Notes under the pieces: model-generated
Told to the model about the DNA's origin: nothing
What the model saw: the letters and a program-made list of their open reading frames with translations, nothing else
Databases searched by the model: none
Program-made: the position numbers and the translations under genes
Assembly (NCBI GenBank): GCA_017608025.1
Contig: JAFCGM010000002.1
Span: forward strand, 6,250-70,249
DNA length: 64,000 nucleotides
Direction: 5' to 3'
Source: Candidatus Pacearchaeota archaeon
Lineage (GTDB): Archaea; Nanobdellota; Nanobdellia; UBA10117; JABICX01
Shown here: positions 1 to 64,000 of the stretch, one piece after another
How positions within the stretch are numbered: the stretch's first letter is position 1
How the letters are laid out: the number at the start of each line of letters is the position of its first letter

Positions 1-15
1 CTGCTTATTAGTAAC

Positions 16-627
16 ATGACTAAATTGAGCATCTTCACAGATTTTGATAATGCTTTGGTTTCGAAGAATACGCCGATTCTGTTTAGTGAGAAATATTGTG
101 AAGAAAATCCCTTTAAGTTTGTTCATAGCATAATTATTCTTTTGTCAAAAAGGAAAAAACTGGGTGGAAAAGCTCTCAGCTTTTTAATGAATTCTGCTGG
201 GAAAAAGAAAAAAGAGTTGTGGTGCAGAGAAATTGCGCGCGGACTTAAGTTCAATGAAAAATGGCTTAAAAAATTCAAACAAATTGTTGGGAAAAAGAAG
301 ACAGATGAAGTTGAGATAATTATAATAACAAGAAATGAGGCAATTATTCCTGAACTTTTCATGAGGGACAAAGAAAATCTTGAAGTTCTGAGAAAAGCTT
401 CTGGAAGCAAATTTAAAAGCAATTACACTATAATTGGAAATAAAACTTTCAGAGAGCATGTGATTGAACATTTTGGGAAAATTAAGAATGTTAAGGGAAA
501 TCTCAATGAAATTAGAGACAAGGAAAAAATTATTCCAAACAGAGCATATTACTTTGGAGATGAAAAAGAAAAAAGCATTTTCAGAAAAAATCACAAACTT
601 AAAGAAATTAATTTTGTAGAGGTCTAG
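16..627 (+). CDS. HAD-superfamily hydrolase-like protein
   Basis: N-terminal FTDFDNAL resembles HAD motif I (DxDx[T/V]). C-terminal YFGDEKE resembles motif IV. Otherwise weak. Confidence 0.35.
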   Translation: MTKLSIFTDFDNALVSKNTPILFSEKYCEENPFKFVHSIIILLSKRKKLGGKALSFLMNSAGKKKKELWCREIARGLKFNEKWLKKFKQIVGKKKTDEVEIIIITRNEAIIPELFMRDKENLEVLRKASGSKFKSNYTIIGNKTFREHVIEHFGKIKNVKGNLNEIRDKEKIIPNRAYYFGDEKEKSIFRKNHKLKEINFVEV

Positions 628-686
628 CTGCCTTTTTCAAAAAAAGGCAAGGTGCTAAAAATTCTCGCTTCGCTCGAAAAAAGCAT
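626..686. repeat. Family-B hairpin element
   Basis: ctgcctttttcaaaaaaaggcaaggtgctaaaaattctcgcttcgctcgaaaaaagc. Related copies at 917-951, 12520-12568, 12618-12668 and 28832-28888 (reverse). Confidence 0.7.
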
Positions 687-1026
687 TTAGGAATACAAAC
701 AGTTTTTAGAGGAATTTGTAGTTAAAATCCTTCCAGGCTCGCTTGCCTGCAAAATCAGGCAGCACTTTAGTCGTATAGAGCTTCGCTGCATATAACTTTT
801 TTCTTTGGGCAAATTACTTTTTCTTTTTTAGAATGCGTAGCCGCCTTAGGCTCTGCCTTAATGGAGGTTCTTTTCCAAAGAAAGTCTAAAGAAAAGGCAA
901 AAGACCTTGAACTTGCTCTGCCTTTTTCAAAAAAAGGCAAGGTGCTAAAAAGCCATTTTGGAAAAAGCGCAAGCAGAAAAACAGGTTAATCTTGCTGAGC
1001 AGGAGTCTCTTCGCCAAAAGAACTAA

Positions 1027-1160
1027 TAGCCCCATCCGGATTTGAACCGGAGTCTCAGGCTTTCTTCGAAATCCTCCCAACCAGTTTAGTGGCTGGAAGA
1101 CCCTTTTTGAAAGGGATTTCCTCCAAAGGCCTGAATGATTGGCCGCTACACTATGGGGCT
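1027..1160 (-). tRNA. tRNA-Gln(TTG) with ~60-nt intron in anticodon loop
   Basis: Acceptor AGCCCCA/TGGGGCT. Anticodon stem CAGGC/GCCTG with loop CTTTGGA. T-arm TCCGG-TTCAAAT-CCGGA. Intron lies 3' of position 37. Confidence 0.65.
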
Positions 1161-1246
1161 GTTGTTTTTGGCTTGAGCTTCATTATTATAATCTAAGAAG
1201 CTATATATGTTGAACAATAAGAAATAAAAATCTTTTATAAAACTAA

Positions 1247-2101
1247 CTACTGGCTTAAATCCTGCTCAATAACAGAAAGTTTTTTTTGTAGTTGCTCTTT
1301 TTCATCAGTGAGTTTCTTTATTATAATTTCATTATTCAGGTCTTGAAGAATTCCTCCACATTCCTTGCATTCAAAGTTGTTCTCAAGTGCTTCTCGGTAA
1401 GTGTATTTAAGGTTACATTCTGCGCAGCTGAAAGAGTATTCAGACTCTTCCTTAAGAAGCTCTTCTCGTTTCTTTATTTCGTTTTTCACAGAGAGAATAT
1501 ATTTTTTTAGTATTTTCTCCTTGTCAATTGACCAATAGTAAATAAACCACCAGTTCTTTTTCTCGTCGCTCTTTTTTTCATAATCTGCAAAACCCCATTC
1601 TCTCAAAACATAAAGAAGCTTTCTTGCTCCATTGATTTTTATGTCCATTTTTTCTGCAATTTCATTTTCAGAAAGAACATCGTTTTTTTCCAGAAGAGAA
1701 ATTATTTTACTTAATTCTGGGGAAACATCATAATTCAGAAAATTAATAACTTCATTAATTGTAAATCTGTATTTCTTTTTTGGTTTTGGCTTTGGTTTTT
1801 GCTGAACTGTTTTTTCTGGTTTTTTAGCTGGTTTCTTTTTGGGTTTTGGAGATTTAAATTCTTTTTTTACTGCTGGTTTTTTTGGCTTAGGTTTTTGAGA
1901 AAGAGATTTTGTTTTTGAAGGTTTTTGAGAAGGAGCTTTGGATTTTTTTTGTTTTTGAAGGTTTTTGGTTTTTGAAGGTTTTTTTTGTTTTTTTGGCTTT
2001 TTTGAGGACTTTTTCAGCTTCGCTGGATTTGGCTTTTTAGGCTCTTCCATACCTACTAAAGCCCTTACAAATTTTTTTAATTTTGATTTTTTTCGCGCCA
2101 T
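1247..2101 (-). CDS. tfe: Transcription factor E (TFE/TFIIE-alpha) with ~110-aa Lys/Pro-rich N-terminal extension
   Basis: Winged-helix core followed by a C-terminal zinc ribbon CAECN...CKECGG. N-terminus is an H1-like KKPKK tail. Confidence 0.75.
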   Translation of the reverse strand: MARKKSKLKKFVRALVGMEEPKKPNPAKLKKSSKKPKKQKKPSKTKNLQKQKKSKAPSQKPSKTKSLSQKPKPKKPAVKKEFKSPKPKKKPAKKPEKTVQQKPKPKPKKKYRFTINEVINFLNYDVSPELSKIISLLEKNDVLSENEIAEKMDIKINGARKLLYVLREWGFADYEKKSDEKKNWWFIYYWSIDKEKILKKYILSVKNEIKKREELLKEESEYSFSCAECNLKYTYREALENNFECKECGGILQDLNNEIIIKKLTDEKEQLQKKLSVIEQDLSQ

Positions 2102-2162
2102 TTCAAAACAATAAGTTATTTCATAAGCATTCCAAGATAATAAATTTTTTTATATTATTGAA

Positions 2163-3365
2163 TTAACCTCCGATAAAGAACTGTATAAATGGTCCTGCAA
2201 TTGTTATTAAAAGCAAAGCCAAAGTTACGATTGAAACTGACTTGAAGATTTTCCTTGCTTTTTTCTCTTTAAGGAATTTTTTAAGAACTGCAAAAAACAT
2301 TCTTCCCCCGTCTGTCGGGCCAAGAGGAAGCAGGTTGAAAAGTCCTATTCCTATGTTTAAAATAATAATCCACTGAAACAAAACAAACAAATACCTTACA
2401 AAATACTCTCCAATGCTGTTTTTCAAGAAAGAGCGCATCTGTATCTGGCTTAAGAAAACACCTACATACGCTACTTCTGAATTTGTTGGGTTTTCCCCAG
2501 TTTCAACAGCATAAGCGCCTGAAGATGTTTTAATTAAAATTGTGTCTCCTGGTGAAATTTCAGACAGGACAGAATTAAAATCTTCTTTTGATTCAATTTG
2601 AATGTTGTTTATTGAGAAAATTTTATCATCTTGCTGAATTCCTGCAATATCTGCTGGCGCGCCTTCTTCAACAGACCAAACCACTGGGCTTTCTGACTGA
2701 ATGAAAAATGCTGATGCTCCAAAAATTACAGGATTAAATAACAACACTGCAATTAAAAGAGCAATTACTGCACCGCAAAAATTAGCAAAAGGCCCTGCTG
2801 CAAAAACCGAAAGCTTTTTTGAGAGCTTTTGCTTTTCAAGTGATTTTTCATCTGGCTCTACAAAAGCAAGAGGAAAAATAAGAAATATTCCAAGGCCTGT
2901 TGAAAGAAGTTTGAGCTGGTGCGCTCGGGCAACAATTCCGTGGCAACCTTCATGAATTACAATTACTATAAGCAATACTGGAATAAAATACTCAATTGGT
3001 ACAAACATGAAAAGAGGTGTATCTGCTGCAAATGGACCTGGTAAAACAAGCTTAACTGCTGATTCTGCAGCCAACGGATTTAAGAGAAAGCGAATAACAA
3101 GGAACACTAAGCAAAAAGATATAAAAGCCATTCCTAAAAATCCAACTCCAATTCCTGTGTATCCCCAGTATTTCCAGAAGCAGGACCTTGAAAGTCTGTC
3201 AATAAGTTTTATTCCTGCTTTTGTTCGATAAAGAAAAAGAATATATTCTCGTTGGATTTTCTTTCGGTTTTTATACAGCAAAAAGCCCACAATAGCATAG
3301 AAAAGTAAGAACAGAGTCCAACCAAAAGGATTTTTATTAAAAACAGAGATTAATACTTCAAGCAT
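2163..3365 (-). CDS. Site-2 protease (M50 family) with PDZ domain
   Basis: HEGCH (HExxH) and LPLGPTDGG (LDG) motifs. Multi-pass membrane protein. Confidence 0.8.
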   Translation of the reverse strand: MLEVLISVFNKNPFGWTLFLLFYAIVGFLLYKNRKKIQREYILFLYRTKAGIKLIDRLSRSCFWKYWGYTGIGVGFLGMAFISFCLVFLVIRFLLNPLAAESAVKLVLPGPFAADTPLFMFVPIEYFIPVLLIVIVIHEGCHGIVARAHQLKLLSTGLGIFLIFPLAFVEPDEKSLEKQKLSKKLSVFAAGPFANFCGAVIALLIAVLLFNPVIFGASAFFIQSESPVVWSVEEGAPADIAGIQQDDKIFSINNIQIESKEDFNSVLSEISPGDTILIKTSSGAYAVETGENPTNSEVAYVGVFLSQIQMRSFLKNSIGEYFVRYLFVLFQWIIILNIGIGLFNLLPLGPTDGGRMFFAVLKKFLKEKKARKIFKSVSIVTLALLLITIAGPFIQFFIGG

Positions 3366-3409
3366 AATAGTTAAAATAAACGCAATACTACTATAAAAAC
3401 CTTAACTTA

Positions 3410-3607
3410 TTATGCTTTTTTGAATTTTGTAAGCAAATCGATTTTATCAATATGGCTTAGAAAAACTGCTCTGCAGCAGTATCTTTTTATGTTCAATTCA
3501 TCAAGGACTTTTTTTGGAGCTTCTCCTTGCTCTATCCGTTTTTTGTATTCTTCCCACAAATGAGCTAAAGGTTTTCCGCAACTGAAACATCTTATTGGAA
3601 TTATCAT
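3410..3607 (-). CDS. rpoN: DNA-directed RNA polymerase subunit N (Rpb10)
   Basis: MIIPIRCFSCGK...RYCCR zinc-bundle signature. 65 aa. Confidence 0.85.
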   Translation of the reverse strand: MIIPIRCFSCGKPLAHLWEEYKKRIEQGEAPKKVLDELNIKRYCCRAVFLSHIDKIDLLTKFKKA

Positions 3608-3614
3608 TTTAACA

Positions 3615-4031
3615 TTACCTGTACGACTGCTGTCTTTTTCTTCTTGCTTTGGAGTGAGTCATTGGCTTTCTTACTTCCTTGTATCTTGTGTCTGCAACAA
3701 GCAAGGTTCTATCATAATCAATATATTTTTGCTTTAGCTCTTCTGAGCCAGTAAATTCAACAAGAGCTTTTGCAACTGAAAGGCGAATTGCATCTGTCTG
3801 GGACGAGATTCCGCCTCCAAAAACAGAGATGCTAATATCTATCTTTTTTGCACTATCTCCTGCAATTAAAATCGGTTCCTTTATTCTAAGCTGGTAAAGC
3901 TCATTTGAGTATCTTTCCAAAGGAATTTTGTTTATTTTTATTATTCCTTTTCCTTTTCTTGCTATAGCTCTTGCTACTGCTCTTTTTCTTTTTCCAGAAG
4001 TTTGAACTATTTTTTCCTTGTTCTTATTCAT
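3615..4031 (-). CDS. rps9: Ribosomal protein S9 (uS9)
   Basis: GGG...QTDAIRL...ARRKRQQSYR C-terminus. Start taken at MNKNKEK, overlapping the L13 stop. Confidence 0.85.
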   Translation of the reverse strand: MNKNKEKIVQTSGKRKRAVARAIARKGKGIIKINKIPLERYSNELYQLRIKEPILIAGDSAKKIDISISVFGGGISSQTDAIRLSVAKALVEFTGSEELKQKYIDYDRTLLVADTRYKEVRKPMTHSKARRKRQQSYR

Positions 4032-4452
4032 TGTACTTTGCTCCAAGTCTCTTTGAAATGTCCTCAACAGTAACTATCTTTGAGCGAGTGATTTTTTCCT
4101 TTGAAATCTCAGGGAAAGAAACCATTTCCGAGTTTTTAAGATTTTCTGGAACACCAATATGGCATTTTATTCTCTTGTACGCTTCCTGTCCTCTTTGCTT
4201 CTTAAAAGGAAGCATTGGCCTTATAACTCTTTTAACAAACCGGTCTGGCATTCTTGTTGTAAATGGACCATGAAAGGGATTTCTCTTTCGTTTCAAATCC
4301 AAATACTTGTGACAAACTTTGCTCTTTTCTCCAGTAAAAACAGCTTTTTCGCAATTCACAATTTCTATGTTTTCTCCTGCAAGAGCTAGCTTTGCAACTC
4401 TGGTTGCAAGCCTTCCTAAAATTAATCCTGTTGCGTCAATTACTTTTGCCAT
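4024..4452 (-). CDS. rpl13: Ribosomal protein L13 (uL13)
   Basis: MAKVIDATGLILGRLAT... conserved uL13 N-terminus. Confidence 0.85.
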   Translation of the reverse strand: MAKVIDATGLILGRLATRVAKLALAGENIEIVNCEKAVFTGEKSKVCHKYLDLKRKRNPFHGPFTTRMPDRFVKRVIRPMLPFKKQRGQEAYKRIKCHIGVPENLKNSEMVSFPEISKEKITRSKIVTVEDISKRLGAKYNE

Positions 4453-4811
4453 TAGCCAAATATCCTTATTTTATTTCCTTTTGGATTTGATTTTATTGCC
4501 TCTTCAATTGTCTGCACTTTTGAATTTGCTGATTTTATTTTTTTCAGAGCAGTTTCTGAAGCACTTATTGGTATAATTGTAACTTTCTTTTCAAGCTTTC
4601 CTCCACCAGCAAGAAGCTTTCCTAGAATAAGGAGAGTTTCTCCGTCTTTTGCAAAAGAATTTATTTTTGTGAAATTGACAATTCTCTGATTTTTTCTAGA
4701 CCTTTCAAGCTCTTCTGCAATCCTTTTCCAAATCGGAGCCTTGTTTTTTGCTGCCTGAGACTTAAGACTAGATATAAGATTCCTGGTCTGTTCTTTTGCG
4801 AGTGTTTTCAT
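4452..4811 (-). CDS. rpl18e: Ribosomal protein L18e (eL18)
   Basis: Family-typical sequence and position in the L18e-L13-S9-RpoN cluster. Confidence 0.75.
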   Translation of the reverse strand: MKTLAKEQTRNLISSLKSQAAKNKAPIWKRIAEELERSRKNQRIVNFTKINSFAKDGETLLILGKLLAGGGKLEKKVTIIPISASETALKKIKSANSKVQTIEEAIKSNPKGNKIRIFG

Positions 4812-4980
4812 TTTTTCTTGATTAATCTTCTTTTTTGAAAAGAAGATTATGCGGAGAGGAGGATTGTGTAACCCTGGGAATCCCCTTTCAAAAAGGGTCT
4901 TCCAACCTTCAAACGCATTGTGGATTGTTTTCTTGATTAATCTTCTTTTTTGAAAAGAAGATTATGCGGAGAGGAGGATT
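4812..4980. repeat. 53-bp direct repeat containing the tRNA-Leu 3' end and its downstream hairpin, flanking a 62-bp insert
   Basis: ttttcttgattaatcttcttttttgaaaagaagattatgcggagaggaggatt at 4812-4864 and 4928-4980. The insert carries the ccctttcaaaaagggtcttccaacc motif. Confidence 0.85.
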
Positions 4981-5048
4981 TGAACCCCCGTAGGCACTAA
5001 GCCATACGGTTCTTAGCCGTACCCGTTTGACCGCTCCGGCATCTCCGC
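4965..5048 (-). tRNA. tRNA-Leu (class II, long variable arm); anticodon reads AAG at standard positions
   Basis: Acceptor GCGGAGA/TCTCCGC+A. 3-bp D-stem. Anticodon stem TACGG/CCGTA with loop CTAAGAA. Variable arm TGGCTTAGTGCC. T-loop TTCAAAT. Confidence 0.7.
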
Positions 5049-5100
5049 GGAAACTTTTAGAAAAAGTTTCATCAAAAAGAAACTTCTTCATTAAAGAGTA

Positions 5101-5892
5101 TTATTTTAGTTTTGCGGAGTTTATTTCTTTTATAATTAATTCCTGGGATTTTTTCAGCAGCTCTTTTGGTGAAAGCTGACCCCAAGACTCTATCGTCATA
5201 ACAAACTCTGACTCACTGTCATTTACATTTATTCCGTCATACTTGTCTGCAACATACTTCACTTGCTCTGACGCAAGCTCTTCTTTAAGAAGTATTTCCT
5301 TATCAACTTCAAGTTTTCCAGAGTTTTCAATTATTACGCCGCTTGAGCATGCTTCAAGTATTTGTTTTTTGTTTTTTAATGCTTTTTTCTGGTCAATTTT
5401 TACTTCTGGCTTGTTAATGTAATATACAAGAGCTGGGCTCCATTTCATGTGCTCTTTCCCTTTTCCAAGAACTGCAACTGCTTCAAACACAATTTCCTGG
5501 TTTTTACCAAGCTTTGTAATGAGCATATTTGGATAAATTGGTTTTATTTTTGGGTCTGTTGTTTTTAAGTCCTTTGCATAGAATGTTCCTGGACCTTTTA
5601 AGGATGCAGACAATTTTACCTGGCATTTTGCACAGCCCTTTCCCTTGCATTTGCATGCTTCTGGCTGATTATATGTTATGATATCTGTTGACAATGGAAT
5701 AAGTCCAAGACGTTGAGCAATAATCTCATCATAAAGAGGTGATGTATTTTTTGTGAAATAAACATCTTCAATTGCCATTACTGGAACATTAAACATAATT
5801 GTTCTTCTAATGAAGTTCATTTCTGTGTGATTGGAATCTTCAAAAAGAAATTTAACTACATTGTCTTTTTCATCAATTATTTTATATTTCAT
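5101..5892 (-). CDS. rpoD: DNA-directed RNA polymerase subunit D (Rpb3-like) with Cys-rich cluster domain
   Basis: Rpb3/RpoA fold with a CKCKGKGCAKC cluster. Start taken at MKYKII. Sits in the conserved S13-S4-S11-RpoD order. Confidence 0.8.
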   Translation of the reverse strand: MKYKIIDEKDNVVKFLFEDSNHTEMNFIRRTIMFNVPVMAIEDVYFTKNTSPLYDEIIAQRLGLIPLSTDIITYNQPEACKCKGKGCAKCQVKLSASLKGPGTFYAKDLKTTDPKIKPIYPNMLITKLGKNQEIVFEAVAVLGKGKEHMKWSPALVYYINKPEVKIDQKKALKNKKQILEACSSGVIIENSGKLEVDKEILLKEELASEQVKYVADKYDGINVNDSESEFVMTIESWGQLSPKELLKKSQELIIKEINSAKLK

Positions 5893-5893
5893 T

Positions 5894-6286
5894 TTAAGGT
5901 CTCCTTCCCCGTCTTCCGCCTTTTTTTCTGCAACCGCCATGAGGAATTGGGGTAACATCTTCTATACTTCTTATTTTAAGGCCGGCTCTTGCAAGTGCTC
6001 TTATTGCGGGTTGTGCTCCAGGACCAGGGTATTTTGCTCCGTTTTGTCCGCCTTTTGCCCGAACCTTAACATGAACTTCTTTAATGCCTTTTTCAATGGC
6101 ATCCAAGGCAGCTCTTTTTGCGCAAAGCATTGCTGCTGTTGGACTTGGTTTAAGACGGTCTGACTTTACAACCTGACCGCCAGATGAAAGAGCAATTGTT
6201 TCAGAACCACTCAGATCTGTAATATGAATTATTGAATTATTATATGATGAGTAAATATGGGCTACGCCCATTTTCTGATTAGCCAT
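5894..6286 (-). CDS. rps11: Ribosomal protein S11 (uS11)
   Basis: [18 protein letters not shown]... and PHGGCR uS11 signature. Confidence 0.9.
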
Positions 6287-6821
6287 TTTTCACCTCTTTA
6301 TTTTCTGATTTGTTTACTGTTTTTTCAGTTATAATTTCCTTTAGCTTTGGGTTGAAATTTGCTGCAAACCTAACTGTATCTCCTTTTTTAACAAGATAGG
6401 ATGGAGCAGTTATTTTTTTTCCATTTACAGTGATTTTTCGATGAAGAATAAATTGTCTCGCTTGTCTTATTGAATTTGCAAGGCCCATTTTAAATATTTG
6501 TGTTTGAAGTCTTTTGTCAAGAATTGCTTTAAGTTCAAGTGCAAGAACATCGTCAATGTGAGACTCTGTTGGCAAAAGATTTAATGAACTTATTTTCTTA
6601 ATTAGTTTCTTTTCTTCTTCTGGACGGATTTCATCAGGAAGGGCAATAATTTTTCTTGCCTGCTGTTGCCAAGTTCTAAGCAAAGAAAGTGCTTTCCAAA
6701 TTTCTCTTTTGTTTGACAATCCAAACTCACGTATGAGCTTATTTTCTTCAATTATTCTCTTTGCTTCGTACGGATGTCCTGGTGTTGTGTATTTTCTCCG
6801 TAATATTTTTGGATCTCCCAT
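6279..6821 (-). CDS. rps4: Ribosomal protein S4 (uS4)
   Basis: S4 domain sequence typical of uS4. Confidence 0.9.
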
Positions 6822-6843
6822 TTTTTATCTCCTGTTTTTAAGT

Positions 6844-7326
6844 TTACTTTTTCTTGCTTACTCCAACAGTTTTTCCTTTTCCTCTTCCTGTGCCTCTGGT
6901 TCTTTGACCTCTTGCTTTTACTTTAAGGCCTTTGTCTCCGCGAGAATGCCTATATCCGCGAAAACTCTTTATTTTCTTTAAGAATTGAATATCAAATTTT
7001 TTAGTTAAATCAAGGTCTGAAGAAATAAGGTGTCTGTCTTTTCCTGTGTCCATATCCTTTCTCCGATTCAAAAGCCATTTTGGCAATTCCTGGTTTTCAA
7101 TTCCTCGAATTGTTTCTTCTATTTTTTTTATTTCCTCTGGAGTAAAATAACCGACTTTCCTTGACTTATCAATCTCCAGAATCTTGCAGACTGCATTAGA
7201 AATCATATAACCGCAACCCTTTATTTGAGCAATTGAATTGTAAATTGAAGAAGAACCCTTAATATCTCTATCCAAAATTCTAACTAGCTCCCTAAATTCT
7301 TCCTTGGGTTGAGTTTGTTCAGCCAT
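6844..7326 (-). CDS. rps13: Ribosomal protein S13 (uS13)
   Basis: DIKGSSSIYNSIAQIKGCG motif with a basic GRGKGKT C-terminus. Start taken at MAEQTQ. Confidence 0.85.
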   Translation of the reverse strand: MAEQTQPKEEFRELVRILDRDIKGSSSIYNSIAQIKGCGYMISNAVCKILEIDKSRKVGYFTPEEIKKIEETIRGIENQELPKWLLNRRKDMDTGKDRHLISSDLDLTKKFDIQFLKKIKSFRGYRHSRGDKGLKVKARGQRTRGTGRGKGKTVGVSKKK

Positions 7327-7374
7327 TTTCCAGTCCTTTTTATGAAGAAATGTAAGTATCTTCATTAAAGTTTT

Positions 7375-7430
7375 GTGCGAGGAAAAAGCTAGAACCTATT
7401 TTGGCACTAGTTCGCTTTTCAGCTCGCACC
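7375..7430 (-). promoter_or_regulatory. Long imperfect hairpin (~14 bp stem, 24-nt loop) in the leader of the S13-S4-S11-rpoD operon
   Basis: gtgcgag-gaaaaagc ... gcttttc-a-gctcgcac inverted repeat, 45 nt upstream of the S13 ATG. Confidence 0.4.
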
Positions 7431-7710
7431 TAATATTTTTTGTTAATGTGTTGTGTTTATAAAGGTTTCCTTATTTTTTTAGAAAAAGGCAGATTGCCAA
7501 AAATTTGCTCTCTGAGCAAAAATATTTTTTTGACAATTTATAGTGCACAATCGCCTGCTGAAAGCTATTGCTCAAATATATATTTTTTCGCTCCCTACAT
7601 TCTACGCAATTATTCTCATTTTTTCTTTTTGGGCAACTTATAGTGTTTTTTTCTTTAAAAAAGAAAAACCCGCGCTAAAAAGAAACTACTTTTCTAAAAA
7701 GAAATGGCAG

Positions 7711-7794
7711 CGCCAGCGGCAGGATTCGAACCTGCAAGTCCCGAAGGACACGAGGTCTCAAGCCTCGCGCAATACCAGGTTATGCGACACTGGC
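7711..7794 (-). tRNA. tRNA-Ser(TGA)
   Basis: Anticodon stem-loop CGAGG-CTTGAGA-CCTCG. Long variable arm. T-arm GCAGG-TTCGAAT-CCTGC. Acceptor GCCAGTG/CGCTGGC. Confidence 0.85.
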
Positions 7795-8036
7795 TTAAAT
7801 TTTCATAAAAAGATAAAAAGAAGTTGGTTTAAAAAAATTGCTATTCCTATTCTTTTGGTGGCAAGAGTATTGGAATTCCGTCTTTTACTCTGTAAGTGTG
7901 CTTGTTTTTGCAGGTTAGTATATTTTCTTTTTTGTTGTATTTAAGAGGAAGTTTATCAACTGGGCATGCAAGAATTTCCAAAAGCTTTTTATGGAGTTTT
8001 TTATCTGAAGTCATAGTATAATTTCCAATCTTTTAC

Positions 8037-8627
8037 TTATAAATTTTTAGATAATAAAACCTTATAACCGCTGCCGCGGTTTACGATTTCTGCATTGCCA
8101 AAGACTTCTTGCATTTTCTGTTTGTAGGATGCCGCACCGAGTTTGGTTTTGCAGACTAAATATAGTTTTCCATTTTTGCTTAGATGCTGTTTTGATTGTT
8201 CAATCCAGGAAAAGATTGTTTTCTTTCCTGCGTGTGTTGGCGGATTTGTTGCTATAATGTCGAACTTGCTGTTTTTGAGTTTTGAAAATCCGTCTGACTT
8301 AATAACATTGCATTTCATTTTGTTTAATTTGCAGTTTCTTCTGGCAAGTTTTAATGCGCGCTCATTTATATCTAACATTACAACACTGGGAATTGAAATT
8401 CTAGCGTAAATTCCAAGGAATCCATATCCGCAGCCAAGGTCGAGAAAAGATTCTGCTTGTGAAAAATCAATTGCTTCTGCTAAAAGCTGAGTGCCGCGAT
8501 CAAGCTTTCCATAAGCAAAAACTCCTGATGCAGTCTTAAACTTAAAATTAGTGTTTTTTATATTTATTATTATCTCTCTTTCTTTGTATTCTGACTTTGG
8601 CTTTTCGGTATAATAATGTTCTGTCAT
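8037..8627 (-). CDS. Class I SAM-dependent methyltransferase, small-domain (RsmC/RlmG-like) family
   Basis: LDLGCGYG SAM-binding motif I and NPPTH catalytic motif. Confidence 0.6.
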   Translation of the reverse strand: MTEHYYTEKPKSEYKEREIIINIKNTNFKFKTASGVFAYGKLDRGTQLLAEAIDFSQAESFLDLGCGYGFLGIYARISIPSVVMLDINERALKLARRNCKLNKMKCNVIKSDGFSKLKNSKFDIIATNPPTHAGKKTIFSWIEQSKQHLSKNGKLYLVCKTKLGAASYKQKMQEVFGNAEIVNRGSGYKVLLSKNL

Positions 8628-9571
8628 ATTAGCACTATTTTTGTTTTAATTGATAGCCCTCTCTTTGCTTTTAAGATTTCCTCTGAATTCATTTCTGCTT
8701 TTCCAACAACAAGAAGTTCATTGTCTTCAGACAGTACTGCTATATTTTCTCCTTTCTCAATTCTACTTTCCAAAGCAAGAATGCCGGGGGCAAAAACAGG
8801 TGAGCCGTTTTTAAGTCGAGATTTTATTGAAGAGTCTACCCAAATTTTCGGAAGGTGTGAAACAATTTTCTCTTTTTGTAAAATAATTTTTCTAAGTTCT
8901 GACTCTTTTTCTGTTTCAAGATATTTCTTGTAAATTGAAATTAATTTTTTGAATTTTATTGAATCCTTTAATTTAAAATTTGCAACCTGAATTCTATTTA
9001 AGGACTTCATGTGAGCTCCTGTTCCAAGCTTTTTTCCAATGTCGACGCAGAGTGTTCGGATGTATGTTCCTGCTTCACACCAAACACGGAAAATTGCATC
9101 TTTTTCCTTGAATTTCAGAAGATTTATTCCGTAAATTTCTCTTATTCTCCACTCTCTTTTTACTGCTGATTTTCTTGGAGGAAGTTGCTTTACTTTTCCT
9201 TCAAAAGATTTTAAAACATTAATTAGTTTTTTTCTTGAAACTTCTTTATGAATGTGCATTTCACAATCATAAACTTTGCCTGCTTTTGAAATGATTTCAG
9301 AAAGCTTTGTGGCTTTTACAAGAAGAATTGGAAGAACTCCAGAAACATTTGGATCAAGAGTTCCTGCATGACCAATGCGAGGAGTTTCAAGGGCATGAAC
9401 AAGCTTGTTGTCTATTTGCTTGCAGTAATATTTTTTGGGCTTGTCCAAATTAATCATCCCGCAATTGAAAAGTTCAGACAAAGAGTATTTTGGGAAATTT
9501 TTGCTAATTTTGAAATTGCTGTCTTTGTAAAGAACTTTACGATTTATTAATTCAAAAGGAAGGTTTTCCAT
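8624..9571 (-). CDS. cbf5: H/ACA RNP pseudouridine synthase Cbf5 (TruB family, PUA domain)
   Basis: GHAGTLDP catalytic motif with a C-terminal PUA-like region. Confidence 0.85.
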   Translation of the reverse strand: MENLPFELINRKVLYKDSNFKISKNFPKYSLSELFNCGMINLDKPKKYYCKQIDNKLVHALETPRIGHAGTLDPNVSGVLPILLVKATKLSEIISKAGKVYDCEMHIHKEVSRKKLINVLKSFEGKVKQLPPRKSAVKREWRIREIYGINLLKFKEKDAIFRVWCEAGTYIRTLCVDIGKKLGTGAHMKSLNRIQVANFKLKDSIKFKKLISIYKKYLETEKESELRKIILQKEKIVSHLPKIWVDSSIKSRLKNGSPVFAPGILALESRIEKGENIAVLSEDNELLVVGKAEMNSEEILKAKRGLSIKTKIVLI

Positions 9572-9603
9572 AATAAAAGATAAAAAAATAAGAATTAAAA
9601 AAA

Positions 9604-9948
9604 CTACTTTTTCTTCTTATCTTTCTTTTCCTTATTTTTTTCTAGACTTTGGTTTTTTCGCAGTTTTTTTGCTGAAGTTTTTGAAGTTTTCTTTTCCGCT
9701 GCCGCTTTTTTCAAAAGAGGCACTTTTATTCCTTCATTTTTCATTGCTTCTGCTACTTCTTCATGAGTTGCCTTGTTTTTTATTTTCAGAACTTTTGGCA
9801 AAAGCTGAAGGTGTTTTATGTTGCATTTTCTTCTCCTAGTGTTTCCATCAATTCTTACAAAATTATCATCAATTTTTTCAATAATAACGCACTCTCTTCC
9901 AGCATCTCTTCCTGCTATTTTAACGCATAGTCTTCCAATGTCTATCAT
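9604..9948 (-). CDS. rpl14e: Ribosomal protein L14e (eL14, KOW) with Lys-rich tail
   Basis: MIDIGRLCVKIAGRDAGRECVII KOW-type N-terminus. Confidence 0.7.
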   Translation of the reverse strand: MIDIGRLCVKIAGRDAGRECVIIEKIDDNFVRIDGNTRRRKCNIKHLQLLPKVLKIKNKATHEEVAEAMKNEGIKVPLLKKAAAEKKTSKTSAKKLRKNQSLEKNKEKKDKKKK

Positions 9949-10265
9949 ATTTTATCACTCTCCTTTTTTGCTGTCACATAATCTCTAAGTGACAAAGGGA
10001 CTTCTTCAGGGTGCAGAATTTTGAACTTGACTTTTGCCCTAAGAATCATAACTTTTCTAAAGCATTTTGTGCAAAGCTGGCCACCAAAAGGTCTTTCAGG
10101 CCGTCTCTGGCTTTTGCTTGCTCTTCTGATTTCTGAGTTTGTGCCTCTCTTCATTCCATGCAAAACTGCACCGCAAAGAGCGCATTTGTGTTTTGATGTT
10201 TTTTCTCTTCTCTTGTGTGTCGCCACACGTCTTCCAGGTGTTTTTCTTTTTATTTTTACTGCCAT
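9945..10265 (-). CDS. rpl34e: Ribosomal protein L34e (eL34)
   Basis: C4 zinc motif CALCG...CTKC with a basic N-terminus. Confidence 0.85.
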   Translation of the reverse strand: MAVKIKRKTPGRRVATHKRREKTSKHKCALCGAVLHGMKRGTNSEIRRASKSQRRPERPFGGQLCTKCFRKVMILRAKVKFKILHPEEVPLSLRDYVTAKKESDKI

Positions 10266-10360
10266 TTTATCCCTCCAAGAGCGGATAATTATAGCACAAA
10301 GAATTGATTTATAAAAGTATTGGTGGAAAATTTTAGATTATATTTTTAACAAACTGCTTT

Positions 10361-10729
10361 ATGCCATATGCAGTTGCTCATATTCTTTCAGCAGGAATTG
10401 CTGCTGACTTGATTCGGGAGTATATAATTAAGAAACATCACAAAAAATTCATAACACTTAGCACTATTCTTATTGCTGCTATTGCAAGCTTGGTTCCAGA
10501 CATTGATATTGTTGCAAAATCAATTTTAGGTTTTTTTGGTAAAAACTTTGCTTGGCTTTACCATGGAAGCATTACTCATACATTGTTTTTTGGTCTGCTT
10601 TCCATAAAATTTACCCAACTGTTCTTGCTTGAAAAAATGGGTTTATCTGCAGCTGCTTTTGACGCTGTTTTGCTTATTTCATGGCTTATCTATGAAATCA
10701 AAACAAGAAGATTAAGAGAATTTATTTAA
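10361..10729 (+). CDS. Hypothetical integral membrane protein
   Basis: Three to four predicted TM helices. No recognised motif. Confidence 0.35.
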   Translation: MPYAVAHILSAGIAADLIREYIIKKHHKKFITLSTILIAAIASLVPDIDIVAKSILGFFGKNFAWLYHGSITHTLFFGLLSIKFTQLFLLEKMGLSAAAFDAVLLISWLIYEIKTRRLREFI

Positions 10730-10808
10730 TTTGAAGTGAAAACCTTTTCAAAAGGACATTAATTTCTTTTGGCAACTTACCTTTTCTTTTCTAAAGAAAA
10801 GGCAGAGA

Positions 10809-11396
10809 TCATTTAAAATAAATTCGATTAATTACAATATCTTCAATCGGCCAGTCTAAATAATATCCCTTGCTTGTTGTAGTTGAATTCTCAATTTCAT
10901 CAACAACATCCATACCGTCAATTACTCTTCCAAAAACAGCGTAACCTGGATTTTCAGGAGATTGGTAATCTAAAAAAAGGTTGTCTGCAGTGTTTATGAA
11001 AAACTGGGATGTTGCAGAATTAGGATCATTTGTTCTTGCCATTGAAATTGTTCCTAGAACATTGCTTAAGCCATTGTTTGACTCAAGTTTAATTGGATCC
11101 TTTGTTTCTTTCTGTACTCCGTTTGGCGTAAAACCGCCCCCCTGAATCATAAATCCAGAAATGACTCTATGAAATATAAGTCCTTCATAAAACCCTGAAT
11201 TAACATACTCTTCAAAATTCTGCACAGTTATCGGCGCTTCTTTTGGATAAAGTTCAAGTTCAATATTGCCCTTTGTTGTTTCAATAACTGCAATCTTAGT
11301 GTCACTAGTCCTAAAAAGAATAACTAATGAAATAGCAAACAATAATACTAAAAACGCTACTGCAGAATAAGCTAAATATTTATCTATCTTTTTCAT
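10809..11396 (-). CDS. Cyclophilin-type peptidyl-prolyl cis-trans isomerase, membrane-anchored
   Basis: FHRVISGFMIQGGGF and SMARTNDPNSATSQFFI cyclophilin signatures. N-terminal TM helix. Confidence 0.85.
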   Translation of the reverse strand: MKKIDKYLAYSAVAFLVLLFAISLVILFRTSDTKIAVIETTKGNIELELYPKEAPITVQNFEEYVNSGFYEGLIFHRVISGFMIQGGGFTPNGVQKETKDPIKLESNNGLSNVLGTISMARTNDPNSATSQFFINTADNLFLDYQSPENPGYAVFGRVIDGMDVVDEIENSTTTSKGYYLDWPIEDIVINRIYFK

Positions 11397-12028
11397 TTTT
11401 TCTTATACAAGTAATATGAATAAAAGAACAAAAAGACAACTATGCAAATTATAGGAACAAGAACAATATATATTATCCATTGTGGAAAGAACAATCCACT
11501 AAGAAAAAGTCCTGCACAAATCTTAAAGAGAGTTGCTCCAAGTTCATGCGTCTTATTCCAAACAGTATCGCTTGATAAAGTCCATGGTGTTTTAATTCCA
11601 ATAAACCAATTTCTCTTTGCTTTTCCAAGAAGAACTCCAATAAACCAAAACAAGAAGGCCATTGCAGGAATCATAAGATATGACATATTCATCTCCAGTC
11701 CAAAATTTAACAAAATCGAAACCGCATGAATATATGCAAAGAAAACAATCAATACAATAATAAATGCATTATAGTAATTCATAAATTTCTTAACATTCCT
11801 TCGCAAAGGATCAATTTTTGGAAGTAAAATAAACAAACCGAGCATTACAGCAGAAATTATCGGCATCAAAAAAAGACCCCAAAACTTAGGCATATATCCA
11901 TTAACTTCTCCTTGAAAGTCCCAGTGACTTGCCATCTGTTCAGGCATATGCGGATAAAAATAAATTGAGAAAGCAATTGATACTAAAATAACTGCAAAAC
12001 ATACTCCTAATGTAACTTTTCGGTTCAT
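11393..12028 (-). CDS. Hypothetical polytopic membrane protein (SdpI/DUF1648-like)
   Basis: Multiple TM helices. Family assignment uncertain. Confidence 0.35.
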   Translation of the reverse strand: MNRKVTLGVCFAVILVSIAFSIYFYPHMPEQMASHWDFQGEVNGYMPKFWGLFLMPIISAVMLGLFILLPKIDPLRRNVKKFMNYYNAFIIVLIVFFAYIHAVSILLNFGLEMNMSYLMIPAMAFLFWFIGVLLGKAKRNWFIGIKTPWTLSSDTVWNKTHELGATLFKICAGLFLSGLFFPQWIIYIVLVPIICIVVFLFFYSYYLYKKK

Positions 12029-12029
12029 T

Positions 12030-12473
12030 CTAAACTACCTTCAAAAGTTTTCGAAGTACTGTTGAAAATACCAAAGAACTAATAATATATACACCAATCC
12101 AGCCCAATCCAGTTTCAAGGCTGCTTAAAGGAATATGAAATGAAAGCGGAATTACAACTGTTCCTTCAAATACAGTTCTAAGCCATGCAAAGATTGCGAA
12201 AAAAGGAATAATTGTTATGAGCATCGGCTTGAAAGACTCTTTCATGAGCTTCATATTCATGCTCATTGACTTTTTCTGAAGCTCTGCAGCTTTTTCTGGG
12301 TGAGCCTTCATCTGCTGCTGCATCTTCTTCATTTCAGATTTAAGCTCTTTCATTAAAGCTTGGTTTGTCAAAAATTTGTAGACCAAAGTTACTGCAAGAG
12401 AAAGAATTGCTGAGATTAACAAAATAGAAACCACGGGATTTTGCTGCAATATCAAAGCTAATGAATCGAACAT
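12030..12473 (-). CDS. DUF106-family membrane protein (archaeal YidC/Oxa1-like), directly downstream of secY
   Basis: Three TM helices with a coiled-coil loop. Conserved genomic position after secY in archaea. Confidence 0.55.
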   Translation of the reverse strand: MFDSLALILQQNPVVSILLISAILSLAVTLVYKFLTNQALMKELKSEMKKMQQQMKAHPEKAAELQKKSMSMNMKLMKESFKPMLITIIPFFAIFAWLRTVFEGTVVIPLSFHIPLSSLETGLGWIGVYIISSLVFSTVLRKLLKVV

Positions 12474-12514
12474 GTTCTATTTACTGACTTTTTTATATAT
12501 AATCTTTACCATTT

Positions 12515-12690
12515 TATCTTTTCAAAAAAGCTCCGCAAAATTCTCGCTTTGCTCGAAATTGAGAAAGATTAGTCTCGGTGCATGATTTTTTTGAGAGCAG
12601 TTTACTTGTCATGGAGCTTTTCAAAAAAGCTCCGCAAAATTCTCGCTTTGCTCGAAATTGAGAAAGATTAGTCTCGGTGCATGATTAAGC
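12515..12690. repeat. Two tandem ~97-bp units, each a family-B hairpin element plus a copy of the last 20-31 bp of secY
   Basis: ...gagcttttcaaaaaagctccgcaaaattctcgctttgctcgaaattgagaaag + attagtctcggtgcatgatttttttgagagcag. The genuine secY 3' end is at 12780-12812. Confidence 0.8.
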
Positions 12691-12779
12691 TTTTTTTAGA
12701 AAAAAGCTTGCAAAAAACAAAAAAATAGTTTTTCTTTGGGAAACTTACACTTTCTTTTTTCTAAAAAGAAAGGGGAGAG

Positions 12780-14171
12780 TTAGTCTCGGTGCATGATTTT
12801 TTTGAGAGCAGGATACATGTCAAATGCATGGTATTTTGCAATTTCCTCATAAAGCTTGTAAATAATCATAACTGTAAGTAAAATTCCTGTTCCACGACTC
12901 AATGCTCCGGAAATGTCTGCTAATGCTGCAAGGAAACCGACAAGCGCTCCACCCATTACAGTTAAAGCAGGAATGTATCTGTTGAGAATTGATTCAAGAA
13001 CGCGAGGGTCTCTCCTAAATCCTGGGATTTGCAATCCAGATGATAGAATTTGCTTTGCCTGAGCATCTGCGCCCATATTGGATGTCTTTACCCAAAGTAT
13101 TGAGAAGATAATTGCGCCAACAACCATAATTGAAATGTAAACCACTGTTTGCAGAATTATTTCTCCTGTTGCTGTGCCTGAAACAATTGAACGAATTATA
13201 TCTGGAGAATGAACCCATTTTACAATTCCAGAAGTTGGTGTTGAACCTTCAAAAGTTCCAAAAATCGGCATTCCTAAATTTTGGAAAAGTCTAGCAAGTA
13301 GCTGTATGTTTGCCAGCAAAGCAGCAATAAGAATAACGGGAATATTAGAACTGTAAATAAATCTTAATGGCCAGCGCATTCCATATCCGCGCACTCGGCC
13401 AAAAGAAAGTGGTATTTCAACTTTCATTGCCTGACCATAAACTGCAATTAAAAACACAACAATTGTCGCTACAATTGCTATTAAAGCAATTAATGCACCA
13501 AGAGAATCTCCCATTCCAAGGGCTTTGAAAATGTAAGGGATTTTTCCTGCAGGAATGTTTGGATTTGTTGGTGATGGCAAAGGATTAAATGCTGCAATGA
13601 AAATCTGTCGAGCAACTCCTCCTGCAATAAACAAGCTTACTCCTGATCCGAAACCCCATTTTTGAACAACCTCATCTAACAAAACTAAAAGGTAACCTCC
13701 AATAATTAGCTGTCCTACTAATCCGAGCTGAAGCCAAAGATACTGACTTGTTCCTGCAAGCTCTGCAGCAGGGGCGAGTCCACCCATAAAAACATAAATA
13801 ACAGCTTCTAAAATTATAAAGCCGATTGTGAAAACTTTTTGCATAGCCTGGAATTTCTTCTTTCCTTCCATAGTTGTAAGGTCTATATTTATTAATCCAG
13901 AACCAGCAAGAAGCTGAAGAATAATAGATGCTGTTACAATAGGACCAATACCTAAAGAAACTATTGAACCAAAACTTGCTCCAAGAATAATTGAAAGAGA
14001 TTCAAATTGAGAAAGAGCGTTTTGTCCAAGGCCTTGAAGAGGGATGTGAAGCAAAACAAAATAGAGTACTAAAACCCCTGCAGTCCATTTAAGCTTTGTT
14101 TTAAAACCAAGCTTTTTTGTCTTTGGGGAAACTATTTCAGGCAAAAATGAGTTTATTAGCTTCCAATTCAT
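12780..14171 (-). CDS. secY: Preprotein translocase subunit SecY
   Basis: 10-TM SecY/Sec61-alpha sequence. Last gene of the spc-like operon. Confidence 0.95.
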   Translation of the reverse strand: MNWKLINSFLPEIVSPKTKKLGFKTKLKWTAGVLVLYFVLLHIPLQGLGQNALSQFESLSIILGASFGSIVSLGIGPIVTASIILQLLAGSGLINIDLTTMEGKKKFQAMQKVFTIGFIILEAVIYVFMGGLAPAAELAGTSQYLWLQLGLVGQLIIGGYLLVLLDEVVQKWGFGSGVSLFIAGGVARQIFIAAFNPLPSPTNPNIPAGKIPYIFKALGMGDSLGALIALIAIVATIVVFLIAVYGQAMKVEIPLSFGRVRGYGMRWPLRFIYSSNIPVILIAALLANIQLLARLFQNLGMPIFGTFEGSTPTSGIVKWVHSPDIIRSIVSGTATGEIILQTVVYISIMVVGAIIFSILWVKTSNMGADAQAKQILSSGLQIPGFRRDPRVLESILNRYIPALTVMGGALVGFLAALADISGALSRGTGILLTVMIIYKLYEEIAKYHAFDMYPALKKIMHRD

Positions 14172-14617
14172 TGAGCATCCTCTTGATTAGTGTTTAATTT
14201 TCCTTTAAAGGATTCTATTTTTTTCCTAGCTTTTTCAGTAGCTCTGGAAACAGTAACTTCAACTTTTTCCTTGAAAAGCCCTGTTCCAAGCAACTTGTCA
14301 TAGCCAAGTTCTGTTAAATTAATTATAAATAAGTCCTTGTTCTTTTTTATTTTTTTGGCTGAAAGCCATTTTTCCAGATTTACAGCTAACTGCTCAAGAG
14401 TAATTGTTCTGATTTTTTTCTTTATGTGCGGATGCTTTTTTCTTTTTCGAAGAGTCTGTATTCCTTTAGCATGATAAGAAGTTAATTTCTGTTGTCCTCT
14501 TTTTCCTCTTCCAGCACGTCCTCTTCCACCTCTATTTCCTGCGCCTCGGTGTTTCTTTCCAGCGCCGTAGCCATGTGTTCTGCTTCCTCTTTTTTTAGCG
14601 GATTTCTTTTGCGCCAT
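14168..14617 (-). CDS. rpl15: Ribosomal protein L15 (uL15)
   Basis: GSRTHGYGAGKKHRGAGNRGGRG motif. Confidence 0.9.
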   Translation of the reverse strand: MAQKKSAKKRGSRTHGYGAGKKHRGAGNRGGRGRAGRGKRGQQKLTSYHAKGIQTLRKRKKHPHIKKKIRTITLEQLAVNLEKWLSAKKIKKNKDLFIINLTELGYDKLLGTGLFKEKVEVTVSRATEKARKKIESFKGKLNTNQEDAQ

Positions 14618-14618
14618 T

Positions 14619-15122
14619 TTATATCATTTTCCTCAGCAATTTGTTAATTTCAGAGCCTCGATATCCAAGTGCACCTCCAATTGAAAACGGCTTTTTTATT
14701 CCTGCTCTTTCAAATCCACCAATTGGTGGATGAAGTTTGAAAAAAGGTTTTATTATTTCAAAATCGCTTAGTTTTTTGTTAAGAGAAAATAAAGAGTCTG
14801 AAAGTTCCTTGAAAGAAAGCTTGTAATGGGTTTTCAAAATTTCAGAAGTTAAGGGTTTTCCACCTCTTATTTTTCCGCGCTTTTCAATAAGCAGCTGAAG
14901 TGTTTCATTGTCAATCTCTCCAAATGTGCAAAAATCCTGAATTTTCTTTATCATTCCCATGTTTGATTTAGTTGAATGAATTAAAGAGCAGCGGTTTTTC
15001 TTGTTAAGACGAAGCATTACCATAGTTTTTTCAATATTCTGATTAACATTAACATTTCCCCGCAATCTTATAACTGCGAAAAGTTTCTTTTCATGCTGTT
15101 TTTTTTGCTTTTTTTCTGCCAT
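14619..15122 (-). CDS. rpl30: Ribosomal protein L30 (uL30)
   Basis: FAVIRLRGNVNVN motif. Confidence 0.9.
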   Translation of the reverse strand: MAEKKQKKQHEKKLFAVIRLRGNVNVNQNIEKTMVMLRLNKKNRCSLIHSTKSNMGMIKKIQDFCTFGEIDNETLQLLIEKRGKIRGGKPLTSEILKTHYKLSFKELSDSLFSLNKKLSDFEIIKPFFKLHPPIGGFERAGIKKPFSIGGALGYRGSEINKLLRKMI

Positions 15123-15871
15123 TAGTTTGCTCCGAATTTAACTTTTGACTTGTTTTGAATGTGAATTTTTGTTCCGCTTTTGAAAGCTTTTGCTAAAGCA
15201 GAAATAAAGTTTATTTTCTGCCTTGTTTGGCCACTTGATTTTGACCATATGTCTTTTATTCCTGCAAGCTCAAGAACTTTCTTAATTTCCTTGTCTACAA
15301 CAAGGCCTGTTCCTTTTGGAGCTGGCTTTAGAGTTATACTTACACTTGATTCTTTTCCAGATATTTTGAAAGGAATTGAATGCGGCTCTCCGCAAGTGCA
15401 CCGCCATGAACCGCATCCCCTTAAAATCTGAATCATATTAAGCTTTGCTTTTCGAATTGCTTTTTCCTTAGCTGGAAGAGTTTCCTTTGCTTTGCCAATG
15501 CCAATACCTATATAGCCGTTTCGATTTCCAACAATAGCCATTACAGAAAAAATAGGTTTGTTTCCTTCACGTGTTTTCTTTTGGGTTTGCCGGAAAATTC
15601 TTCTTTTTCCGCCCCCAAATTTTCCTTTTGCCTGACCAATTAATATAAAATCAACTTCAAGATTTGGAATTAAAAAATCAACAATTTCTGGCTCCATTAC
15701 TTTTTTTCCAGAATTCAGAATTTGGGAAAAATCAGTAATCTTTTTTTCCTTTACTTGTCTTCCTAATTCTGTTTTAGGATTCCATGCTTCAAGCTCTGAA
15801 AATGTGTCTTCTCGTTCTTCTTTGAAGGTTTTTTTCCTTCTTTGATTGTCTTGATTTTTTTTGTATGCCAT
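15122..15871 (-). CDS. rps5: Ribosomal protein S5 (uS5)
   Basis: S5 dsRBD and C-terminal domain sequence. Confidence 0.9.
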   Translation of the reverse strand: MAYKKNQDNQRRKKTFKEEREDTFSELEAWNPKTELGRQVKEKKITDFSQILNSGKKVMEPEIVDFLIPNLEVDFILIGQAKGKFGGGKRRIFRQTQKKTREGNKPIFSVMAIVGNRNGYIGIGIGKAKETLPAKEKAIRKAKLNMIQILRGCGSWRCTCGEPHSIPFKISGKESSVSITLKPAPKGTGLVVDKEIKKVLELAGIKDIWSKSSGQTRQKINFISALAKAFKSGTKIHIQNKSKVKFGAN

Positions 15872-16380
15872 TATTTTACTTTCTCTGAATTTATTTTATT
15901 CTTAACAGAATCTATATCCTTTGATAAGTCTTTTCCTGAAACTTTTGACAAAAGCTCGTCTGAAGGAAAGATTTTTTGATCATAATTAAGGGTTAAGCTT
16001 CCAAAATCTGAAACTCCTTTTATGAAAGCAAAAAGCTTGTTTCCCTTAGTTAGTGTGTAAAGTCCAAAATCAATGACTGCTTCGTTTATTTTGTTTTTCT
16101 GAGCTTTTTTTGCCAAAAGATAACCTGTTAAGTATGCTGCAGGTCTGTTTTTTATATTATGCTTCCAGCCATATTTTATTAGTTCTGAAGATGTGCAATT
16201 CACTTTTGTTACATCTCCATTCCTGCTATAATTGATTATTTGAGCAATAAATCTCTGGTTTGTTTTCCGGACAACTAATCTTGGCTTGCCTGATTTAAGG
16301 ATATTGAACCTCTTTGCATAGTTTGTTTTATTTTGCCTTCTTCTCCTGAATTTAACTGAATATCTTGGTCCGTTTGCCAT
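15871..16380 (-). CDS. rpl18: Ribosomal protein L18 (uL18)
   Basis: Conserved uL18 N-terminus. Confidence 0.9.
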   Translation of the reverse strand: MANGPRYSVKFRRRRQNKTNYAKRFNILKSGKPRLVVRKTNQRFIAQIINYSRNGDVTKVNCTSSELIKYGWKHNIKNRPAAYLTGYLLAKKAQKNKINEAVIDFGLYTLTKGNKLFAFIKGVSDFGSLTLNYDQKIFPSDELLSKVSGKDLSKDIDSVKNKINSEKVK

Positions 16381-16381
16381 A

Positions 16382-16840
16382 TTACTTGTCTTGCTTTTTC
16401 AAAAGATTGTGCTGCCTTATATAAAGATTAAGGTGCTTCTTGCTTCTGAAAAATCCTCCTTTTATTTTCAAATAAAGTTCTCTGTAAGTATCTTTCTCAA
16501 GCTGGTCTTTATTTTTCAGGTTTTTTAAAACTTTTCTTTGACTTCTAACTTTGTTTATCCATTTTTCTTTTGGCGGGGTTCTTGCGCCTCTTTTCCCTTT
16601 CTTGCTTGCAATTCCTCTTTGCCTTCCTTTCTTTTTAGCAAGTGCTGTTGCTCTTGCCCTGTGCCTTGATGTCCCTTTTTTAGGAACTACTGTAATAATC
16701 TGTTCTTTTATTAAAGAGATTATATCACTTTTTGTTATTGCCTGCTTTACTTGCTCTCTTCCTTCTGGAGAAATCTTTACTCGGTTTTTACTTGTGTTTG
16801 CAACTTGAGAAGCAAGTTTCTTTTGGAGTTTTAGTTTCAT
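16382..16840 (-). CDS. rpl19e: Ribosomal protein L19e (eL19)
   Basis: MKLKLQKKLAS...TSRHRAR signature. Confidence 0.9.
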   Translation of the reverse strand: MKLKLQKKLASQVANTSKNRVKISPEGREQVKQAITKSDIISLIKEQIITVVPKKGTSRHRARATALAKKKGRQRGIASKKGKRGARTPPKEKWINKVRSQRKVLKNLKNKDQLEKDTYRELYLKIKGGFFRSKKHLNLYIRQHNLLKKQDK

Positions 16841-17619
16841 TTCTTATTATTCTCCTTTTTGCTATCTTGTGTTTTTGGTTTGTTTTTTGTTTCAGGCTTT
16901 TTTGATTCTGATTCTTTAGTTTGTTTGTTTTCTTTGTTAGGGGCGGTTTCTTTTGCTACAGTCCTTCTGCTGAAGGGACCCACAGCAGTGCTATCTTCGC
17001 CTGGCTCGATATCACTTTTATTTTCTTTGTTAGGGGCGGTTTCTTTTGCTGCTTTTTTTATTTTGGACAAAATCTCCTGCTTTTTCTTTTCATCAATTTT
17101 TTTCTTCTTTTTAATATCTGCAACTTCCTTGTCTTTTTTCTTCAGCTCTTCTTGTCTCTTTTTTTTCTTTTCTGCTTTTTCTTTTTTCTGCTTCTTTCTT
17201 TTTTCATAAGACTCTTTTATTTTCCTTATTTCAGAGTCAAGGTTTCTTATGTTTGAAAATGATATTTTTTTGCTTTTTGCTTTTTCGAGAATTTCAAGGC
17301 GTTTCTTGCTTCCTATTTTTGAAGACAAAATTGCGAAATTTTTCTCTGGATTGAAGTTTTTTAAATCATTGTGATTTTCAACTCTAAAAGGAGTTTTTCC
17401 TTCTTCATTTGCATGCCTTAGAATTGAAATTGTTTTGAATCCAATTGAAACCATCTTTGGTTTTCCTCGTCTTCTAAGCCTTAATTTTGACTGAACTCCG
17501 CGAGGCTTTCTCCACTTTGTTCCAAGCCGTTTTCTCCTGTGAGATTCCTGCCTTTTGAATTCTGGCATTTTCTTTTTTATTTTTTTCTTCTGCTTGGAAA
17601 GTTCTTTTAATGATTTCAT
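16837..17619 (-). CDS. rpl32e: Ribosomal protein L32e (eL32) with ~140-aa K/E-rich C-terminal tail carrying an in-frame repeat-element insertion
   Basis: eL32 core (RRKRLGTKWRKPRG...) followed by a low-complexity tail. Tail contains ...EDSTAVGPFSRRT... flanked by an exact 30-bp duplication. Confidence 0.85.
   Translation of the reverse strand: MKSLKELSKQKKKIKKKMPEFKRQESHRRKRLGTKWRKPRGVQSKLRLRRRGKPKMVSIGFKTISILRHANEEGKTPFRVENHNDLKNFNPEKNFAILSSKIGSKKRLEILEKAKSKKISFSNIRNLDSEIRKIKESYEKRKKQKKEKAEKKKKRQEELKKKDKEVADIKKKKKIDEKKKQEILSKIKKAAKETAPNKENKSDIEPGEDSTAVGPFSRRTVAKETAPNKENKQTKESESKKPETKNKPKTQDSKKENNKK
16958..17020 (-). repeat. Family-A short element (63 bp), in frame inside the eL32 tail
   Basis: gtccttCTGCTGaagggacccaCAGCAGtgctatcttcgcctggctcgatatcac, flanked by exact 30-bp direct repeats (16928-16957 / 17021-17050). 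Confidence 0.85.
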
Positions 17620-18149
17620 TGTATTTTCCTCTTATTCTTTTCAATCATATATATTCCATCCTGGAATATTCTTCTATCTTTTTTGCTCAGTCGAGTAAGA
17701 CTTTCAATTTTTGAAGCAAAATTTCCTGCTTTTTCAATTTCATGAGATTTAACTGTAATTATGTCTTTTTGGATTTCAATATTTATTCCTTGAGGAATAG
17801 TTATTTTTCTGATGTTTTTTGAGCCAATAAAATTTGAAACAGATAACTCATTTCCTTGAACTTTTACACTCATTGGAAAATGGCTTGAGCATACTTTAAG
17901 TTTGTATTCAAATTCCTCTTCAACACCCTTGAGCATGTTTTTTATATGTGAAGCAAATGTTCCAATAATTGCTTTGTTTTTTGCTGTTTTTTCAATAGGA
18001 AGTATTTTAATTTTGTTTTCCTGTTTTTTAATATGAATCCTTCGAATAGGATACGTCTTTTCAAGTGTTATTTTATCATTAGAAACAATTATTCTATTGC
18101 CTTCTATAGAAATGTTCTTGTCTTGCGGAATCTCTACTTCATCAATCAT
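17616..18149 (-). CDS. rpl6: Ribosomal protein L6 (uL6)
   Basis: Two-domain uL6 sequence. Confidence 0.9.
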   Translation of the reverse strand: MIDEVEIPQDKNISIEGNRIIVSNDKITLEKTYPIRRIHIKKQENKIKILPIEKTAKNKAIIGTFASHIKNMLKGVEEEFEYKLKVCSSHFPMSVKVQGNELSVSNFIGSKNIRKITIPQGINIEIQKDIITVKSHEIEKAGNFASKIESLTRLSKKDRRIFQDGIYMIEKNKRKIQ

Positions 18150-18150
18150 T

Positions 18151-18543
18151 TTAGTATACGTATGCTATAAGAACGCCTCCTGAATTTTCATCTTTTGCTT
18201 GAAAATGTGTTAAAAGACCTTTTGGAGTTGAAACAATAAGTCTTCCAAAATTAACTGCTGGTAGATATCTTGTCTCAAACTTCTCAAAATCATCAACACT
18301 AACTGAGAATCTTGGCTTTATGACTCCAATATTATTTATAGCATGGGACAATTCTATTTTCAAAACTCCGCCACGTGAATCTTTGTTAAACTTATAGTTT
18401 GAAATATATTTTTCCTTTTTGAGAATTTCGCAAATTTTTATAAGCAATTTTGAAGCTGGAGCTACTTCTATGTTCTTTTTTCCTGCTTTTTCAGCATTCT
18501 TTATTTTTGAAAGCGCGTTTGCAATTAAATCGTTTGATGACAT
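18151..18543 (-). CDS. rps8: Ribosomal protein S8 (uS8)
   Basis: MSSNDLIANALSKIKNAE... conserved uS8 sequence. Confidence 0.9.
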   Translation of the reverse strand: MSSNDLIANALSKIKNAEKAGKKNIEVAPASKLLIKICEILKKEKYISNYKFNKDSRGGVLKIELSHAINNIGVIKPRFSVSVDDFEKFETRYLPAVNFGRLIVSTPKGLLTHFQAKDENSGGVLIAYVY

Positions 18544-18546
18544 TTT

Positions 18547-18765
18547 TTACCTCAATTTTTTAAATCCTAATTCCTTTGCAACTTCTCTGAAACATCTTCT
18601 ACAAATGTTCAAATTGTATTTGCTTAAGTGACCTCTTTTTCCTCCGCACATTCTACATTTAGAAAGTGCTTGACCAAATTTTCGATTTTTAGGAGAGTTA
18701 TTTCTAAGAAACCTTTGTTTTTTCGTCTTTCCTGGAATTATTTTGTCTATGCCTATTTTTTTCAT
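18547..18765 (-). CDS. rps14: Ribosomal protein S14 (uS14, Zn-binding type)
   Basis: CRMCGGKRGHLSKYNLNICRRCFRE zinc motif. Confidence 0.8.
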   Translation of the reverse strand: MKKIGIDKIIPGKTKKQRFLRNNSPKNRKFGQALSKCRMCGGKRGHLSKYNLNICRRCFREVAKELGFKKLR

Positions 18766-19274
18766 TTAACTTCAACTCCCAACTCTTTTTTAGCAAAAGA
18801 TATTGAATCTTCTTTTAATATTTTATGCTTTTTAGAAATTTTTGATTTTATTTTTCTCTTTTTTATTCTAAATCCAGGTCTCTCAAGAGTAACGCAAACA
18901 TCTAGTCCTTTCATTCCAATGTCAACATCATACTTGAATCCTGGTATATCTATATATTCTGAAACTCCAAATGCAAAACCATTTTCATCAAAGCAGGACT
19001 CTGGAAGAGTGTTTTCCCTTGCTTGAAGGAGCTTCTTTAATACTTCTTCTGCTTCTTTTCCTCGCAAAGTAAGTTTTGCTCCAATAGGCATTCCTGGTCG
19101 TATATTAAAAGTTGGAACTCTTTTCTTAGCAAGGCATTGAATAGGTTTTTTGCTTGAAAACTTTGAAAGCAATTTTATTGCTTTTTTGCAGTTCTTTTCA
19201 TCATTGCCAGTTCCCATATTTAGAACTACTTTTTCAATTCTTATTTTGCGCATAGGGTTTTCTTTTTCTTCCAT
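18762..19274 (-). CDS. rpl5: Ribosomal protein L5 (uL5)
   Basis: uL5 sequence. Confidence 0.9.
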   Translation of the reverse strand: MEEKENPMRKIRIEKVVLNMGTGNDEKNCKKAIKLLSKFSSKKPIQCLAKKRVPTFNIRPGMPIGAKLTLRGKEAEEVLKKLLQARENTLPESCFDENGFAFGVSEYIDIPGFKYDVDIGMKGLDVCVTLERPGFRIKKRKIKSKISKKHKILKEDSISFAKKELGVEVK

Positions 19275-19275
19275 T

Positions 19276-19992
19276 TTAATTCAACTTTATTGCTGGCTTG
19301 TCTTTTCCAACAACAATAACATTTTTCAAATCAGCTTCAGATAAATTTCCTTTTTCATCTTTTGCTATGGCTATTTTTTGCTTTTTCAATATTCCTTTTT
19401 CAGTGATTTCTTCTAGTTTGGCAGTGCTACCTACTTTTTTTCCACCAAAAAAATACAGCAAGCTTCCTTTTTTAAGAGGAAGGGTTTCTTGCTCTTTTCT
19501 TTTTTCTGAATCATAAACAACTACGTCGCCTGTTTTGTAGTTTCCTTTGCTTACTAAAATGTTCCATCCATTCATGAAATTAAGCTGAATTTTTCCTTTT
19601 TTTATCTTTGACTTGTTTTCAATTCTAAGCAAAAGTATTTTTGCTTCTTTTTCTGGAATTTCTATGAACTTGAATTTTCGATTTTTTCCAATAACAACTC
19701 TGTAGTGCTTATTTATTTTTGGAAAAGAAATTACATCAAAAAGCCCTACTGGGAAATTTATTTCTTTTATTGAACGATTGTTAACAATAACTTCTTTATT
19801 GTAAATCAAATATTTAGCTCGTTTTCTTGAATCTGAAATTTTTAGGATTTCTGTTAAAATAACTGAAAGAGGCATTGAAGTTAATATGTTATGTGTTCCA
19901 GCAATAGGTTTTGCTATCCATTTTATTCCTTTCCTTTTTATTGGCCATGCTTTTGGTGCATTAAGCCTTGATAGATGTTGTTTCTTACTCAT
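19276..19992 (-). CDS. rps4e: Ribosomal protein S4e (eS4)
   Basis: MSKKQHLSRLNAPKAWPI... eS4 N-terminus. Confidence 0.9.
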   Translation of the reverse strand: MSKKQHLSRLNAPKAWPIKRKGIKWIAKPIAGTHNILTSMPLSVILTEILKISDSRKRAKYLIYNKEVIVNNRSIKEINFPVGLFDVISFPKINKHYRVVIGKNRKFKFIEIPEKEAKILLLRIENKSKIKKGKIQLNFMNGWNILVSKGNYKTGDVVVYDSEKRKEQETLPLKKGSLLYFFGGKKVGSTAKLEEITEKGILKKQKIAIAKDEKGNLSEADLKNVIVVGKDKPAIKLN

Positions 19993-20515
19993 TGTTTTTT
20001 CCTCCTTTTGAATCAGTTTTTACTGGCTTTATTGTTTTTGTTGATGATTTTTCAATTGCTTGCTTTCTTGTCCTTCCAGCGAAGGGACCCACGCTGGCGC
20101 TATCTTCGCCTTTGGCTCGATAGCTCTTAGATTGTGATGATTTTTCAATTGCTTGCTTTCTCTTCTTGTCAGATAAATCAATATCAATTATTTGAACATT
20201 TGAAGGAGATATTGGGTATTTAATTACTCGGCCTTCTTCTTTTTTGAATTCTGCTTTTCTGACAAAGATTTTGCTCTTTTTTAGAGACACTTTTTCAACT
20301 TCTCCAATCAATCCTTTGAATTGGCCTCTAAGGATTTTTACCTTGTCTTTAACTCGAATTGGAATGTTTCTTGTATTGTATTTTTTTCGCAAATCTTTTG
20401 AAAGTAAAGCAGACATAAACTTTCTTTTTACATGAAGCGGAGAATTGAATCGATATTTCCTCTGCTTTCTAGGCTGTTTGCTTGACTTCCATTTTTTAGA
20501 CCAAAGAGTTTTCAT
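19985..20515 (-). CDS. rpl24: Ribosomal protein L24 (uL24, KOW) with C-terminal tail carrying an in-frame repeat-element insertion
   Basis: KOW motif KVKILRGQFKG. Tail contains ...EDSASVGPFAGRT... flanked by an exact 27-bp duplication. Start taken at MKTLW. Confidence 0.85.
   Translation of the reverse strand: MKTLWSKKWKSSKQPRKQRKYRFNSPLHVKRKFMSALLSKDLRKKYNTRNIPIRVKDKVKILRGQFKGLIGEVEKVSLKKSKIFVRKAEFKKEEGRVIKYPISPSNVQIIDIDLSDKKRKQAIEKSSQSKSYRAKGEDSASVGPFAGRTRKQAIEKSSTKTIKPVKTDSKGGKNNE
20069..20134 (-). repeat. Family-A short element (66 bp), in frame inside the uL24 tail
   Basis: gtccttCCAGCGaagggacccaCGCTGGcgctatcttcgcctttggctcgatagc, flanked by exact 27-bp direct repeats (20042-20068 / 20135-20161). 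Confidence 0.85.
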
Positions 20516-20520
20516 TTTGA

Positions 20521-20925
20521 TTATAACATTATGCTTGCTGTTTTTGCCACCTGAGACCATCGATATGCAACTTCTTTTGCAATCGGACCTTTAATTAAAG
20601 TACCTTTTGGTGTTCCCAAACGAACATCACGCAAAACAATTCCTGCATTGTCCTCAAATTTAACTTTTGTTCCGTCAGGTCGGGAATATTCCTTTTTTTG
20701 CCGGACAATAACGACAGGAACAACTTGGTGCACCATGTCTGGCTTTCCTGCCTTAACAGCAACAGTAACCAAGTCAGAAACGCCTGCAGAAGCAAGCTTT
20801 CTTGTTCTTGTCTTATAACCGCGAACAGAGATTATCTGTCCAAGTCTTGCTCCTGAATTATCTGCTATGTTAATTACAGTTCCCAAAGGCATGCTTTTTG
20901 ATATTCTTGTTTTTACTGATTTCAT
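20521..20925 (-). CDS. rpl14: Ribosomal protein L14 (uL14)
   Basis: MKSVKTRISKSMPLGTVINIADNSGAR... uL14 sequence. Confidence 0.9.
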   Translation of the reverse strand: MKSVKTRISKSMPLGTVINIADNSGARLGQIISVRGYKTRTRKLASAGVSDLVTVAVKAGKPDMVHQVVPVVIVRQKKEYSRPDGTKVKFEDNAGIVLRDVRLGTPKGTLIKGPIAKEVAYRWSQVAKTASIML

Positions 20926-20936
20926 TTTTTGTCCTC

Positions 20937-21090
20937 TGTCCTTCTGCTGAAGGGACCCACAGCGGTCGTGTAAAGCTTTGCTTCACACAACGGTTTAACT
21001 CTAGTGACTGTCCTTCTGCTGAAGCCACTCATAGCAGTGCTATCTTCAGAAACAAAGTTTCCTTGATAACAGGTATTTAGCATTATAGGA
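20937..21090 (-). repeat. Two tandem family-A elements (A3a 20937-21008, A3b 21009-21090) inserted at the S17 stop / L14 start overlap
   Basis: Flanked by 26-bp direct repeats ttcattttttgtcctctgtccttctg (20921-20946 / 21091-21116) that each contain the ATGA overlap. Confidence 0.8.
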
Positions 21091-21091
21091 T

Positions 21092-21463
21092 TCATTTTTT
21101 GTCCTCTGTCCTTCTGTTTATTGAATCTATTTTTTCATATACAACAAATTTCTTTGTTTTGGAAATTGGCCTGCATTCTGCAATTTTAACTATATCTCCT
21201 TTTTTTGCATTGATATGTTCTGGAAGATGAGCTTTGACTTTTGAGCTTCTTTTTTCATATCTTTCATATTTTGGAATTTTAATGTGCCTTGACCACTTTA
21301 CTGTAACAGTTTTCATCATTTTGTCAGAAACAACTGTTCCTGTAAAGACTCTACCTCTCAGAGGTATGCTTATTTTTGGAGATTTATTATTTTTTTCCAA
21401 TTCATTCACCTTTTGCTTGGTTTTCTCGTGTTTTTTCATTTTTTTATTTTGAGCCGATCCCAT
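21092..21463 (-). CDS. rps17: Ribosomal protein S17 (uS17) with Lys-rich N-terminal extension
   Basis: uS17 OB-fold core. C-terminus ...NRRTEDKK. Confidence 0.85.
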
Positions 21464-21708
21464 GGTCTTTTTTCAATTTCTTCTCCATTTATTTCGACTT
21501 TTTCTTTTGATGGAAGAGTTATTTTAAGAGTTATGTTTTTTTTAAACAGTCTCTTAACTTTGTTTTTTGTTTTTATTTGAAGCGTATGATATGTTTCATT
21601 TACAATCTTGCCTTTTAATCCAAGATTGCACTTGTTTTTTGCCGCTGAAATTTCAGCATTAAGGCCAATTAGTTCGTGCCTTTGAATGTTTTGCTTTGTT
21701 ATTGGCAT
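21436..21708 (-). CDS. rnp1: RNase P protein component 1 (Rpp29/Pop4-like)
   Basis: Small Sm-like basic protein. Sits at the conserved archaeal position between SUI1/L29 and S17. Confidence 0.6.
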
Positions 21709-21709
21709 G

Positions 21710-22015
21710 TTATTTTATTTCAATGCTGTCTTCATTATATCCTAGCTGTATCAAGACTTCCTTTACACGATGCTTTTGGTTTCCTTGAAGTTCAATCACC
21801 TTGTCTTTTATGGTTCCACCGCAAGCAAGTTTTTGCTTTAGTTTTTTTGCAAGATCCTTTGCTTCTTTTTCTTCTGAAACTCCTTCAACAAGAGTTACAG
21901 GCTTTCCATATCTTCTTTGTGTAAGACGAATAGTTATTGTTGCTTGCTCTTTTGCAATTGTTTTGCACATGCAAAGATCTTTTGGAAGTCCGCAGACCGG
22001 ACATATGTCAGTCAT
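21710..22015 (-). CDS. Translation initiation factor SUI1 (aSUI1/eIF1)
   Basis: SUI1 domain ...TLVEGV...KLACGGT... with an N-terminal CPVCG...CMC zinc knuckle. Confidence 0.85.
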   Translation of the reverse strand: MTDICPVCGLPKDLCMCKTIAKEQATITIRLTQRRYGKPVTLVEGVSEEKEAKDLAKKLKQKLACGGTIKDKVIELQGNQKHRVKEVLIQLGYNEDSIEIK

Positions 22016-22221
22016 TATTTGTTTTTTACCTCCGTATTTTTTATGAACATTAACCTAGCAATAGTTTTTCGTATCTCACGAATTCTCCCGGCATTTTCCG
22101 GAGTTGCTCCAGCACTTATTTGGGAATTCAGCTTAAGTACTTCTTTTCGCAATTCCTCTATTTTTGAATCAATTTCCTTTGAACTCATTTTTCTTGCATC
22201 TTTTGCTCTGATTATTGCCAT
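22015..22221 (-). CDS. rpl29: Ribosomal protein L29 (uL29)
   Basis: MAIIRAKDARKMSSKEIDSKIEELRKEVLKL. The 14 upstream codons in the ORF track are the repeat element, not protein. Confidence 0.85.
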   Translation of the reverse strand: MAIIRAKDARKMSSKEIDSKIEELRKEVLKLNSQISAGATPENAGRIREIRKTIARLMFIKNTEVKNK

Positions 22222-22303
22222 TGTCCTTCTGCTGAAGGGACCCACAGCAGCTCTACCGAGCAAAGCTCGATAGCGCGAATGGATTCCTTAGTTTTTTTCC
22301 TCC
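22222..22303 (-). repeat. Family-A full-length element (A4) occupying the whole S3-L29 junction
   Basis: Minus-sense: GGAGGaaaaaaaCTAAGGAAtccatTCGCGCTATCgagctttgctcggtagagctgctGTGGGTCCCTTCagcaGAAGGACA then ATG. Its first 16 nt encode the S3 C-terminus and stop. Confidence 0.85.
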
Positions 22304-23124
22304 TTTTTAGATTTGGGTTTTGATTTTTTGGTTTTTTCTTCAGATTTCTTTTCTTCTTTTTTTGTTTCTGATATTTTTGCTGGTTTTGATTTTTCTTTCT
22401 CAACTTCCTTAGATTTTGCTGATTTTGCTGATTTTGCTGATTTTTCAGCTTGATTTTCAGCTTCTTTAGCAGAGATTTCCTCTTTTGAAATGAGGTTTCC
22501 TTTTTCATCTACCTCTTCAACATGAATTGTTTTGAACTTGACTTTGTCTGGAAGCGGAGTATTTGGAAGCATTATCTTAACTTTAATTCCAACTGCTCCG
22601 GACTTTGTATTTGCAACCATTGTTGCTGAATCAACAAGGTCTTGAGCTACATGTCCACATTTCTTCATATATCCATTATAAAATCTCCAAACCCGGGATC
22701 TCTGGCTTGGAACTTTTCCAGATATTTTTATTTCGCAACCCATTGCTCCTGCTTTCATTACATTTGAAAGGCTGTTATATGAAATAGGTTTAAATCTTCG
22801 GATTCCGAAATTTTCAAGTTTGAATAATATGTTTCTTGCAATTACTTTTGCATTTAAGTTAGGTTCCTGAATTTCACGAACTTCTATTTGAGGATTTTCA
22901 AGCTTAAAAGTATTTTTTAGTATTTTTGTTAGGTCTTTAATTGTTTCTCCGCCCCTTCCAATTATTAATCCAGGTTTTACTGCTTCAATAATTACTTTTT
23001 CTCCAAGAGGTGTTTTTTCAAAATAAATTCCTCCAATTCCTGCTCTGGAACTTATTCTGCTTTCTATTTTGTTCTTTATATACAATTCATTAATCTTGTT
23101 TTTAATAAATTCCCGCTCTATCAT
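22288..23124 (-). CDS. rps3: Ribosomal protein S3 (uS3) with K/E-rich C-terminal tail
   Basis: KH domain GRGGETIKDL. The last 5 codons and the stop lie inside repeat element A4. Confidence 0.9.
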   Translation of the reverse strand: MIEREFIKNKINELYIKNKIESRISSRAGIGGIYFEKTPLGEKVIIEAVKPGLIIGRGGETIKDLTKILKNTFKLENPQIEVREIQEPNLNAKVIARNILFKLENFGIRRFKPISYNSLSNVMKAGAMGCEIKISGKVPSQRSRVWRFYNGYMKKCGHVAQDLVDSATMVANTKSGAVGIKVKIMLPNTPLPDKVKFKTIHVEEVDEKGNLISKEEISAKEAENQAEKSAKSAKSAKSKEVEKEKSKPAKISETKKEEKKSEEKTKKSKPKSKKEEKN

Positions 23125-23606
23125 TTCTTAACCTCTTTTTTATTGGTTTTTTCTTCTTTCTTTTTTCCTGTTTTTGACTCAATCACAACTTCAAAATGTG
23201 CTATTTTCCTTTTTCTGCCTCTGTGCCTTCCATAGTGCCAAGAGGTTGGTCCTTTTTGCGCAGAAGCGTGAATTATAATAAGGTCTTTTTCATCAAATCC
23301 TTTTTCAAGTGCATTTGAAACTGCAGCATACACTACTTTTTTTATTTCATGCACTGTTTTGACAGGATATCTTCCTGTTGCTATTTTTCCTCTTCGATGA
23401 GGTATGCTTTTGTAAAACTTTTTGTAAGGCACAGGCATTTTCTTTTCAAGAATCCAGTCCAGCTCTCTTTTAACTCTCTTTATTTCTTTTCCTTTCAAAA
23501 AATTAGCAACTTCAATAGCCTTTTTTCTTGATATTGGCAAGTTAAGGCCTACTGCTCTAGCCATTCTTTCTTTGTTGAATTCCTGAAATACATAATTGTA
23601 TGCCAT
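23121..23606 (-). CDS. rpl22: Ribosomal protein L22 (uL22)
   Basis: uL22 sequence. Confidence 0.9.
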   Translation of the reverse strand: MAYNYVFQEFNKERMARAVGLNLPISRKKAIEVANFLKGKEIKRVKRELDWILEKKMPVPYKKFYKSIPHRRGKIATGRYPVKTVHEIKKVVYAAVSNALEKGFDEKDLIIIHASAQKGPTSWHYGRHRGRKRKIAHFEVVIESKTGKKKEEKTNKKEVKK

Positions 23607-23684
23607 TGTCTTTAAAGCAAAGGACTTGCGCGGGCTCTACCGAGCAAACTCGATAGCGCGAAAGTTCCTTAGTTTTTTGCCTCC
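23607..23684 (-). repeat. Family-A variant element (A5) between S19 and L22, abutting the L22 ATG
   Basis: GGAGGcaaaaaaCTAAGGAACTTTCGCGCTATCgagtttgctcggtagagcccgcgcaagtcctttgctttaaagaca then ATG. Confidence 0.75.
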
Positions 23685-23703
23685 TTTTTAAGATATTTCA
23701 TTT

Positions 23704-24099
23704 TTACTTTACACTTAATGCTTTGGAACCTTTTGTTGCTCCGATTCCTGGAGCTTTATGAGATACTTCTTTTCTTGTTCTTACAAATTCACCGATTCTG
23801 TGACCGGTTTTTTCTGCGTCAAGCTCCACTGTTAAGAACTCTTTTCCATTGTAAACAAGAAGCTTAACTCCAAACAAATCTGGAGTTATTATTAAATCTC
23901 GAACATGAGTTTTGATTGGCTTTGGATTACTTTGCTCTTTTCTTTTCTTGATTTTTTCAATTAATTTTTTCTGCTCAGGAGTATAGCCTCTTTTCAAAGA
24001 TCGCCTTGCTCTTGAATCAAGAAGCTGCATTATTTCCTGACGGGTTAACTTAACAAGTTCCTCTTCTGTTTTTCCTTTGAATTTGAATACTTTTGCCAT
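23704..24099 (-). CDS. rps19: Ribosomal protein S19 (uS19)
   Basis: ...GKEFLTVELDAEKTGHRIGEF... uS19 signature. Confidence 0.9.
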   Translation of the reverse strand: MAKVFKFKGKTEEELVKLTRQEIMQLLDSRARRSLKRGYTPEQKKLIEKIKKRKEQSNPKPIKTHVRDLIITPDLFGVKLLVYNGKEFLTVELDAEKTGHRIGEFVRTRKEVSHKAPGIGATKGSKALSVK

Positions 24100-24180
24100 T
24101 GTCCTTCTAACAAGTTCTTTGTTTGCTAGCCTCCATTATTATTTTTCTATTTATCATTTTTTTACTTGCCGCGTCCTGCT

Positions 24181-24240
24181 CCCTTTTCTTTAGAAAAGAA
24201 AAGGTAAGTTTCCAAAAGAAACTTTTTTGAGCATTGTTAT
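24181..24240. repeat. Family-E palindromic element inserted between L2 and S19 with ~30-bp target duplication
   Basis: cccttttctttagaaaagaaaaggtaagtttccaaaagaaac, flanked by tatcatttttttacttgccgcgtcctg at 24151-24177 and 24243-24269. Confidence 0.75.
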
Positions 24241-24251
24241 CTATCATTTTT

Positions 24252-24965
24252 TTACTTGCCGCGTCCTGATTTTTTAGCTGAAAGCATTCCAACTTTCTGT
24301 CCTGGTGAACGTCCTTTTCTTCTTACAGTTGTTGATGTAGGTCTGTGCCTTCTGTGCGTTCCACCGTGTGGGTGGTCAACTGCGTTCATTGCAACTCCTT
24401 TTACTTTTGAAACAAGCTTGTTTTTTGCTTTTCTTTTGTGGTATGAGTTTCCAGCCTTTATTAAAGGCTTGTTTTTAACTCCAACTCCTGCAACTACTCC
24501 AAGAGATGCATAGCATTCTGGATTTAGTTTTATTTGCCTTTTTGAAGGCATCTTAATTACAATATTTTTCTTTTCTTTTGCAACCAATATTCCAGAAGCT
24601 CCTGCTGCTCTCAAAAGCTTTCCATTTTGTCCTGGAACTTTTTCTATGTTGAAAACTCTTGCTCCGATAGGAATGTCTTTCAAAGCAATTGCATTTCCAA
24701 CTGAAGAGTCTTTTCCTCCATAAAAAACTGTTTGTCCAACTTTGATTCCCATTGGTGCTGGAAGCAAACACATTTGATCATCTTCATATTTTACTATCAT
24801 TAGTGGAGCTGAGTGTCCTACAGAGTTTACAATATCAATAACCTCCCCCTGAAGTATTTCTTTGGACTTAATTGGGTAACGAATTTCTCCAAAATAACGG
24901 TGGCTTGGAGACTTATATCTAGGTGAGCCTTTTCCTCTTCTTTGCGTAATAAGCCTTTTTCCCAT
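24252..24965 (-). CDS. rpl2: Ribosomal protein L2 (uL2)
   Basis: uL2 sequence with a GGTHRRHRP-type C-terminus. Start taken at MGKRLITQRRGKG. The 11 upstream codons in the ORF track are the repeat element. Confidence 0.9.
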   Translation of the reverse strand: MGKRLITQRRGKGSPRYKSPSHRYFGEIRYPIKSKEILQGEVIDIVNSVGHSAPLMIVKYEDDQMCLLPAPMGIKVGQTVFYGGKDSSVGNAIALKDIPIGARVFNIEKVPGQNGKLLRAAGASGILVAKEKKNIVIKMPSKRQIKLNPECYASLGVVAGVGVKNKPLIKAGNSYHKRKAKNKLVSKVKGVAMNAVDHPHGGTHRRHRPTSTTVRRKGRSPGQKVGMLSAKKSGRGK

Positions 24966-25074
24966 GTCCTTCTCGCGAAGGGACCCACTCAGCCGCAAAA
25001 TCGGCTGGCGCTTTCATCAGGCAGATGTTGGTCTGATGCCTGATAGCGCGAAAGTTCCTTAGTTTTTTGCCTCC
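24966..25074 (-). repeat. Family-A long element (A6, 109 bp) between L23 and L2, abutting the L2 ATG
   Basis: GGAGGcaaaaaaCTAAGGAACTTTCGCGCTATCaggcatcagaccaacatctgcctgatgaaagcgccagccgATTTTGcggctgagtGGGTCCCTTCgcgaGAAGGAC then ATG. Confidence 0.85.
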
Positions 25075-25099
25075 ATTATTTTTATCATTATTCTTCTCC

Positions 25100-25363
25100 T
25101 TATACTAATCCTAATTTTGAAGTTATGTCTGCTGCAGGTGTTTCTGCGCTTAATTTAATATATGCTTTTTTCTTGCCATTCATTGTTTTTTGTGTTCTAA
25201 CATTAAGGACTTTTATGTCAAAAGCCTTTTCTGCAGCCCATTTTATTGACCTTTTTGTTGCATTCTTGTCTACAATGAATATGAGGCAGTTTTCTGCTTC
25301 CATTTCCCTAACTGCTTTTTCTGTGCTTAATGGATATTTGATTATTAAATAAGGGTCATTCAT
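25100..25363 (-). CDS. rpl23: Ribosomal protein L23 (uL23)
   Basis: uL23 sequence. Confidence 0.9.
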   Translation of the reverse strand: MNDPYLIIKYPLSTEKAVREMEAENCLIFIVDKNATKRSIKWAAEKAFDIKVLNVRTQKTMNGKKKAYIKLSAETPAADITSKLGLV

Positions 25364-26172
25364 TTGAAAATCCTCCTTTCTTCAAGCTCTTTTATTGCGT
25401 TCTCACTCCATATTACAAGCCTTCCTGGAACTGCGCCCGGAGCAAGAAGCTCTGCATTCAAGTCAGAAACTGCTGAAATTTCAGTGCCGAGAATGTTTTT
25501 TGCTGACTTTTGAAGAGGGCATTTTTTTGAAACTACAAAAAGAGGACCTTTTTTTATTTTGTATTTTCTTCCTCTCATTGTTGATATTCCTGGTCTTATT
25601 TTTTTCTTAGAAGTTCTTTTTATTTCGCTTTCAAGTTTTATTTTGCTTAAAAAATTAAGCACATCCTTTGTTTTTGATAAAGACTCTATTTTTGATTCAA
25701 TAATAATTGGAAATTCATTTATCTCTGAAATTCTGTGATTTCTTTTTTCAACTAATTCTTTTCTTGCTGTTGCAGCAATTGCTGAGCAAATTGCAAGCTT
25801 TCTTTCTTTTTTGTTTATTTTTTGAGAGAAATTTTTTTCTGATTTTGGTGGAAATGCTTTTCTTCCTCCAACAGCATTTGCAACAAAAGCTCCTGCCCAT
25901 CCAAACCTGCTTCCGCGATGCCACATTATCTTTCTTTTTATTCTTGAAATTCCATAACCATAGGTTGTTCTATACTTTCTTCTTCTTTTTGGTGTTGCCT
26001 CTCCTTGCTTTGTTCCTGCAAGAGGGTCTGCTCCATATTTTTGCCTTGAATTGCTCTGAATTGAAAGAACTGCTCTTTTTATAAGCTCAGGTCTAATTTC
26101 TTCTGAAAATTGAATAGGTAATTCTATCTGCGATTTTTTCTGGCCTGTGATTGAATAAACTGATGCTTTCAT
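25360..26172 (-). CDS. rpl4: Ribosomal protein L4 (uL4)
   Basis: uL4 sequence. Confidence 0.9.
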   Translation of the reverse strand: MKASVYSITGQKKSQIELPIQFSEEIRPELIKRAVLSIQSNSRQKYGADPLAGTKQGEATPKRRRKYRTTYGYGISRIKRKIMWHRGSRFGWAGAFVANAVGGRKAFPPKSEKNFSQKINKKERKLAICSAIAATARKELVEKRNHRISEINEFPIIIESKIESLSKTKDVLNFLSKIKLESEIKRTSKKKIRPGISTMRGRKYKIKKGPLFVVSKKCPLQKSAKNILGTEISAVSDLNAELLAPGAVPGRLVIWSENAIKELEERRIFK

Positions 26173-26173
26173 T

Positions 26174-27172
26174 TTAATTTCCCTGCTGACTCCTTAAATT
26201 AATTGAAAGAAGCTCTGGTGCTTCTATGCTTTTTTTATGAGCTCGTTTAGGAGTTGTTAATCTTATTTGCCTTTTCTTTGGTCCGGGAATTGAACCTGAC
26301 AAAAGAATATATTTTCCAGATATTTTTCCATAATTAATTATTCCTCCAGAAGGAGTTATTTTATTTTCAGATTCAGATGAAATTCTAAGAATTTTCTTGT
26401 TGTGCTCTGTTCGAGTGTGATATCCTGTTTGTCCTGGATGAGCAACCCTCCATGTTTTTGCATCCCAATTTCCAAGTGTTCCAATTCTTCTTCTTCCTTT
26501 TTCTGCTTTGTGAGACTTGAGCTTCACATGGAATCTTTTAACAACGCCCTGAAGTCCTTTTCCAGTTGTTACAGCGTGAACATCAACAAATTCGCCTTCT
26601 TTGAAAACCTTTGAAATATCAATTTCAGTTCCAAGAATTTCCTTTGCATAATTAAACTTTTCAGAAACATTATTTCCGCCAATTGCTATTTCCATTAAAT
26701 CTGGTTTTTTCTTCAACTTTATTTTTTCAGGTTTTGTATACGCAAGAACGCGGATGTCGGAAAATTCAGAAATTTTATCTTCAATTTGTTTGATTTTTTG
26801 CTGTTCAGTTTTCTTTTTCGGAAGCTTTAGCTTTCGCTTAAGTTCAATGTCAATTGAATCAGCCCAAACTTCAAAGCAAGGTTTCAAGCCATAACTATCT
26901 TTTTTGTAAGCTCTTATTGCAAGAACTTTCATTTCAGGGACTTCAACAATTGTTACTGGCCTTCTTATTTCTTCTCCTTTTCTTGAAGATTTTTTTGCAG
27001 ATTCAACATATAAAACATGAGTCATTCCTGCTTTGTATCCAGTAAAACTGAGAAGCTTTGCAGTCTTACCAAAATTCCAGTTTCTTACCCGAGGATAAAT
27101 CCTTCTAGCTCTTTTCCGATGCCAAAATTGAAGGCTTCCTCTTCTTGGTCTCTTTCTTTTAATATGACCCAT
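26174..27172 (-). CDS. rpl3: Ribosomal protein L3 (uL3)
   Basis: uL3 sequence. First gene of the operon. Confidence 0.9.
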   Translation of the reverse strand: MGHIKRKRPRRGSLQFWHRKRARRIYPRVRNWNFGKTAKLLSFTGYKAGMTHVLYVESAKKSSRKGEEIRRPVTIVEVPEMKVLAIRAYKKDSYGLKPCFEVWADSIDIELKRKLKLPKKKTEQQKIKQIEDKISEFSDIRVLAYTKPEKIKLKKKPDLMEIAIGGNNVSEKFNYAKEILGTEIDISKVFKEGEFVDVHAVTTGKGLQGVVKRFHVKLKSHKAEKGRRRIGTLGNWDAKTWRVAHPGQTGYHTRTEHNKKILRISSESENKITPSGGIINYGKISGKYILLSGSIPGPKKRQIRLTTPKRAHKKSIEAPELLSINLRSQQGN

Positions 27173-27376
27173 TGTTCACTTCTGTTAGTTTTTATGAGTA
27201 TTATGTGTTGTTTTTAAAGTTTGTTGTTTGCAAACTTTTCGTCAAAATCTAATTACTACGACGGCAGAAATATCATCTGTTACAGGGGTAGAATATAAGA
27301 AAAATAAAGTGTTTATAAATATTTTGTTTTTTTTCCGCGAACGCTTTTTTCAAAAGGGTTTATATAAATGTTTGAT

Positions 27377-27922
27377 TTAAAATAGTTCATCAGCACGTTT
27401 CCGTACTTTTTTATCTATGTTTCTAGTTGATAATATAATATTCTCAAGATTTTGTTTTAAATCAACAAATTGCCTATCTTTAATTCCTTTATTTTCTAAA
27501 ACACGTTTATATAAATTAAAAACACGATTAAGATTTACAAAATGCTTTCCTTTTGAATATATAACATTACTTTGATTTACAATAAATGGAAAGTCAAAAG
27601 TTCTTCCTGTTTTTCCAAGTTTATCTGTAGCTTCTGAATAAGCCTCATTAATATTCCAAATAAGTGCACGCATTGCACCTATATCCAAAACAAAATAATT
27701 AATTTCACCTGTCTGAAGATCTACAGCCTTAGCGACACCAGATAATTCATACATAAAATCAATACTTCCTGGAAGATCTCTATTTTTTAAATAATGCTTA
27801 TATTCATCAAGAAATTCTTCTTTTGTACAGCTTACAGCATGTTTTAGTTTAAAATTAAATAACGGGTCTTTTGTAAGACAATTCCACAAATCATGATTAT
27901 CTTCCCAACTTTTAGCTTCCAT
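27377..27922 (-). CDS. Hypothetical protein (orphan, inside an AT-rich gap)
   Basis: 181-aa ORF with no recognised motif. Flanked by very AT-rich spacers between the L3 operon start and tfs. Confidence 0.35.
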   Translation of the reverse strand: MEAKSWEDNHDLWNCLTKDPLFNFKLKHAVSCTKEEFLDEYKHYLKNRDLPGSIDFMYELSGVAKAVDLQTGEINYFVLDIGAMRALIWNINEAYSEATDKLGKTGRTFDFPFIVNQSNVIYSKGKHFVNLNRVFNLYKRVLENKGIKDRQFVDLKQNLENIILSTRNIDKKVRKRADELF

Positions 27923-28096
27923 TTATATACTATAATATATAAATAAATTATAATTTTTATTTAAAAAAGTTACTATTTAGGAGTAACACTGCTTTTTCTT
28001 TTGCAAAGAAAAGGTAAATCGATAAAAGAAGCAAATTATTCTTTTTTCAGAAATAGTTTTCTCTAATTTTCAGCCAGCGCTTTTTCTAAAGAAAAA

Positions 28097-28396
28097 TTAT
28101 TCGTATTCCCGCCATGTGTGCTTGCACTTTACGCATCTGAAGAAAGTTGTTTCAGGTTCATCTGAAGCGCGTGTTTGCTGGGTCCACCAAAAAGCTGTTT
28201 CATATCCGCATTTTGGGCATTCTTGTTTTGTTGTTGGAAGTGTTGCTTCTTCTTTTTCAAAAACGCCTTTTCCTTCTTGGCTTTCAGAAATTTTTTCTGT
28301 TAATTTTATGTCTCCTTTTTTGGAAAAACCGCATTCACAGACCAGTTTTCCGTTGTTAGGCACTAAAATACTCCCGCATTTTGGACAGATTTGCAT
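28097..28396 (-). CDS. tfs: Transcription factor S / RNAP subunit M (TFIIS-type zinc ribbon)
   Basis: N-terminal CPKCG...C zinc ribbon. C-terminal CPKCG...AFWWTQQTRASDEPETTFFRCVKCKHTWREY TFIIS signature. Confidence 0.85.
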   Translation of the reverse strand: MQICPKCGSILVPNNGKLVCECGFSKKGDIKLTEKISESQEGKGVFEKEEATLPTTKQECPKCGYETAFWWTQQTRASDEPETTFFRCVKCKHTWREYE

Positions 28397-28562
28397 GGTT
28401 TTCCTAAAAAGCCTATTCTAATTTAAAAGTGTTTCTATAGAAAAAAATAGAACACTAACTATAATATGTAAAAAAAGTAAGTATCACAAATTGTCAAATC
28501 CATAATTATATCTGCTACAGGATTTATTTTACTTTAAAAAGTGTTTGTATTCCCAAAGCTTT

Positions 28563-28656
28563 CTTAGAAAGAAAGCTTGCAAAGAACAACATTTTTCTTA
28601 GAAAGAAAGCTTGCAAAGAACAACATTTTTCTTAGAAAGAAAGCTTGCAAAAAATT
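28563..28656. repeat. Tandem repeat, 34-bp unit x ~2.8, each unit a palindrome (gctttctt-aga-aagaaagc)
   Basis: cttagaaagaaagcttgcaaagaacaacattttt repeated head-to-tail. Confidence 0.85.
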
Positions 28657-28661
28657 GAAAT

Positions 28662-28714
28662 TTTAGAAAAAGCGGCTAGGACTACATCTAAGGCGGCTAC
28701 GCCTTCTGCGGAAA
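28662..28714 (-). ncRNA. Candidate small RNA or conserved intergenic element, family D copy 1
   Basis: Near-identical 53-bp copy of 32318-32370: tttagaaaaagcggctaggactRcRtctaaggcggctacgccttctgcggaaa. Minus-sense would end in T5. Confidence 0.3.
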
Positions 28715-28889
28715 AATAGCTCTTTTTCTTTTCGAGAACATTTTCTTTTTCAAAAGAAAAGGTTCAAGCGAGCCCGGAGGGATTCGATTACCTCGGCAAA
28801 CCCTTTAAAAAAGTGTTTGCATTCCCAAATGTTTTTTTCGAGCGAAGCGAGACTTTTTAGCAACTTGCCTTTTTTTGAAAAAGGCAGAG

Positions 28890-29052
28890 CGAGCCCGGAG
28901 GGATTCGAACCCTCGATCTACAGCTAACTCCAGCACATTAAAGTCTTTTAGCTTATCTTTGCAGGCATCGCATTTTGTTTGCCTGCTCAAAGCGCCAGCC
29001 AATTTTGCGGCTGTAGGAGGCTGTCGCCCTATCCAGACTAGGCTACGGGCCC
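28890..29052 (-). tRNA. tRNA-Arg(CCT) with 88-nt intron at 37/38; the intron carries a family-A repeat module
   Basis: Acceptor GGGCCCG/CGGGCTC. Anticodon stem ACAGC/GCTGT with loop CTCCTA^A. T-arm GAGGG-TTCGAAT-CCCTC. Intron contains CAGCCG-CAAAAT-TGGCTG plus a long stem. Confidence 0.65.
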
Positions 29053-29585
29053 AGTTAAAGAAAACTGCAATATCTTAATAAAACTTGCCAATTCACTACC
29101 GAAATTCTTTAATCTATGTGTTTCTATAAAATTAACATGAAAAACAAACATAGATTAATTGCTTTCTTTTTAGTACTTGTTTTTGTAGTAAGCTTCTTGT
29201 TTTTTGGAAGGATTTTCAGCATAATAGATTCTCTTTCTGATTTAACAGGCGCGGAAATTCTAAAGACTCCAGAAGAAAAGTCAGAAGAATACTCATCTGT
29301 CTGCGAGCAGAAAGACTTTTCAAAAAATTATCGCGACTGTATTTACTGGGAACAGGAAGGGGAAAAACAAGATTCTCTTTCAAAGCTTTCAGACGAAGCA
29401 GTGGAATCTTTTTGCAAAGAGCTATTTAGAATTTACAAAACTTGCGAATAGAAACATTTTTAACTGATATTTTGGGTTTAACTCATATCAGATTTGCTCT
29501 GAGCTAACTTTCGACTGTTGAACAGCAGCGGGATGTCTTTGCCAGCGCTTTTCTGAAAAGAGATATGCATCATGATCTAATGCTC

Positions 29586-29678
29586 CTTCTCGTGAAGGGA
29601 GTTACATGCGGCTGCAAAATCAGCCGGCACTTTCATCAGGCAACAAAGTACGATGCCTGATTGTGATTCACGAACACA
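29586..29678 (-). repeat. Family-A structured repeat element (copy A7), directly 5' of tRNA-Gly
   Basis: tccttctcgtgaaggga...gcggctg-CAAAAT-cagccg...ttcacgaa. Flanked by a duplicated ~20-bp tRNA-Gly 5' segment (29565-29585 / 29680-29700). Confidence 0.7.
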
Positions 29679-29681
29679 TAT

Positions 29682-29753
29682 GCACCGATGATCTAATGGC
29701 TATGATTCGAGCCTTCCAAGCTCGCTGTCTGGGTTCGATTCCCAGTCGGTGCA
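29682..29753 (+). tRNA. tRNA-Gly(TCC)
   Basis: Acceptor GCACCGA/TCGGTGC+A. Anticodon stem-loop CGAGC-CTTCCAA-GCTCG. T-arm CTGGG-TTCGATT-CCCAG. T6 terminator follows. Confidence 0.85.
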
Positions 29754-30221
29754 TTTTTTGTGATTTCAAAAATCAGCAAAATTCATTAGAAAAAATTTCA
29801 TTAAAAAAGCAGTAGCGCCTGAGAAGATTTGAACAGAACCCCTTTAAAAAAGGGTCTTCCAACCCCAAAAACTGATTGAAGCTAAAAAAGCAAGATTAAA
29901 AAGTGTGATTTTGTTTTTTCTTAATCTAAAACTGAGTTCATTATCTTTTCAAGTTGTAAAATCATGACTGGGTTGAGGTCCTTCTTCAATGTATAGTCTT
30001 ATCATTTCATCTTGTGATTTTTTAATTAAATTAAAGAGTTTATTATTTTTCTCATAGATATTATTTTGTTTTAATTCTATAAACGAATGTGTTATATAAA
30101 GTTTAAAAAGTTAATTAAATTATATAAAAAAGAATCTTTTTAAAATATCTAAACAATACTTGCATTCCAAATATTGTTTTTCTTTGGGCAACTTGCACTT
30201 TCTTTTTCTAAAAGAAAGGGC

Positions 30222-30340
30222 AGCGCCTGGGGAGATTTGAACTCCCGACATCTTGCTTTCTCGTTTTTTCTGTTAATATTTTTGCGCGAAGCAGAAACGA
30301 GTTACGAGGCAAGCGCTCTACCAGACTGAGCTACAGACGC
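30222..30340 (-). tRNA. tRNA-Thr(CGT) with ~46-nt intron
   Basis: Acceptor GCGTCTG/CAGGCGC. D-arm GCTC-AGTCTGGTA-GAGC. Anticodon stem CTTGC/GCAAG with loop CTCGTAA. T-arm GGGAG-TTCAAAT-CTCCC. Confidence 0.75.
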
Positions 30341-30432
30341 AAGGTTGTATAAAAAACTTAAGCAAAATACTTTTTTTAATTGTATGGTTTTCAAAACAAA
30401 CAAATATAAGGTTTTAATTTTAGAATTTATTT

Positions 30433-30969
30433 ATGGACAATCTTCTGGATGATATATTTGAAAAAAGGGAAGAAGAGCAACGACAGGAAGCTAAAAAGTA
30501 TGTTGAACTTGTTCATCAAGCAAGAAAGGAAATTGATTTGGCAGACCATCTTTTTAATGTTACTTACAACGCAATCAAAGACTTGAAAATGCTTGCTGCA
30601 ATTGAAGACCACATAATAAAATCAAGTTTCTGTGCTTTGAACTCTCTTTTGGAGTATCTTCGCCAAAAACATAAGATTGAAGCATTTTCAACAAACAAAT
30701 CTGTAATGGTTGACTTGTTTGAGAGAAAAGTTATTGGTAAGTATAATTCTTTTGAGCTTAATGACATTCATTTTCTGAACAGACTAATTGACCTTGAGCA
30801 TTACATGAAAAACAGCACACTAAGATTCAAAAGAGGGACTTCTTATGTTCTTGCTTTGCCAGATTATTCAATAAAATCACTTAACTCAGATATTGTAAAA
30901 AACCATTTGTCTGTATCCAATGACTTTGTTTCTCGAGTAGAAAAAGAGTTAAATAATAATGAAGATTAA
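30433..30969 (+). CDS. Hypothetical protein
   Basis: 178-aa ORF with no recognised motif. Confidence 0.35.
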   Translation: MDNLLDDIFEKREEEQRQEAKKYVELVHQARKEIDLADHLFNVTYNAIKDLKMLAAIEDHIIKSSFCALNSLLEYLRQKHKIEAFSTNKSVMVDLFERKVIGKYNSFELNDIHFLNRLIDLEHYMKNSTLRFKRGTSYVLALPDYSIKSLNSDIVKNHLSVSNDFVSRVEKELNNNED

Positions 30970-30995
30970 TTGATATTAATGCTTTTGGGGTTAAA

Positions 30996-31373
30996 ATGGA
31001 TAAATTTGAAGAAATTGAAAAAAAAATATCTTTTGCAGAGTTTTTAATTGGAAGAGGTTCAAAAGAATATTCTGTTGGTGCAATAAAGCATGTTATTTCT
31101 GCTGCGCAGATTCTTGTACAGCAAATAACAAGCTTGAATGAATACGATGCAAAAAGCCCGCAAATTGCAAAATCATCTCTTAAAAAATTCAAAGAAGATG
31201 AAATAAAAGATTTTTCTAAATTCTACCAGAAACTTCTTACAAAAGAAGAAAAATCTCATATTACTCCTCAAGAAGTTGAAGAAGACATACAGAAACTTAA
31301 GAAATTTACTGAGATAGCTAAAAGAATGAAAGGAAATAATGAAAAAAGGCACAATTTTTTTCGGGAAGTTTAA
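30996..31373 (+). CDS. Hypothetical protein
   Basis: 125-aa, alpha-helical, K/E-rich. Co-oriented with the 30433 ORF. Confidence 0.35.
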   Translation: MDKFEEIEKKISFAEFLIGRGSKEYSVGAIKHVISAAQILVQQITSLNEYDAKSPQIAKSSLKKFKEDEIKDFSKFYQKLLTKEEKSHITPQEVEEDIQKLKKFTEIAKRMKGNNEKRHNFFREV

Positions 31374-32096
31374 TTATCCTACGTAGCTCAAATCTTTACT
31401 CTTTTTTGCAAGGTCTTTTTTTCCTCTAAGTCCTTCTTTTAAAATCGCCTTGATTTTTGTTTCTGTTTCTTCTGCTTTTTTCAAAAGAGGCCGTACATCA
31501 ATTTTTAAAGCTAAATAGTTGTTCAGAACTTTTACAATTTCTGCTGCTGCTCTGCTGTCTGGAAGCTTTGATGTTGTTTCTGCAAAGATGTAAGTTAAGG
31601 GCAGTTTTTTTGGAGCTCTTAGCATTAAAGAACCTGTAACTCCTAAAACAGCGCCTTCCTTAAGTTCAGAGTAACCTAATTTTTTCAGCTTTTTCTCAAT
31701 TGCTTCTTTGTTTGAGTGGTAGAATGGGCTGCTGATTTTTTTCTTTGTAAATGGAGCATTAACTCCTTCTATACTTATTACTTCTTTTGCCTTTACTTTT
31801 TTTGAAAATTGAATAATTGTATCTGCAATTTTCCATTCTAAACCATTAACATCTGTAATTGCGTGAAGCAAAATAAGATTGTTTTTATTGTCATAAAAAA
31901 TTTCAAAAGGTCTTCTTAATTCTCCCTTGTGAATTGTAGCAATTGGAGCAAGCTTATCTGAAACAATTTTTCCAATTGGCTTTGCTTTCAAATTTTCAAT
32001 AAGATATTCCATAGCTATTGTGCTAACATATCCAAGACCAGGAAAACCTTCAATTATAATTGGATTTTTTGGAATTTTTTCAAGAGAAACTTCCAT
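31374..32096 (-). CDS. PAC2-family protein (proteasome-assembly-chaperone-like)
   Basis: IIIEGFPGLGYVSTIAMEYL N-terminal signature of the PAC2/COG1938 family. Start taken at MEVSLE. Confidence 0.5.
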   Translation of the reverse strand: MEVSLEKIPKNPIIIEGFPGLGYVSTIAMEYLIENLKAKPIGKIVSDKLAPIATIHKGELRRPFEIFYDNKNNLILLHAITDVNGLEWKIADTIIQFSKKVKAKEVISIEGVNAPFTKKKISSPFYHSNKEAIEKKLKKLGYSELKEGAVLGVTGSLMLRAPKKLPLTYIFAETTSKLPDSRAAAEIVKVLNNYLALKIDVRPLLKKAEETETKIKAILKEGLRGKKDLAKKSKDLSYVG

Positions 32097-32206
32097 TGTA
32101 TTATAAAAATATATATAATGGTTTATATAATTTGTTGAAAAAATTTCTAAAAGTTTCATCAAAAATAAAAGGAAATATTTATAAATCGCATATTTTACTT
32201 AGATTT

Positions 32207-32316
32207 TAGCGGTCATAGCCCAGGGGTTCACCTGTTCCCATTTCGAACACAGAAGTTAAGCCCTGGTACGTTCCCGGTTGTACTGCATTTATGTGGGAAT
32301 CCGGGAAAGCTGCTAC
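32207..32316 (+). rRNA. rrf: 5S rRNA (stand-alone, not linked to 16S/23S in this window)
   Basis: GCGGTCATAGCCCAGGGGTTCACCTGTTCCCATTTCGAACACAGAAGTTAAGCCC... with terminal helix I pairing, followed by T6. Confidence 0.8.
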
Positions 32317-32317
32317 T

Positions 32318-32370
32318 TTTTTAGAAAAAGCGGCTAGGACTGCGTCTAAGGCGGCTACGCCTTCTGCGGA
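32318..32370 (-). ncRNA. Candidate small RNA or conserved element, family D copy 2
   Basis: Second copy of the family-D 53-mer, directly after the 5S terminator. Followed by the palindrome gaaacttttggaaaaagtttc also found at the tRNA-Leu 5' flank. Confidence 0.3.
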
Positions 32371-32459
32371 AACTTTTGGAAAAAGTTTCATCAAAAACAG
32401 AATCATATTTTTACATTATCTCTTTTCCATATTGATTTTAGTTAAGATTCTTTAGTGCA

Positions 32460-32540
32460 GTCCTTTTAGCTAAGAGACCCACGCTGGCGACAAACATTGG
32501 TTATGAAAAGTCGCATAAGCTCTTAAATTATTTCTTTTTC
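32460..32540 (-). repeat. Degenerate family-A element flanked by diverged ~30-bp direct repeats
   Basis: gtccttttagctaagagacccacgctggcg... between attgattttagttaagattctttagtgca and atgttaattttaactaagactctttggtgca. Confidence 0.5.
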
Positions 32541-32645
32541 ATGTTAATTTTAACTAAGACTCTTTGGTGCATTTTTTGAATAAATGCTTTTTTGTCATCC
32601 ATTTCAGAAGCTTCATAATAAAACAAAAATAAAAATTAAATTTGT

Positions 32646-32990
32646 TTGATACGGGTTCAAAAACTTTATATTAAATTACAGAAAAGGAAAAAAATGGATA
32701 TTAACACTTTCGGATATGCAGCAGTTATGTATTTTTCCGAAGACCAAGAAAATGTTTTTTTTGAAACATCAAAAGGTTATTTAATAAGCCAGGAAAATTC
32801 TCTTTCATCAAGACTTTTGAGGCAGAGCCTGTTGAAGCCAAAATCAAAGCAAGTAAAATTTGAATTTAATGGGAGCACTATTAAGATTTATATTGATTCT
32901 GGTTTTGGAAATCCAAAAGAAATTATTTTTCGAGATGTAAGTAGGGATCACAAAATGGATGAAGGTTCCTTATTTATGCGCGCAGCATAA
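32646..32990 (+). CDS. Hypothetical protein (probable start at MDINTF, nt 32694)
   Basis: No recognised motif. Confidence 0.3.
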   Translation: MIRVQKLYIKLQKRKKMDINTFGYAAVMYFSEDQENVFFETSKGYLISQENSLSSRLLRQSLLKPKSKQVKFEFNGSTIKIYIDSGFGNPKEIIFRDVSRDHKMDEGSLFMRAA

Positions 32991-34303
32991 TGGAAGATTT
33001 AGTTATAAAAAACGCAAAGATTTTAACTATGAATAAAAATTCTGATATTCTGAATAATTCGTGGATTTCTGTTAAAGGAAATTTAATTTCTGGAATTGGA
33101 AACATGGAAGCACCAAAAGCAAAAAAAATGATTGACTGTAATGGCAAACTTGTTATGCCAGGATTAATCAATGTTCATACTCATGCTTCTATGAACTTGC
33201 TGAGAGGAGTTGCAGATGACTTGCCTCTGCAAGAGTGGCTTTTTAATCATATTTTTCCAATTGAAAACAAATTCATTAACAAAGAGTTTGTTTATTGGGG
33301 GACTAAGCTAGCAATTGCAGAAATGCTTTTGTCAGGAACAACAACTTTTGTTGATATGTATTTTGAAAAAAACGAAGCTGCAAGAGCATGTGAAGATTCT
33401 GGAATTCGAGGGATTATTTCCTGGGCAGCACTTAATTTGCCAACAAAAGAAAATCCAGACAAAATAGCAAAAAAAAGTGAGGACTTCATAAATAAATGGA
33501 AAAAAAGTTCTCTTGTTATTCCTGCTGTTGGACCTCATTCAGTTTACACCTGCTCTGAAAAACTTCTCAAAAAAATGAAAGAAGTTTCAGACAAGCATAG
33601 TTGCATTTACCACATTCATGTCTCAGAAACTGAGAAAGAGAACAAAGAACATTTTAAGAAACATAAAAAATCACCAATCAAATATCTAAATGATTTGAAT
33701 ATTTTGTCTGAAAAAACTCTTGCTGCTCATTGTGTTCATCTTGACAAAAAAGATATTGAAATTATAAAAAACAAAAATGTTCGAGTTGCATATAATCCAG
33801 AAAGCAATGCAAAACTTGCTTCAGGCATTGCACCAGTAAGAGTACTGCTAGAAAATGGAGTTACAGTTGGAATTGGAACTGACGGAGTTGCAAGCAACAA
33901 CAACCTCAATCTGTTTGAGGAAATGAAATTTGCAAGCTTAATTCAAAAAGCCAATGAAATGGATGCAACAGTTTTACCTGCAAAAAAAATTGTGGAAATG
34001 GCTACAATTGACGGAGCAAAATGCCTTGGTCTGGAAAAAGAGATTGGCTCTATTGAAAAAGGAAAAAAAGCTGACTTAATTGTTTTAGATACAAAAAAAC
34101 CACATATGTTTCCAGAGTATAACACTTATTCAAATATAGTTTATTCTGCAAACGGAAGTGAAGTTGAAATAGTAATTGTTAATGGAAAAGTCCTTGTTGA
34201 AAATCAGAAGATAATTTCTTTTGATTTAAATGAAGTTATGAAGAAATGCAGAGATATTGTTGAAAAAATAAGAAAATTCAAAGAAGCTTCAAGTCAGAAA
34301 TAA
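32990..34303 (+). CDS. Amidohydrolase-family deaminase (MTA/SAH deaminase MtaD-like, COG0402)
   Basis: Metal-binding HTH at the start of GLINVHTHASM, internal HIHVSE, and a C-terminal GTDG-type aspartate motif. Confidence 0.7.
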   Translation: MEDLVIKNAKILTMNKNSDILNNSWISVKGNLISGIGNMEAPKAKKMIDCNGKLVMPGLINVHTHASMNLLRGVADDLPLQEWLFNHIFPIENKFINKEFVYWGTKLAIAEMLLSGTTTFVDMYFEKNEAARACEDSGIRGIISWAALNLPTKENPDKIAKKSEDFINKWKKSSLVIPAVGPHSVYTCSEKLLKKMKEVSDKHSCIYHIHVSETEKENKEHFKKHKKSPIKYLNDLNILSEKTLAAHCVHLDKKDIEIIKNKNVRVAYNPESNAKLASGIAPVRVLLENGVTVGIGTDGVASNNNLNLFEEMKFASLIQKANEMDATVLPAKKIVEMATIDGAKCLGLEKEIGSIEKGKKADLIVLDTKKPHMFPEYNTYSNIVYSANGSEVEIVIVNGKVLVENQKIISFDLNEVMKKCRDIVEKIRKFKEASSQK

Positions 34304-34679
34304 TTTCATCAATTTTTTCTTCTTTGTCTGGGCCAATTGCTAAAGCAGTATATGTTCCTGAATTTATTTGAGTTTTTCCTGCGTCCTGAATTACTGCAGT
34401 AATTAAATTACTGTCTTCTGCTTTTTGCTTGTATTTAAATAATTCAGATTTTGATGCAACTTTCAAGACAATTTTTTTCATTCCCTGATTTCGCCAATGT
34501 TTCACTGAGAAAGGGTCTGATTTTAAAACAGCTTCAACAGATGCATGGCTTGCTTGGGAAGCAATTTTTCCCTTTTTCATTTTCAAATCAGTTCTAATAA
34601 GAATTGCTTGCTTATATTCTTTTGATCTCATTTTCTTTTTCAGAGTTTTTATTATTCCCACAACAACTAAAATTAACAT
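34278..34679 (-). CDS. pth2: Peptidyl-tRNA hydrolase, archaeal type (PTH2)
   Basis: ...KQAILIRTDLKM...QASHASVEAV...TAVIQDAGKTQI... PTH2 signature. Confidence 0.85.
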   Translation of the reverse strand: MLILVVVGIIKTLKKKMRSKEYKQAILIRTDLKMKKGKIASQASHASVEAVLKSDPFSVKHWRNQGMKKIVLKVASKSELFKYKQKAEDSNLITAVIQDAGKTQINSGTYTALAIGPDKEEKIDEIISDLKLL

Positions 34680-34709
34680 TTAGAATTTAAAAAGATAATG
34701 TGTTTAGCT

Positions 34710-35894
34710 TCATTCATACTTTAAAGCGTCAGTGGGTTTCAGTTTGGCTGCTTTATATGCTGGCAGTGCTCCAGATGCTGCTCCGACAATTGCTGCAAAT
34801 AATATGCTTGTAATTATAATAGTTGGATTTATATAAACATTAAAATGAAATGGAAATGAAGAAGAAAATACTTCCATTGACTTTGCAAGAAGAGTTCCAA
34901 GAAAAGCTCCGATTGCTCCTCCGAGAAGGCCGAAAATTGCTGATTCAATCAGGAAAATCATCATAATATCTTTTCTTCCAGCGCCGATTGCCTTCATTAT
35001 TCCTATTTCTTTTGTTCTTTCAAGAACTGCAGTATACATTGTGTTCATTATTCCTATGCTTCCAACAAGGAGAGATATTGCAGCAACACCAACAAGAACA
35101 AAATTGATTATTCCCAGAATTGAATTTACTTGCTCAAGAATGTCTGCAGAAGTCATTACAATTAAGTCATCATCATTTCTTGCTCTTTTAATTTTTAGTT
35201 CAGCCTTATCTGCAACAGTCTCCACATCAAGCCCACTTCTTACTAATGCAGATATTGCGGCAATTTCATCTTTGCCTGAAATTTCAATTAGGTCGTCGTC
35301 AGAAACATAAACCTGCATATCGTCCTGAGAGCTTCCAATTTCCTCGAGAATTCCCACAACAACATATTTTTCTCCGTTTAAGTAAACTCTATTTTTAACA
35401 TGAATATCTTCATCAAAAATTTCATGAGCAACCAAATGTCCAAGCACTACTGATCTAGAATCCCCTTTTTCAATCCAGTGCCCATCGATTAATTCAAGCC
35501 CCATTTTCTTCAAAAGGTCAGGGTTACTAAGTTCAAAAGAGGCTGCTGTAACATATGCTTCATTGTCGTGAAATTCAATTTTTGCAGAAGTTACTCTTGT
35601 AGGTATTATTTCTTCAATTTCAGGCATTGACTGCAGGGTGCTTACATCTTTTTCAGTTATTATTTCTCCTCCAAAATTCATTGAACTCATCATGTTCTTT
35701 GGAGTTATAAAAATCATATTTGTGCCAAAGGATTCAAACTGCTCTTCAATTGATTGAGAAAGGGACTGGCTTAAGGTGAGAAGAGAAGTTATAGCAGCAA
35801 TTCCAATAATAATTCCAATAACAGTAAGCCAGCTGCGAAGCTTTCTATGTGAAATGCTTCTCAAAGCTAACCAGACATATTCAAGTATTTGCAT
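34710..35894 (-). CDS. ABC transporter permease, FtsX/MacB-like
   Basis: N-terminal TM helix, large extracytoplasmic domain, C-terminal 3-TM FtsX fold. Confidence 0.8.
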   Translation of the reverse strand: MQILEYVWLALRSISHRKLRSWLTVIGIIIGIAAITSLLTLSQSLSQSIEEQFESFGTNMIFITPKNMMSSMNFGGEIITEKDVSTLQSMPEIEEIIPTRVTSAKIEFHDNEAYVTAASFELSNPDLLKKMGLELIDGHWIEKGDSRSVVLGHLVAHEIFDEDIHVKNRVYLNGEKYVVVGILEEIGSSQDDMQVYVSDDDLIEISGKDEIAAISALVRSGLDVETVADKAELKIKRARNDDDLIVMTSADILEQVNSILGIINFVLVGVAAISLLVGSIGIMNTMYTAVLERTKEIGIMKAIGAGRKDIMMIFLIESAIFGLLGGAIGAFLGTLLAKSMEVFSSSFPFHFNVYINPTIIITSILFAAIVGAASGALPAYKAAKLKPTDALKYE

Positions 35895-36842
35895 TTATTT
35901 TTTCAGCATTTTCTTTTTTCTTATTCTTCTATAAATGAAGAATCCTGTTACTGCAATTACTGCAAACAAAAAATATATTCCATATGGCGCTGGTTTTTGG
36001 GCTAAACCATATTTGTATAGGTCTTTCTGAGAATACACGCGAATATCTATTGTCTGCTCATCCATGTAACTTCTACTGTTTGCATCAGTATATTCAAGTG
36101 TAAATGGAAGAGTTATTATTTTAGTTTCAGGATTTTTTGAATCTGATTTAAAATAAATGTCAAAAACTGCAGTTTCAAAATCATCTGACTCAAGTTCGCC
36201 AACATAAACTTCGTGCGGTGAAAGAACAATGTATTCATCTGTTTCATCAAGTGTTATTGTCAGGTATTTTGTATTTAGTGAGCCTTTATTTACAATGTTT
36301 GTTGTAATTCTTGATTTCTTGTTAAATGATACAGAATCCAAATCTTCAATTCCCACATCAACCCTTGGCTCTCCACCAGTTTTCACTGTTATTGTCACAG
36401 ATGTTTTTTTCATTTCTTTTTCACATTCGCTGTCGCTACATGAAATAAATTCAAGAGAATAATCTCCTGCTTTTGTGTTCTCATTTACAAAAAGCCTGTA
36501 ATCAAGAAGCTTATTCGAATTTGTTCCGATGATTCCTGTGCTTTTTATTGAATCTTCTCCCGGAACAAGGGAAAACGGATATTCTGGATTTACTTTTATG
36601 TATGCATTATCCAATTGCTCATTTCCAATATTCTGGACAGATATCCAAACGCGCAGAGTGTTGTCTGGCTCAGCAGGAACTGGGTCGTAGTCCTTAAGCA
36701 CAACCTTAACATCTGCATTTTCAGCTACAAGGGCCATTGCCGCAAACGGAACTATTACTAAAATTGTAAAAAGTGCGAAAAGCACTTTAATTGCTTTTTT
36801 CATTTTCAACTCTCCCATCTTTAAGATAAAACACTTTCTCAT
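35895..36842 (-). CDS. Exported protein with C-terminal membrane anchor (ABC-transporter-associated)
   Basis: Signal-like N-terminus, beta-rich body, C-terminal TM helix plus RRIRKKK. Co-transcribed with the permease and ATPase. Confidence 0.4.
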   Translation of the reverse strand: MRKCFILKMGELKMKKAIKVLFALFTILVIVPFAAMALVAENADVKVVLKDYDPVPAEPDNTLRVWISVQNIGNEQLDNAYIKVNPEYPFSLVPGEDSIKSTGIIGTNSNKLLDYRLFVNENTKAGDYSLEFISCSDSECEKEMKKTSVTITVKTGGEPRVDVGIEDLDSVSFNKKSRITTNIVNKGSLNTKYLTITLDETDEYIVLSPHEVYVGELESDDFETAVFDIYFKSDSKNPETKIITLPFTLEYTDANSRSYMDEQTIDIRVYSQKDLYKYGLAQKPAPYGIYFLFAVIAVTGFFIYRRIRKKKMLKK

Positions 36843-39009
36843 CTCGAGCTAATTTTTCGAAACGAGAATCGTGAGTTACGATTATTAATGTCTTATTTTT
36901 GTTTTTCCACAAATCAATTAAAATCTTCACAATCTTTTTTCCTGTTTTTGAATCAAGATTTCCTGTTGGCTCATCAGCAAGAATTATTTCTGGATCGTTT
37001 GCAAGAGAGCGGGCAATTGCAACTCTTTGTTGCTCTCCGCCAGACATTTCAGAAGGAAGATGATTTTTTCTGTGCTCAAGGCCAACTATATCCAAAAGCT
37101 CTGATGCTCTTTTAATTCGCTCTTCTTTAGATATATTCTGAAAGACCATTGTAAGAGCAACATTTTCAATTGCAGTAAGGCTTTGAATCAAGTTGAATTT
37201 CTGAAATACAAATCCTATTTTGCTTCCACGAATTTGTGCAAGCTCTGACTCTTCAAGAGAGGAAATGTCTTTTCCATTAAGATATATTTTGCCTTTTGTT
37301 GGAACATCAAGGCATCCAATCATGTTCATTGCTGTAGAATTATGAACAATAAACTCATTTGCTATAAAATTATCTGCACCAGGAACAGTTATGTCATAAA
37401 CTGTTGTCTTTTTATTTATTTTTTTGACTGCAATAACCTTATCCCAAAAAATATCTGAGTCGATTAACGCAGAAAGTTTATCTGTATTGATTTTGTTTTC
37501 TGAAAGAAGATTATTAATCAATTTTAATTTATTCACTGAAGGATTAATTCTTTTAGACTCATATGGATTAAGAACTTTATGAATTCTTCTTGATACTTTT
37601 ACTTTAGACTCTCTTCTAACTTTCTGTAATAATTCTCCACAAGGAATTACATCTACATTCGTATTCTCTTTGTTTTTTAAGTGGCTAAGAAGCCTTTTTT
37701 TCTTATCTGATGAAATAAAGCCAATGTGCTTCTCATACAATTTAAGATTGTTCAATCCAGAAATAGATAATAAATAATAAAATCTATTTGTTTTTTTATT
37801 AAATTTTTTGGGGAGTCTAGAAACAATTCCATACCTCAGAAGCAAATAATTTAATTGAGTGATAAGGTCTTTGCTTGCAAGAGTTATTGCTACTTCTTTT
37901 TTGTTTTTTGAAACATAACCATCACAATCAAACAATGCCCTAATAAAAGCAGCAATTTCTTTGTTAGAACATCTAAAAACAAATTCCGGCAGTTTTATTT
38001 TTCTTGATTTAAGATTTAGAGGAAAATTAAATATTTTATTGAAAAAAATAAGTAAGACCTTATTATTAACAGCTAATCTTGTATCCATAAATTTTTTTGC
38101 ATCAACTTCAAAAATTCGATTTACTAAATAAGAAAATCTCTCATTTATTTTTGGGTCTAAATTTGTAAATTTTATTCCATCCTTATCTAAATTTCCATCT
38201 CCTGCAATAAAGCCATATAGCTCCATTAAATCTTTAGAAATCTTTTTCGGCATTCTTACTTTATTGTGCGAACCTGCAGGAGTTATATAAAAATTACACT
38301 TATATTCAGAAATATCTGTACCACAGTAATCCATAATTTTCTTAAAATTCTCCAATGAAATATTATTATTATGTTTCCAAGCATCATAACTAAAGTAATT
38401 AAATTTCAGTTTCTTGCATAATTCCTTTCCAGAAATCTTTGAATTTTTGAGAAGTTTTCGGATTAATTTGCTTGAATCAAAGAGATATAATCTTTTGTTT
38501 GCACTTGCAAGTTTTAGCAAATCAATTTCTTGTTTTTTTGGTTTTGTATTTATTTTTCTTGCTGTGGCAACAAAAATTCCTTTTTTAAGATTTGTTGCGC
38601 GAATTTCACTGAAGCCATTAGAATCTAAAGTGAAAAAGGGATGTTCTGGAGTACTTACTATTTTTTTGCCTGAAGAAGTTGTAATTTCATAAATCTGATT
38701 CGCTTCTCGTTTATAAAAATCAGAGACTCTGAAAGGTTTAATTTTATTGGATTTTCTATCTAATGCAAGAACTTTATATTTCTTATATTTTCTTTCAAAA
38801 TCTTTTAGATTTATTAAAGAGCCATCTTCCAAAAACAATTTAGTGTCTCCAGTAAGGCATTTTCCACTGCCTGATGGGCCCATTATAACAACAAAATCTC
38901 CTTGATTTACTTTAAGGCTTAGGCCTCGGAGTGCTGGAACTTCCACTGCACCCATTTTATAAATCTTCCAAGCATCTTTGATTTTAATAAGTGTTTTTGA
39001 GGAAGTCAT
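36787..39009 (-). CDS. ABC transporter ATP-binding protein (MacB/LolD-type) interrupted by a 507-aa intein
   Basis: Extein N-part ends GPSGSGK, then intein CLTGDTK...IVHN, then extein resumes [16 protein letters not shown]-like SGGEQQR, Walker B ILADEPT and H-loop all present. Confidence 0.85.
37339..38859 (-). other. Intein with LAGLIDADG homing-endonuclease domain, inserted in the Walker A P-loop (GSGK^ST)
   Basis: Block A Cys1 (CLTGDTKL), LAGLIDADG pair [11 protein letters not shown] / [12 protein letters not shown], terminal HN followed by +1 Ser. Confidence 0.8.
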
Positions 39010-39315
39010 TGCAAGATATTATATTAATTATCGAATATATATTTATTGTCTGTTCGAAACATTTATATATTACAGAATACACTTTTAACTACTTAAAAAT
39101 GGTAATTGGAAACATCATTGTTTATAATTTAAGCAATGGATATGGGCTGAATTTCTCTAGCATGTTTGAAGGAGACTGCAATATGATAAACAATGGGCAG
39201 TGCTTTCATGGAGAAGTTTCTGAAAGATATATTGAAAAGGAATTTTCAAAAATAAATTCATATCATTTCGCAGATAAAGGTTAATTTTTTATTAACTCAT
39301 TTATATTGTTTTTCA

Positions 39316-40692
39316 ATGCTAGGCAAACTTTCTCTAATCGGATTAATTGTTGCTATTTGTGGATTTGCACTAATGTATTTAAGGCTTTTTCCGCAATTTT
39401 CTATTATTATTGCACTAATTGGTGGTGGGATTGCTGTTTTTTCTGTTGTTGCATGGATAATAAAGCACAATTCTCAAAAGATAGATGTGGACTTTAAAGA
39501 CAGTATGTTAAGCAAAACATTTGAAACCGAAGAAAAAGGATTAAAAAGAATTTTCAAGTGGGCTGCAAGAGATCGAGGAAATTTAAGAATTCTTTCAAAA
39601 GAAAGCAGAAGCATTGGTGATGATTTGTCTAGCGCTTCAAAGGAAGTGGAAAAAGAAAAGCAGGATGCTTTGGAAAAAATTGAAGAAATAAAAGAAATTG
39701 ATGCTAAAATTAATGAAATTAATAATAAAATAAAAAGTGCTGCTGAAAATGGATTTGAAGGAAATGCTGTTAAATCTCTTCAGGAAGAAAAAGAAAAATT
39801 ATTGGAGAAAAGAAAAAATCTTGCTAGAGCATATGAAAAAGAAGTTAGTGAATTTAAAGAAGCAAAGGAAGAACGCCTTGAGAAAGTCAAAGAAATTTTA
39901 AAAAAACTACAGCAATTCAGGCAAAAAATAAATACATTTGAAACAAAATTTGATATTCATTCAAAAAAAATTGTTAGTCTTGGAAATAAATTTTTGGGCA
40001 TAAATTCAGAAAAAAGTGCTGAAGATTTGAAAAAAGAAATATCAAAAAAATTGAGGCAAGAGCAAGAAGATGCTATTTCCCAATTAAAAAACTCTCGCGG
40101 AATTAAAAAATTTCTAAAAGACAAAAACATATCAAAACTGTCTGACCTTGCTACCTTGAATATTGGCAGGGTTAATGATGATTTTGAAAACATAGGAATA
40201 AAAGCAAAAAATATTGTGGAAAATTCAAAAAAATATTTTGAAATAATTCATCCGCAAGCTGAACAATTTTCAAAAAATGCTGTTATTTTTTCAAAAGCTC
40301 TTGACAAACAAAAAGAAAGAATTGTTGATGTTGAAAATCTCTGTGAAGAAATTGTAAAAAATCCGCAGATGGCAACTGAAGAAAATTTTCAGAAAATAAC
40401 AAAAGGAATGGATATAATTGGAAACTCTTTGAAAGTTCTGAGCAAAAGGGAAAAAATCCAAGTAAAACTTATTGGCCAAATTCTTCGCCTTAATAAAGAA
40501 ATGGGGGCTACGTTTGATGAAGATTTTTCAAATTTAAAAAAATATCTAAATGATATTGTAAAAGTTAGTGAAAAAACTATTATGAGAGCTATTGCTAAAA
40601 AGGATATTAAAGAAGGTGCAATTGATTCAAAAAGTCCGAGAGATAATTTAGATGTTAAAAAAGCAATTGATGAAGGTCTTGAAATAACTTAA
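39316..40692 (+). CDS. Membrane-anchored coiled-coil protein
   Basis: Two N-terminal TM helices, then ~400 aa of K/E-rich heptad-like sequence. Confidence 0.4.
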   Translation: MLGKLSLIGLIVAICGFALMYLRLFPQFSIIIALIGGGIAVFSVVAWIIKHNSQKIDVDFKDSMLSKTFETEEKGLKRIFKWAARDRGNLRILSKESRSIGDDLSSASKEVEKEKQDALEKIEEIKEIDAKINEINNKIKSAAENGFEGNAVKSLQEEKEKLLEKRKNLARAYEKEVSEFKEAKEERLEKVKEILKKLQQFRQKINTFETKFDIHSKKIVSLGNKFLGINSEKSAEDLKKEISKKLRQEQEDAISQLKNSRGIKKFLKDKNISKLSDLATLNIGRVNDDFENIGIKAKNIVENSKKYFEIIHPQAEQFSKNAVIFSKALDKQKERIVDVENLCEEIVKNPQMATEENFQKITKGMDIIGNSLKVLSKREKIQVKLIGQILRLNKEMGATFDEDFSNLKKYLNDIVKVSEKTIMRAIAKKDIKEGAIDSKSPRDNLDVKKAIDEGLEIT

Positions 40693-41663
40693 TCAAACTT
40701 CATAATTCTGTCTTTGAAGTCTTTTTTAATTAACAAACAAACTCTGCTGCGTGGGTGCTCGTCAATTATTTTCCAATTAAGTTTTTTTGCAAGTTTTTTT
40801 GAAAATTCCTGAATATCTTTGTGATATGGCATTGCTTCTTTTGGCATTCTTTTTCTTGATGCCCCCACCCACATATAAGCCTTGATTTCAACCATTGTTT
40901 TTTCATCATTTTCTGCTGCTTTTTTAATCAAGTCGGCATAATCTTTTATGTGAGAATCATTAAATCCTTTCATTAAGGTGATTCTAAGAACTTTTCTGCA
41001 ATTAAGTTCTGGCAAAAGTTTTAGGGTTTCTTGGATTTTTTCCCAGGAATCCTTAATCAAAGGAATATTTATTTTTTTGTGCTCCTCTTTTCTCGGAGTG
41101 TCTATTGAAACATAAAGCTGTGTTGGGAGGGCATTTTCTTTTTTCAGTTTTTTGAGCATTTCTGGAACTGAACCGTTTGTTACAAGGAATGTTGTTTTTC
41201 CACGAGAATGAATTTCCTTTATTAACTCTGGAAGTTTTTTATAGAGCGTTGGTTCTCCTGTTAAAGAAATTGCAAAATGCATTGGCTCTTGGGCTTGCTT
41301 GAATTTTTTCTGATCTACATCAGCATTTCCTCCGAAACCAGAGAGTTTTCTTCTCTGGGCTATGATGCAGGCATCAATTATTTCTTTTGGTGAATCAACA
41401 TCAGAAGGCATTGAAATTCCCTGATTAAGTTCGTGGGCGCGCCAGCAGTATCTGCACTTGAAATTGCAGTAGCCGGTTGCAGGAGACATCTGGCAGCAAA
41501 GGTGGCTTCTTATTCCGTAAAACTGCTGCTTGTAACAAACTCCCTGCCCCAAAAGAGACTTTTTACACCATGAACAAATTTCAACAGAAGTGTGCGCTCC
41601 AACTACTTCATAATGCATATTTTCCAATGAATCTTTTAGTTTCTTATCCATCGATTTCATCAT
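40689..41663 (-). CDS. taw1: Radical-SAM tRNA wyosine-biosynthesis enzyme Taw1/TYW1
   Basis: CNFKCRYCWR radical-SAM cluster motif plus an N-terminal ...VGAHTSVEICSWCKKSL...CYK..FYGI.SH.C segment, the auxiliary-cluster region typical of TYW1. Confidence 0.7.
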   Translation of the reverse strand: MMKSMDKKLKDSLENMHYEVVGAHTSVEICSWCKKSLLGQGVCYKQQFYGIRSHLCCQMSPATGYCNFKCRYCWRAHELNQGISMPSDVDSPKEIIDACIIAQRRKLSGFGGNADVDQKKFKQAQEPMHFAISLTGEPTLYKKLPELIKEIHSRGKTTFLVTNGSVPEMLKKLKKENALPTQLYVSIDTPRKEEHKKINIPLIKDSWEKIQETLKLLPELNCRKVLRITLMKGFNDSHIKDYADLIKKAAENDEKTMVEIKAYMWVGASRKRMPKEAMPYHKDIQEFSKKLAKKLNWKIIDEHPRSRVCLLIKKDFKDRIMKFD

Positions 41664-41910
41664 CTATAGTCTGATAAGATTTAGAATATTTTTTACCATT
41701 AACGTCAAGGCATTTCCATACATAATATAAAATTAAAGAACCTGTAAGAGTTAATCCTACATTTGCAGCAACAGTAAGTGGTACTGAATCTCCATATTCA
41801 AGAGTTCCATTCTTTACATAATTAATTGCTTCAACAGAAATTGGAAGTAAACTTGAAACTGCTAAATGTGGAAGGTATTGTTTTAAACCCATAATAATTT
41901 TTCTAACCAA
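41644..41910 (-). CDS. Small membrane protein
   Basis: Two TM helices. Confidence 0.3.
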   Translation of the reverse strand: MVRKIIMGLKQYLPHLAVSSLLPISVEAINYVKNGTLEYGDSVPLTVAANVGLTLTGSLILYYVWKCLDVNGKKYSKSYQTIDDEIDG

Positions 41911-41950
41911 AAAAACCTTTTAAAGCTATTGGTTAAAGCGGCTTTGACGA

Positions 41951-42937
41951 TTAAAACGCCTGTTTATAGTCAGGAGCGTCTCTTGGCGAAAAATCAATCT
42001 CAATATCAAAAGAAAAAATAGCTTTCACCAAAATACAAATATTATAAACCAAACATTTCAAATACAATTCATTTACTTGAGATTCAAAGTTCTTAAAATA
42101 TAATTTAGCACCAAACTTACGCTTTAATGCACTGAAGCTTGCTTCTACATTAGACCTTTTGTGATAGTGCTTATAGAATTTACTTCTATTCTTACGGAAC
42201 AGTTCCAATGAAGTTTTCCAAACACCGCTTTTTCTCTTCATTCCACAATTACTTCTGAAAGGAATATATGGAACGCCACCATAATGATGAACCGTCTCTA
42301 AATTATGCCTAGAAGAATATGCTTTATCTCCTAATACTTCATCAATCTTGAAATTCTCAGCAGTTCTTGAAACTAACTTATCAAATTCAGGAGAATCATG
42401 ACATTCACCTGTAGTAATTTCAAGAGAAGTAATTACATTCGTAAAAATCCCACACATTGCATGACATTTAACAAATTTATGCCTGTCATTATATCCGACT
42501 CTTGAATCAAACCATCTCTCATAACTATTAGTTGAGAATCCAGTCGAATCAACTGCAAACCTAGTCTCCAAGTATTTCAAAGGCATAGCAGACATCATAA
42601 GTAAATAATTCAATGTTGGGGTCAAAGATTTTCTTCTCATGTAGTCCGTAACAGAAGAATGATGTGGGACTTTTTTAATATATCCCATATCTTTGAGAAA
42701 CCATAATTGAGATGTAAGTGTTCTTGAAGGCATCCCAAAATATAACTTCATAGCTAGGCAGAAGATTACATCCTTTTGATTGTGCATTGGACGACCTTTT
42801 TTCTTTATTGGTTCCGATACAGTTTCATCCAATAGATTTCTGAGGATTTCAACAAAGAGTCTACCTTCCTTAGTTTGCGCTTTATTGTAGGAAGTCCAGT
42901 CTCTATCTTTTGTGAATTCTTTAATTTTTGATTGCAT
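41951..42937 (-). mobile_element. IS5/IS4-superfamily DDE transposase gene (IS ends not resolved)
   Basis: DDE_Tnp_1-like blocks FAVDSTGF, LGDKAYSS, EASFSALKRKFG. Confidence 0.7.
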
Positions 42938-42959
42938 TTTTCTTTAATTTCCATTTTTG

Positions 42960-43090
42960 ATATATAGACTTTATTAGTCTAATATCTCATTATTATTAGT
43001 CTTTATAAATATTTCGAAAATGTTACTATCTTAGACTAATAACTTTTAGACTAACGAAACATTAATATATGTTTAATTAGACTATTATAT
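42960..43090. repeat. Iteron-like array of TAGACTAAT / ATTAGTCTA motifs, with palindrome tagactttattagtcta
   Basis: At least 5 copies in 130 bp, directly upstream of two small regulatory-type genes. Confidence 0.5.
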
Positions 43091-43306
43091 ATGAACGAAA
43101 AGATTCCTAAAAACGTGTTAAAGGAACTAGAATTTAAGGTTGACAAGAAGCCAATTAGGATTGCTGGAAAAATCATCGCAGAAGCTCATCAAGTTTCAAT
43201 TCGGCTTCCAAAAGAGATTAAAGCTGAATTGGATTTGTCTCAAGGTTCTCATCCTTGCGAGATTGAACTTATTGATAATAAAACATTGAAGGTGCATATA
43301 AAATGA
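43091..43306 (+). CDS. Small hypothetical protein (possible AbrB/SpoVT-like DNA binder)
   Basis: 71 aa. Its stop overlaps the next ORF's start (ATGA). Confidence 0.3.
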   Translation: MNEKIPKNVLKELEFKVDKKPIRIAGKIIAEAHQVSIRLPKEIKAELDLSQGSHPCEIELIDNKTLKVHIK

Positions 43307-43506
43307 AACCAAATTTAAAACCTATTGGAAATAAAGTACTTAGGGTTGTTGTTAATAGACGGACATTTATCAGTACAAAAGAAGTTGCTGAAAAGTCGGG
43401 CGTTTCTTGGAATACTGCTCTAACTTACTTGAGGAAGTTTTACAATAAAGGTTGGTTGTCTAAGAAGTCTGTTGGGAATCGGACTTATTGGAAGGCTAGA
43501 GTGTAA
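43303..43506 (+). CDS. Small winged-helix DNA-binding protein
   Basis: ...FISTKEVAEKSGVSWNTALTYLRKF... helix-turn-helix pattern. Confidence 0.45.
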   Translation: MKPNLKPIGNKVLRVVVNRRTFISTKEVAEKSGVSWNTALTYLRKFYNKGWLSKKSVGNRTYWKARV

Positions 43507-43534
43507 AAAAAAGAAAAATATGACTGAATAAAAT

Positions 43535-43840
43535 TTATTCATATTCAGGCAATTTTCCCAAGTTATCCTCAGCAGTATTATTTCTATCAGTTCTTATGAA
43601 TTTAATATTTCCAATAGTAACAATACCTACATCTTCTCCGTTTTTCCATTTATTATTCTTAAGTGTTGCCGTAACAAATGTTTTTCCGCTTTCAATTAAT
43701 TCAACAACTTTCTCTCTTTTTATTCTTCGTTCATTTGAGAGTTTCTCTCCAGTATCATCTCTAACTTTAACTTCGAGAATATGTCGTTTTTCATCTCTAA
43801 ATTTTACGCCTACGATTGCATAATCCGCCCATTTATCCAT
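43535..43840 (-). CDS. DUF3892-like small protein
   Basis: ...ADYAIVGVKF...ILEVKV... pattern. Low confidence. Confidence 0.3.
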   Translation of the reverse strand: MDKWADYAIVGVKFRDEKRHILEVKVRDDTGEKLSNERRIKREKVVELIESGKTFVTATLKNNKWKNGEDVGIVTIGNIKFIRTDRNNTAEDNLGKLPEYE

Positions 43841-43920
43841 TTAAATCACTATACATCTATTCTTATATCTATTTATAAAAGATTATAGCATTTAAAGTAT
43901 ACTTACTTAAACAGACAAAT

Positions 43921-44358
43921 TTAGAATGTTGTCTTACTTAAATCAATATCTTCTTCTTTTGGATAATATCTTTTTATTTCTTTAAATAACGCATTCAAAT
44001 CATGTAGATAATCACTAACTTCATTAGAAGTAAAATTTGCTTCATAAAAATTTTGATGTAATCCCTTCATATTCCGAATATATTTTCTTAGATATTCTTT
44101 TTTAATTTCTTTCACAAATTCATACATATAATCTATTACTTCTTTATGTTCAGTTAAGCGAATATTACGTGTAATTGCTAATGCTTTTAACGCTAATACG
44201 AAAGAACCCCAGAAAAATTCTGATGCTTTTTCAGGTCTGGTCTCTAGAAATTTAATACCATTCTCATAATATAAATCACTTTTATCTTTATAATGTATAA
44301 AATTTAGTAGTGCTTCACTACTCAATTTTGAGGAAGTTTCCATCTTTATCAAATACAA
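43921..44358 (-). CDS. Hypothetical protein
   Basis: 145-aa ORF with no motif. Confidence 0.3.
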   Translation of the reverse strand: MYLIKMETSSKLSSEALLNFIHYKDKSDLYYENGIKFLETRPEKASEFFWGSFVLALKALAITRNIRLTEHKEVIDYMYEFVKEIKKEYLRKYIRNMKGLHQNFYEANFTSNEVSDYLHDLNALFKEIKRYYPKEEDIDLSKTTF

Positions 44359-44636
44359 TTATCTTGAGTTTCTCTTCAACAATTCCAATATCAACTGATA
44401 CCCTCCAATTTTTATTTCCATTTGGAGGAGCTAATTTAACAACTTTGACCCAGCTATATCCTAATTTCTTTAATCGTTCGATTGCCTTATCCGCAATTAT
44501 TTCTGATGTTACTGTCATAATAAACACCTCTTTGGAACTTTTTATCATAAGAAAGATATTTAAGGATTATGATATTCAAAAGTGACCAAAAAGTTGACTT
44601 CCATACTATTATCTAAACAAATCAAGTATAAAAAGA

Positions 44637-45245
44637 TTATTCACAAACCTCTTCAGTCCTGAACTTTGTAACAGGTCGTGTTTTCTCAACATCTCTGTAT
44701 CGAATTACATTCTCACAGACTTGCTTTGTAGGGATTTCTTCAACATCAAAGTCAGTATAAACCTCTTCAGTAGGAATGTTCTTTACATATTCCCACATAA
44801 AAGTCTGTTCGTCTTCTGGTTCGATGTAATGTCTACGAATTCCACCATCAACTTCTCCACTCATGCCTTGGAAAGTCATTCTGAAAGCCCATCGTCCACC
44901 TTCATCATCCATATTTTTTAGGATAAATGTATAAATATTTTTATCTTTGACGCATTCCCATTCCTTGCAGTCTCTAGTCCAAAAACTTTCTTCAATACAG
45001 TTCTGTTCAATACATACAGTTTCCATATTTACTCCCTGAATAACCTTTGATTTTAAATTAACCGTCTCACATTCTTTGCTTGTGTAAGGTTCGCTTTCGG
45101 TGTAGGTTTCATTAAATTCATACGCTATTTGAACCTCACGACATTCAGGTACAATCGGAAGTGAAACCGTTTGCCCACCCGTAAGACAACCACTAAACAG
45201 AACGATTGTTAAGATTGAGAATATGACAATAAGTGCGGATTTCAT
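44637..45245 (-). CDS. Cys-rich secreted lipoprotein
   Basis: Signal peptide with a lipobox-like LFSGC, plus many Cys/Glu residues. Confidence 0.45.
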   Translation of the reverse strand: MKSALIVIFSILTIVLFSGCLTGGQTVSLPIVPECREVQIAYEFNETYTESEPYTSKECETVNLKSKVIQGVNMETVCIEQNCIEESFWTRDCKEWECVKDKNIYTFILKNMDDEGGRWAFRMTFQGMSGEVDGGIRRHYIEPEDEQTFMWEYVKNIPTEEVYTDFDVEEIPTKQVCENVIRYRDVEKTRPVTKFRTEEVCE

Positions 45246-45624
45246 ATAATTAATGTTTATGTATATTTATTTAAAGTTTATTATAGTTGAATATTTTGGG
45301 AAAGTATTCTTTATTTGATAAAAGAGTTTATTTTTTATAAAATTACTGAGAAAGGGAAGACTGTTCTTGAATTAATTTAGAAATTTATTAATTATTTAAG
45401 TATAACTAAAAGGATTGTAGCTATCGCTAAGCCCCATGTAGCAAAAACAAGCCATTTAGTCCACTTAAACATTTTATATTGAAGATATAAACTATGTAAT
45501 TCTTTTTCATGGTTATCTGCATGTCCATAAAAATTATACGGTTTTTTTCTAAGACTCATTACACCTTCATAGAATTCTTTCATAAATCTAAGAAATCCTT
45601 TATCAAGCGTTCCTTTATCTTCCA

Positions 45625-46104
45625 TCATACAGCACCAATCTTATCAAAATCAATATCTCTTTTTTTAGTTAAGTCTTCAGGAATCCGATATTCTTCCCAT
45701 CTCACTTTTTTCTTTTGTATGGCTTCTTTTAAATTCTGTTCAATCGGAGACAACCATGATTTTCCACTTTTTATTTCAACAAAAACAACTTCTTCAATTT
45801 CTTTCTTATCCATACCTTTGAATACAATTAAGTCGATTGGCTTTCCTACAAATCTACATTCAGTAGGTAAATGCTTAAAATCTGGAAGGAATGGTGCTAA
45901 TTGCTCGGAAAATTGACCTCCGAGAACTGCTCTTGACTTTAGAATTGCATCTTTTCTTTGGTTTGGAAGTTCAGATTCCCAGTATATATCTCGTTTGAAA
46001 GCTCCACTTTTCTGTCCGAAGTTGTATGCTGCGATGATACCAATTAGGAACAATGCGATTACTATTATAATTATGAATTCCATTAAAAACAAGTAGCTAC
46101 GCAA
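45625..46104 (-). CDS. Membrane-anchored PD-(D/E)xK nuclease-fold protein
   Basis: N-terminal TM helix. IDLIVF...VVFVEIKSGKS fits the D...ExK motif. Confidence 0.4.
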   Translation of the reverse strand: MRSYLFLMEFIIIIVIALFLIGIIAAYNFGQKSGAFKRDIYWESELPNQRKDAILKSRAVLGGQFSEQLAPFLPDFKHLPTECRFVGKPIDLIVFKGMDKKEIEEVVFVEIKSGKSWLSPIEQNLKEAIQKKKVRWEEYRIPEDLTKKRDIDFDKIGAV

Positions 46105-46155
46105 ACGTTAAAAGTCTTTATTTTTCGCCAAGAGCAAGTTAGTTTGTATTATTCG

Positions 46156-46860
46156 TCAAAGCTGGTTAAAGCATCTCTTGAAGTTCTTTTCGATCTGTTC
46201 CTCAACATCTTCTGGGGAGAACTTCTTTATTCTGGCAATCTCCCTAATTACTTTTTTTATGCTTGTTTTTGGGTTGTCTGTTATATACGGGAAATCTGTT
46301 TCTGTTAAGATTCGCGAAAGAGGAACTATTTCAACTAGCTTCTTAACTTCTGGATACTTGAAGATGAAAGTGTTGATTGAAAAGTAGAATTTAGACTTTA
46401 TGTCTTCAATTAATTCTGGGTTTCCTGTGTATGAATGAATTACTGCCTTTCCATTATAATTTTTAAGCATTTTTGCAACTACTCCTTCTGCCTGCCTGCA
46501 GTGTATAATCACTGGCTTGTTTATCTGCTTTGCAAGCTTCAGAATTTCGCTGAAGTATTTTTTGTGCACAGGCCTTTCTGTTTTTGATGAATATTTATAG
46601 TCAAGCCCTACTTCGCCGACTGCGACTATTTTGTTTTTTTTATTTTTTATTTCTTCAAACTCGGCATAAATTTCCTTTTCAAGATATTCGGAAAATCTTG
46701 TTGGATGGAAACCGATTGCTGCAAAAACATTTTCATATTTTTCAGAAAATTTTAGAACTTCTTTATTTGACTCTGGGTCAAGACCGTTTACTATTACAGG
46801 AATGTTCTTGTATTTTTTAAAATCTTTTTCTTTTGCATGTGAATGTGCGTCGTATAGCAT
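46156..46860 (-). CDS. tatD: TatD-family deoxyribonuclease/hydrolase
   Basis: MLYDAHSHA..., HCRQAEG, VIHSYTG and TETDFPYI TatD motifs. The upstream extension in the ORF track is repeat-derived. Confidence 0.8.
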   Translation of the reverse strand: MLYDAHSHAKEKDFKKYKNIPVIVNGLDPESNKEVLKFSEKYENVFAAIGFHPTRFSEYLEKEIYAEFEEIKNKKNKIVAVGEVGLDYKYSSKTERPVHKKYFSEILKLAKQINKPVIIHCRQAEGVVAKMLKNYNGKAVIHSYTGNPELIEDIKSKFYFSINTFIFKYPEVKKLVEIVPLSRILTETDFPYITDNPKTSIKKVIREIARIKKFSPEDVEEQIEKNFKRCFNQL

Positions 46861-46914
46861 TACACAATAACCTCGATTATTACTCTTATTAATGAGTAAT
46901 GTATGTACCAGTCC

Positions 46915-46980
46915 TTCTAGCCAAGGGACACAAGCTGGTCGTGTACAGCAGAGCTGCACACAACTTAAACCTTAATCTCA
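46915..46980 (-). repeat. Family-A short element (66 bp) flanked by 39-bp direct repeats
   Basis: ttctagccaagggacacaagctggtcgtgtacagcagagctgcacacaac... between attattactcttRttaatgagtaatgtatgtaccagtcc copies at 46876 and 46981. Confidence 0.7.
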
Positions 46981-47019
46981 ATTATTACTCTTGTTAATGA
47001 GTAATGTATGTACCAGTCC

Positions 47020-47078
47020 GTTTCGCCCGGACTGTGCGAAAGCGCATTGCTTCGCAATGCACTATACTTTTATTTCAG
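47020..47078. repeat. Family-C structured element (copy 1), nested next to the family-A copy
   Basis: gtccg-tttcgcc-cggac hairpin plus gcgcattgc-ttc-gcaatgcac hairpin. 96 bp between flanking repeat copies. Confidence 0.65.
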
Positions 47079-47832
47079 TTATTACTCTTGTTAATGAATG
47101 ATGTACATACCATTCAAACTCATTTATTACATTATATTTTGATAGGTCTAATTTAAGGGTTTTGGGTCGAATGAAAATTATCTTGTGATTTTTCTTCACG
47201 ATTTTATGTGCTTCTTCTAAAAAAGAGTTGTAAAGAGTTTTTATTTTTTTGCCGGCGAGAGTCGAGCTTTTTCCATATGGAGGATCGCAAACAATTGCTT
47301 CAATTTTATCAGAGAACAATGAAGATATGTTTGTAGCATCTCCAATAATCACCTGCCAATCTTTTCCTTCCCTTATGTTATATTTATCAGAATAAAATCT
47401 AAGATTGGTTTTGGAAGCTTGTGCAGCTTTCCATTTAATATCTATTCCTATTCCTTTAATTCCAAGAATAGCACTTTCCAAAATAATAGAACCTGTTCCG
47501 CAAAAGGGATCTACAATTTGATTCTTAGCTTCAGACAAGTTAATTAAAAGACGGGCAAGCTTTGGTTTTAGTGCTGTTGGATGAAATGCTGGCTTTTTCT
47601 GAGGTTCTCGGTCCAGAAACTGACCAGATTTTCTTTCCCATATGCAATAATCATTTAAGTAAGCTTTTTTTATTCCTGCGCTTTTTACACACAAATCAAT
47701 TATTTTCTTAGAAGGAATTTTTTTGCTGAAAAATACATAATTTTCTTTTAATTTAGAATTAACATTAAAAAGGATATCAACCTCCCGCTTAAATGCGGAC
47801 AGGTTTTCTCCAGAAATTCTCAGCTTAATCAT
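47062..47832 (-). CDS. tRNA (guanine-N2)-methyltransferase, Trm11/Trm-G10-like
   Basis: DPFCGTGS (motif I) and DPPYG (motif IV). Confidence 0.6.
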   Translation of the reverse strand: MIKLRISGENLSAFKREVDILFNVNSKLKENYVFFSKKIPSKKIIDLCVKSAGIKKAYLNDYCIWERKSGQFLDREPQKKPAFHPTALKPKLARLLINLSEAKNQIVDPFCGTGSIILESAILGIKGIGIDIKWKAAQASKTNLRFYSDKYNIREGKDWQVIIGDATNISSLFSDKIEAIVCDPPYGKSSTLAGKKIKTLYNSFLEEAHKIVKKNHKIIFIRPKTLKLDLSKYNVINEFEWYVHHSLTRVITEIKV

Positions 47833-48044
47833 TTATTTTCTTTTCTTTAAGAGCATCTTTTCGATTTTCTTGTCAAGTGAAATACCTTTTTCTACAAGGT
47901 GCTCAATTTTGCTGTCCATTTTGGAAAGTTTTCTATCCATAAGGACAATGTATCTAAGGCTCCACACTATTCCAAGAAGTAATCCTAAAATTGCTCCATT
48001 TAAAATTAGGTCACCAACACCAATAGCCATAATTTACCTCCAGA

Positions 48045-48440
48045 TTATTCTGCTTCCTCTTCCAAAGACTCTTTTTCCTTTTCTCTGTAAACAGAAGCAA
48101 AAGATGGAGTTGCTACTAAAAAATTCTCTCCAAATCCTGCGATGTCTCCGTCATTTGCTTCCAGAGTCTTCTTTAGCTTTTCAATTGCCCTTTTCAAAGC
48201 AAGTCTATCTTTCTCTCTCAGAGGAGCAATATTTATCAAAGCAATTGTATATCCTTCACGTATTGCATGAATTATATCTTTGACATCTTCAAATTTTTCA
48301 AGTTTGAAAGGTCGTACGTTTATTTTTGCTTTGGATTGTTTAACATTAGCCTCAAGCTCAACATATTCATCGCCAAGCTCTATCTCTTTGTCTTTCTTGA
48401 AAAGACTTGAAATATTTCCAAAAATCTTTGATTTATCCAT
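48045..48440 (-). CDS. sepF: Cell-division protein SepF homologue
   Basis: ...DVKDIIHAIREGYTIALINIAPLREKDRLALKRAIEKL...GDIAGFGENFLVATP SepF/DUF552 pattern. Confidence 0.6.
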   Translation of the reverse strand: MDKSKIFGNISSLFKKDKEIELGDEYVELEANVKQSKAKINVRPFKLEKFEDVKDIIHAIREGYTIALINIAPLREKDRLALKRAIEKLKKTLEANDGDIAGFGENFLVATPSFASVYREKEKESLEEEAE

Positions 48441-48506
48441 CTAAATCACCTTTAACTAATTGTTTAATGATTTTGTTTTAATAAAAGGTTTTTGCTTGCT
48501 GAGTAA

Positions 48507-48761
48507 TTATTTATTCAAGTCCTCAAGCAAGAAGGCTAAATTGTAAATTTGAGTTCTGACCAGGGGCGACAAGTTTGGGTCCTGGCTTAATTCATCTGTT
48601 TTCTGAATTGCAGAATCAATCTTTACACCAAGCTCAATTTCTTCATTGTCAAAAGAAGCTTTTATTATCTTAAGGCTTTCCTTTACGTTTCGAGGGACTG
48701 AGCAGTCTTCACATAACTCGTTTATTAGTTCCAGCACTTCTGAGATGTCTGCATCATCCAT
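48507..48761 (-). CDS. Small acidic hypothetical protein (UPF0147-like)
   Basis: 84 aa, alpha-helical. Confidence 0.3.
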   Translation of the reverse strand: MDDADISEVLELINELCEDCSVPRNVKESLKIIKASFDNEEIELGVKIDSAIQKTDELSQDPNLSPLVRTQIYNLAFLLEDLNK

Positions 48762-48770
48762 TTTAACTCC

Positions 48771-49130
48771 TTATTTTAGAGACTTCATTAGTTCTGCTTG
48801 TATTTTTTCAAGCTCCTCTTTTGTGGAATTCTCTTCTTTTTCAATATTTTTTATTCTAGAATCTAATTCATCTTTTCTATGATTTAACTCTTTCTGAATT
48901 TCATCGCGTGTTCTTTTAAGCATTAGCTGACCAGAAATCTTGTAAACAGTTTTGTCAGAAGGTCGAAGCTCATTTAAAGCATTTTCAATTTCAAGTTTTT
49001 CTGTTTGAATTTCCTGAATTTGCGAAGAAAGTGTTTGCATCTTTTGCTGAAGAACTTGAAGCTGCATGAATTTATGCTGCAATTCCTGTTGCTTTTTTTC
49101 ATCTTTTTTCTGCTCTTTTTGTTTTGCCAT
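48771..49130 (-). CDS. pfdB: Prefoldin beta subunit
   Basis: Coiled-coil/beta-hairpin/coiled-coil layout. Q-rich heptads. Confidence 0.65.
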   Translation of the reverse strand: MAKQKEQKKDEKKQQELQHKFMQLQVLQQKMQTLSSQIQEIQTEKLEIENALNELRPSDKTVYKISGQLMLKRTRDEIQKELNHRKDELDSRIKNIEKEENSTKEELEKIQAELMKSLK

Positions 49131-49368
49131 TTTTATTTATCTCTTTCCATATCTTTTCAACAATGGAAATTTGAGTAGTTATGGAAGACATTACTGCCCG
49201 AAAAGCAGTAGCGTCTTTAGCTTTGACATTTATTGTCACTGAGTTTCCAAGCTTTTTCAAAGTGTATTTTGCTCGGGAAGTTTTGAAATCCTTTTCTGGC
49301 TCGAGAATCTGTCGTATGCCTTTGATAAGCTCAGAGCTATCTTTTATTTTTATTTTGGCTTCAAACAT
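49099..49368 (-). CDS. Pcc1-like KEOPS subunit (tentative)
   Basis: ~85-aa alpha/beta protein ...VKAKDATAFRAVMSSI... Sits at the position commonly next to pfdB. Confidence 0.4.
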   Translation of the reverse strand: MFEAKIKIKDSSELIKGIRQILEPEKDFKTSRAKYTLKKLGNSVTINVKAKDATAFRAVMSSITTQISIVEKIWKEINKNGKTKRAEKR

Positions 49369-49374
49369 TATTAT

Positions 49375-49512
49375 TTAACGTGCCTTAACTTTTTTAAGCA
49401 CTGGCGGTCTAGATTTTACAAGTATTCTTGAACCGCAATATGGACAAATAATTCTTCTTCTAATGCTTTTGGGATCAATTTCTTTTCCGCACTCAAAACA
49501 TTTATATGCCAT
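49375..49512 (-). CDS. rpoP: DNA-directed RNA polymerase subunit P (Rpb12), 45 aa, missed by the ORF track (<60 aa)
   Basis: Minus-strand translation MAYKCFECGKEIDPKSIRRRIICPYCGSRILVKSRPPVLKKVKAR*, a C4 zinc ribbon. Confidence 0.8.
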   Translation of the reverse strand: MAYKCFECGKEIDPKSIRRRIICPYCGSRILVKSRPPVLKKVKAR

Positions 49513-49526
49513 TTTAACTTTGAATA

Positions 49527-49748
49527 TTAAACCTTAATTTCAGGAGAATATGCTTTTGCTGCGAATTTTGAATTACAGCTTTTGCAATACCAAATTCCTG
49601 CTGAAATTCTTTTTACAGACTTTTTAAAGCAAAAAGGGCATTTCTGCTTTTTCTTTAGAATAGATTCTATTTTCAAAACTCGTTTTTTTATTCCAAAACC
49701 ATATCTTGCGCCAAATCTTCCCGTAGAACCTAAAGTTTTAAGAGCCAT
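49527..49748 (-). CDS. rpl37ae: Ribosomal protein L37ae (eL43)
   Basis: GRFGARYG...CPFC...CKSC zinc ribbon. Confidence 0.9.
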   Translation of the reverse strand: MALKTLGSTGRFGARYGFGIKKRVLKIESILKKKQKCPFCFKKSVKRISAGIWYCKSCNSKFAAKAYSPEIKV

Positions 49749-49873
49749 TTTTTCTCCTTATTTTCAATTACTTTTAAAGAGTATTTAAAAGCTTTTCTCT
49801 CCCTTTTCTTTAGAAAAGAAAAGGTAAGTTTCCAAAAGAAAACAATTTTAACTCTTACCAATAATTTATTTCC

Positions 49874-50566
49874 ATGAAAACTTTGTTTGTTCCTGTTTAT
49901 TCAGAAAAAGAAATTTCAGATTTGCTGGAAAAATCTTTGAAAAAACTGAAAAGCAATAAATCTGTAGCAATATTCACAACAATCCAGCACATAAAAAAAT
50001 TGAAAGAAGCTGAAGAATTTTACAAAAAAAATGGGTTTAATACTGAAGTTTTGAAATCCATTAAAAAATCTAGCCAGGGAATAAAAGCAAAAGAAAAAGG
50101 CCTGGTTCTTGGGTGTGATGCAAGCGGAGCAGGAAAAGCAAAATCAGAAATTATTATTTACATTGGATCTGGAAACTTTCATCCAGCAGGAATTTTTCTT
50201 AATTCTGGAAAAAAAGTTCTGCAATTAAATCCTGAAACAAAAGAAATTGGATTTTTTGATGAAAAGGAAATTCAGAAATTCCTTGCAAAAAAAGCAGCAA
50301 GAATGCAAAAACTAAAAGATGCAAAAAAAGTCGGAATTTGGATATCAACCAAACCCGGCCAGTTCAATGAAAATCTGGCAAGACAAATTAAAAAAAAGCT
50401 TGAAAAGCAGGAAAAGAAAGTTTTTGTTTTTGTCTCTGATATGTTATCTGCTGAAGAAATGCTAAATTTTCGGGATATTGAAGTATGGGTAAATACTGCG
50501 TGTCCGAGGATTGTTGAGGATCAAGAAAAGTTTCCAAAAACGATTGTAAATGCTGAAGAGATATAA
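49874..50566 (+). CDS. dph2: Diphthamide synthesis protein Dph2-like (short form)
   Basis: Three-subdomain repeats with conserved Cys (LVLGCDASG, NTACPR). Confidence 0.6.
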   Translation: MKTLFVPVYSEKEISDLLEKSLKKLKSNKSVAIFTTIQHIKKLKEAEEFYKKNGFNTEVLKSIKKSSQGIKAKEKGLVLGCDASGAGKAKSEIIIYIGSGNFHPAGIFLNSGKKVLQLNPETKEIGFFDEKEIQKFLAKKAARMQKLKDAKKVGIWISTKPGQFNENLARQIKKKLEKQEKKVFVFVSDMLSAEEMLNFRDIEVWVNTACPRIVEDQEKFPKTIVNAEEI

Positions 50567-50606
50567 TCGCAATACTTATAAACCCATTAAAACAAGAAAT
50601 AGTAAA

Positions 50607-50864
50607 ATGGCATTTAACCCTGTTGTTGAAGAGTTATCTAAGAATGAACTTAAAGTTATTTTCAAGAACATTGACAATGGATTCTGCAATCTTTTAAAAA
50701 AGAAACTGTGGTCTTACAAAGAAACAACTTCAACAGGTTTTCGAGTTACTCATTCTGAAGTTGGTGTTGTTGAATTTTTTCTAAAAACAAAAGGAAAAGA
50801 TGCAAAAAAAGTCTGGAACCAGGCAATCTCTGACCTTTCAAAAGATTTTTCAAAAATTAAATGA
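50607..50864 (+). CDS. rpoL: DNA-directed RNA polymerase subunit L (Rpb11)
   Basis: ...KVIFKNIDNGFCNLLKKKL...GFRVTHSEVG...LKTKG... RpoL pattern. Start taken at MAFNPV. Confidence 0.7.
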   Translation: MAFNPVVEELSKNELKVIFKNIDNGFCNLLKKKLWSYKETTSTGFRVTHSEVGVVEFFLKTKGKDAKKVWNQAISDLSKDFSKIK

Positions 50865-51415
50865 AACTTTCTGAAAAGCAAAAAAAAGAAATTCTAACTG
50901 TTGCAAGAAAAGTAATAGCTTCTGAATTCAAGAAAAATGAGAGTCTCGAAATTTCTTCTTCACTAAGAGAAGTTATTTCAAAGATTGGTGGAATTTATGT
51001 TACATTGAAAAAAAATAACAAACTCCGAGGAAGAAGCGGAAGTGCTGAACAGGAAATTTTAGGAAAGTCTCTTATTGAGCATTCAAAGAAAGCTGCTTTT
51101 GAAGACCAAAGATTCAATCCAGTTCAAAAGGACGAACTTGATGAAATTAAAATTGAGCTTGTAATAATTTCAGAACTTGAAGCTGTTTCTGGAGAAGATG
51201 CTGTTGAAAAAATCAATATTGGTAAAACTGGAATTATATTAAAAAGTGGTGCTTATTCTTCTGTTATTTTACCAAATGAAGCAAAAGAAAAAAATTGGGA
51301 CAAGAAAGAGCTTCTTGAACAGGCCTGCATAAAAGCTGGTTTGCTTCCAGATGCTTGGCTAGATGTTACAACCACAATATATTTATTTCATGGAGAAGTA
51401 ATTTCAGAAGAATGA
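50861..51415 (+). CDS. AMMECR1-domain protein
   Basis: Full-length AMMECR1 fold (...GGIYVTLKK...LRGRSGS...CIKAGL...). Confidence 0.8.
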   Translation: MKLSEKQKKEILTVARKVIASEFKKNESLEISSSLREVISKIGGIYVTLKKNNKLRGRSGSAEQEILGKSLIEHSKKAAFEDQRFNPVQKDELDEIKIELVIISELEAVSGEDAVEKINIGKTGIILKSGAYSSVILPNEAKEKNWDKKELLEQACIKAGLLPDAWLDVTTTIYLFHGEVISEE

Positions 51416-51999
51416 AGCTTAGCACGGAAATAGGTTCTGAAAAAATAAAGAGCATTCTGAAGAGAATTTGGAAATTTCTTATTTATGACCAGTCAATATG
51501 GTCTTATCTTGCTGATGCTGTAATTATAATTATAGTGGGAAAATTTATTATTCTTCCTGTTCTTGGTCTCTTTTTAGGTACTCCGTTACCTGTTGTTGGC
51601 GTGACAAGCTCTTCAATGGACCATTATGGAAAAGATTTTGATTCTTGGTGGGAAGAAAATCGAGATTGGTACTTAGAAAGAAACATAAACAAAGAGGAAT
51701 TTGAGAATTTTGATTTTAACAATGGTTTTAAAAAAGGCTCTGGGCTAGTTTTAGTTGGGGTAGATAAAAAAGAACTATGTGTTGGTGATGTTATTGTTTT
51801 TTCGTCTCCAAAAGGCCCAATAATTCATCGCATTATTTCAAAAGAACCGCTGCAAACAAAAGGGGATGCAAATTCTGGGCAATTGGCTTTTGAAAAGGAA
51901 ATTTCAGAAGAAAGAATTGAAGGAAAGGCTGTTGTTTGGATTCCATTGGTTGGATGGCCAACAGCAATTGTTGAAGATATTAAAGGAATTGCAAAATGA
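51409..51999 (+). CDS. Signal peptidase I (archaeal Sec11-type)
   Basis: TM anchor, catalytic Ser box VVGVTSSSM, GDVIVF, HRII, KGDANSG. Confidence 0.75.
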   Translation, partial: RMKLSTEIGSEKIKSILKRIWKFLIYDQSIWSYLADAVIIIIVGKFIILPVLGLFLGTPLPVVGVTSSSMDHYGKDFDSWWEENRDWYLERNINKEEFENFDFNNGFKKGSGLVLVGVDKKELCVGDVIVFSSPKGPIIHRIISKEPLQTKGDANSGQLAFEKEISEERIEGKAVVWIPLVGWPTAIVEDIKGIAK

Positions 52000-52328
52000 A
52001 ATCTGGAAAAAAAATTGCAAAAGAAAGAATTAACATTCTTTTTCGAGAAGCTGAAAAAATTTTTAATGAAAATCCTGCTCTTTCAAAAAGATATGTTTTT
52101 ATTGCAAGAAAAATCGCTATGAAAAGCAATATAAAACTAAGTTCTGAGCAGAAAAGAAAAGTATGCAAAAAGTGCAGGGCTTTTCTTTTTCCTGGAAAAA
52201 ACTGTATTGTTCGAACAAATTCAAAAACAAAATCTGTTGAATATCTTTGCAAGGATTGTGGAAATAAAAATCGATACGGATATTCTAAAGAAAAAAGTTC
52301 TTTGAGAAGGCGCTCGCTGAAAGAATAA
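51996..52328 (+). CDS. rnp4: RNase P protein subunit Rpp21 (Rpr2)
   Basis: CKKCRAFLFPGKNCIVR...CKDCG zinc ribbon with a basic N-terminus. Confidence 0.8.
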   Translation: MKSGKKIAKERINILFREAEKIFNENPALSKRYVFIARKIAMKSNIKLSSEQKRKVCKKCRAFLFPGKNCIVRTNSKTKSVEYLCKDCGNKNRYGYSKEKSSLRRRSLKE

Positions 52329-52505
52329 CTTTAAATCTGCTGGCTTTTCTTTTAGAAAAAGAAAACCTAAGTTGCCAAAAGAAAACTAATTAATTCTGAA
52401 AGAATAACTTTAAATCTGCTGGCTTTTCTTTTAGAAAAAGAAAACCTAAGTTGCCAAAAGAAAACTAATTAATTCTGAAAGAATAACTTTAAATCTAGTG
52501 AGTGT
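52316..52505. repeat. 85-bp direct repeat x2.2 that begins inside the Rpp21 stop region; each unit contains a family-E element
   Basis: gaaagaataactttaaatctgctggcttttcttttagaaaaagaaaacctaagttgccaaaagaaaactaattaattct x2, plus a third 20-bp partial. Confidence 0.85.
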
Positions 52506-52517
52506 TTAAAATATTTA

Positions 52518-52787
52518 ATGAAAAGAGAATTAATTCCGGCAATTCAAATTGGCTTGACTTTAGCTATTTTTTGGAGTTTAGTTTTCTTTTTTTCAACAAT
52601 CCTACATATACTTACTGGATATCCTGGTGCTGGATTCCTAAATGTTTTCAAAAGCATATATCTTGGTTACAACATATCCTGGGGCGGTGCAGTTGTTGGT
52701 CTAATTTGGGCTTTTATTGACGGCTTCTTGGTTGGATACATTTTTGTAAGAATTTATGAAATAATTGGAAAAAAGATAAATCCTTAA
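52518..52787 (+). CDS. Small membrane protein
   Basis: Three TM helices. Confidence 0.35.
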   Translation: MKRELIPAIQIGLTLAIFWSLVFFFSTILHILTGYPGAGFLNVFKSIYLGYNISWGGAVVGLIWAFIDGFLVGYIFVRIYEIIGKKINP

Positions 52788-52805
52788 AAACTTCAAAGCA
52801 GAGCT

Positions 52806-52862
52806 GTCCGTCTCGCCCGGACTGTGCGGAAGCGCACATACGCTAACGCGTAGTGCACTGTA
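52806..52862. repeat. Family-C structured element (copy 2)
   Basis: gtccgtctcgcccggactgtgcggaagcgcacatacgctaacgcgtagtgcactgta. Same hairpin positions as copy 1, with compensatory changes. Confidence 0.65.
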
Positions 52863-53546
52863 TTATAAGTAGTGTTTTTCTTGATTGGAAGAAGAATAAG
52901 CTATTTCTCCGAATTCGCAATACTGGCAGGTTGCGTCCATGGAAATCCAATTCTGAGTTTCCTTGTACTTCGCTCTTGCTTCTGGAATTTCTGCTTGGAC
53001 ATAAACATGGCCTGGAACAAAAACCAATCGCGTTCTAATTCCAATTGCTTCAAGAAGAGTTGAAAGAAGTACTGATGCGTCGTCGCAATCTCCACCCTGA
53101 TTTACAAGAGACTCTTTTGCTGTTTTTATGTATTCAAATGCTTTTGGATCTGAGATATAATTAAAATTCTGCTTTACAAAGTAAAAGATTGCTTTTGCCT
53201 GGCAAGTTTTGCTTCCTGATGGGCAATTTGATTCTGACACAATTCTGTCTGCAATTCCTTTTATCTCTGAATCCACAATAATATATTCTTTGTAATTTGA
53301 GGAATTAATTCTTGAGTATTTCATATTTGAATAAACAACATCCTTGATTTTAGGAATGTTTTGCGGGGACGGGTCAAGAGGGATTATGTAATATGAAACA
53401 AGAGACACTAAAAAAACAAAAATTAGGAATCCTGCAATAATGTATTTGAATCCAGATTTCTTAAATTTTGTCCAAGTATCTTCTATTTCATCTTCTGCAT
53501 CTTCAGCAAAATCCTCAATATCCTCCCAGAAATTGTCTTTTTTCAT
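52863..53546 (-). CDS. Transglutaminase-like cysteine-protease-fold membrane protein
   Basis: GGDCDDASVLLSTLLEAIGI...GH Cys-His core. N-terminal TM helix. Confidence 0.65.
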   Translation of the reverse strand: MKKDNFWEDIEDFAEDAEDEIEDTWTKFKKSGFKYIIAGFLIFVFLVSLVSYYIIPLDPSPQNIPKIKDVVYSNMKYSRINSSNYKEYIIVDSEIKGIADRIVSESNCPSGSKTCQAKAIFYFVKQNFNYISDPKAFEYIKTAKESLVNQGGDCDDASVLLSTLLEAIGIRTRLVFVPGHVYVQAEIPEARAKYKETQNWISMDATCQYCEFGEIAYSSSNQEKHYL

Positions 53547-53755
53547 ATTATTTTTATTAATTTGGTTGAAGAGCTTAGTCCGCGAATTATTTCAACCTTG
53601 CAGTTTAATTGCTTTTCAAGGAATTTTATCAAATGCTGGTTGGCTTTTCCCTGAATGGGCTTTGCTTTTATAGCAATTCTAATGAAACCCTTTTCTTTTT
53701 CCAAAATTTCGTCTTTTTTTGCATTTGCTTTTACTTTTACTTTAATTATTTCCAT
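53543..53755 (-). CDS. DUF167/YggU-family protein
   Basis: MEIIKVKVKANAKKDEI...IRIAIKAKPIQGKANQHLIKFL pattern. Confidence 0.6.
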   Translation of the reverse strand: MEIIKVKVKANAKKDEILEKEKGFIRIAIKAKPIQGKANQHLIKFLEKQLNCKVEIIRGLSSSTKLIKII

Positions 53756-54278
53756 TTGACCAAATTTCCTCAAAATATGCGTTGTACTTCTCAGCAATTG
53801 TTCTTGATTTTATTAAAATATTTGCCTCATTATTTCTGTTAAGAGAGTAATAACGCCAGTTTGAAGAGCCGAGTATTGTTGTTTCTGAATCAATAATTAT
53901 CAGCTTTGCATGAGTTGTCTGGGCGGTGCCGTCATACTTGACTGAAATATTGTTCTTTCTTAAATATTTAACTGCTTTTTCAATCTCTTCTGGATATTCG
54001 TCAAAGATTACTTTCACATCAATGCCACAGGATTTTGCAGAAGCAAGAGCTTCTAGAATTTGATTTGCTGAAGAGTCTGGATAAGAATTATAGTATGTGG
54101 CAGAGAACATTGCAACATAAATAGACTCATCTGCCTTGTTTATTTCATTTAGAAGTGCAGGAACATAATCTCGGTTATTTATAACTTGTATTTCTGTAGA
54201 GGTTTGGTAGAAAATAAAAAAAACAAGCGGGAGGGAAAGCAATAAAGCAATTAAGATTATGTGTTTGTTTTTCATCAT
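53742..54278 (-). CDS. Secreted PLD-superfamily (HKD) nuclease/phosphodiesterase
   Basis: HAKLIIIDSETTILGSSNW (HxK(x)4D(x)6GSxN) with a signal peptide. The ATGATG start abuts a family-A element. Confidence 0.75.
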   Translation of the reverse strand: MMKNKHIILIALLLSLPLVFFIFYQTSTEIQVINNRDYVPALLNEINKADESIYVAMFSATYYNSYPDSSANQILEALASAKSCGIDVKVIFDEYPEEIEKAVKYLRKNNISVKYDGTAQTTHAKLIIIDSETTILGSSNWRYYSLNRNNEANILIKSRTIAEKYNAYFEEIWSNGNN

Positions 54279-54395
54279 CTGTCCTTCTGCTGAAGCCATC
54301 CACAGAGCCCTTTTGGAAAAAGCGCTCGCGGAAAACGGCAAATGCGGTCGTGTAAAGCTTTGCTTCACACACGGTTTAATTCTGGTTTTAGTCCT
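54279..54395 (-). repeat. Family-A element (copy A9) filling the thrS-PLD intergenic region
   Basis: ctgtccttctgctgaagccatccacag...gcggtcgtgtaaagctttgcttcacacacgg... The gtgtaaagc/gcttcacac hairpin is shared with A3a. Confidence 0.7.
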
Positions 54396-54412
54396 TATTC
54401 TAAAGATATTGC

Positions 54413-56119
54413 TTATTTCTTTTTTTCTACTTCAGTTTGGACTTGCTTAATAAAGTCTTTTGGACTTACTCCGAACTTTGGCTTTGTGCCATGCTTTCGA
54501 ACTGCAAGAGTTTTTGCTTTGAGCTCTTTTTCTCCAACTACAATTATGTAAGGAATTTTCTCAATTTCAGCATCTCTTATTCTTGACTGAACAGTTTCAT
54601 CTCTGAAATCTTCTTTAATTCTGATATTATATTTACGTAGCTCTTTTGCGATTTTTTGTGCATAAGGTATAAGCTTTTCATTCATGTTGATGATTACTGC
54701 CTGAGTTGGAGCAAGCCAAAGCGGAAATGCACCTTCTGTCTGCTCAATCAAAATTCCGAGGAATCTTTCCATGGAACCGAAAACAGTTCTATGTAGCATA
54801 ACAATTCTGTGCTTTTTGTTATCTTTTCCAATATAATTCATGTCAAATCTTTCTGGAAAATTGAAGTCGAGCTGAATTGTTCCAAGCTGCCAATATCTTC
54901 CTAATTTGTCTTTTGCATGGAAGTCGAGTTTTGGGCCATAGAAAGCACCATCTCCTTTATTGACTTTATACTTCATTTTTGTTTTCTTTAGAACTTTTTC
55001 AAGAGTGTATTCTGCTTTTTTCCAAATTGCATCTGAGCCAATGTATTTTTTGGGTTTTGTTGAAAATTCTATTTTCACATTTGTCAATCCAAAGATTTTG
55101 TAGATTTCTTTAATTAGATTAACTAATTTAATTATTTCATCCACTACTTGGTCTTCTCTGCAAAAAATATGCGCGTCGTCTTGAGTTGCAGCGCGAACTC
55201 TGAACAGACCTGAGAGATTTCCTGAGAGCTCGTTTCTGTATATTGTTCCAAATTCTGCAAATCTCAATGGCAAATCGCGATAGCTTCGTGGTTGAGAATT
55301 GTAAATATAAACATGGCCTGGGCAGTTCATTGGCTTTATTCCGTAAACCTGGTCGTCAACTTCAGAAAAGAACATTTCTTCGCGGTATTTCTCATAGTGG
55401 CCTGATTTTTTCCACAATTCGATTTTGTAAATATGGGGAGTGTAAACTAAATCATATCCTTTTTCCAGTAACTTGTTTTTCATGAATTCCTCTATTTTGT
55501 AGCGGACAAATCCTAGTTTTGGGTGAAACAAAGGAAGTCCTGGACCAAGGTCTTCATGGAAACTGAACAAATCAAGCTTTGAATTTATTTTACGATGATC
55601 GTTTTTTGGAAGCTTTTTTTCCACATACGCTTTTACTTGTTTTTTCTGCTTTTTTGCTGACTCATCTGTTTTAAGCAAAGGAAGAGATTCTGCATTTCCA
55701 AACCGAATTTCGCGGCTGAGCTCTGCGAGAGGGTGGCCTTTTACATGAATGTCAAACTCCTTATACCAGCCAAATGGTGCTTTTTTAACTTGCTTGAAGG
55801 ATTTTTTCAGATTTTTTTCAATTGAATTTATTAAATTATCTGCAGTTGTTGGAGAACTGGGAATTGTGGTTAAATGAACATATGGGTATAGCATTATGTT
55901 TTCAGCTTTTACTTGTTTTGACATTTTCTTTATTTCATCTACTGCTTGCTTAGTGATTTTTTCCATATAATCTTCATCGCCTTTTTCAGCAGATGCAAAA
56001 ACAGTTATACATTCCTTCATTTCCTGCTTAGAATTTTTCTTTACGTTTTCAGCGTCTTTAATTGCCTTTCTTCTTGCAATAACTTCTATGCTTTTTGAAT
56101 GTAGCATTAATAATTTCAT
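54413..56119 (-). CDS. thrS: Threonyl-tRNA synthetase
   Basis: Class-II motifs and ThrRS catalytic core with a C-terminal anticodon-binding domain. Start taken at MKLLML. The upstream 14 codons are repeat element A8. Confidence 0.9.
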   Translation of the reverse strand: MKLLMLHSKSIEVIARRKAIKDAENVKKNSKQEMKECITVFASAEKGDEDYMEKITKQAVDEIKKMSKQVKAENIMLYPYVHLTTIPSSPTTADNLINSIEKNLKKSFKQVKKAPFGWYKEFDIHVKGHPLAELSREIRFGNAESLPLLKTDESAKKQKKQVKAYVEKKLPKNDHRKINSKLDLFSFHEDLGPGLPLFHPKLGFVRYKIEEFMKNKLLEKGYDLVYTPHIYKIELWKKSGHYEKYREEMFFSEVDDQVYGIKPMNCPGHVYIYNSQPRSYRDLPLRFAEFGTIYRNELSGNLSGLFRVRAATQDDAHIFCREDQVVDEIIKLVNLIKEIYKIFGLTNVKIEFSTKPKKYIGSDAIWKKAEYTLEKVLKKTKMKYKVNKGDGAFYGPKLDFHAKDKLGRYWQLGTIQLDFNFPERFDMNYIGKDNKKHRIVMLHRTVFGSMERFLGILIEQTEGAFPLWLAPTQAVIINMNEKLIPYAQKIAKELRKYNIRIKEDFRDETVQSRIRDAEIEKIPYIIVVGEKELKAKTLAVRKHGTKPKFGVSPKDFIKQVQTEVEKKK

Positions 56120-56193
56120 TGTCCTTCTAGTGACGGGACCCACGCTGGCTTTACTGAACAAGCTTGATAGCGCGAAAGTTCCTTATGTCCTCC
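56120..56193 (-). repeat. Family-A element (copy A8), forming the thrS 5' leader
   Basis: Minus-sense: GGAGGacataaggaacTTTCGCGCTATCaagcttgttcagtaaagccagcGTGGGTCCCgtcactaGAAGGACA then ATG. A TTTATA box abuts its 5' end at 56194-56200. Confidence 0.75.
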
Positions 56194-56364
56194 TATAAAT
56201 TGTTTAGAAATACGGCTATTTAAATTATTCTCCGTTGCCCTCAATAAAATTAATGGGCGACAAAAGCGCCAGCTGATTTCGCGGCTGTGTGGGGCACTCA
56301 CCGTTAATAGCCATAAAATTCTTTATTGAAGAAGATTTAAAAGGTTTGTTGTAAAAAGCAGATT

Positions 56365-57648
56365 ATGGCTAAGATTAAAATCATAACTTATGGGTGTTCT
56401 GCAAATCAGGCAGATTCTGAAGCAATGGCTTTTTTTCTGGAAAAAAAAGGTCATGAACTTGTTGATGAGAATCAAGATTTAACCATACTAAATACTTGCA
56501 CTGTAAAAAGCCCTACTGAAAACAAAATTTTAAAGAAAATCAAAGAGCTGGATGAAAAAGGAGAAAAAATAATTGTTTCTGGTTGCATTCCGCAAGCTGA
56601 AAAGGATTATGCAGAAACAAAGCTTAAAAAATTTTCAATTGTAGGTGTTTTTGACATAGACAGAATTGCTGAGGCAGTTGAAAAAACCCTTGGTAATAAA
56701 AGAGTAGTGTTTTTATCAGGAACTGCTGAGAATAAGCGAAACTTAGAGAGAAAAAGAAGATGCTCTTTAATTGAAATTCTTCCAATTTCAGAGGGGTGTT
56801 TGGGAAATTGCGCATACTGCAAAACAAAGCAAGCTAGAGGAAATCTAGTTTCATTTAATTTAACTTATCTAGTTAAGCAAGCAAGGAAAGCAATTAAATC
56901 TGGGGCAAAAGAAATTTGGATTACTTCGCAAGATACTGGTTGCTATGGGTATGATATTGGAGAAACTTTGCCGAAGTTGATTGAAAAGATAACTAAAATT
57001 AAAGGAGATTTTAGAATTCGAATTGGAATGATGAATCCAAATTTTGCAAAAAAAATTTTACCTGAATTGATTAAAGTTTTGAAAAACAAAAAAGTTTTCA
57101 AGTTTATTCATATTCCAGTTCAGTCTGGTAACAACAGAATTTTGAAAAAAATGAATAGAAATTATTTTGTTGAAAATTTTAAAGAGATTATAACTCAGCT
57201 TCGAAAGAAAATTCCTGAAATAAGCATCGCTACCGATGTAATTTTGGGATTTCCAGGAGAAACTAAAGAAAGTTTTATGGAAACAGTTGAATTAATAAAC
57301 TGGCTTAAGCCAGATGTTTTGAATATCAGCAGATATTGGGAACGGCCTGGAACAGAATCTGCAAAAATGAGTAAGAAACTTCATACTAGAGAAACAAAAG
57401 AGTTGTCTCGGCAAATGTCTAGTCTTTTCAAGAAAATTGCTTTTGAAAAAAACAAAAAGCAAATTGGAAAAGAGTATTTTGTTTTTGTCGATGAAATTGG
57501 CAAGAAGGGGAGCTTTATTTCCAGAAATGATTTTTACAAACCTATTGTAATAAAATCAAATAAAGATTTGCTTGGAAACAGAATCAAAGTCAAAATAACA
57601 AAAGCTAAGTCAGAGTATCTTATATCTGAGAAGGTTTTGGGAAAATAA
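56365..57648 (+). CDS. MiaB-like tRNA methylthiotransferase (e-MtaB/CDKAL1-type)
   Basis: UPF0004 domain Cys triad, radical-SAM CLGNCAYC, TRAM domain. Confidence 0.85.
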   Translation: MAKIKIITYGCSANQADSEAMAFFLEKKGHELVDENQDLTILNTCTVKSPTENKILKKIKELDEKGEKIIVSGCIPQAEKDYAETKLKKFSIVGVFDIDRIAEAVEKTLGNKRVVFLSGTAENKRNLERKRRCSLIEILPISEGCLGNCAYCKTKQARGNLVSFNLTYLVKQARKAIKSGAKEIWITSQDTGCYGYDIGETLPKLIEKITKIKGDFRIRIGMMNPNFAKKILPELIKVLKNKKVFKFIHIPVQSGNNRILKKMNRNYFVENFKEIITQLRKKIPEISIATDVILGFPGETKESFMETVELINWLKPDVLNISRYWERPGTESAKMSKKLHTRETKELSRQMSSLFKKIAFEKNKKQIGKEYFVFVDEIGKKGSFISRNDFYKPIVIKSNKDLLGNRIKVKITKAKSEYLISEKVLGK

Positions 57649-57708
57649 CAAAAGCTAAGTCTAAATGTTTGATTTCATAATAAAAAAGAAAAAAATAAAA
57701 GAGAGATT

Positions 57709-58017
57709 TTACCTCCGTCTTCGTCTTTTTAGGTGTTCGATACCTCTTTTCTTTACAACAGCTTTGTTTATTTTGTTTGGCATCCAGTCTGGTGCATTTG
57801 ATGGTGCACTAACTTGCTTTCTTGAGCCAACAAAAATGTGAACTCTGTCTCTTCCTCTCTCTCTAAGTCTAATGTCCTTGAATCCACGAGTTGCTGCTTT
57901 CAAAGCTGCTTGTCTTGGTTGTCTTCCTGTAAAGACGTGGTTTGTGTCTTTTCCTCTTTTATCTTGTAAAACAAAATATCTTACGTTTCCGCTACTTCTT
58001 CGTCTCATGAAGTTCAC
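57709..58017 (-). CDS. Chromosomal protein MC1
   Basis: ...RYFVLQDKRGKDTNHVFTGRQPRQAALKAATRG...IRLRERGRDRVHIFVG...APSNAPDWMPNKINKAVVKK matches MC1 along its length. Confidence 0.8.
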   Translation of the reverse strand: MNFMRRRSSGNVRYFVLQDKRGKDTNHVFTGRQPRQAALKAATRGFKDIRLRERGRDRVHIFVGSRKQVSAPSNAPDWMPNKINKAVVKKRGIEHLKRRRRR

Positions 58018-58168
58018 CTATTAAATAAGAAGACAGACTAGTATATAAAGTGTTCGATTGCGGAGCACGATTTTTGGCAAAAACGACAAACTTCTTAGTA
58101 GTAAAAATTAGCTAAAAAACAGACTGCGGAGCTAGAATAAGTTATCACTGTTGAAAAAAATAAAAAAA

Positions 58169-58597
58169 TTATTTGAGACTGAAGATTTTCACGTCGCCAA
58201 ATAATGGAATTTTCCATAGTTTTCCCTTGAGTGCCTGTATTAGTGCTATTATTGAAATAATTCCGAGCACTAGAAGCAGAATCCATGCAACAAACAAAGT
58301 AATAGCTCCTATGAAAAAAGCAGGTGCTAAAAGTATGTTCAGAATCCAGGTTGCTAGAATAATTATTACTTCCAGAAGGAAAATGTTAATTCCCTGTTCT
58401 AAATGAAATTTAACAAACCGGTTTCTCTTTCTAACACCAACAAAAGGTATTAAAACAAGAACGCTTAAGTAGGAGAAAACAGCTGTTAGTAATTCTTCTC
58501 CATCCAATCTTTTGGAAGCAACTTTCTTTCTTGAAGAAGCTCTTTTTGTTGCTCTTATTTTTCTAGTTGTTCTTTTTGCTACTTTTCTTTTAGCCAT
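58169..58597 (-). CDS. DUF4870-like membrane protein with Arg/Lys-rich N-terminus
   Basis: Three TM helices and ...FVKFHLEQGINIF... motif. Confidence 0.45.
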   Translation of the reverse strand: MAKRKVAKRTTRKIRATKRASSRKKVASKRLDGEELLTAVFSYLSVLVLIPFVGVRKRNRFVKFHLEQGINIFLLEVIIILATWILNILLAPAFFIGAITLFVAWILLLVLGIISIIALIQALKGKLWKIPLFGDVKIFSLK

Positions 58598-58663
58598 TAT
58601 TAATGCCTCTACATAAATATAAGATGTTAAAAAATATAAAAGTAACGGAAATTAAAAAGCCTG

Positions 58664-59413
58664 CTACTGGTTTTCAATTCGCGGAGCCAGAATAAAGGAC
58701 ATGCTTAGCTTATCAAGAGCTTTGAAGTCAATTCTCAAAGGATAATCTTGGCTGAATTTAATAGTTGCAGTATCAGAAATTGTTGAGGCTTTTGCTATTT
58801 TCTTTAAATATTCTATTGAGTATATTGATTTTGATTCTTCTTTTACATTCAAATTTACAAGAACATCTTTGCTTTCTTTGTTTATATTAATTTCAACTTT
58901 GCTGCTCTTTTCCCCAGCCATTAATTTTATTTCATCTTTTGTTGCATGAAAAGTTAAGGCATCACCAACAACGCTTGCATCTTCAATATAATCCTTAAAC
59001 TCATTTGCATCTATTTCAATTTCTGCATTGAAATTAAGAGATGGTATATTCTTTTCACCGCCTTCTTTTTCAAGAAGAGGGATTTTAAATTTTTTTGAAG
59101 TTTTTCCAGAAAAAGAAATTAGCAATGCGCTTTCATCTGTTGAAAAGGAAATTGAATCTCCTGTTTTTGCTCTTTTCAAAGCCATTTTAAGTGTTTCAAC
59201 ATTCACTGTAATTTCTTCTTCACTTTCAACTTTGTATTCTGTAAATGCTGAAGGCAAGATATTCAGAATTACCATTGAAATATTTGCAGGGTCCATTGCA
59301 ACCAGCTTAAAGCCGTCTTTTGTGATTTTGAAAGTTGCTTCTGCAATAAAATCAGATATTACATTTGTTGCATTTGAGAAAAATTTAGCATCATCTAGTT
59401 TAAGACTAAACAT
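58664..59413 (-). CDS. pcn: DNA polymerase sliding clamp PCNA
   Basis: Two-domain PCNA fold, 249 aa, typical N-terminus MFSLKLDDAKFF. Confidence 0.9.
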   Translation of the reverse strand: MFSLKLDDAKFFSNATNVISDFIAEATFKITKDGFKLVAMDPANISMVILNILPSAFTEYKVESEEEITVNVETLKMALKRAKTGDSISFSTDESALLISFSGKTSKKFKIPLLEKEGGEKNIPSLNFNAEIEIDANEFKDYIEDASVVGDALTFHATKDEIKLMAGEKSSKVEININKESKDVLVNLNVKEESKSIYSIEYLKKIAKASTISDTATIKFSQDYPLRIDFKALDKLSMSFILAPRIENQ

Positions 59414-59720
59414 ATTATCACCTATAAGTTATAGAACTGAAACTTAGTATTTAATAATTTTGTAAGTAAAGAAAATAATGTTTTACTAAACAAAAGCCCT
59501 TTTTAGAAAAAGCTGTTGTGGAAAGATGAAAAATTAAACAAAAGGAATCCAGGAGGGGATATTCGCCTCTGACGCTGCTTTAGCAATCATTGGTGCAACA
59601 ACAACAATTGTTATGATTATTGCTATAATTATTGCAGTTACAAAACCAATTGCAATTCCCTTAAAGAAACTGCCATAGTCAACTATCATATTAAGAATAA
59701 GAAATATATTCTATATAAAA

Positions 59721-60053
59721 CTATTGCTCAAGAAAAACCTTATTGTAAAGCTCAACATCAATGTCTGAAAAGTCCTGAACAATTTCTGCCTGAAGCTCAA
59801 TGTCATCTCCTTCTCCCCAAATTTTTCCAATAACTCTAACAATACTTCCTGTTCCTATCTTCTTATACTGCTCTTCATCTTTCATTAAAGCATTTATTTT
59901 TCCTGTGCCGTCATCAAGAAGAATTGAGAACACTGCGTCTTCTTTTCCAAGGACAGTGCCTAGAACTGCTATTCTGTCCATGTCTTTGTTTATGTCTGAA
60001 ATCTTAACATTTTTTGCTGGTGCTCTTTTCTGGAACTTTTTTTCTTCTGGCAT
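59721..60053 (-). CDS. OB-fold nucleic-acid-binding protein
   Basis: ...RIAVLGTVLGKEDAVFSILLDDGTGKINAL... OB-fold-like pattern. Confidence 0.35.
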   Translation of the reverse strand: MPEEKKFQKRAPAKNVKISDINKDMDRIAVLGTVLGKEDAVFSILLDDGTGKINALMKDEEQYKKIGTGSIVRVIGKIWGEGDDIELQAEIVQDFSDIDVELYNKVFLEQ

Positions 60054-60149
60054 GTACTATCCTAAAACTCTCAGTTAAAAAAACTTTGTTTACTTCAGAA
60101 GAGTGCTTTATTAAGGTACTAGCTAACTTTTCCTTTTGGAAAGAAAAAG

Positions 60150-61604
60150 TTAACCTTTTACAACAACAAAAGGAATTAATCGAGCTACTTTTTTCGCAAT
60201 TCCTGTTTCATGCATAACTTTTATTACTTCCTCAACATCCTTGTACGCTTGCGGTGCTTCCTCAAGCAGTCCTTTTTTGTCGTGGCTGAGTACAATTATG
60301 TTTTTGGATTTCAACTCTGCTGTTAATGACTGGGAGTTTATTTTTCTTTTTGCTGCGTTGCGAGAGAGAATGCGGCCAGCTCCGTGGCATGCTGAGCCAA
60401 ATGTTTCATCCATTGCTTTTTGAGTTCCCTTAAGAATGTAAGAAGCAGTTCCCATTGTTCCTCCAATTAAAACAGGTTGTCCGATTTCTCTGTATTTTTC
60501 TGGAATTTCAGTTCTGCCCGGTCCAAAAGCGCGAGTTGAGCCTTTTCGATGGACAAGAATTTTTTTGGTTTTTCCATTTATAGTGTGCTCTTCAATTTTG
60601 GCAGTGTTGTGCGCAACTTCATAAAGAGTTTTTATTTTTTCAGGCTTTAAATTGAAAGCTTGTGCAAGAGTTTTGCGTGCAAGATGAGCAATAACCTGCC
60701 GGTTTGCAAATGCGCAATTTATTCCGGCCTTAACTGCAGAGAAATACTTTTTCCCTTCTGGAGAATTTATTGGAGCACAAACCAACTCCTTGTCTGGAAT
60801 TTTGATTTTGTATTTTCTAACTGCTTTTGCAAGGTCTTTTGTGTAATCCATTCCAATTTGATGCCCCAGGGCTCGGGAGCCGCAGTGAAAAGAAATTAGC
60901 ACCTGATTTTCCTTAATTCCATAGGCTTGTGCTGCTTTTTTATCAAAAATTTTATCAACCACTTGCAGTTCAATATAGTGATTTCCAGAACCAAGAGTTC
61001 CTGTTTGGGAAAACTGGCGCTGCTTTGCTCGCTGGGAAACTGCTTTTGGGTCTGCTCCTGAGATTTTGCCGTTTTCCTCAATAAATTCAAGGTCTTGTTT
61101 TATTCCATAACCTTTTTTTATTGCAAATTCAGCACCTTCAACAAGAAGATTATCAATTTCATTTAAAGAAAGCTTAATTTTTCCTCCAACACCCAAGCCT
61201 GCAGGAATATTGTCATAAAGCAGTTTGGCAATTTCCTTTTCTCGGCCATTAAAATCAGATTTTTTAAGAGGTGTTGCCATTGTGCGAACGCCGCAATTTA
61301 TGTCAAAACCAATGCCACCCATTACAATTACGCCTTTTTCCAAGTCAAATGCTGCTACTCCGCCAATTGGAAATCCATAACCCACATGAATATCTGGATT
61401 TGCAATTACTGGCTTTTCAACTCCAGGCAGTTTTGCTATGTTCTTTAATTGCTGAAGAGAGTTCCATTCTGAATTTTCACTATTTAGCAAGCTCTTGATT
61501 TTCCTGCTAGCGTAAATCCTAGCTGGAACTGCCATTTTCTCTTCCTGGAACTCCCAGACATGTTTTCTTATTTGTTTCATCTTTCCACATCTTTGGTTTT
61601 TCAT
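60150..61604 (-). CDS. rtcB: RNA-splicing ligase RtcB (tRNA ligase)
   Basis: GYGFPIGGVAAFD, DINCGVR, HCGSRALGH, HNTAK and GTM motifs. Confidence 0.9.
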   Translation of the reverse strand: MKNQRCGKMKQIRKHVWEFQEEKMAVPARIYASRKIKSLLNSENSEWNSLQQLKNIAKLPGVEKPVIANPDIHVGYGFPIGGVAAFDLEKGVIVMGGIGFDINCGVRTMATPLKKSDFNGREKEIAKLLYDNIPAGLGVGGKIKLSLNEIDNLLVEGAEFAIKKGYGIKQDLEFIEENGKISGADPKAVSQRAKQRQFSQTGTLGSGNHYIELQVVDKIFDKKAAQAYGIKENQVLISFHCGSRALGHQIGMDYTKDLAKAVRKYKIKIPDKELVCAPINSPEGKKYFSAVKAGINCAFANRQVIAHLARKTLAQAFNLKPEKIKTLYEVAHNTAKIEEHTINGKTKKILVHRKGSTRAFGPGRTEIPEKYREIGQPVLIGGTMGTASYILKGTQKAMDETFGSACHGAGRILSRNAAKRKINSQSLTAELKSKNIIVLSHDKKGLLEEAPQAYKDVEEVIKVMHETGIAKKVARLIPFVVVKG

Positions 61605-61671
61605 CTCTTCTCACATAATTGTCAAGTGACAGCGAGATGTTTTTTTGCTAGTTTTTTCTGAAAAAAAGCTG

Positions 61672-62079
61672 TTATACATCAACAATTGTTCTTGCAATAA
61701 ATTTGTTTGCTTTTTTAATTACACTAAGCTGCGAATATGTTGCTGCTTTTACTTCGGTTTTTAGTTCTGTTTTTTTTGAGATTTTTTCGCCATATGCAGT
61801 TGCATGCAGTTTGCTTTTTTCTATTCTGACTTTGAATTTTGAAAACATTATTCTTTTCAAAGAAGACAAAGAAAGGAGTTCATTTAAAAATTCAACAAAA
61901 AGCTCTTCAGTGTTTTCTGCTGAAACAGAAAAAGAAACCTGATTTTTTAGTTTTACTTTTGAAATATCTACCATAATTTCAAACATTGCCTTTGCTGCTT
62001 CTTCAAATGCTGTTGAAAGAGTTGAACCTGTTCCTTGTATTCCAATATCTGCCAGATGCTCAAAATGCTTATATGCCAT
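61672..62079 (-). CDS. Archease (RtcB activator)
   Basis: MAYKHFEHLADIGIQG... archease N-terminus. Confidence 0.85.
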   Translation of the reverse strand: MAYKHFEHLADIGIQGTGSTLSTAFEEAAKAMFEIMVDISKVKLKNQVSFSVSAENTEELFVEFLNELLSLSSLKRIMFSKFKVRIEKSKLHATAYGEKISKKTELKTEVKAATYSQLSVIKKANKFIARTIVDV

Positions 62080-63199
62080 TTTTACCTGCCTTTTCCATGT
62101 AGAGAAGAACTCTTTGCTTGAATTTAAGCCAGTCCTGCTTTTTTACTGTTGCTCCTGCTGCTGGAGCATGGCCGCCTGCTGCAGAGCCTTCAAGACCTTT
62201 TGTTGCATATTCTAGTAGCTTGCTGACTTTAACTGCGCGCTTTGATTTTCCTGCTTCCTGATTTCTTGCAGAAATTTTTATGTCTCCATACTGATTTGCT
62301 GGGCTAAAAACAAGAACAACTTTTTTCGGAAATTTCCTTATACTGAGTTTGTTTACAAGAGGGCTTTTTATTCGGAACCTGCTGTTTATTTCAACAAACA
62401 TAATATTCAAATCTGGAAAATCTTCTGTAAATTTTTCATAATTTTTGTAATAAAAATTTATTTCATCTTCAACTTTTTTGGAGAGCTTATTTAATTTAGA
62501 ATTAATGATTTCATCAAGATTTTCTGCAGTGTAAAGTGTTTCAAATGCAAGCTGAAGCTTTGGAGGGTTTGCTGCATCTGCTGCAGACAATATTGAAACT
62601 GCTCTTCCGATTTTTGTTTTGAAAATATCGTTCTGCCATTTTATTCCCTGTTTTTTCATTTCCTGACGAACAAATGATTTGAATGTTTGTAAATTGTTGT
62701 CTGCAATTATTCCCAATGAAGCAATCCACTTGAATTCTGAAATATCTTGAATTTCAGAGAAAAGGTCGTAAATCATTTTTGCTGCACAGTATTGGGAGCC
62801 TTCTTCTTTTGGCTTAAGCATTGGTGCCTTAATTAAGGTTGTTTTTTTAGAATTTACATTATGATAAAATTCATGATGGTCAACAATCAAAATGTCTGCG
62901 AATTTTTCAGCGTCTTTTATTTGCTCTGGAATTTGGTCAAAGGCCTGGTCAGTTACAATTATTTTTGTAACTTTCCGCTCTTTGAAATACTCTAATGTTT
63001 CTTCTGTAAAGCAGGAACGGGTGTGTTGGAACTGAAGGATTTGCGGAGTTATTTTTTTGATTTTTTCTAAGCACTTGTAAACCAAAACTCCTGAAGATAT
63101 TCCATCCACATCAATGTCAGGCATTACTGCAATTACATCTTTTTCTGAAATTAAATTAATGAATTTTTTAAATCGAGAGATAGCTTGCTTTTTTGCCAT
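62069..63199 (-). CDS. DHH-family phosphoesterase (RecJ/Cdc45/GAN-like)
   Basis: DIDVDGISSG, DHH (IVDHH) and a DHHA1-like C-terminus (GGHAPAAG). Confidence 0.7.
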   Translation of the reverse strand: MAKKQAISRFKKFINLISEKDVIAVMPDIDVDGISSGVLVYKCLEKIKKITPQILQFQHTRSCFTEETLEYFKERKVTKIIVTDQAFDQIPEQIKDAEKFADILIVDHHEFYHNVNSKKTTLIKAPMLKPKEEGSQYCAAKMIYDLFSEIQDISEFKWIASLGIIADNNLQTFKSFVRQEMKKQGIKWQNDIFKTKIGRAVSILSAADAANPPKLQLAFETLYTAENLDEIINSKLNKLSKKVEDEINFYYKNYEKFTEDFPDLNIMFVEINSRFRIKSPLVNKLSIRKFPKKVVLVFSPANQYGDIKISARNQEAGKSKRAVKVSKLLEYATKGLEGSAAGGHAPAAGATVKKQDWLKFKQRVLLYMEKAGKNGI

Positions 63200-63331
63200 A
63201 AAATAATTAAAACAAGAACAAATATAATTCTATTGATTGCTTTTCATTATTATATAGTAAGCTTCATAGCACATATTAAAAAGAGCGTATGCATCCATGA
63301 AATAAAGCAAGAGCTAACAAAATAAAATTGT

Positions 63332-63979
63332 TTAATTCAGAGAGTTTCGCGCTTTCTTAAGTCCTTTTTCATCATTTACCGGTATCCAGTTTTCAGCAGG
63401 AATTTCAATTGAATACAAAAGGTTTTTTTCAGCTAAAACTGGAGCAACAACTTCTTCATATTCAACAGGTATTTTTTCCATGTCAATTAAGTTTTCAAAA
63501 TAAGAATATGCTTCTGGTTCAAAAATAAACATTCCAGTGTTGAGTGAAACATTTAAGTAAGGTTTTTCTTCAAAATAAAAAACAAAATTGCTCTCTGACT
63601 TTTTAACAACTCCGTAATCGCATTTCATCTTGTCTGTTACAATTACTGAAGAAATGCATCCTTTTTCCTTTCCAGCAAGATGCTCAGCTACAAACTGGTG
63701 AGGATTTCTTTTAAGGAACAAGTCATCTGGAAAAACAATTAAGCAAGGTCTTTCCTTGTCAATCAAACCCATTTTCAGCGCATTTTTCATTGCTCCACCC
63801 TTTCCAAGTCTTTGAGATTCTATGAAAAATTTTGCATTTGGAGCAAGAGATTTTTGATTTACAAAATTTTGGATTTTTTCTCCGCCCTTTCCAAGAAGAA
63901 ATACAAAGTCTTGAAAACCTTCTTCTTTGAATGGCTCTAAACAATATTCAAGAAGAGTTTTGTTATTTATGTTAATCAA
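63332..63979 (-). CDS. Sugar-phosphate nucleotidyltransferase (N-terminus beyond window end)
   Basis: NTP_transferase fold fragments (...LLGKGGE..., ...VFPDDLF...). Confidence 0.5.
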   Translation of the reverse strand: MININNKTLLEYCLEPFKEEGFQDFVFLLGKGGEKIQNFVNQKSLAPNAKFFIESQRLGKGGAMKNALKMGLIDKERPCLIVFPDDLFLKRNPHQFVAEHLAGKEKGCISSVIVTDKMKCDYGVVKKSESNFVFYFEEKPYLNVSLNTGMFIFEPEAYSYFENLIDMEKIPVEYEEVVAPVLAEKNLLYSIEIPAENWIPVNDEKGLKKARNSLN

Positions 63980-64000
63980 AGCTTTTGGAAGTTCTCCTGT

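Follow-up and report, generated by a model that had tools for sequence, protein, structure and literature searches.

Partial duplications of tRNA genes are usually read as the scars of integrated viruses or plasmids. In archaeal tRNA genes, the anticodon-loop/T-arm region serves as an integration site for elements that carry a tyrosine integrase (PMC4090602), and tRNA fragments that stem from the integration of integrase elements have been documented (PMC4090602, PMC9897764, PMC3293823). Casposons duplicate 14-35 bp at the 3′-distal part of the tRNA-Leu and aEF-2 genes, and their gene-less remnants, solo terminal inverted repeats, persist at the target sites (PMC4779613). Position 59/60 in the T-loop is a known site of archaeal tRNA introns (PMC4090602), direct repeats have been reported near splice sites (PMC11782384), and published models tie mobile-element insertion to intron gain and to scattered tRNA fragments in archaea (PMC3293823, PMC11782384). 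In Nanoarchaeum, isoacceptors are known to share 3′ halves (PMC4090602, PMC3218864).

Here, we analyzed a 64-kb stretch of archaeal DNA (the window) in which the signature of a partial tRNA duplication encloses only approximately 100 nt of structured, promoter-like repeat, at three tRNAs and, at one locus, in two lineages with only approximately 70% protein identity. The structure at the tRNA-Leu gene looks like a miniature tRNA-targeting insertion, and it may bear on how archaeal tRNA introns arise.

Results

Exact duplication of the tRNA-Leu 3′ end

The window carries an intact tRNA-Leu(AAG) gene on the minus strand (4965-5048; placed by ARAGORN and by Rfam RF00005 with 53.5 bits), which sits between rpoD (5101-5958) and rpl18e (4452-4811, minus strand; assigned from the ORF list and from synteny and Pfam matches in relatives). 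The latter is the first gene of the L18e-L13-S9-RpoN cluster and lies downstream of the duplication. A repeat search of the window detected an exact 53-nt direct repeat on the minus strand at 4813-4865 and 4928-4980, with a spacing of 115 nt. The tRNA-proximal copy, X1 (4928-4980), which also coincides with the inverted repeat I5, contains the real tRNA 3′ end, and the distal copy, X2 (4813-4865), ends 1 nt short of the L18e ATG at 4811. An earlier note on this DNA had described a 53-bp duplication around a 62-bp insert and taken the copy at 4928-4980 for the real 3′ end. The duplication is indeed exact, with the first copy one base away from the position then given (4812-4864), and the ARAGORN and Rfam placements bear out the assignment of the 3′ end.

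The repeat comprises tRNA positions 58-73 (16 nt, from the T-loop to the discriminator) and a 37-nt hairpin trailer. In X1, these parts occupy 4965-4980 and 4928-4964, respectively, with the hairpin arms at 4938-4949 and 4953-4964; in X2, the displaced copy of the tRNA-Leu 3′ end lies at 4850-4865, and the same hairpin is found at 4823-4834/4838-4849. Insert Y (4866-4927, minus strand), 62 nt without an ORF, separates the two copies and reads caatccacaatgcgtttgaag-GTTGGAAGACCCTTTTTGAAAGGGGATTCC-cagggttacac in the minus sense. It harbors a palindromic hairpin of motif subfamily A (4877-4903, minus strand; GGAA-GA-CCCTTT-TTG-AAAGGG-GA-TTCC), defined by motif matches, folding, pair counts and promoter comparison, with a T5 run in the tRNA sense. 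A simple tandem duplication was rejected, as the insert could not be aligned by hand to the tRNA body upstream of the repeat. Removing the 115 nt as in a BHB intron would give a canonical tRNA, a result that is uninformative because both tail copies are identical.

The same layout at other tRNAs and at protein-gene ends

The earlier note singled out tRNA-Leu, but the arrangement is not peculiar to it. At tRNA-Arg(CCT), the repeat search (D19) revealed a repeat-insert-repeat structure at 28767-28908 on the minus strand, in which an exact 21-nt copy of the T-loop-to-3′ segment (position 55 to +2) recurs 100 nt downstream (X1, 28888-28908, TCGAATCCCTCCGGGCTCGCT; X2, 28767-28787). Its 100-nt insert (28788-28887) contains a hairpin, AAGTTGCTAAAAAG, TCTCGCTTCGCTCGA and a motif hairpin of subfamily B (28796-28820), and a dispersed module also lies inside the tRNA-Arg intron. 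A diverged (84%) copy of the Arg insert together with an Arg-like 3′ fragment (723-743) is located on the plus strand at 628-745, with no tRNA upstream, and a partial copy related to this unit lies at 912-952.

The tRNA-Thr(CGT) gene (30222-30340, minus strand; ARAGORN) is directly followed on the same strand by a repeat architecture at 29814-30221. Its noncoding insert of 388 nt, which separates the gene from the downstream tail fragment, begins with a generic hairpin+AAGTTGCCCAAAG module and ends with the motif (29839-29864), after which comes a Thr-like 3′ fragment (29814-29833) that matches the tRNA-Thr 3′ end (positions 54-73) at 18/20 nt, with 2 mismatches. Across Leu, Arg and Thr, the repeats start at T-loop position 54-58 and end at discriminator +0 to +2. 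Protein-gene ends in this genome show the same repeat-insert-repeat order, with repeats of 16-53 nt and inserts of 55-100 nt; the repeats at the ends of tRNA-Leu, tRNA-Arg, tRNA-Thr, SecY and L2 measure 16-31 nt, and the repeat lengths across the genome range from 11 to 53 nt.

The tRNA-Gln(UUG) gene (1027-1160, minus strand; ARAGORN -i, with the anticodon mislabeled, and Rfam, 45.3 bits) has a 61-nt intron (1062-1122, minus strand), whose BHB and repeat were read by hand, alongside a fold. The motif copy at 1094-1115 sits in a 35-nt block (1081-1115) of this intron, flanked by the imperfect direct repeat TTGGAGGAAAT (1116-1126)/TTGGGAGGATTT (1069-1080). Subtracting the module leaves a plausible minimal BHB intron of 14 nt.

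The inserts (62/99, 100 and 388 nt) contained no ORF of at least 40 aa besides one spurious overlap, and they matched no Rfam family even at a permissive threshold. Pfam comparison of approximately 30 ORFs from the window yielded no candidate enzyme, be it an integrase, Cas1 or a reverse transcriptase; the sole mobile genes were a DDE transposase and an intein, both unrelated to the duplication. The inserts showed no clear terminal inverted repeats, and their only end-to-end resemblance lies in the T/A-run hairpins at both ends. An Rfam search of the window at E<=0.5 found no partial or 5′ tRNA pieces.

The motif and its hairpin modules

The motif CCCTTTCAAAAAGGGTCTTCCA occurs at 1094-1115 (minus strand), 4883-4904 (plus strand) and 29840-29861 (plus strand, 1 mismatch), that is, at three sites against zero expected and zero matches in 100 dinucleotide shuffles. 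Within the tRNA-Gln intron, it runs in the tRNA sense, and the Leu and Thr copies are antisense to their tRNAs. These are the three sites that the earlier note had reported and held unlikely to be random AT-rich matches; the motif is present in the tRNA-Gln intron, at 1094-1115 rather than 1096-1120, and beside the Thr-like fragment, which spans 29814-29833 and not 29816-29840. The Leu and Thr copies share 25/26 nt (4882-4907 vs. 29839-29864), and beyond this 26-nt core there is little conservation among the Leu, Thr and Gln copies.

A palindromic module of approximately 45 nt precedes each tRNA-tail copy (Leu, Arg and Thr). The motif module is present six times in the window and once in the relative L015. 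Four of the six are complete and intergenic, each 6-17 nt upstream of a tRNA 3′-end copy; the remaining two are the tRNA-Gln intron copy and a half-site upstream of TFS. The insert ends are conserved across different tRNAs, and the flanking repeats vary with the target. The left end consists of a CTSCCYTTTYC-hairpin; at the right end, (C/G)AGG(G)T(T)AA(AC) comes after the motif hairpin. A generic left-hand module (hairpin plus AAGTTKCC(C)AAAAGAAA) has at least nine copies in both orientations, several of which are flanked by direct repeats of 20-31 nt that cover the SecY and L2 ends. From an explicit alignment and pair count of the six motif copies, 84% of the cells in the motif hairpin were paired and two pairs were changed on both sides, and the hairpin was preserved with differing outer stems.

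Exact-pattern scans with TGGAAGACCCTTTNNNAAAGGG gave 5 matches in a genome collection and 9 in a metagenome collection, all of them unrelated and bacterial; all but two were GC-rich, and many represented a Thermus-like element. Among viral contigs, the exact pattern of the subfamily-B hairpin had no match and that of subfamily A had one, which we assume to be due to chance. The motif agrees well with the local BRE/TATA promoter (CAAACACTTTTTTAAAG vs. the TFS promoter GAAACACTTTTAAAT; the local consensus is exemplified by gaaacACTTTTAAATTag upstream of TFS), and at most copies downstream genes are absent or far away. An explanation by the general promoter consensus was only half supported: the module, with just 4-6 copies in the window, is no widespread promoter sequence there.

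The rpoD-tRNA-Leu-L18e locus in relatives

In L015, whose RpoD is 70% identical, the rpoD-tRNA-Leu-L18e locus shows the architecture found in the window. Its insert of 97 nt bears a subfamily-B hairpin and is followed by a 17-nt copy of its own tRNA end, and this second copy follows the tRNA variant of L015 (CCTCT vs. CCTCC in the window). L015 and the window agree in the repeat boundary (position 58) and in the GGGTTAMAC junction. L018 lacks the insert, and its tRNA-Leu leads directly to the hairpin that follows the second copy in L015. L018 looks like an empty site; it is no closer to L015 than other lineages are, and the hairpin module could itself be mobile.

Two more distant relatives, L019 and L021, carry in the orthologous tRNA-Leu an intron of 28-29 nt at T-loop position 59/60 with a canonical hBHBh′ structure (UUCA x UGAA, bulges AA|G and AU|U), and ARAGORN accepted the spliced L019 product as tRNA-Leu(GAG). 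The duplication boundary in the window and L015 lies at most 2 nt from this splice site. Sequence comparison detected no homology between the L019 intron and the inserts.

Discussion

Overall, we propose that a gene-less, hairpin-bounded module was inserted duplicatively at the 3′ part of tRNA-Leu and that the tail was kept identical thereafter, an account to which we give an even chance. The exact repeat runs from T-loop position 58 through the tRNA end and the trailer, and the att-like shape pointed out in the earlier note is thus confirmed; the insert, which the note remarked to be only 62 bp, is far too small for a gene-bearing element. The link that it drew to mobile cargo did not hold, since the window contains no linked cargo or recombinase, only the unrelated transposase and intein. 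The duplication has the shape of an integration scar but is not simply a recent one, given that L015 has the structure at the same locus with a copy that tracks its own tRNA. In contrast, the connection with tRNA introns proved stronger than claimed, as the orthologous tRNA-Leu of distant relatives has a BHB intron at 59/60.

The putative mechanism is as follows. A gene-less repeat module of approximately 100 nt, with a T/A-run hairpin on the left and the palindrome of the 27-nt motif on the right, would have come to lie between two tRNA-tail copies, either by inserting itself or as the remnant of a larger integrating element. Recombination would have duplicated the target in an att-like manner or as a long target duplication; precedents may be found in tRNA-integrating elements, whose att block extends from the T-loop to the tRNA 3′ end, and in transposons with long staggered cuts. 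The first tail copy completes the functional tRNA, and the second represents the displaced segment from T-loop position 58 to the discriminator. The insertion would have been tolerated because the proximal copy keeps the tRNA intact. Later, gene conversion or selection may have held the distal copy identical to the tRNA, with a converted tract that would have grown to 53 nt in this genome, against only 17 nt in L015. The motif forms the conserved right-end hairpin of the module and may now serve as terminator-promoter punctuation before the L18e operon. In the inverted orientation, the module would also have landed inside the tRNA-Gln intron, where a short repeat of its own flanks it.

Several observations speak against this account. 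The scan of approximately 30 ORFs yielded no candidate enzyme, clear terminal inverted repeats were not seen, and exact-pattern scans traced the motif to no other public genome, metagenome or viral contig. Repeats of 11-53 nt do not fit a single transposase with a fixed stagger, and so wide a choice of targets is at odds with one site-specific integrase. Moreover, the poor conservation outside the 26-nt core points to a functional core under selection more than to recent transposition, and the Leu-locus architecture, being apparently old and conserved, favors a functional role over a passive scar.

In a rather unlikely alternative, nothing moved. The structure would be a punctuation cassette whose hairpin ends tRNA transcription and whose motif is the BRE/TATA promoter of L18e-L13-S9-RpoN; the tRNA-tail copy and its hairpin would form part of the 5′ UTR, and a useful regulatory unit would have been duplicated and gene-converted to give the Arg and Thr cassettes. 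The left half and loop of the motif do match the promoter consensus upstream of protein genes, a transcription start is predicted near the beginning of the second copy, and T-runs follow every tRNA end and every copy. The retention of the architecture at this locus in L015 and the drift of the flanks around a conserved core agree with such a role as well. However, the Thr site, the copy at 628-745 and the one in the Gln intron have no correctly oriented gene downstream, and the operon is expressed in L017 and L018, where the motif is absent. Additionally, the 5′ UTR would measure approximately 55-90 nt, compared with the short leaders elsewhere in the window. A promoter does not need palindromic covariation, and it leaves unexplained both the tRNA tail after the motif and the repeats at the SecY and L2 ends.

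A bolder reading, which we consider distinctly unlikely, is that these archaea contain a family of tiny (approximately 60-100 nt) gene-less elements that insert at gene 3′ ends and duplicate 16-30 bp of target, with insertions into tRNA loops as possible raw material for BHB introns. At tRNA genes, such elements would enter the T-loop or the anticodon loop, and three stages would then be visible: an intermediate at Leu with its duplicated tail, an element within the Gln intron, and the finished T-loop intron of the relatives. The enzyme could be a casposase-/Cas1-like staggered integrase or a promiscuous integrase that recognizes the T-arm.

A relation to T-loop introns at the RNA level appears improbable. 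The 115 nt between the tails would be a current or recent intron whose true or ancestral 3′ exon is the distal copy, or the structure would be a precursor of such introns. This idea draws on the canonical 59/60 BHB intron in the orthologous tRNA-Leu of L019 and L021, on the proximity of the position-58 boundary to that splice site, and on the modules within the tRNA-Gln intron (where the module has its own flanking repeat and can be subtracted to leave a minimal intron) and the tRNA-Arg intron. We looked for a BHB, in which a 4-bp helix lies between two 3-nt bulges at the splice sites. Immediately ahead of the 3′ bulge, the window has ACAC and L015 has AAAC; neither tetranucleotide can pair with UUCA (54-57), and no inner helix forms in either genome by hand or by folding; with ACAC before the AA|U bulge, hand analysis rejected a T-loop BHB intron in the window. 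Furthermore, splicing is unnecessary because the proximal copy completes the tRNA, the T5/T6 runs in the insert would stop read-through in the tRNA sense, and the intron of L019 lacks detected homology to the inserts.

A small RNA gene under a promoter of its own is a very improbable reading of the distal fragment, whether as a shared 3′ piece for trans-splicing or a tRNA-/tRF-like RNA. Every fragment has a promoter-like motif upstream and a T-run downstream, and the Leu units of the window and L015 can be folded into a three-way junction (z = -3.2 and -5.0), in which UUUGRRGR is predicted to pair with the 3′ acceptor strand beside the motif hairpin and a T-arm-like hairpin. However, these z-scores mainly reflect two strong hairpins, and the Arg unit has no junction (z = -0.5); a tRNA-like three-way junction, seen in the Leu units only, was not adopted. 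The T-loop of each copy is broken by an indel of 2-3 nt. The search for split or permuted tRNA genes that the earlier note had advised gave no support in the window: no 5′ tRNA fragments were found at E<=0.5, and the Leu, Arg and Thr fragments each have, immediately upstream, an intact tRNA of matching identity.

A local accident (slippage, tandem duplication or filler-DNA repair in an AT-rich, hairpin-rich spacer, or an assembly artefact joining strain variants) is the least credible explanation: the window contains many exact tandem duplications with periods of 79-115 nt (D2, D3 and D4), a perfect 53-nt repeat is close to an assembler k-mer size and the contig is metagenome-derived, but the layout is repeat-insert-repeat with a unique insert rather than a tandem unit, the insert and the second copy recur in the independent assembly of a different organism (L015), the repeats of the Arg, Thr, SecY and L2 cases have diverged (84-97% identity), as those of an artefact would not, and the inserts belong to recurrent sequence families.

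The Leu duplication, the T-loop intron of the relatives and the Gln-intron module form a testable series for the origin of noncanonical tRNA introns and scattered tRNA fragments. The tail fragments and modules can also mislead tRNA annotation. In the assembly of one relative, two contigs end inside tRNA genes, one of them in a tRNA-Thr intron; therefore, the modules probably fragment the assemblies of these small genomes.

Comparison with known systems

Integrase att duplications, such as those of SSV fuselloviruses and pNOB8-/pTN3-type plasmids, are similar to our locus in that the repeat reproduces a tRNA gene from a loop down to its 3′ end, and the proximal copy leaves the tRNA functional. 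The arm beside the distal copy also loosely resembles a T-stem and the start of a T-loop, as in core-type integrase sites. In contrast to those duplications, the inserts are only 62-100 nt (388 at Thr) and carry no integrase or cargo, nearly the same insert is found at three tRNAs with similar repeats at protein-gene ends, and the structure is conserved across lineages with approximately 70% protein identity.

Casposons share with the window a long target duplication at the 3′-distal parts of tRNA and protein genes, and the repeat-insert-repeat geometry resembles repeat-spacer-repeat. In this archaeal group, no casposons are known. Unlike casposons, the structures here have a wider range of repeat lengths (11-53 nt), no Cas1 or PolB was seen among the scanned window ORFs, and no terminal inverted repeats were demonstrated.

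Split tRNA 3′ halves, as in Nanoarchaeum equitans and Caldivirga, are likewise free 3′ fragments with a promoter-like element and a structured leader. However, the fragment here covers positions 58-73 only, the intact gene adjoins it, and the search of the window gave no complementary 5′ piece. Archaeal BHB introns at noncanonical positions offer a further parallel, in that the T-loop site is shared and the module also occurs in the bona fide tRNA-Gln intron; unlike these introns, the Leu duplication forms no BHB in the window or L015, and the tRNA is complete without splicing.

REP/MITE-like repeats are, as here, short noncoding hairpins with terminator-like T/A runs, present in many copies at gene 3′ ends and in both orientations. 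The structures of the window differ from them in lacking a short target duplication of fixed length (11-53 nt here) and clear terminal inverted repeats. They are instead modular composites that accompany long duplications of the adjacent gene end and are tied to copies of tRNAs from the T-loop to the 3′ end.

The duplication at tRNA-Leu

An earlier note had reported a 53-bp duplication around a short insert at the tRNA-Leu 3′ end. Our repeat search of the window bore this out, and the reported coordinates were off by no more than a few bases: a perfect 53-nt direct repeat (4813-4865 and 4928-4980, spacing 115) surrounds a 62-nt insert (4927 to 4866, tRNA sense) at tRNA-Leu(AAG) (4965-5048, minus strand; ARAGORN and Rfam). 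The repeat comprises the 3′-terminal 16 nt of the tRNA (AATCCTCCTCTCCGCA, T-loop position 58 to the discriminator) and a 37-nt trailer carrying a 12-bp T/A-run hairpin; past the insert, in tRNA sense, a second copy of both follows, and a single base separates it from the rpl18e ATG (4811). The surrounding gene order, S13-S4-S11-RpoD-tRNA-Leu-L18e-L13-S9-RpoN, is that of the archaeal cluster; G+C content is 33%, and the nearest named RpoD homologs are labeled Candidatus Woesearchaeota; an RpoD of 100% identity is encoded on a 109-kb public contig. The AAG anticodon (A34) is unusual among archaea. The anticodon-loop sequence of this tRNA is identical in the tRNA-Leu of three relatives (L015, L017 and L029); in L018, ARAGORN also called AAG, but the loop sequence differs. 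A hairpin immediately 5′ of tRNA-Leu (5044-5078) is repeated downstream of the 5S rRNA (32363-32397, 94%).

A shared motif and the same layout at other tRNA genes

The motif previously said to link the Leu insert, the tRNA-Gln intron and a third site was recovered as a 22-nt sequence occurring three times in the window, compared with no match in 100 shuffles. The second site (1094-1115) falls in tRNA-Gln(UUG) (c[1027-1160]), inside its 61-nt intron, and the third (29840-29861) abuts a 20-nt fragment (29814-29833) that matches tRNA-Thr(CGT) (c[30222-30340]) at its 3′ end in 18 of 20 nt; that gene lies 388 nt upstream of the fragment on the same strand. The Leu and Thr copies are identical at 25 of 26 nt.

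When the terminal 20 nt of every tRNA was searched against the window, a second exact 3′-end copy was found downstream of tRNA-Arg(CCT). There, a 21-nt direct repeat (TCGAATCCCTCCGGGCTCGCT; 28888-28908 and 28767-28787, minus strand) surrounds a 100-nt insert composed, in order, of a T/A-run hairpin, AAGTTGCTAAAAAG, TCTCGCTTCGCTCGA, CATTTGGGAAT and the 25-nt palindrome GCAAACACTTTTTTAAAGGGTTTGC, which sits just before the distal tail copy and aligns as a second subfamily (B) of the motif. Another copy of this insert (84%) with an Arg-like tail (628-745, plus strand) has no tRNA upstream and directly follows the stop codon of ORF 16-627; 290 nt beyond it lies a partial 41-nt copy (912-952, plus strand, 95%). 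Tail copies extend left into the 5′ strand of the T-stem, with a 2-3-nt indel at T-loop positions 54-57 (for Arg, CGAGGGTTCGAAT versus CGAGGTAATCGAAT). The 5S rRNA 3′ flank (32319-32372) shares 96% identity with 28661-28714, downstream of the tRNA-Arg structure.

The motif module has six copies in the window. A tRNA 3′-end copy begins 6-17 nt downstream of all four complete intergenic ones, and the remaining two are the tRNA-Gln intron copy and a half-site (28532-28549) upstream of TFS. Every copy retains a hairpin or palindrome despite differing outer stems (GGAA/TTCC versus GCAAAC/GTTTGC; A..T in the 628-745 copy). Across the six, pairing is kept in 84% of cells and two pairs show both-sided changes, which, for only six related sequences, is modest evidence. 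Rfam contained no family matching the motif or inserts. The motif's left half, GGTTGGAAGAG, occurs in L029 approximately 40 nt upstream of tRNA-Leu (about 964-974). Thermus or Thermus-like contigs matched by pattern search (L003-L005, L009, L010, L012 and L014) carry a conserved TGGAAGACCCTTTGCAAAAGGG unrelated to the archaeal motif.

Repeat-insert-repeat structures at protein genes

The earlier note remarked that duplicated tRNA 3′ ends normally signal integrase-mediated insertion, and saw a link between tRNA-intron sequences and mobile cargo. This interpretation is supported in part but must be widened. The layout is general in the genome and includes protein-gene ends. Many such structures were returned when the whole window was screened for direct repeats no more than 500 nt apart. 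At the L2 end (24148-24268), a 31-nt repeat that takes in the final 14 nt of the gene, its stop codon and the next 14 nt surrounds a generic module of 59 nt (hairpin plus AAGTTTCC-AAAAGAAA) in inverted orientation; at the SecY end (12668-12800), a 21-nt repeat ending at the stop codon surrounds ~91 nt of the same module family; and elsewhere a 57-nt insert (Y) and a 22-nt repeat (X) are arranged X-Y-X-Y-X. The generic module has at least nine copies and also makes up the left portion of both the Arg and the Thr insert. As a T/A-run hairpin with (T)AAGTTKCC(C)AAAAGAAA, it occurs in both orientations at gene 3′ ends (790-830, 7620-7712, 10763-10809, 12721-12777, 24179-24221, 30178-30224, 49796-49841 and 52335-52463).

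A second repeat family, TATCGAGCC..GGCGAAGATAGC..GTGGGTCCCTTCnnnnGAAGGAC, was found at 16924-17050, 20042-20172 and 46860-47124, and immediately upstream of ATGs at 20925, 24965, 56119 and 46860. Its hairpin adjoins several start codons (those of L2, ThrRS and TatD), and in the L32e and L24 ORFs (Pfam identities) the family builds repeat-insert-repeat units of 93 nt that keep the reading frame within the C-terminal tails. Spacers also contain exact or near-exact tandem repeats: 79 nt in 2.3 copies (52317-52496), a 70-nt unit with a 99-nt period (12518-12686) and 34 nt in three copies (28560-28661).

The rpoD-tRNA-Leu-L18e locus in relatives

The L015 contig (GCA_964558255.1; RpoD identity 70%) is syntenic with the window. 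Its tRNA-Leu is followed by a hairpin, a spacer, a subfamily-B palindrome (GCAAACACTTTTTGAAAGGGTTTGC), AGGGGTTAAAC, a tail copy, a different hairpin and L18e. The distal tail copy (17 nt, AATCCTCTTCTCCGCAC) matches its own tRNA and lies 97 nt downstream, compared with 99 nt in the window. The T-stem reads CCTCC in the window and CCTCT in L015, and both copies agree within each genome; the distal copy is therefore not drifting but either homogenized with the tRNA or under selection for a match to it. Contigs of this assembly end inside tRNA-Gln (L015 7179-7218) and a tRNA-Thr intron (L023 1839-1929), a sign that assemblies may break at repeats lying within or near tRNA genes.

In L018 (64%), no second tail copy was found at the tRNA-Leu locus, and the hairpin module directly after the tRNA is the one that follows the second copy in L015 (~89% over 36 nt); L018 may represent one empty site. 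L017 (67%) has its own, independent 35-nt direct repeat (1028-1062 and 1110-1144), whose first bases are the CGCA of its tRNA-Leu 3′ end. L019 and L021 (about 50%) carry a tRNA-Leu(GAG) with two introns at this locus (L019 10793-10932; L021 about 6825-6965). One of these, 28-29 nt in the T-loop at 59/60, forms a canonical hBHBh′ structure (the T-stem, UUCA x UGAA as the central helix, an inner helix of 8 bp, and the bulges AA↓G and AU↓U), and ARAGORN called tRNA-Leu(GAG) from the L019 gene with both introns removed. The tRNA is absent from this locus in L022.

Origin of the module

The anatomy is that expected of a duplicative insertion sparing the gene. The repeat spans the tRNA from the T-loop to its end or slightly past it, insert ends are conserved while flanking repeats differ by target, there is one possible empty site, and the proximal copy leaves the tRNA intact. 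The Leu architecture is kept across deep divergence, as is a core of 26-40 nt between loci and between genomes, which points to a retained function; the module could act as promoter/terminator punctuation or a protein-binding hairpin. Given this conservation together with the insertion-like anatomy, we therefore favor an insertion-derived module that was subsequently maintained and homogenized, a reading to which we assign about even chances. The main rival, a purely regulatory cassette, appears unlikely to us, and an intron-related reading more doubtful still. Repeat lengths range from 11 to 53 nt, and no clear terminal inverted repeats were found. Among ~30 window ORFs scanned, none encoded an integrase, Cas1 or reverse transcriptase; the only related hits were an ABC ATPase split by an intein that carries a LAGLIDADG endonuclease (36787-39009), a DDE_Tnp_1 (IS4/IS5-type) transposase (41951-42937) and a Holliday-junction resolvase-related endonuclease (45625-46104).

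The left half and loop of the motif resemble the window promoter consensus (A)AAC(A)CTTT(T)WAWA, extracted upstream of protein genes (for example, GAAACACTTTTAAAT, 38 nt upstream of the TFS start), and a predicted transcription start falls near the beginning of the tRNA-tail copy. Two points speak against promoter function: a suitable downstream gene is missing at most motif copies, and the motif contains a T5 or T6 run in tRNA sense, a termination signal in archaea. Within the tRNA-Gln intron, its orientation puts only T3 in sense.

Modeled by hand, the tRNA-Gln intron forms a relaxed bulge-helix-bulge (BHB) in which CUUU x GAAG is the central helix, AA↓A the 3′ bulge and GAAAUCC x GGAUUUC the inner helix, with the motif in its unconstrained interior. 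The motif-bearing 35-nt block is flanked by TTGGAGGAAAT and TTGGGAGGATTT, and its loss together with one repeat would leave AGGATTTCGAAGAA, a plausible minimal intron. A functional T-loop intron at the Leu duplication was rejected, as the BHB test failed in both the window and L015. Separately, 34 nt of the 88-nt tRNA-Arg intron (28980-29013) are 91% like 24990-25023, within a module upstream of the L2 gene (24967-25023) that matches the sequence immediately upstream of tRNA-Gly (29584-29642; 59 nt, 80%).

The suggestion of split or permuted tRNAs was not upheld, since a partial-tRNA search of the window found no partner for a 3′ half and the intact gene adjoins. A tRNA-like three-way junction was predicted for the Leu units only. 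Slippage or an assembly artifact does not agree with the unique insert, with the separately assembled L015 or with repeats elsewhere that have diverged.

Comparison with known integration systems

The importance of an insertion-derived, maintained module would be greater if its mobility or a role in intron birth were demonstrated. In archaea, tyrosine recombinases integrate into tRNA genes in the region of the anticodon loop and T-arm (PMC4090602) and yield tRNA fragments (PMC9897764, PMC3293823). Casposons, through Cas1-type integration, produce 14-35-bp duplications at the 3′-distal part of tRNA-Leu and aEF-2 and leave gene-less solo repeats (PMC4779613). The Leu structure shares the duplication geometry of both and is at most a candidate member of either group. 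Duplication of a tRNA end by insertion is of a known kind; what is new here is its miniature size, its recurrence and conservation, and its link to tRNA introns.

Follow-up and report, generated by a model that had tools for sequence, protein, structure and literature searches.

Hairpin cassettes and duplicated gene ends in the secY-DUF106 spacer of a Woesearchaeote

The secY-DUF106 spacer

The window, i.e., the whole 64-kb stretch of DNA that was analysed, belongs to a Woesearchaeote (DPANN archaea). It carries secY and, downstream on the same strand, a gene for a DUF106/EMC3-TMCO1-like membrane protein, separated from secY by a spacer of 306 nt (Table 1). Read in the orientation of secY, the order of parts is S, E1, S', B, S'', B and the putative DUF106 promoter, where S is the genuine secY tail, S' and S'' are its copies, B is a family-B unit and E1 a composite cargo. 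An earlier reading made from the letters alone (hereafter the sequence-only reading) had proposed that the 3' end of secY is present three times, and its coordinates proved essentially right. The 19-nt tail has three exact occurrences in the window and none in 100 shuffles, even with two mismatches allowed. The short copy, previously placed at 12667-12686, is exact over 19 nt at 12668-12686, and the family-B unit said to accompany each downstream copy was indeed found, at 12613-12667 and 12518-12568.

Table 1. Features of the secY-DUF106 spacer and of related sites in the window.
Feature	Position	Strand	Match or remark
secY gene, 463 aa	12780..14171	minus	Pfam SecY homologues; 90% identity to P0001
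secY stop codon TAA	12780-12782	minus	
S, genuine secY tail, final 43 nt including the stop	12780..12822	minus	template for both downstream copies
E1, 93-nt composite cargo	12687..12779	minus	begins right behind the secY stop codon
S', exact 19-nt repeat of the secY terminus with its TAA	12668..12686	minus	
Proximal family-B unit	12613..12667	minus	TCTTTCTCAATTTCGAGCAAAGCGAGAATTTTGC plus perfect 9-bp hairpin GGAGCTTTTTTGAAAAGCTCC
S'', 43-nt copy of the secY end	12569..12611	minus	repeat family D2
Distal family-B unit	12518..12568	minus	51 nt identical to the proximal unit; hairpin truncated (...GAAAAG, then ATAAAATGG)
TATA-like box TTATATATAAAAAA (minus-strand letters)	12488..12505	minus	about 29 nt upstream of the DUF106 ATG
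DUF106/EMC3-TMCO1-like membrane protein gene	12030..12473	minus	EMC3_TMCO1/DUF106 match; ancestral immediate neighbour of secY
Full-length family-B copy	628..700	plus	right behind the stop of ORF 16-627; no flanking repeat
Full-length family-B copy	28810..28888	minus	directly 3' of tRNA 28890-29052
tRNA-Leu site	4813..4980	minus	53-nt repeat around 62-nt cargo, period 115
Methyltransferase gene (47062-47832) end	46860..47124	minus	last 17 codons in three serial versions, family D4

The long copy S'' is identical to S over 32 nt (12569-12600 and 12780-12811) and shows 93% identity over 43 nt (12569-12611 and 12780-12822). Its three mismatches all fall in the 11 bases at the gene-internal edge and none in the 32 core bases, and a stop codon is created; by our own arithmetic such clustering has a probability of (11/43)^3 = 0.017. 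Judged from this pattern, the edge looks like the end of an exchange tract. All three mismatches are an A in the downstream copy. Diversity-generating retroelements are recognised by TR/VR differences confined to adenines, by the variability of the target protein and by a nearby reverse transcriptase. Such an element was rejected, since the affected SecY residues are conserved in L081, the repeats are short and no reverse transcriptase occurs among the scanned ORFs.

E1 contains a C-type module, in which the hairpin CCTTTCTTTTTAGAAAAAAGAAAG is followed by GTAAGTTTCCCAAAGAAAAAC and an A/T-rich TATA-like run, and the palindrome AAGCTTTTTTCTAAAAAAAGCTT; its modules were assigned to repeat families D3, D7, D12 and D14. 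Relatives of the C-type module lie at 815, 10778, 24206, 30194, 49826, 52369 and 52448 of the window. Promoter-like modules are spelled GTAAGTTKCC-CAAAGAAAA-TATA boxes and are putative start signals; the T/A-run hairpins are putative terminators. The TATA-like box upstream of DUF106 is kept in the sister lineage L236, which suggests a promoter function. A scan for bacterial promoters and terminators was uninformative, the host being an archaeon.

The two family-B units at the locus had been taken for independent insertions that each carry a secY tail. Instead, they are part of a single 99-nt tandem duplication of tail plus B: positions 12518-12587 and 12617-12686 form a perfect 70-nt direct repeat with a 99-nt period. 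That one local event produced both units follows from the identity of the 51-nt B together with the adjoining 19 nt, whereas other B copies are about 84% identical over a 31-nt core. The duplication has a novel junction of 4-5 nt, CTCC(A), which lengthens the B palindrome; CTCC (12613-12616) ends the proximal unit, completes the palindrome and is missing from the distal unit. Simple tandem duplication does not describe E1, the cargo of which is foreign to the secY locus.

The dispersed family-B relatives are real as well, with coordinates refined to 628-700, 28810-28888 and 918-951. The two full copies (628-700 and the reverse complement of 28810-28888) are about 90% identical over about 80 nt and consist of the hairpin plus ...GCTAAAAAKTCTCGCTTCGCTCGAAAAAARCATTTRGGAATRCAAACA, and 918-951 corresponds to the first 34 nt of B only. 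The copies at the secY locus are truncated after GCTCGAAA and their hairpin stem differs from that of full B. One copy had been described as abutting a tRNA 3' end, and position 28888 does adjoin an intron-containing tRNA (28890-29052, minus strand, Rfam); beyond this B copy lies a 21-nt copy of the tRNA 3' end (28767-28787). The 17-nt B core TCTCGCTTYGCTCGAAA was rejected as a lineage marker, since it belongs to a very widespread palindromic repeat that metagenome and IMG/VR scans found mainly in contigs of unrelated base composition. Because TCTCGCTTYGCTCGAAA is not lineage-specific, these scans gave no extra copies of the B family of the window.

Recurrence in the window and in relatives

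Local direct repeats of at least 18 nt number 20 in the 64-kb window (3.1 per 10 kb), whereas 340 kb of relatives have 0.7 per 10 kb and shuffled sequence has 0-3. The arrangement of local sequence, hairpin cargo and local sequence also occurs at tRNA-Leu, at a second tRNA, at four other protein-gene ends and in two ribosomal-protein tails. At tRNA-Leu, the 53-nt repeat comprises 16 nt of the tRNA 3' end and 37 nt with a hairpin. In the methyltransferase tails, frame and stop position are kept in each version, and an A-type element precedes each downstream one. The ribosomal-protein inserts (16924-17050 and 20042-20161) lie in frame in lysine-rich, lineage-specific tails. They need a de novo duplicative event and cannot be explained by pre-existing att-like homology. 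L001, the nearest relative free of cassettes, has neither the 93-nt insert in L32e nor an insert in any of the spacers.

Flanking repeats vary from 11 to 54 nt overall (19, 27, 38, 43 and 54 nt at secY sites alone), and about half of the family copies have no repeat of at least 10 nt. The cargos are 32-144 nt long and contain no ORF. Inspection of the termini of A, B, C, E1 and F revealed no terminal inverted repeats; one end is constant and the other variable. The cargo families are multi-copy, with 43/43 identity between family D3 loci 25 kb apart, and those of the window are absent from 80 relatives. Whole-unit tandem arrays were found as 99 nt x2 (the secY spacer), 79 nt x2 plus one extra repeat, 87 nt x3 (L034) and about 100 nt x3 (46860-47124), which is what recombination between repeats would be expected to give. 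A pure tandem repeat of 34 nt x3 without foreign cargo lies at 28560-28661.

The comparison of secY-DUF106 spacers among relatives that the sequence-only reading had called for was run, and it revealed both empty sites and independent carriers of a tail copy. In most relatives the DUF106/EMC3-like gene lies 5-50 nt behind secY; in L007-L011, L043 and L045 it starts 5-20 nt past the secY stop. Clean empty sites are present in the closest relatives of the carrier L021, namely L272 (86% aa, 43 nt) and L273 (82% aa, 51 nt). In the sister lineage L236/L081 (secY 90% aa), the tail recurs over 27 nt in that lineage's own spelling, behind a quite different cargo of 144 nt, one module of which is the intron of the window tRNA 28890-29052 in opposite orientation. 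Further carriers are L016, L019, L021, L034, L046, L049, L051, L056, L058 and L060. Besides the sister lineage, a downstream tail copy was found at 9 of 79 secY ends of relatives (about 1 in 8) versus 4 of 1129 other ORF ends, a preference of about 30-fold.

In these carriers the tail copies accompany unrelated cargo. Family F occurs in six lineages, in each of them together with a tail copy, and was found at no site other than behind secY. Its right junction is constant (...GGTTTGTGA(T/CC), then TGGAC), and both its sequence and this junction are conserved across the six lineages, in which synonymous divergence is saturated. Horizontal co-transfer of upstream secY sequence with the F cassette gave no signal among the carriers.

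The second copy of the gene end remains coding-competent. In relatives, 22 of the 23 codons that differ between the two copies are changed synonymously or from stop to stop (expected fraction 0.14, P = 5e-18), and the peptides encoded by both copies are identical. This test rests on relatives and on the methyltransferase tails of the window, where the signal is weaker (6 synonymous versus 4 non-synonymous differences, and 4 versus 7); the secY locus of the window falls outside it, since the tail copies there are identical in their cores. In L019, L046, L058 and L060 the proximal stop is TGA and the distal copy has the TAA or TAG of the relatives; TGA is the usual gene-proximal stop, and the distal copy retains the ancestral one. 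L019 shows a reciprocal-crossover pattern, and in L019 and L056 the distal copy still adjoins the DUF106 ATG. The synonymous or stop-to-stop changes together with the stop asymmetry argue that the second copy is something other than a target-site duplication in decay. In its behaviour it resembles the attL/attR partner of an element equipped with a gene end of its own, or else repeats that recombine repeatedly. Read-through of the stop codon into the distal copy was rejected, because the periods (85, 108, 112, 116, 126, 128, 141, 164, 166 and 211) are not consistently multiples of 3.

Explanations for the duplicated gene ends

Our tentative reading of the observed architecture, its recurrence and hot spot, the empty sites, the tandem amplification, the coding-preserving divergence and the stop asymmetry is that several small events at the secY stop piled up to form the spacer, in which the repeats are recombination sites (attL/attR-like) and not filled-in staggered cuts. 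We assign it a probability of about 0.4. A recurrent process in Woesearchaeota would place a short hairpin cassette and a second copy of the last 11-54 nt behind the secY stop, and in the window lineage it would also act at tRNA and other gene ends. The mobile or exchanged unit would consist of cassette plus gene tail, 85-170 nt in all, and would be inserted by recombination within the tail homology. Thereafter the gene would end in one copy and the displaced copy would retain the old stop and the old junction to the next gene. At the secY locus, a local duplication of the 43-nt tail with B would have given the 99-nt tandem repeat, after which E1 would have been placed right behind the stop, bracketed by the 19-nt tail repeat. 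E1 itself would have been assembled from dispersed intergenic modules, i.e., a T/A-run hairpin and a promoter-like box. The same repeats would allow excision, tandem amplification, gene conversion or re-insertion, and through these events both copies would stay coding-competent.

The intermediate may be a popped-out unit or DNA from a relative, and the enzyme may be the host homologous recombination machinery or a site-specific recombinase acting in trans. The likeliest origin of new cassette-tail combinations would be template switching, or fold-back synthesis that starts at a palindrome. The cassettes and their surroundings yielded neither a recombinase nor an integrase, and the cassettes are far too small to encode one. 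In scans of viral and plasmid contigs the F element and the window secY tail gave chance matches or none, so no attP-bearing virus or plasmid emerged. In physical terms, a double-stranded circle as small as about 100 bp would be awkward, which counts against this reading.

A purely mutational origin is less probable, and we regard it as unlikely. Template switching during replication or repair would give short duplications with or without filler and no mobile unit. The events would be slippage, fold-back priming at T/A-run palindromes and over-extended break repair, with filler derived from other hairpin spacers, and selection would retain only those that spare the gene end and the signals of the next gene. 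Consistent with this are the pure tandem repeats (99 nt x2 and 34 nt x3) that lie in the same spacers and include no foreign cargo, the variable repeat lengths and cargo boundaries, and the CTCC junction, which completes the B palindrome as fold-back synthesis would. Imperfect homology between the 3' end of the cargo and the target is present just upstream of the repeat (CAGAAGGACAG at 20921/21091 and GACAAGAA at 20161), and the half of the family copies that have no repeat could be the sources. The model needs no enzyme, in line with the lack of Cas1, integrase and IS1634-type transposase among the scanned ORFs, and it accounts for the inserts in non-conserved ribosomal-protein tails. The products of break-repair or flap mis-processing (rad27/FEN1, HELQ deficiency) are similar in having repeat-filler-repeat structure, repeats of tens of bp, micro-homology at junctions and pure tandem duplications alongside; HELQ loss is reported to be linked to tandem duplications (PMC8654963). 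However, in the window the filler comes from conserved multi-copy families, with the above 43/43 identity at a distance of 25 kb. A neutral distal copy should decay at every codon position, yet in relatives the distal copy is constrained as coding sequence. Furthermore, neither the strong preference for secY ends nor the constant right junction and conserved sequence of F in six lineages is predicted by mutation alone.

In a model that follows the sequence-only reading, non-autonomous cargos would be inserted by one trans-acting integrase or transposase, of a Cas1/casposase-like or IS1634-like type, that cuts the strands 20-50 nt apart and leaves true target-site duplications. We consider this improbable. 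One part of it stood: several cargo families share a non-random flanked architecture, as expected for one insertion process. The repeats are perfect at most sites in the window, and the excess of local repeats over relatives, together with the absence of the families from 80 relatives, marks a lineage-specific burst. IS1634 and IS1549 are known to produce long duplications of variable length. A paper that discusses IS1634 contains the term 'variable-length direct repeats' (PMC2266710). These insertion sequences are, in contrast to the cassettes, of kilobase size, with inverted ends and their own DDE transposase. The staggered-cut enzyme found no support. The repeats are variable, about half of the copies have none of at least 10 nt while others have perfect ones, the cargos show neither terminal inverted repeats nor a conserved target motif, one of their ends is variable, and the B-B pair is a local duplication. 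The synonymous-only divergence and the stop asymmetry in relatives are also unlike a footprint. The encoded Cas1-like integrase or casposase that had been suggested was not present among the 20 window ORFs scanned against Pfam, nor was any other integrase. The only transposase in the 64 kb is an IS5-family ORF (41951-42937), with an IS1634 match below the cut-off (E = 0.0018); no link to the cassettes emerged, its flanks showing no similarity to them. Casposon duplications measure 14-15 bp and CRISPR arrays have one repeat length, whereas the repeats described here span 11-54 nt and vary even at the secY site.

The coding competence of the distal copy could instead reflect use at the RNA level and not DNA recombination, a reading to which we give little credence. 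The cassette and one repeat would be cut from the transcript, e.g., by the tRNA splicing endonuclease and RtcB, through bulge-helix-bulge-like pairing of the quasi-palindromic repeat copies (GGACAUGCAUCC). In the processed mRNA the coding sequence would then end in the distal tail, and secY and DUF106 would regain their ancestral junction. This would account for the coding competence of both copies and for the ancestral junction kept by the distal one. By manual inspection, the repeat of F carriers begins exactly at a near-palindrome able to pair with its own second copy; the tRNA-intron module of the L236 cargo, in reversed orientation, and the RtcB encoded in the window also fit. In DPANN archaea, splicing endonucleases with an L3 loop accompany more disrupted tRNA genes (PMC5829648). 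Against this reading, the GGACAUGCAUCC repeats of F carriers allow only a variant with 2-nt bulges, which L019 and L058 have lost, and nothing comparable occurs in the tail of the window. The canonical motif has a 3-nt bulge, a 4-bp helix and a 3-nt bulge. Rfam 15, including permissive thresholds, returned only tRNAs and 5S rRNA and no match in the spacer or F, and splicing is not needed for a functional protein, since the proximal copy is intact everywhere.

It is very improbable that an assembler concatenated strain variants or a low-complexity spacer, although all sequences are metagenome assemblies, contig L081 breaks within a repeat and two strain alleles would show the same synonymous differences: repeat lengths sit at no k-mer size, no more than 3-4 nt of the cargo-tail junctions are shared with secY, which would not suffice for a mis-join in the assembly graph, six MAGs that stem from different projects have one and the same F-tail junction, independent assemblies are identical in two pairs (one over 646 nt, another for L021), and cargo families recur at many loci.

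Comparison with known systems and significance

Insertion by recombination at att-like sites has its closest parallel in proviruses, plasmids and islands with tyrosine recombinases, which target the 3' ends of tRNA and protein genes and of which the attP carries a replacement gene end. As in these elements, the direct repeat spans the last tens of nt of a tRNA or conserved gene and stops at the 3' terminus or close to it, the gene is intact, the displaced copy retains the original downstream junction and the element-side copy is functional; one gene end is struck repeatedly across lineages, and similarity degenerates at repeat edges. Repeats that include the 3' terminus and leave the gene intact were found at secY, tRNA-Leu, tRNA 28890-29052 and the methyltransferase gene, and at secY also in ten relatives and the sister lineage L236. 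The second gene end is of functional type in relatives (22/23 codons). In contrast to att elements, the cassettes are built of dispersed intergenic hairpin and promoter-like modules, carry neither an integrase nor any other gene, remain far below kilobase size (32-144 nt, no ORF) and in some cases are inserted in non-conserved coding tails; no helper element was found.

In fungal mitochondria, duplication of a gene C-terminus is known beside mobile inserts (e.g., Allomyces atp6), and the same genomes contain double-hairpin elements. Similarly, an essential gene receives a replacement C-terminal piece from a mobile insert at its 3' end, the old piece is left downstream, and small two-hairpin elements occupy the spacers. 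The mitochondrial inserts encode a homing endonuclease, whereas no such ORF was found here and the host is an archaeon. MITEs, REP/BIME, Correia and Rickettsia palindromic elements resemble the cassettes as multi-copy hairpins of 40-100 nt in the spacers of compact genomes, and family A even takes in-frame positions within ribosomal-protein ORFs, much like the Rickettsia palindromic elements. Unlike these small repeats, the cassettes have no terminal inverted repeats, their flanks are variable (11-54 nt) and not of a fixed 2-10 nt, many have no flanking repeat, and no cognate transposase was found within the window.

A bolder extension, which we consider rather doubtful, is that Woesearchaeota harbour an undescribed class of gene-less mini-cassettes (85-170 nt including a portable gene tail). 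These would seek out essential genes (secY, tRNAs) at their 3' ends, and their insertion, excision and exchange would need no enzyme of their own. By one possible route, host recombination would use the gene tail on the cassette as its homology arm. The second possible route is more radical: tRNA splicing endonuclease and RtcB would act on the paired repeats, creating an 'att' at the RNA level that is later fixed in DNA. In the window lineage such mini-cassettes may have split ancestral operons by bringing terminator-like and promoter-like modules. Literature searches on DPANN and Woesearchaeota returned no report of such elements.

For work on DPANN MAGs the practical consequences are that the repeats break assemblies (contig L081 ends in one), create spurious small ORFs and can mislead operon and tRNA annotation. 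DPANN genomes are very compact, and little is known of how new DNA, promoters and terminators enter them. At this locus the entry point of the hairpin cassettes is exactly the gene end, a spare copy of the last codons comes with them, and the spare secY end stays translatable-looking and does not decay. Cassette insertion at secY looks like an unusual recombination-based insertion of DNA and not like an ordinary transposon footprint. It points either to an enzyme-poor, recombination-based mobility that lands on conserved gene ends or to an unrecognised function of the duplicated ends.

Structure of the secY-DUF106 spacer

The end of secY is present three times at and behind the gene, which bears out the sequence-only reading with minor corrections to its coordinates. 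A 19-mer of this end occurs three times in the window, and none would be expected by chance. The spacer between secY and the DUF106 gene is 306 nt long and contains, in secY orientation, the genuine tail (S), a cargo (E1), a short tail copy (S'), a unit of the hairpin family B, a longer tail copy (S''), a second B unit, a TATA-like box, and the DUF106 ATG. The three mismatches of S'' to the secY tail all lie among its 11 gene-internal bases.

Features of the window (empty cells, no value given)
Feature	Position	Strand	Remarks
secY	12780..14171	minus
EMC3/TMCO1 (DUF106) family membrane protein gene	12030..12473	minus	next gene downstream of secY
S			genuine secY tail, TAA at its end
E1	12779 to 12687		93 nt
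S'	12686 to 12668		19-nt exact copy of secY tail
Proximal B unit	12667 to 12613
S''	12611 to 12569		43-nt secY-tail copy, 32 nt exact
Distal B unit	12568 to 12518
TATA-like box			between distal B unit and DUF106 ATG
tRNA-Leu			53-nt repeat
tRNA	28890-29052		21-nt repeat
S17/L14 stop-start overlap			26-nt repeat
ORF	24252-24965		31-nt repeat
ORF	51996-52328		22-nt repeat, three copies
Methyltransferase	47062-47832		three tail versions
Two ribosomal-protein tails			34- and 27-nt repeats, period 93 in both
IS5-family DDE transposase ORF	41951-42937	minus	NCBIfam NF033579, 168 bits
ABC-type ATPase ORF split by intein with LAGLIDADG homing-endonuclease domain	36787-39009	minus	Pfam Intein_splicing, LAGLIDADG_3

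The two B units had been taken for separate insertions. This did not hold, since positions 12518-12587 and 12617-12686 are identical across 70 nt at a period of 99 nt; the simplest reading is a tandem duplication of 43-nt tail plus B. The other B copies of the window, at 628-700 and 28810-28888 (reverse complement), are ~90% identical to each other and have only the core in common with the secY copies (~84% over 31 nt), with a different hairpin stem. The junction CTCC(A) of this duplication makes a perfect 9-bp palindrome of the hairpin that is truncated in the distal unit (GGAGCTTTTTTGAAAAG), as fold-back synthesis would be expected to do.

The B core, TCTCGCTTYGCTCGAAA (window 12540-12556, 661-677, and 28838-28854), was also found on at least 120 metagenome contigs and 34 IMG/VR contigs (loci L082-L235) with GC contents of 0.24-0.73, mostly within a widespread palindromic repeat, ...GAGAAATCT-loop-AGATTTCTCGCTTCGCTCGAAATGACA, of which it makes up one arm. 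Units with this repeat abut a tRNA 3' end in L199. On the opposite strand the core reads TTTC-GA-GCGAAGC-GA-GAAA, around d(GCGAAGC), a very stable mini-hairpin.

Unlike the B pair, E1 originated elsewhere, and two dispersed modules make it up. In its C-type module, a T/A-run hairpin is followed by GTAAGTTKCC-CAAAGAAAA and an A/T-rich TATA-like run; the module has eight copies, two of them identical (43/43) despite a separation of 25 kb. Judged by archaeal consensus sequences, the T/A-run palindromes are putative bidirectional oligo-T terminators, and a putative BRE/TATA-type promoter is seen in the conserved box. The second module is a palindrome related to a 34-nt unit (TTTCTTAGAAAGAAAGCTTGCAAAGAACAACATT) repeated three times in tandem at 28560-28661.

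The secY end in related lineages

By its SecY protein, the window belongs to the Woesearchaeota (DPANN); the best GTDB match is 82% identical. Spacers were compared among relatives, a check proposed earlier. In many of them DUF106 starts 5-20 nt past the secY stop, and in L001 the ribosomal-protein operon is tightly packed, without any window element; the 93-nt in-frame insert found at window 16924-17050 is missing from the L32e tail of L001. The short spacing and the element-free operon indicate that the spacer of the window is derived.

A secY-tail copy of at least 16 nt, at most 350 nt downstream of the gene end, was found in 9 of 79 GTDB relatives (L019, L021, L034, L046, L049, L051, L056, L058, and L060), versus 4 of 1129 other ORF ends of the same loci; L016 has a shorter copy, outside this count. 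Across the group, secY ends stand out as a hot spot. The carriers are not the nearest relatives of one another, and the nearest relatives of L021 (86% and 82% at the amino acid level) have clean empty sites. Six carriers have a cargo family (F) in common, which has two hairpins showing some compensatory changes. Its right junction is constant, ...GGTTTGTGA(T/CC) joined to TGGAC; a covariance model found no F outside secY ends in 957 kb. In the sister lineage L236, identical to L081 over 646 nt in independent assemblies, the spacer measures 377 nt, and a 27-nt exact copy of the tail, in the spelling of that lineage, follows a wholly different 144-nt cargo. Locus L274, from the L021 genome, has at 3020-3120 an extra insert of ~100 nt downstream of the distal tail copy; it contains a 12-nt repeat of its own (GGCGTGACATT(T)GA, present twice) and is absent from the empty sites of L272 and L273.

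In the seven relatives whose two tail copies differ, 22 of 23 differing codons are synonymous or stop-to-stop (expected synonymous fraction 0.14; binomial P = 5e-18), and both copies encode identical peptides. A target-site duplication would leave a neutral downstream copy, for which decay is expected at all codon positions. Given this coding-conserving divergence, the second copy either arrives as a gene end of functional type or stays exposed to selection through ongoing exchange with the genuine one. The gene-proximal stop is TGA in L019, L046, L058, and L060, and the distal stop is the TAA or TAG of their nearest insert-free relatives. The copies in L019 show a reciprocal pattern, as one crossover between host tail and incoming tail would produce, and the distal copy there, like that of L056, still abuts the DUF106 start codon. 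The methyltransferase tails of the window have also kept frame and stop, with synonymous change in excess.

Repeats and hairpin cargos elsewhere in the window

The window contains 20 local direct repeats of at least 18 nt; shuffled sequence gave 0-3, and the density among relatives is 0.7 per 10 kb. The repeat sites in the table follow a common pattern of local sequence, hairpin cargo of 57-144 nt, and local sequence repeated. One end of the cargos is constant and the other variable, and no inverted termini were found. Of the A, B, and C copies (dispersed hairpin-element families) in the window, about half lack a flanking repeat of at least 10 nt.

Family-A elements lie in frame at 16924-17050 and 20042-20161, both with a period of 93 nt, in the lysine-rich C-terminal tails of two ribosomal-protein ORFs (L32e-like, 16837-17619; ORF 19985-20560). 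Their core is ...GAAGATAGC-stem-GTGGGTCCCTTC-stem-GAAGGAC, flanked by the 34- and 27-nt repeats, and the 6-bp stem covaries (CTGCTG/CAGCAG versus CCAGCG/CGCTGG). For the window's own events a purely mutational origin is a strong alternative, strongest for such inserts in non-conserved ribosomal-protein tails.

Repeat-free family-A copies occur in ribosomal-protein operons (22215-22285, 23600-23680, 24960-25075, and 56115-56190) and span exactly from stop codon (..AACTAAGGAAC..) to next ATG (..GAAGGACAATG). Their central GUCCCUUC has two possible partners, an upstream AAGGAAC or the Shine-Dalgarno-like GAAGGAC, and the copies, for which Rfam gave no match, look like a device for the control or coupling of translation. 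Downstream of a tRNA, a 22-nt repeat (AAAAAGTGTTTGYATTCCCAAA; 28536-28557 and 28808-28829) encloses 250 nt of nested modules; this spacer is a dense stack of events of the same kind as in the secY spacer. On the minus strand at ~1031-1110, ...GCCTGAGACTCCGGTTCAAATCCGGATGGGG resembles a tRNA T-arm and acceptor 3' end; neither ARAGORN nor Rfam called a tRNA there, and the sequence may belong to a tRNA gene that is disrupted, split, or rich in introns.

Three sites share a module in which the hairpin CAGGCATC...GCCTG precedes AAAGCGCCAGCCRATTTTGCGGCTG. The module accounts for most of the tRNA 28890-29052 intron, in opposite orientation (28958-29010), lies within a family-A element upstream of ORF 24252-24965 (24990-25045), and is part of the sister lineage's cargo behind secY (L236, 568-610). 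Removal of the unit from RNA by splicing endonuclease and RtcB, via pairing of the quasi-palindromic repeats, is an attractive but unsupported explanation. Circumstantially, DPANN splicing endonucleases with broadened specificity are documented (PMC5829648), the window encodes RtcB, and one module of the L236 cargo is found in the window as a tRNA intron; on the other hand, the motif is non-canonical and absent at the window's secY tail. An assembly artefact is unlikely given the variable repeat lengths, the junction common to six MAGs from different projects, and the independent assemblies identical in two pairs.

Proposed recombination within the gene tail

We favour att-site-like recombination inside the duplicated tail over staggered-cut insertion because the second copy is a functional-type gene end or is kept under selection by exchange. 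The earlier proposal of insertion with long target duplication by one process stands in part: duplicative insertion has indeed recurred, but the data are not best read as the work of a single enzyme making staggered cuts, and the two B units are the product of a local duplication. Exchange within the tail would install a unit of cassette plus tail, one copy becoming the gene end and the other retaining the old stop and junction. The same repeats would permit excision, conversion, and tandem amplification, of which there are several cases (99 nt twice, 79 nt twice, 87 nt three times, ~100 nt three times). Host homologous recombination could suffice, since the carried tail would serve as homology arm; alternatively, the agent may be a trans-acting site-specific recombinase. 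Junction homologies and the palindrome-completing junction in the secY spacer point to template switching or fold-back synthesis as a possible source of new cassette-tail combinations.

Pfam and NCBIfam searches of 20 window ORFs (the ten largest and ten others, in 64 kb of genome) yielded an IS5-family transposase, RtcB, a LAGLIDADG intein in an ABC ATPase, and TatD, and no integrase, Cas1, or reverse transcriptase among these ORFs. No link of the transposase to the cassettes was detected, nor were clear inverted ends or a target duplication found for it; two small ORFs with winged-helix-like sequence adjoin it at ~43090-43510.

We found no published account of hairpin cassettes that lack genes and come with coding-competent copies of the gene end at secY of DPANN archaea. 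Compared with att-type gene-end duplication and with small dispersed repeats, the secY cassettes are a variant that combines both.

Follow-up and report, generated by a model that had tools for sequence, protein, structure and literature searches.

We observed that the C-terminal tail of the eL32 gene contains a 63-nt core. It probably represents one copy of a mobile hairpin element, lineage-specific and non-autonomous, that was inserted with a 30-bp target duplication. The window (the whole stretch of DNA that was analysed, 64,000 nucleotides) also contained further copies of this element, designated family A, as well as further duplicated targets. The mobility is inferred from the copies within one genome, together with the finding that relatives, all distant (protein identity of 61-71%), have empty sites.

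The insertion in eL32

A first-pass annotation of this DNA had described an exact 30-bp duplication around a 63-bp core, and we recovered the same coordinates and spacing. The direct repeat, TTTTCTTTGTTAGGGGCGGTTTCTTTTGCT, is 30 nt long and occurs in two exact copies (16928-16957 and 17021-17050) at a spacing of 93 nt, with the 63-nt core (16958-17020) lying between them. If one mismatch is allowed, the repeat extends to 34 nt (16924/17017). The features of this locus are as follows.

16837..17619, minus strand: eL32 gene, a 260-aa ORF whose homologues include Pfam Ribosomal_L32e (PF01655)
17021..17050, minus strand: gene-proximal target copy, exact 30-nt repeat, encoding AKETAPNKENK (residues 191-201)
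16958..17020, plus strand: family-A element of 63 nt (covariance model 45 bits, E=2.8e-7), antisense to eL32
16928..16957, minus strand: gene-distal target copy, exact 30-nt repeat, encoding AKETAPNKENK (residues 222-232)

When read in the + sense, the element consists of ACA-GTCCTTC-TGCTG-AAGGGACCCA-CAGCAG, followed by a hairpin TGCTATC...GATATCA. The G+C content of the core was 51%, as against 33% for the genome.

The 93 nt added to eL32 correspond to 31 stop-free codons, and both the reading frame and the overlap between the eL32 stop and the L19e start (ATGA) are preserved; the ORF runs through the insert up to this overlap with the next gene. The first-pass annotation had also proposed that the 93 bp leave eL32 in frame, and our translation (AKETAPNKENK at residues 191-201, SDIEPGEDSTAVGPFSRRTV at 202-221 and AKETAPNKENK again at 222-232) matched that reading exactly. 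In the AF2 prediction, the protein is laid out as a globular L32e domain followed by a long K/E-rich helix (residues 127-193) and a disordered tail (pLDDT <50 over 195-260), and the insert falls in this pLDDT <50 region, beyond the long helix. The insert is thus predicted to be translated, adding 31 residues within the predicted disordered tail, and not to be cut from the mRNA. The peptides SDIEPGEDSTAVGPFSRR, SDIEPGEDSTAVGPFSR and GEDSASVGPFAGR are those expected if ribosomes read through the inserts.

A family of hairpin elements

With a covariance model, we found 11 strong copies of family A in the 64-kb window, all of them on the + strand, which bears out the earlier assignment of the core to this family. 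The module common to the family is GTCCTTC-N5-AAGGGACCCA-N6, with a flanking helix that covaries. The S1 arms and the loop AAGGGACCCA were almost invariant, while helix S2 varied with covariation (3 pairs changed on both sides); the S2 covariation score was 0.618 versus 0.286 in shuffles, and was reached by none of the 500 shuffles. The 22-nt centre of the core gave 3 matches at <=3 mismatches, where 0 were expected. The + strand forms the better structure, as 10 wobble cells become A-C mismatches in the mRNA sense.

The elements are ~60-100 nt in size and many start with 5'-TGT. Their ends are unequal, one being precise (GTCCTTC, + sense) and the other ragged. The G+C content of the family-A core was 51-56% in this 33% G+C genome. 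Apart from the eL32 and L24 insertions, the copies (nine) are intergenic, and the orientation of the family stays constant whatever the local direction of transcription (as seen in the tRNA-Gly and 5S contexts).

Searches of Rfam 15 gave no match at the element copies at the gathering threshold, nor any at E<=10 across 16800-25200. In GTDB species genomes, JGI metagenomes and IMG/VR, the exact motifs were seen as singleton chance matches only, in unrelated high-GC bacteria, and the other element modules were absent from the viral contigs, phage records and plasmid records searched. Separately, HDV-like, hammerhead and tRNA-minihelix readings of the 5' module were rejected, as the helix order was wrong.

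We also evaluated a plain tandem low-complexity expansion of the lysine-rich tail, involving no foreign element. The tail is indeed repetitive and K/E-rich, and exact tandem duplications are found elsewhere in the window. However, the 63-nt core stands out at 51% G+C from a genome of 33%, it is homologous to 10 further copies at unrelated loci, the insert is not present in the orthologues, and the arrangement is A-B-A and not A-B-A-B. Such an expansion is extremely improbable, and is refuted by the core belonging to a family. The refuting case named in the first-pass annotation, orthologues with an ordinary tandem repeat devoid of a hairpin core, was not encountered: the core belongs to a family, and the orthologues do not contain the insert.

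A second in-frame copy in the L24 tail

We observed a second in-frame copy in the tail of another ribosomal protein gene.

20042..20161, plus strand: L24-tail insertion, in the C-terminal tail of ORF 19985-20560 (minus strand)

The flanking repeat here is an exact 27 nt (20042-20068 and 20135-20161), with a spacing of 93 nt as in eL32, and the element is 66 nt long (20069-20134), encoding the peptide SKSYRAKGEDSASVGPFAGRT. The eL32 and L24 copies share their reading frame (GEDSxxVGPFxxRT). Of the element's three sense frames, one has stop codons and two are open, and a single one of these open frames is used in both ORFs. The L24 stop overlaps the start of the following gene, as the eL32 stop does, and an insertion at either site therefore has to preserve the frame. 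The evidence supports the L24 insertion as an independent, second in-frame event.

Other duplicated targets in the window

Exact direct repeats of >=15 nt at 30-260 nt spacing numbered 18 in the window, versus 0-1 in ten Markov-shuffled controls. At least 10 more target-insert-target structures were present, involving several hairpin families, and the inserts at the duplicated targets consist of 1-3 hairpin modules from a few families. The lengths of the duplications were 17, 19, 21, 22, 26, 27, 27, 30, 32 and 53 nt, and their sites included the S17/L14 junction, the L2 and SecY 3' ends, tRNA-Leu, tRNA-Arg, tRNA-Gly and the region 3' of the 5S rRNA. Long flanking duplications are therefore the rule for small inserts in this window, in keeping with the earlier suggestion that the eL32 repeat resembles a target-site duplication. 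The sites discussed here are listed below.

20921..21107, plus strand: S17/L14 junction, target TTCATTTTTTGTCCTCT duplicated at 20921 and 21091
22222..22290, plus strand: S3/L29 junction, filled by a long-form family-A copy that adjoins the L29 start codon
23607..23703, plus strand: S19/L22 junction, filled by a degenerate long-form copy that adjoins the L22 start codon
24966..25099, plus strand: L23/L2 junction, long-form copy adjoining the L2 start, with extra hairpins homologous to the tRNA-Arg intron
29563..29698, plus strand: tRNA-Gly site, variant copy at 29583-~29677
32428..32571, plus strand: 3' of the 5S rRNA, copy (32460-32539) lying between the two halves of a 32-nt duplication that has diverged (26/32 identical)
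46860..47124, plus strand: upstream of a TatD-like gene, ~20-60-nt target in three tandem copies
54279..54412, plus strand: ThrRS/PLD-like intergenic region, family-A copy adjoining the PLD-like gene start
56120..56200, plus strand: ThrRS start, long-form copy adjoining the ThrRS start codon

At the S17/L14 junction, TTCATTTTTTGTCCTCT (17 nt, or 26 nt with the element end) encloses two family-A copies (20938 and 21010), and the duplication splits the ancestral ATGA stop/start overlap in such a way that both genes are intact. The tRNA-Gly copy lies between two diverged versions, ~20 nt each, of the leader plus the tRNA-Gly 5' end (29563-29582 and 29678-29698). At the TatD-like site, the target copies are separated by a family-A copy (46911) and by a different hairpin element. 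We also noted a ~13-nt flank, GGAGGCAAAAAAC, that is common to the L22 and L2 copies, and exact tandem duplications occur elsewhere in the window as well.

The unit of duplication plus insert measured 79-121 nt, and was exactly 93 nt twice. A ruler mechanism for the 93-nt unit was rejected, as similar insert sizes and the in-frame constraint suffice. A search for a target-site motif revealed a weak tendency for the duplications to start with T or TT, and no fixed target motif was seen at the duplications. Five or six copies adjoin start codons with no obvious long duplication, and for this reason insertion may have proceeded in more than one way, or a function may attach to some of the copies.

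Relatives without the element

Neither insert was present in the eL32 and L24 orthologues. The closest eL32 orthologue (P0002) has AKET... once and has no insert, and the L24 of the relative (L024, 145 aa) has one ...RKKALEKS... segment. Deletion of the 93 nt in silico gave tails matching the orthologues for both eL32 and L24. The earlier prediction that removing the element and one repeat would restore a simpler tail was thus supported by the comparison with related eL32 proteins.

In the syntenic 19 kb of the relative, we found no family-A copies and the gene junctions were compact, with S17 and L14 sharing an ATGA overlap. There was 1 short-range repeat in these 19 kb, of low complexity, versus 8 in the window. 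The relatives compared have 61-71% protein identity, and none of them offers a near-identical or polymorphic empty site.

Proposed splicing or bypassing of the insert

The first-pass annotation had raised BHB-type splicing as a way of removing the insert. In this case, the element (with or without one repeat) would be excised from the eL32 mRNA as a BHB intron, with the exons joined by RtcB, and the insert would be missing from the protein. The organism does splice such introns, as it has three intron-containing tRNAs, and an RtcB gene lies in the window (60150-61604). Moreover, the 88-nt tRNA-Arg intron shows homology to hairpin modules found in the long-form copies of family A, and another module is common to a tRNA intron (1027-1160) and an insert with flanking target duplication.

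We scanned for the BHB motif as a 4-bp helix with a 3-nt bulge on either side, ranking the matches by G-C pair count. The scan recovered the tRNA-Arg intron as the top-ranked match, while for the intron tRNA at 30222-30340 it gave a match on the opposite strand only and no correct one on the sense strand. One weak motif-like match was seen in the eL32 mRNA, removal of which would take out 84 nt and keep the frame. However, the outer helix of this match is AU-only and its central helix includes 2 G-U pairs, the match does not lie at the insert boundaries and would not excise the element, no counterpart was seen by eye in the L24 tail, and matches of such quality number thousands in the window, where the tRNA-Arg intron ranks at the top. 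The purine-rich flanking repeats are also unable to pair together. Both ORF inserts lack stops, have lengths divisible by 3 and are read in one common frame, which would be needless if they were spliced. In addition, most copies are intergenic, every strong copy is antisense to the ribosomal-protein mRNAs, and it is the + strand that folds better, with the mRNA sense gaining A-C mismatches at the 10 wobble cells. With no convincing bulge-helix-bulge motif found across the insert, the suggestion of splicing was not borne out, and we regard it as very improbable.

Programmed bypassing, with ribosome take-off from the first AKETAPNKENK and landing on the corresponding codons of the second so that the element is skipped, has parallels in T4 gene 60 and the mitochondrial byp elements. 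The identical take-off and landing sequences, 93 nt apart around a hairpin-forming segment, would suit such a hop. The insert, however, contains no stop or frame disruption that would require hopping, the mRNA-sense structure is weak (-16 kcal/mol, z = -0.87), and the frame is identical in both ORF copies. There is scarcely any likelihood of bypassing here, and translation through the inserted element is the reading we retain.

Possible function at gene starts

Family A might instead be a domesticated functional element, acting in gene expression through strand-specific protein binding or through an ssDNA/RNA structure. For example, it could replace Shine-Dalgarno-led initiation at L2, L22, L29, S19, ThrRS and the PLD-like gene, the eL32 and L24 copies being by-products or having a function of their own. 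Six gene starts do read ...GAAGGAC(A)ATG, with the element adjoining the start codon and no intervening SD, while other genes have SD-like motifs or leaderless-type upstream regions. The near-invariant S1 arms and loop AAGGGACCCA, the covarying S2 and the single chromosomal orientation of 11/11 strong copies would also be consistent with a function. Against this, copies are present where a function is implausible (ORF tails, 3' of the 5S rRNA, upstream of a tRNA), the relative does without any copy, folding is better on the strand that is antisense to the mRNAs, and the adjacency to start codons is also explained by the scarcity of tolerated insertion points in a compact operon. We consider the functional reading improbable, and that of a mobile element is preferred. 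As a separate point, GAAGGAC was rejected as a general ribosome-binding site of the organism, being found only at the element-bearing junctions.

How the element might move

An insertion would require two strand breaks at a distance of 17-53 bp, joining of the element between these breaks, and filling of the remaining gaps. Staggered breaks with such fill-in would give long duplications of variable length. The moving enzyme would have to act in trans, and its nearest precedent would be an IS1634/IS1549-like or an IS1202-like transposase; repair-mediated capture, or RNA/cDNA, would be alternative routes. The long direct repeats imply that an insertion should be precisely reversible via recombination or slippage.

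We compared the element ends by eye, taking the flanking duplications as the boundaries, and no terminal inverted repeats were seen. In the eL32 element, the ends 5'-ACAGTCCTTCTGC and ...GATATCACTTTTA-3' showed no complementarity by eye, and the only inverted repeats were the internal hairpins. The sequence TGTCCTTC is an element end sequence. Among the 10 larger non-ribosomal ORFs of the window, Pfam revealed no transposase, integrase or reverse transcriptase.

A spread mediated by RNA has also to be considered, in which element RNAs related to excised tRNA introns would be templates for reverse transcription, with the product entering at staggered nicks in a SINE-like, target-primed manner, in place of movement by a DNA transposase. 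The duplications (17-53 nt, variable), the one precise and one ragged end and the lack of inverted termini would agree with it, as would the modules in common with two tRNA introns and the ~13-nt flank GGAGGCAAAAAAC common to the L22 and L2 copies. The wobble pairs, too, favour the + strand, which is the orientation of the shared hairpin modules in the tRNA-Arg intron (these modules are shared with the L2 and tRNA-Gly copies). However, no reverse transcriptase was present among the 10 window ORFs checked, the family-A 5' module is absent from the tRNA introns, and the orientation is uniform regardless of local transcription, which a DNA-strand or replication-linked process fits better. The RNA route is, on balance, unlikely.

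A wider proposal would be that this DPANN-like archaeon hosts an undescribed class of 60-100-nt mobile hairpin modules without inverted termini, related to its own tRNA introns and spread by a target-primed/cDNA or replication-strand-specific route that makes 17-53-bp staggered breaks, a mechanism so far undescribed among non-autonomous elements of prokaryotes. We put this forward as a speculative and rather improbable possibility. If true, such modules would have spread into the ribosomal-protein operon as well as into tRNA genes and tRNA introns, rewritten protein tails (eL32, L24 and possibly S17) and replaced the initiation regions of essential genes.

Significance of the insertions

Under the preferred reading of a mobile element, selfish DNA would have invaded, without disrupting it, the operon that is most conserved in this compact and apparently DPANN-like archaeal genome. 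Owing to the long target duplications, stop/start overlaps, tRNA genes and reading frames all stay intact, and the inserts would supply new peptide segments to ribosomal proteins. The combination of features (no inverted termini, one precise end, 17-53 bp duplications, one orientation and tRNA-intron modules) is one for which no mechanism has been worked out; it could indicate a new mode of transposition, or an intron mobility linked to genome-wide repeats in archaea. Such inserts may also inflate or confuse gene calls, protein families and ribosomal-protein phylogenies derived from metagenome-assembled genomes.

Comparison with known systems

Archaeal BHB introns, including the 'transposed' tRNA introns, have sizes similar to those of the present elements, and hairpin modules are shared with two tRNA introns, but the eL32 insert has no BHB motif at its boundaries. 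Gain of a BHB intron is not known to duplicate target sequence.

Among mitochondrial mobile elements, the GC clusters of yeast var1, the double-hairpin elements and the byp elements are G+C-rich hairpins that invade AT-rich, compact mitochondrial genomes, and those of var1 are in-frame insertions in a mitochondrial ribosomal-protein gene. The G+C-rich hairpin core of family A (51-56%) in a 33% G+C genome may be likened to them. The mitochondrial elements differ in being organellar, unrelated in sequence, associated with short AT-rich duplications and, in some cases, bypassed by ribosomes.

Hairpins on a uniform strand are also a feature of REP/RAYT and of the IS200/IS605-derived PATE. These, however, insert without target duplication beside a fixed tetra- or pentanucleotide, whereas family A has long duplications and no fixed motif.

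Prokaryotic MITEs are small and multicopy, have target direct repeats and are presumed to be mobilised in trans (PMC10969869). Like MITEs (including those of Sulfolobus and Haloquadratum), family A is small, non-coding, multicopy and absent from the relatives' sites, with 11 strong copies in 64 kb versus none in the syntenic contig of the relative. It differs in having no terminal inverted repeats by eye, no parent IS identified in the window, duplications that far exceed the usual 2-10 bp and vary more, and all strong copies in one orientation.

The only prokaryotic transposons reported with duplications near the 17-53 nt size are IS1549/IS1634 and the IS1202 group. For IS1549/IS1634, a family with diverse archaeal members, the duplications are variable (8-514 bp) and lack a mechanistic model (PMC2266710); TSDs in the IS1202 group measure 16-28 bp (PMC10132070). 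The first-pass annotation had called 30 bp far longer than normal TSDs, which is a fair statement, yet these two groups provide precedents. The 5'-TGT start of many family-A copies is also reminiscent of IS1202/Tn7 ends (PMC10132070). IS1549/IS1634/IS1202 are, in contrast, autonomous elements of 1.5-2 kb with TIRs and DDE transposases, while family A showed no TIR by eye and has no ACA-3' at its other end.

Rickettsia palindromic elements (RPEs) are short palindromic repeats found in intergenic regions and, in frame, within unrelated housekeeping ORFs, to which they add a conserved peptide in a fixed frame (PMC10969869). Family A is likewise non-autonomous, being found in intergenic regions and in frame in the unrelated ORFs eL32 and L24, in one fixed frame. 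The RPEs are bacterial and ~100-150 bp long, whereas the present elements are archaeal, ~60-100 bp long and flanked by 17-53-bp target duplications, and the likeness is one of functional class and not of homology. By this analogy, the eL32 insert may be viewed as tolerated selfish DNA, much like the RPEs.

An in-frame copy of family A in eL32

We observed that the repeat TTTTCTTTGTTAGGGGCGGTTTCTTTTGCT is present exactly at 16928-16957 and 17021-17050, as the first-pass annotation had claimed. The copies are spaced 93 nt apart with 63 nt in between, and extend to 34 nt if one mismatch is allowed. The host ORF is eL32 (16837-17619, minus strand, 260 codons; Pfam Ribosomal_L32e in its homologues), and its end overlaps the L19e start (ATGA). 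Its translation matched the predicted reading, with residues 191-232 being ...AKETAPNKENK-SDIEPGEDSTAVGPFSRRTV-AKETAPNKENK.... The assignment of the 63-nt core to family A, a family of hairpin elements, also held, since it is one of 11 strong copies in the window, all on the plus strand (motif and covariance-model search).

Family-A copies in the window
16961, 20070, 20938, 21010, 22223, 24966, 29583, 32460, 46911, 54281, 56121; plus strand; strong copies (motif/covariance-model search)
23609, 24101; degenerate remnants
994; minus strand; marginal hit

L24 (ORF 19985-20560) was found to carry a second in-ORF copy, in its C-terminal tail. An exact 27-nt repeat stands on either side of this copy (20042, 20135), 93 nt apart as in eL32, and the elements in the two genes share a reading frame (giving SKSYRAKGEDSASVGPFAGRT in L24 and SDIEPGEDSTAVGPFSRRTV in eL32). 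The L24 ORF end overlaps the S4e start (ATGAGTAA).

In an AlphaFold2 model, the eL32 insert (residues 202-221) lies within a segment with pLDDT <50 following a long K/E-rich helix (127-193); the 31 extra residues in this low-pLDDT tail should do no harm. The K/E-rich extension itself (~65 residues, residues ~127-193, window 17040-17240) is seen in eL32 and its DPANN-like orthologues and is confidently predicted to form one long helix, with pLDDT >90 over some of its length. It is missing from the shortest homologues in the search (143-160 aa).

Empty sites in relatives

The annotation had proposed that the element inserted in frame and that 30 bp of target were duplicated, leaving host sequence repeated on both sides of the insert. 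The core of this interpretation was borne out by empty sites in orthologues. The closest eL32 orthologue (231 aa, 61-71% identity) reads ...SKIKQSAKET-QKSES..., with one target copy and no element, and the insert was also absent from more distant orthologues in the alignment. The L24 of a relative (145 aa) has a single ...ERKKALEKS... segment. In-silico deletion of 93 nt made both the eL32 and L24 tails collinear with their orthologues, in keeping with the simpler ancestral tail that had been predicted.

The 19-kb syntenic contig of a relative contained no family-A copies, and its junctions are tight: S17/L14 share ATGA, S3/L29 share TAATG, and 1 nt separates L23 from L2. The same junctions bear inserts in the window. 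The 17-nt target duplicated at S17|L14 spans both the ATGA overlap and the Shine-Dalgarno sequence, so that S17 takes its stop from one copy and L14 its start from the other.

Several further features of these junctions were seen. The S17 C-terminus (21092-21130) reads ...INRRTEDKK*, and its RRT codons (CAGAAGGAC) are identical to the element end, directly beside the duplicated target; this may be what is left of an older, truncated insertion, or a case of microhomology where the element went in. The L2|S19 junction (24100-24251) is 152 nt in the window vs 2 nt in the relative. It holds a different hairpin family, with the L2 stop region duplicated over 27 nt on either side, and the same 43-nt sequence is found at 49799-49841 (100% identical). 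The mini-ORFs MKYLKKEAKN* (after S19, 23640-23703) and MIKIMEAKN* (after L23, 25040-25099) have the DNA GGAGGCAAAAAACTAAGGAAC in common, and the S3 end is similar (...KKEEKN*). This flank either travels with the long-form element or was exchanged between junctions by recombination. In the closest relative (2.7-kb contig, GCA_964558255.1), eL32 is followed by S3 and not L19e, with an ATGA overlap; either the operon has been rearranged or the assembly is chimeric.

Structure of the element

All family-A copies have a common 5' module, GTCCTTC-N5-AAGGGACCCA-N6 (plus sense). Behind it comes a hairpin of one of three types, and the end after that is ragged. The arms of the module's first helix (GTCCTTC/GAAGGGAC) and the loop are nearly invariant. 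The N5/N6 helix covaries (e.g. CTGCTG/CAGCAG vs CCAGCG/CGCTGG), with both sides changed in 3 pairs and a covariation score reached by 0 of 500 shuffles. The wobble cells (10, from ~5 events) are all U-G on the plus strand, so this strand, which is antisense to the ribosomal-protein genes, gives the better structure. Rfam scans at gathering and permissive thresholds gave no match for the family. The 5' boundary is precise in plus sense, since the duplications meet GTCCTTC with 0-3 extra nt; many copies start with TGTCC, and the opposite end is variable. No inverted termini were seen when element and insert ends were compared by eye.

Six genes (L29, L22, S19, L2, PLD-like and ThrRS) have the element end ...GAAGGAC(A) directly before ATG, with no Shine-Dalgarno sequence between (22222-22226, 23605-23612, 24097-24108, 24963-24972, 54276-54287, 56117-56127). 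Other genes in the window have GGAGG-like motifs or leaderless-type upstream regions.

Long target duplications across the window

A count of exact direct repeats (minimum 15 nt, spacing 30-260 nt) gave 18 in the window vs 0-1 in ten Markov-shuffled controls, which is far above chance. The relative's syntenic contig had 1 (low-complexity) vs 8 in the equivalent part of the window.

Further target duplications and their inserts
4813 / 4928; tRNA-Leu 3' end and downstream; duplication 53 nt, insert 62 nt
12569 / 12668 / 12780; SecY 3' end; duplication 19-32 nt, three copies
24152 / 24242; L2 3' end; duplication 27 nt, insert 63 nt, different family
28767 / 28888; tRNA-Arg 3' end; duplication 21 nt, insert 100 nt
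29563 / 29678; tRNA-Gly leader and 5' end; duplication ~20 nt (diverged), insert ~95 nt
32428 / 32540; downstream of 5S rRNA; duplication 32 nt (26/32 identical), insert 80 nt
46889 / 46994 / 47079; upstream of TatD-like gene; duplication 19-26 nt, insert 78-79 nt
52317 / 52396 / 52475; region 52317-52496; duplication 22 nt, insert 57 nt twice (A-B-A-B-A)

Each insert has 1-3 short hairpins, drawn from a small set of recurring families, and duplication length varies from 17 to 53 nt. The targets had no clear motif in common beyond a tendency of duplicated segments to begin with T or TT. Such long repeats allow precise insert loss or tandem amplification. Perfect arrays alternating target and insert (A-B-A-B-A) were seen at 52317-52496 (22-nt target three times, 57-nt element twice) and 12518-12811 (SecY 3' end three times). 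These look like tandem amplification, and suggest unequal recombination between the long duplications or repeated hits at one site.

A separate ~35-nt repeat, TCYGCGGAAACTTTTRGAAAAAGTTTCATCAAAAA, lies around the 5S rRNA gene (32131-32165, 32363-32397) and by tRNA-Leu and tRNA-Gly (5044-5078, 29773-29807); it could serve stable-RNA genes as a promoter or terminator module.

Modules common to inserts and tRNA introns

The tRNA-Arg(CCU) gene (28890-29052, minus strand) has an unusually long, 88-nt intron with a canonical bulge-helix-bulge (BHB) motif. It contains two hairpins, CAGCCGCAAAATTGGCTG-GCGC-TTT..CAGGCA...TGCCTG, which in tRNA sense are homologous to the plus strand of parts of the L2 and tRNA-Gly copies (24990-25040, 29607-29660). 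A local permissive scan gave a further intron-containing tRNA (1027-1160, minus strand, intron ~61-64 nt), missed by ARAGORN and a gathering-threshold Rfam scan. Its intron has the module AATCCCTTTCAAAAAGGGTCTTCCA in common with the insert at 4866-4927, which has a target duplication on both sides. These shared modules thus also reside in, or derive from, tRNA introns. The family-A 5' module itself was absent from both introns. A degenerate family-A module (994-1023) lies after the 3' end of the 1027-1160 tRNA.

The insert is likely read through

The first-pass annotation had raised BHB-type mRNA splicing of the insert, and this was not supported. We scanned for BHB motifs, taking the intron-containing tRNAs of the window as positive controls. 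The tRNA-Arg intron was recovered, and ranked first by G-C pairs when the whole window was scanned. For the intron tRNA at 30222-30340, the sense strand gave no correct hit, and the only hit was on the opposite strand. The eL32 region did give one hit (outer helix TGT/ACA, central helix GGGT/GCCT with two G-U pairs), which would remove 84 nt from inside the element onward. However, it is weak, with thousands alike in the window, and no equivalent was seen by eye in the L24 tail, so a BHB intron at the eL32 site was rejected. The flanking repeats are also purine-rich and unable to pair with each other. Moreover, both inserts have a length that is a multiple of 3, are stop-free and use the same one of two open sense frames, and their host ORFs overlap the next genes. 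Splicing is therefore unlikely, as is translational hopping over the insert. Since frame, stop-freeness and overlaps matter only if ribosomes read through, we infer that the eL32 insert is translated.

How the element moves

Copies lie at unrelated sites, and relatives have empty sites. No transposase, integrase or reverse transcriptase was encoded among ten larger non-ribosomal ORFs checked in the window (ThrRS, PLD-like nuclease, TatD, methyltransferase, intein-containing ABC ATPase, amidohydrolase, MiaB-like enzyme, RtcB, DHH protein and one ORF without a hit). The ABC-type ATPase gene (36787-39009, minus strand) is interrupted by another selfish element, an intein with a LAGLIDADG homing-endonuclease domain (Pfam Intein_splicing, LAGLIDADG_3).

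Insertion probably involves two strand breaks tens of bp apart, between which an enzyme acting in trans joins the element; gap filling would then yield the duplications. A DNA-strand or replication-linked process is favoured by the strand-specific wobble pairs and by the single chromosomal orientation of 11/11 strong copies irrespective of local transcription direction, including two in plus-strand gene contexts (tRNA-Gly, 5S). A cDNA route remains a candidate in view of the ragged element end, the flank GGAGGCAAAAAAC found with both the L22 and the L2 copy, and the kinship of modules with tRNA introns.

Comparison with known systems

No copy of family A was found elsewhere: GTDB species genomes, JGI metagenomes and IMG/VR yielded chance singletons only, and phage and plasmid records no hit (all of them collections that lack the window's own contig). 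It is not a classical MITE, having no terminal inverted repeats (by eye) and no short fixed duplication, nor a REP/IS200-type element, since those leave no duplication and family A has long ones. Precedents for the long duplications are IS1549/IS1634, whose direct repeats vary in length (8-514 bp) and have no mechanistic model, and whose family is diverse in archaea (PMC2266710), and the IS1202 group, with 16-28-bp duplications and TGT...ACA ends (PMC10132070).

In-frame selfish hairpins are already known. In function, family A is the archaeal counterpart both of the Rickettsia palindromic elements and of intragenic ERIC/RU and MITE insertions from which in-frame fusions arise (PMC10969869). 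What sets this case apart is that two ribosomal proteins are hit, that duplications of 17-53 bp are systematic, that inverted termini are lacking (by eye), that modules recur in tRNA introns, and that start codons of essential genes directly abut the element.
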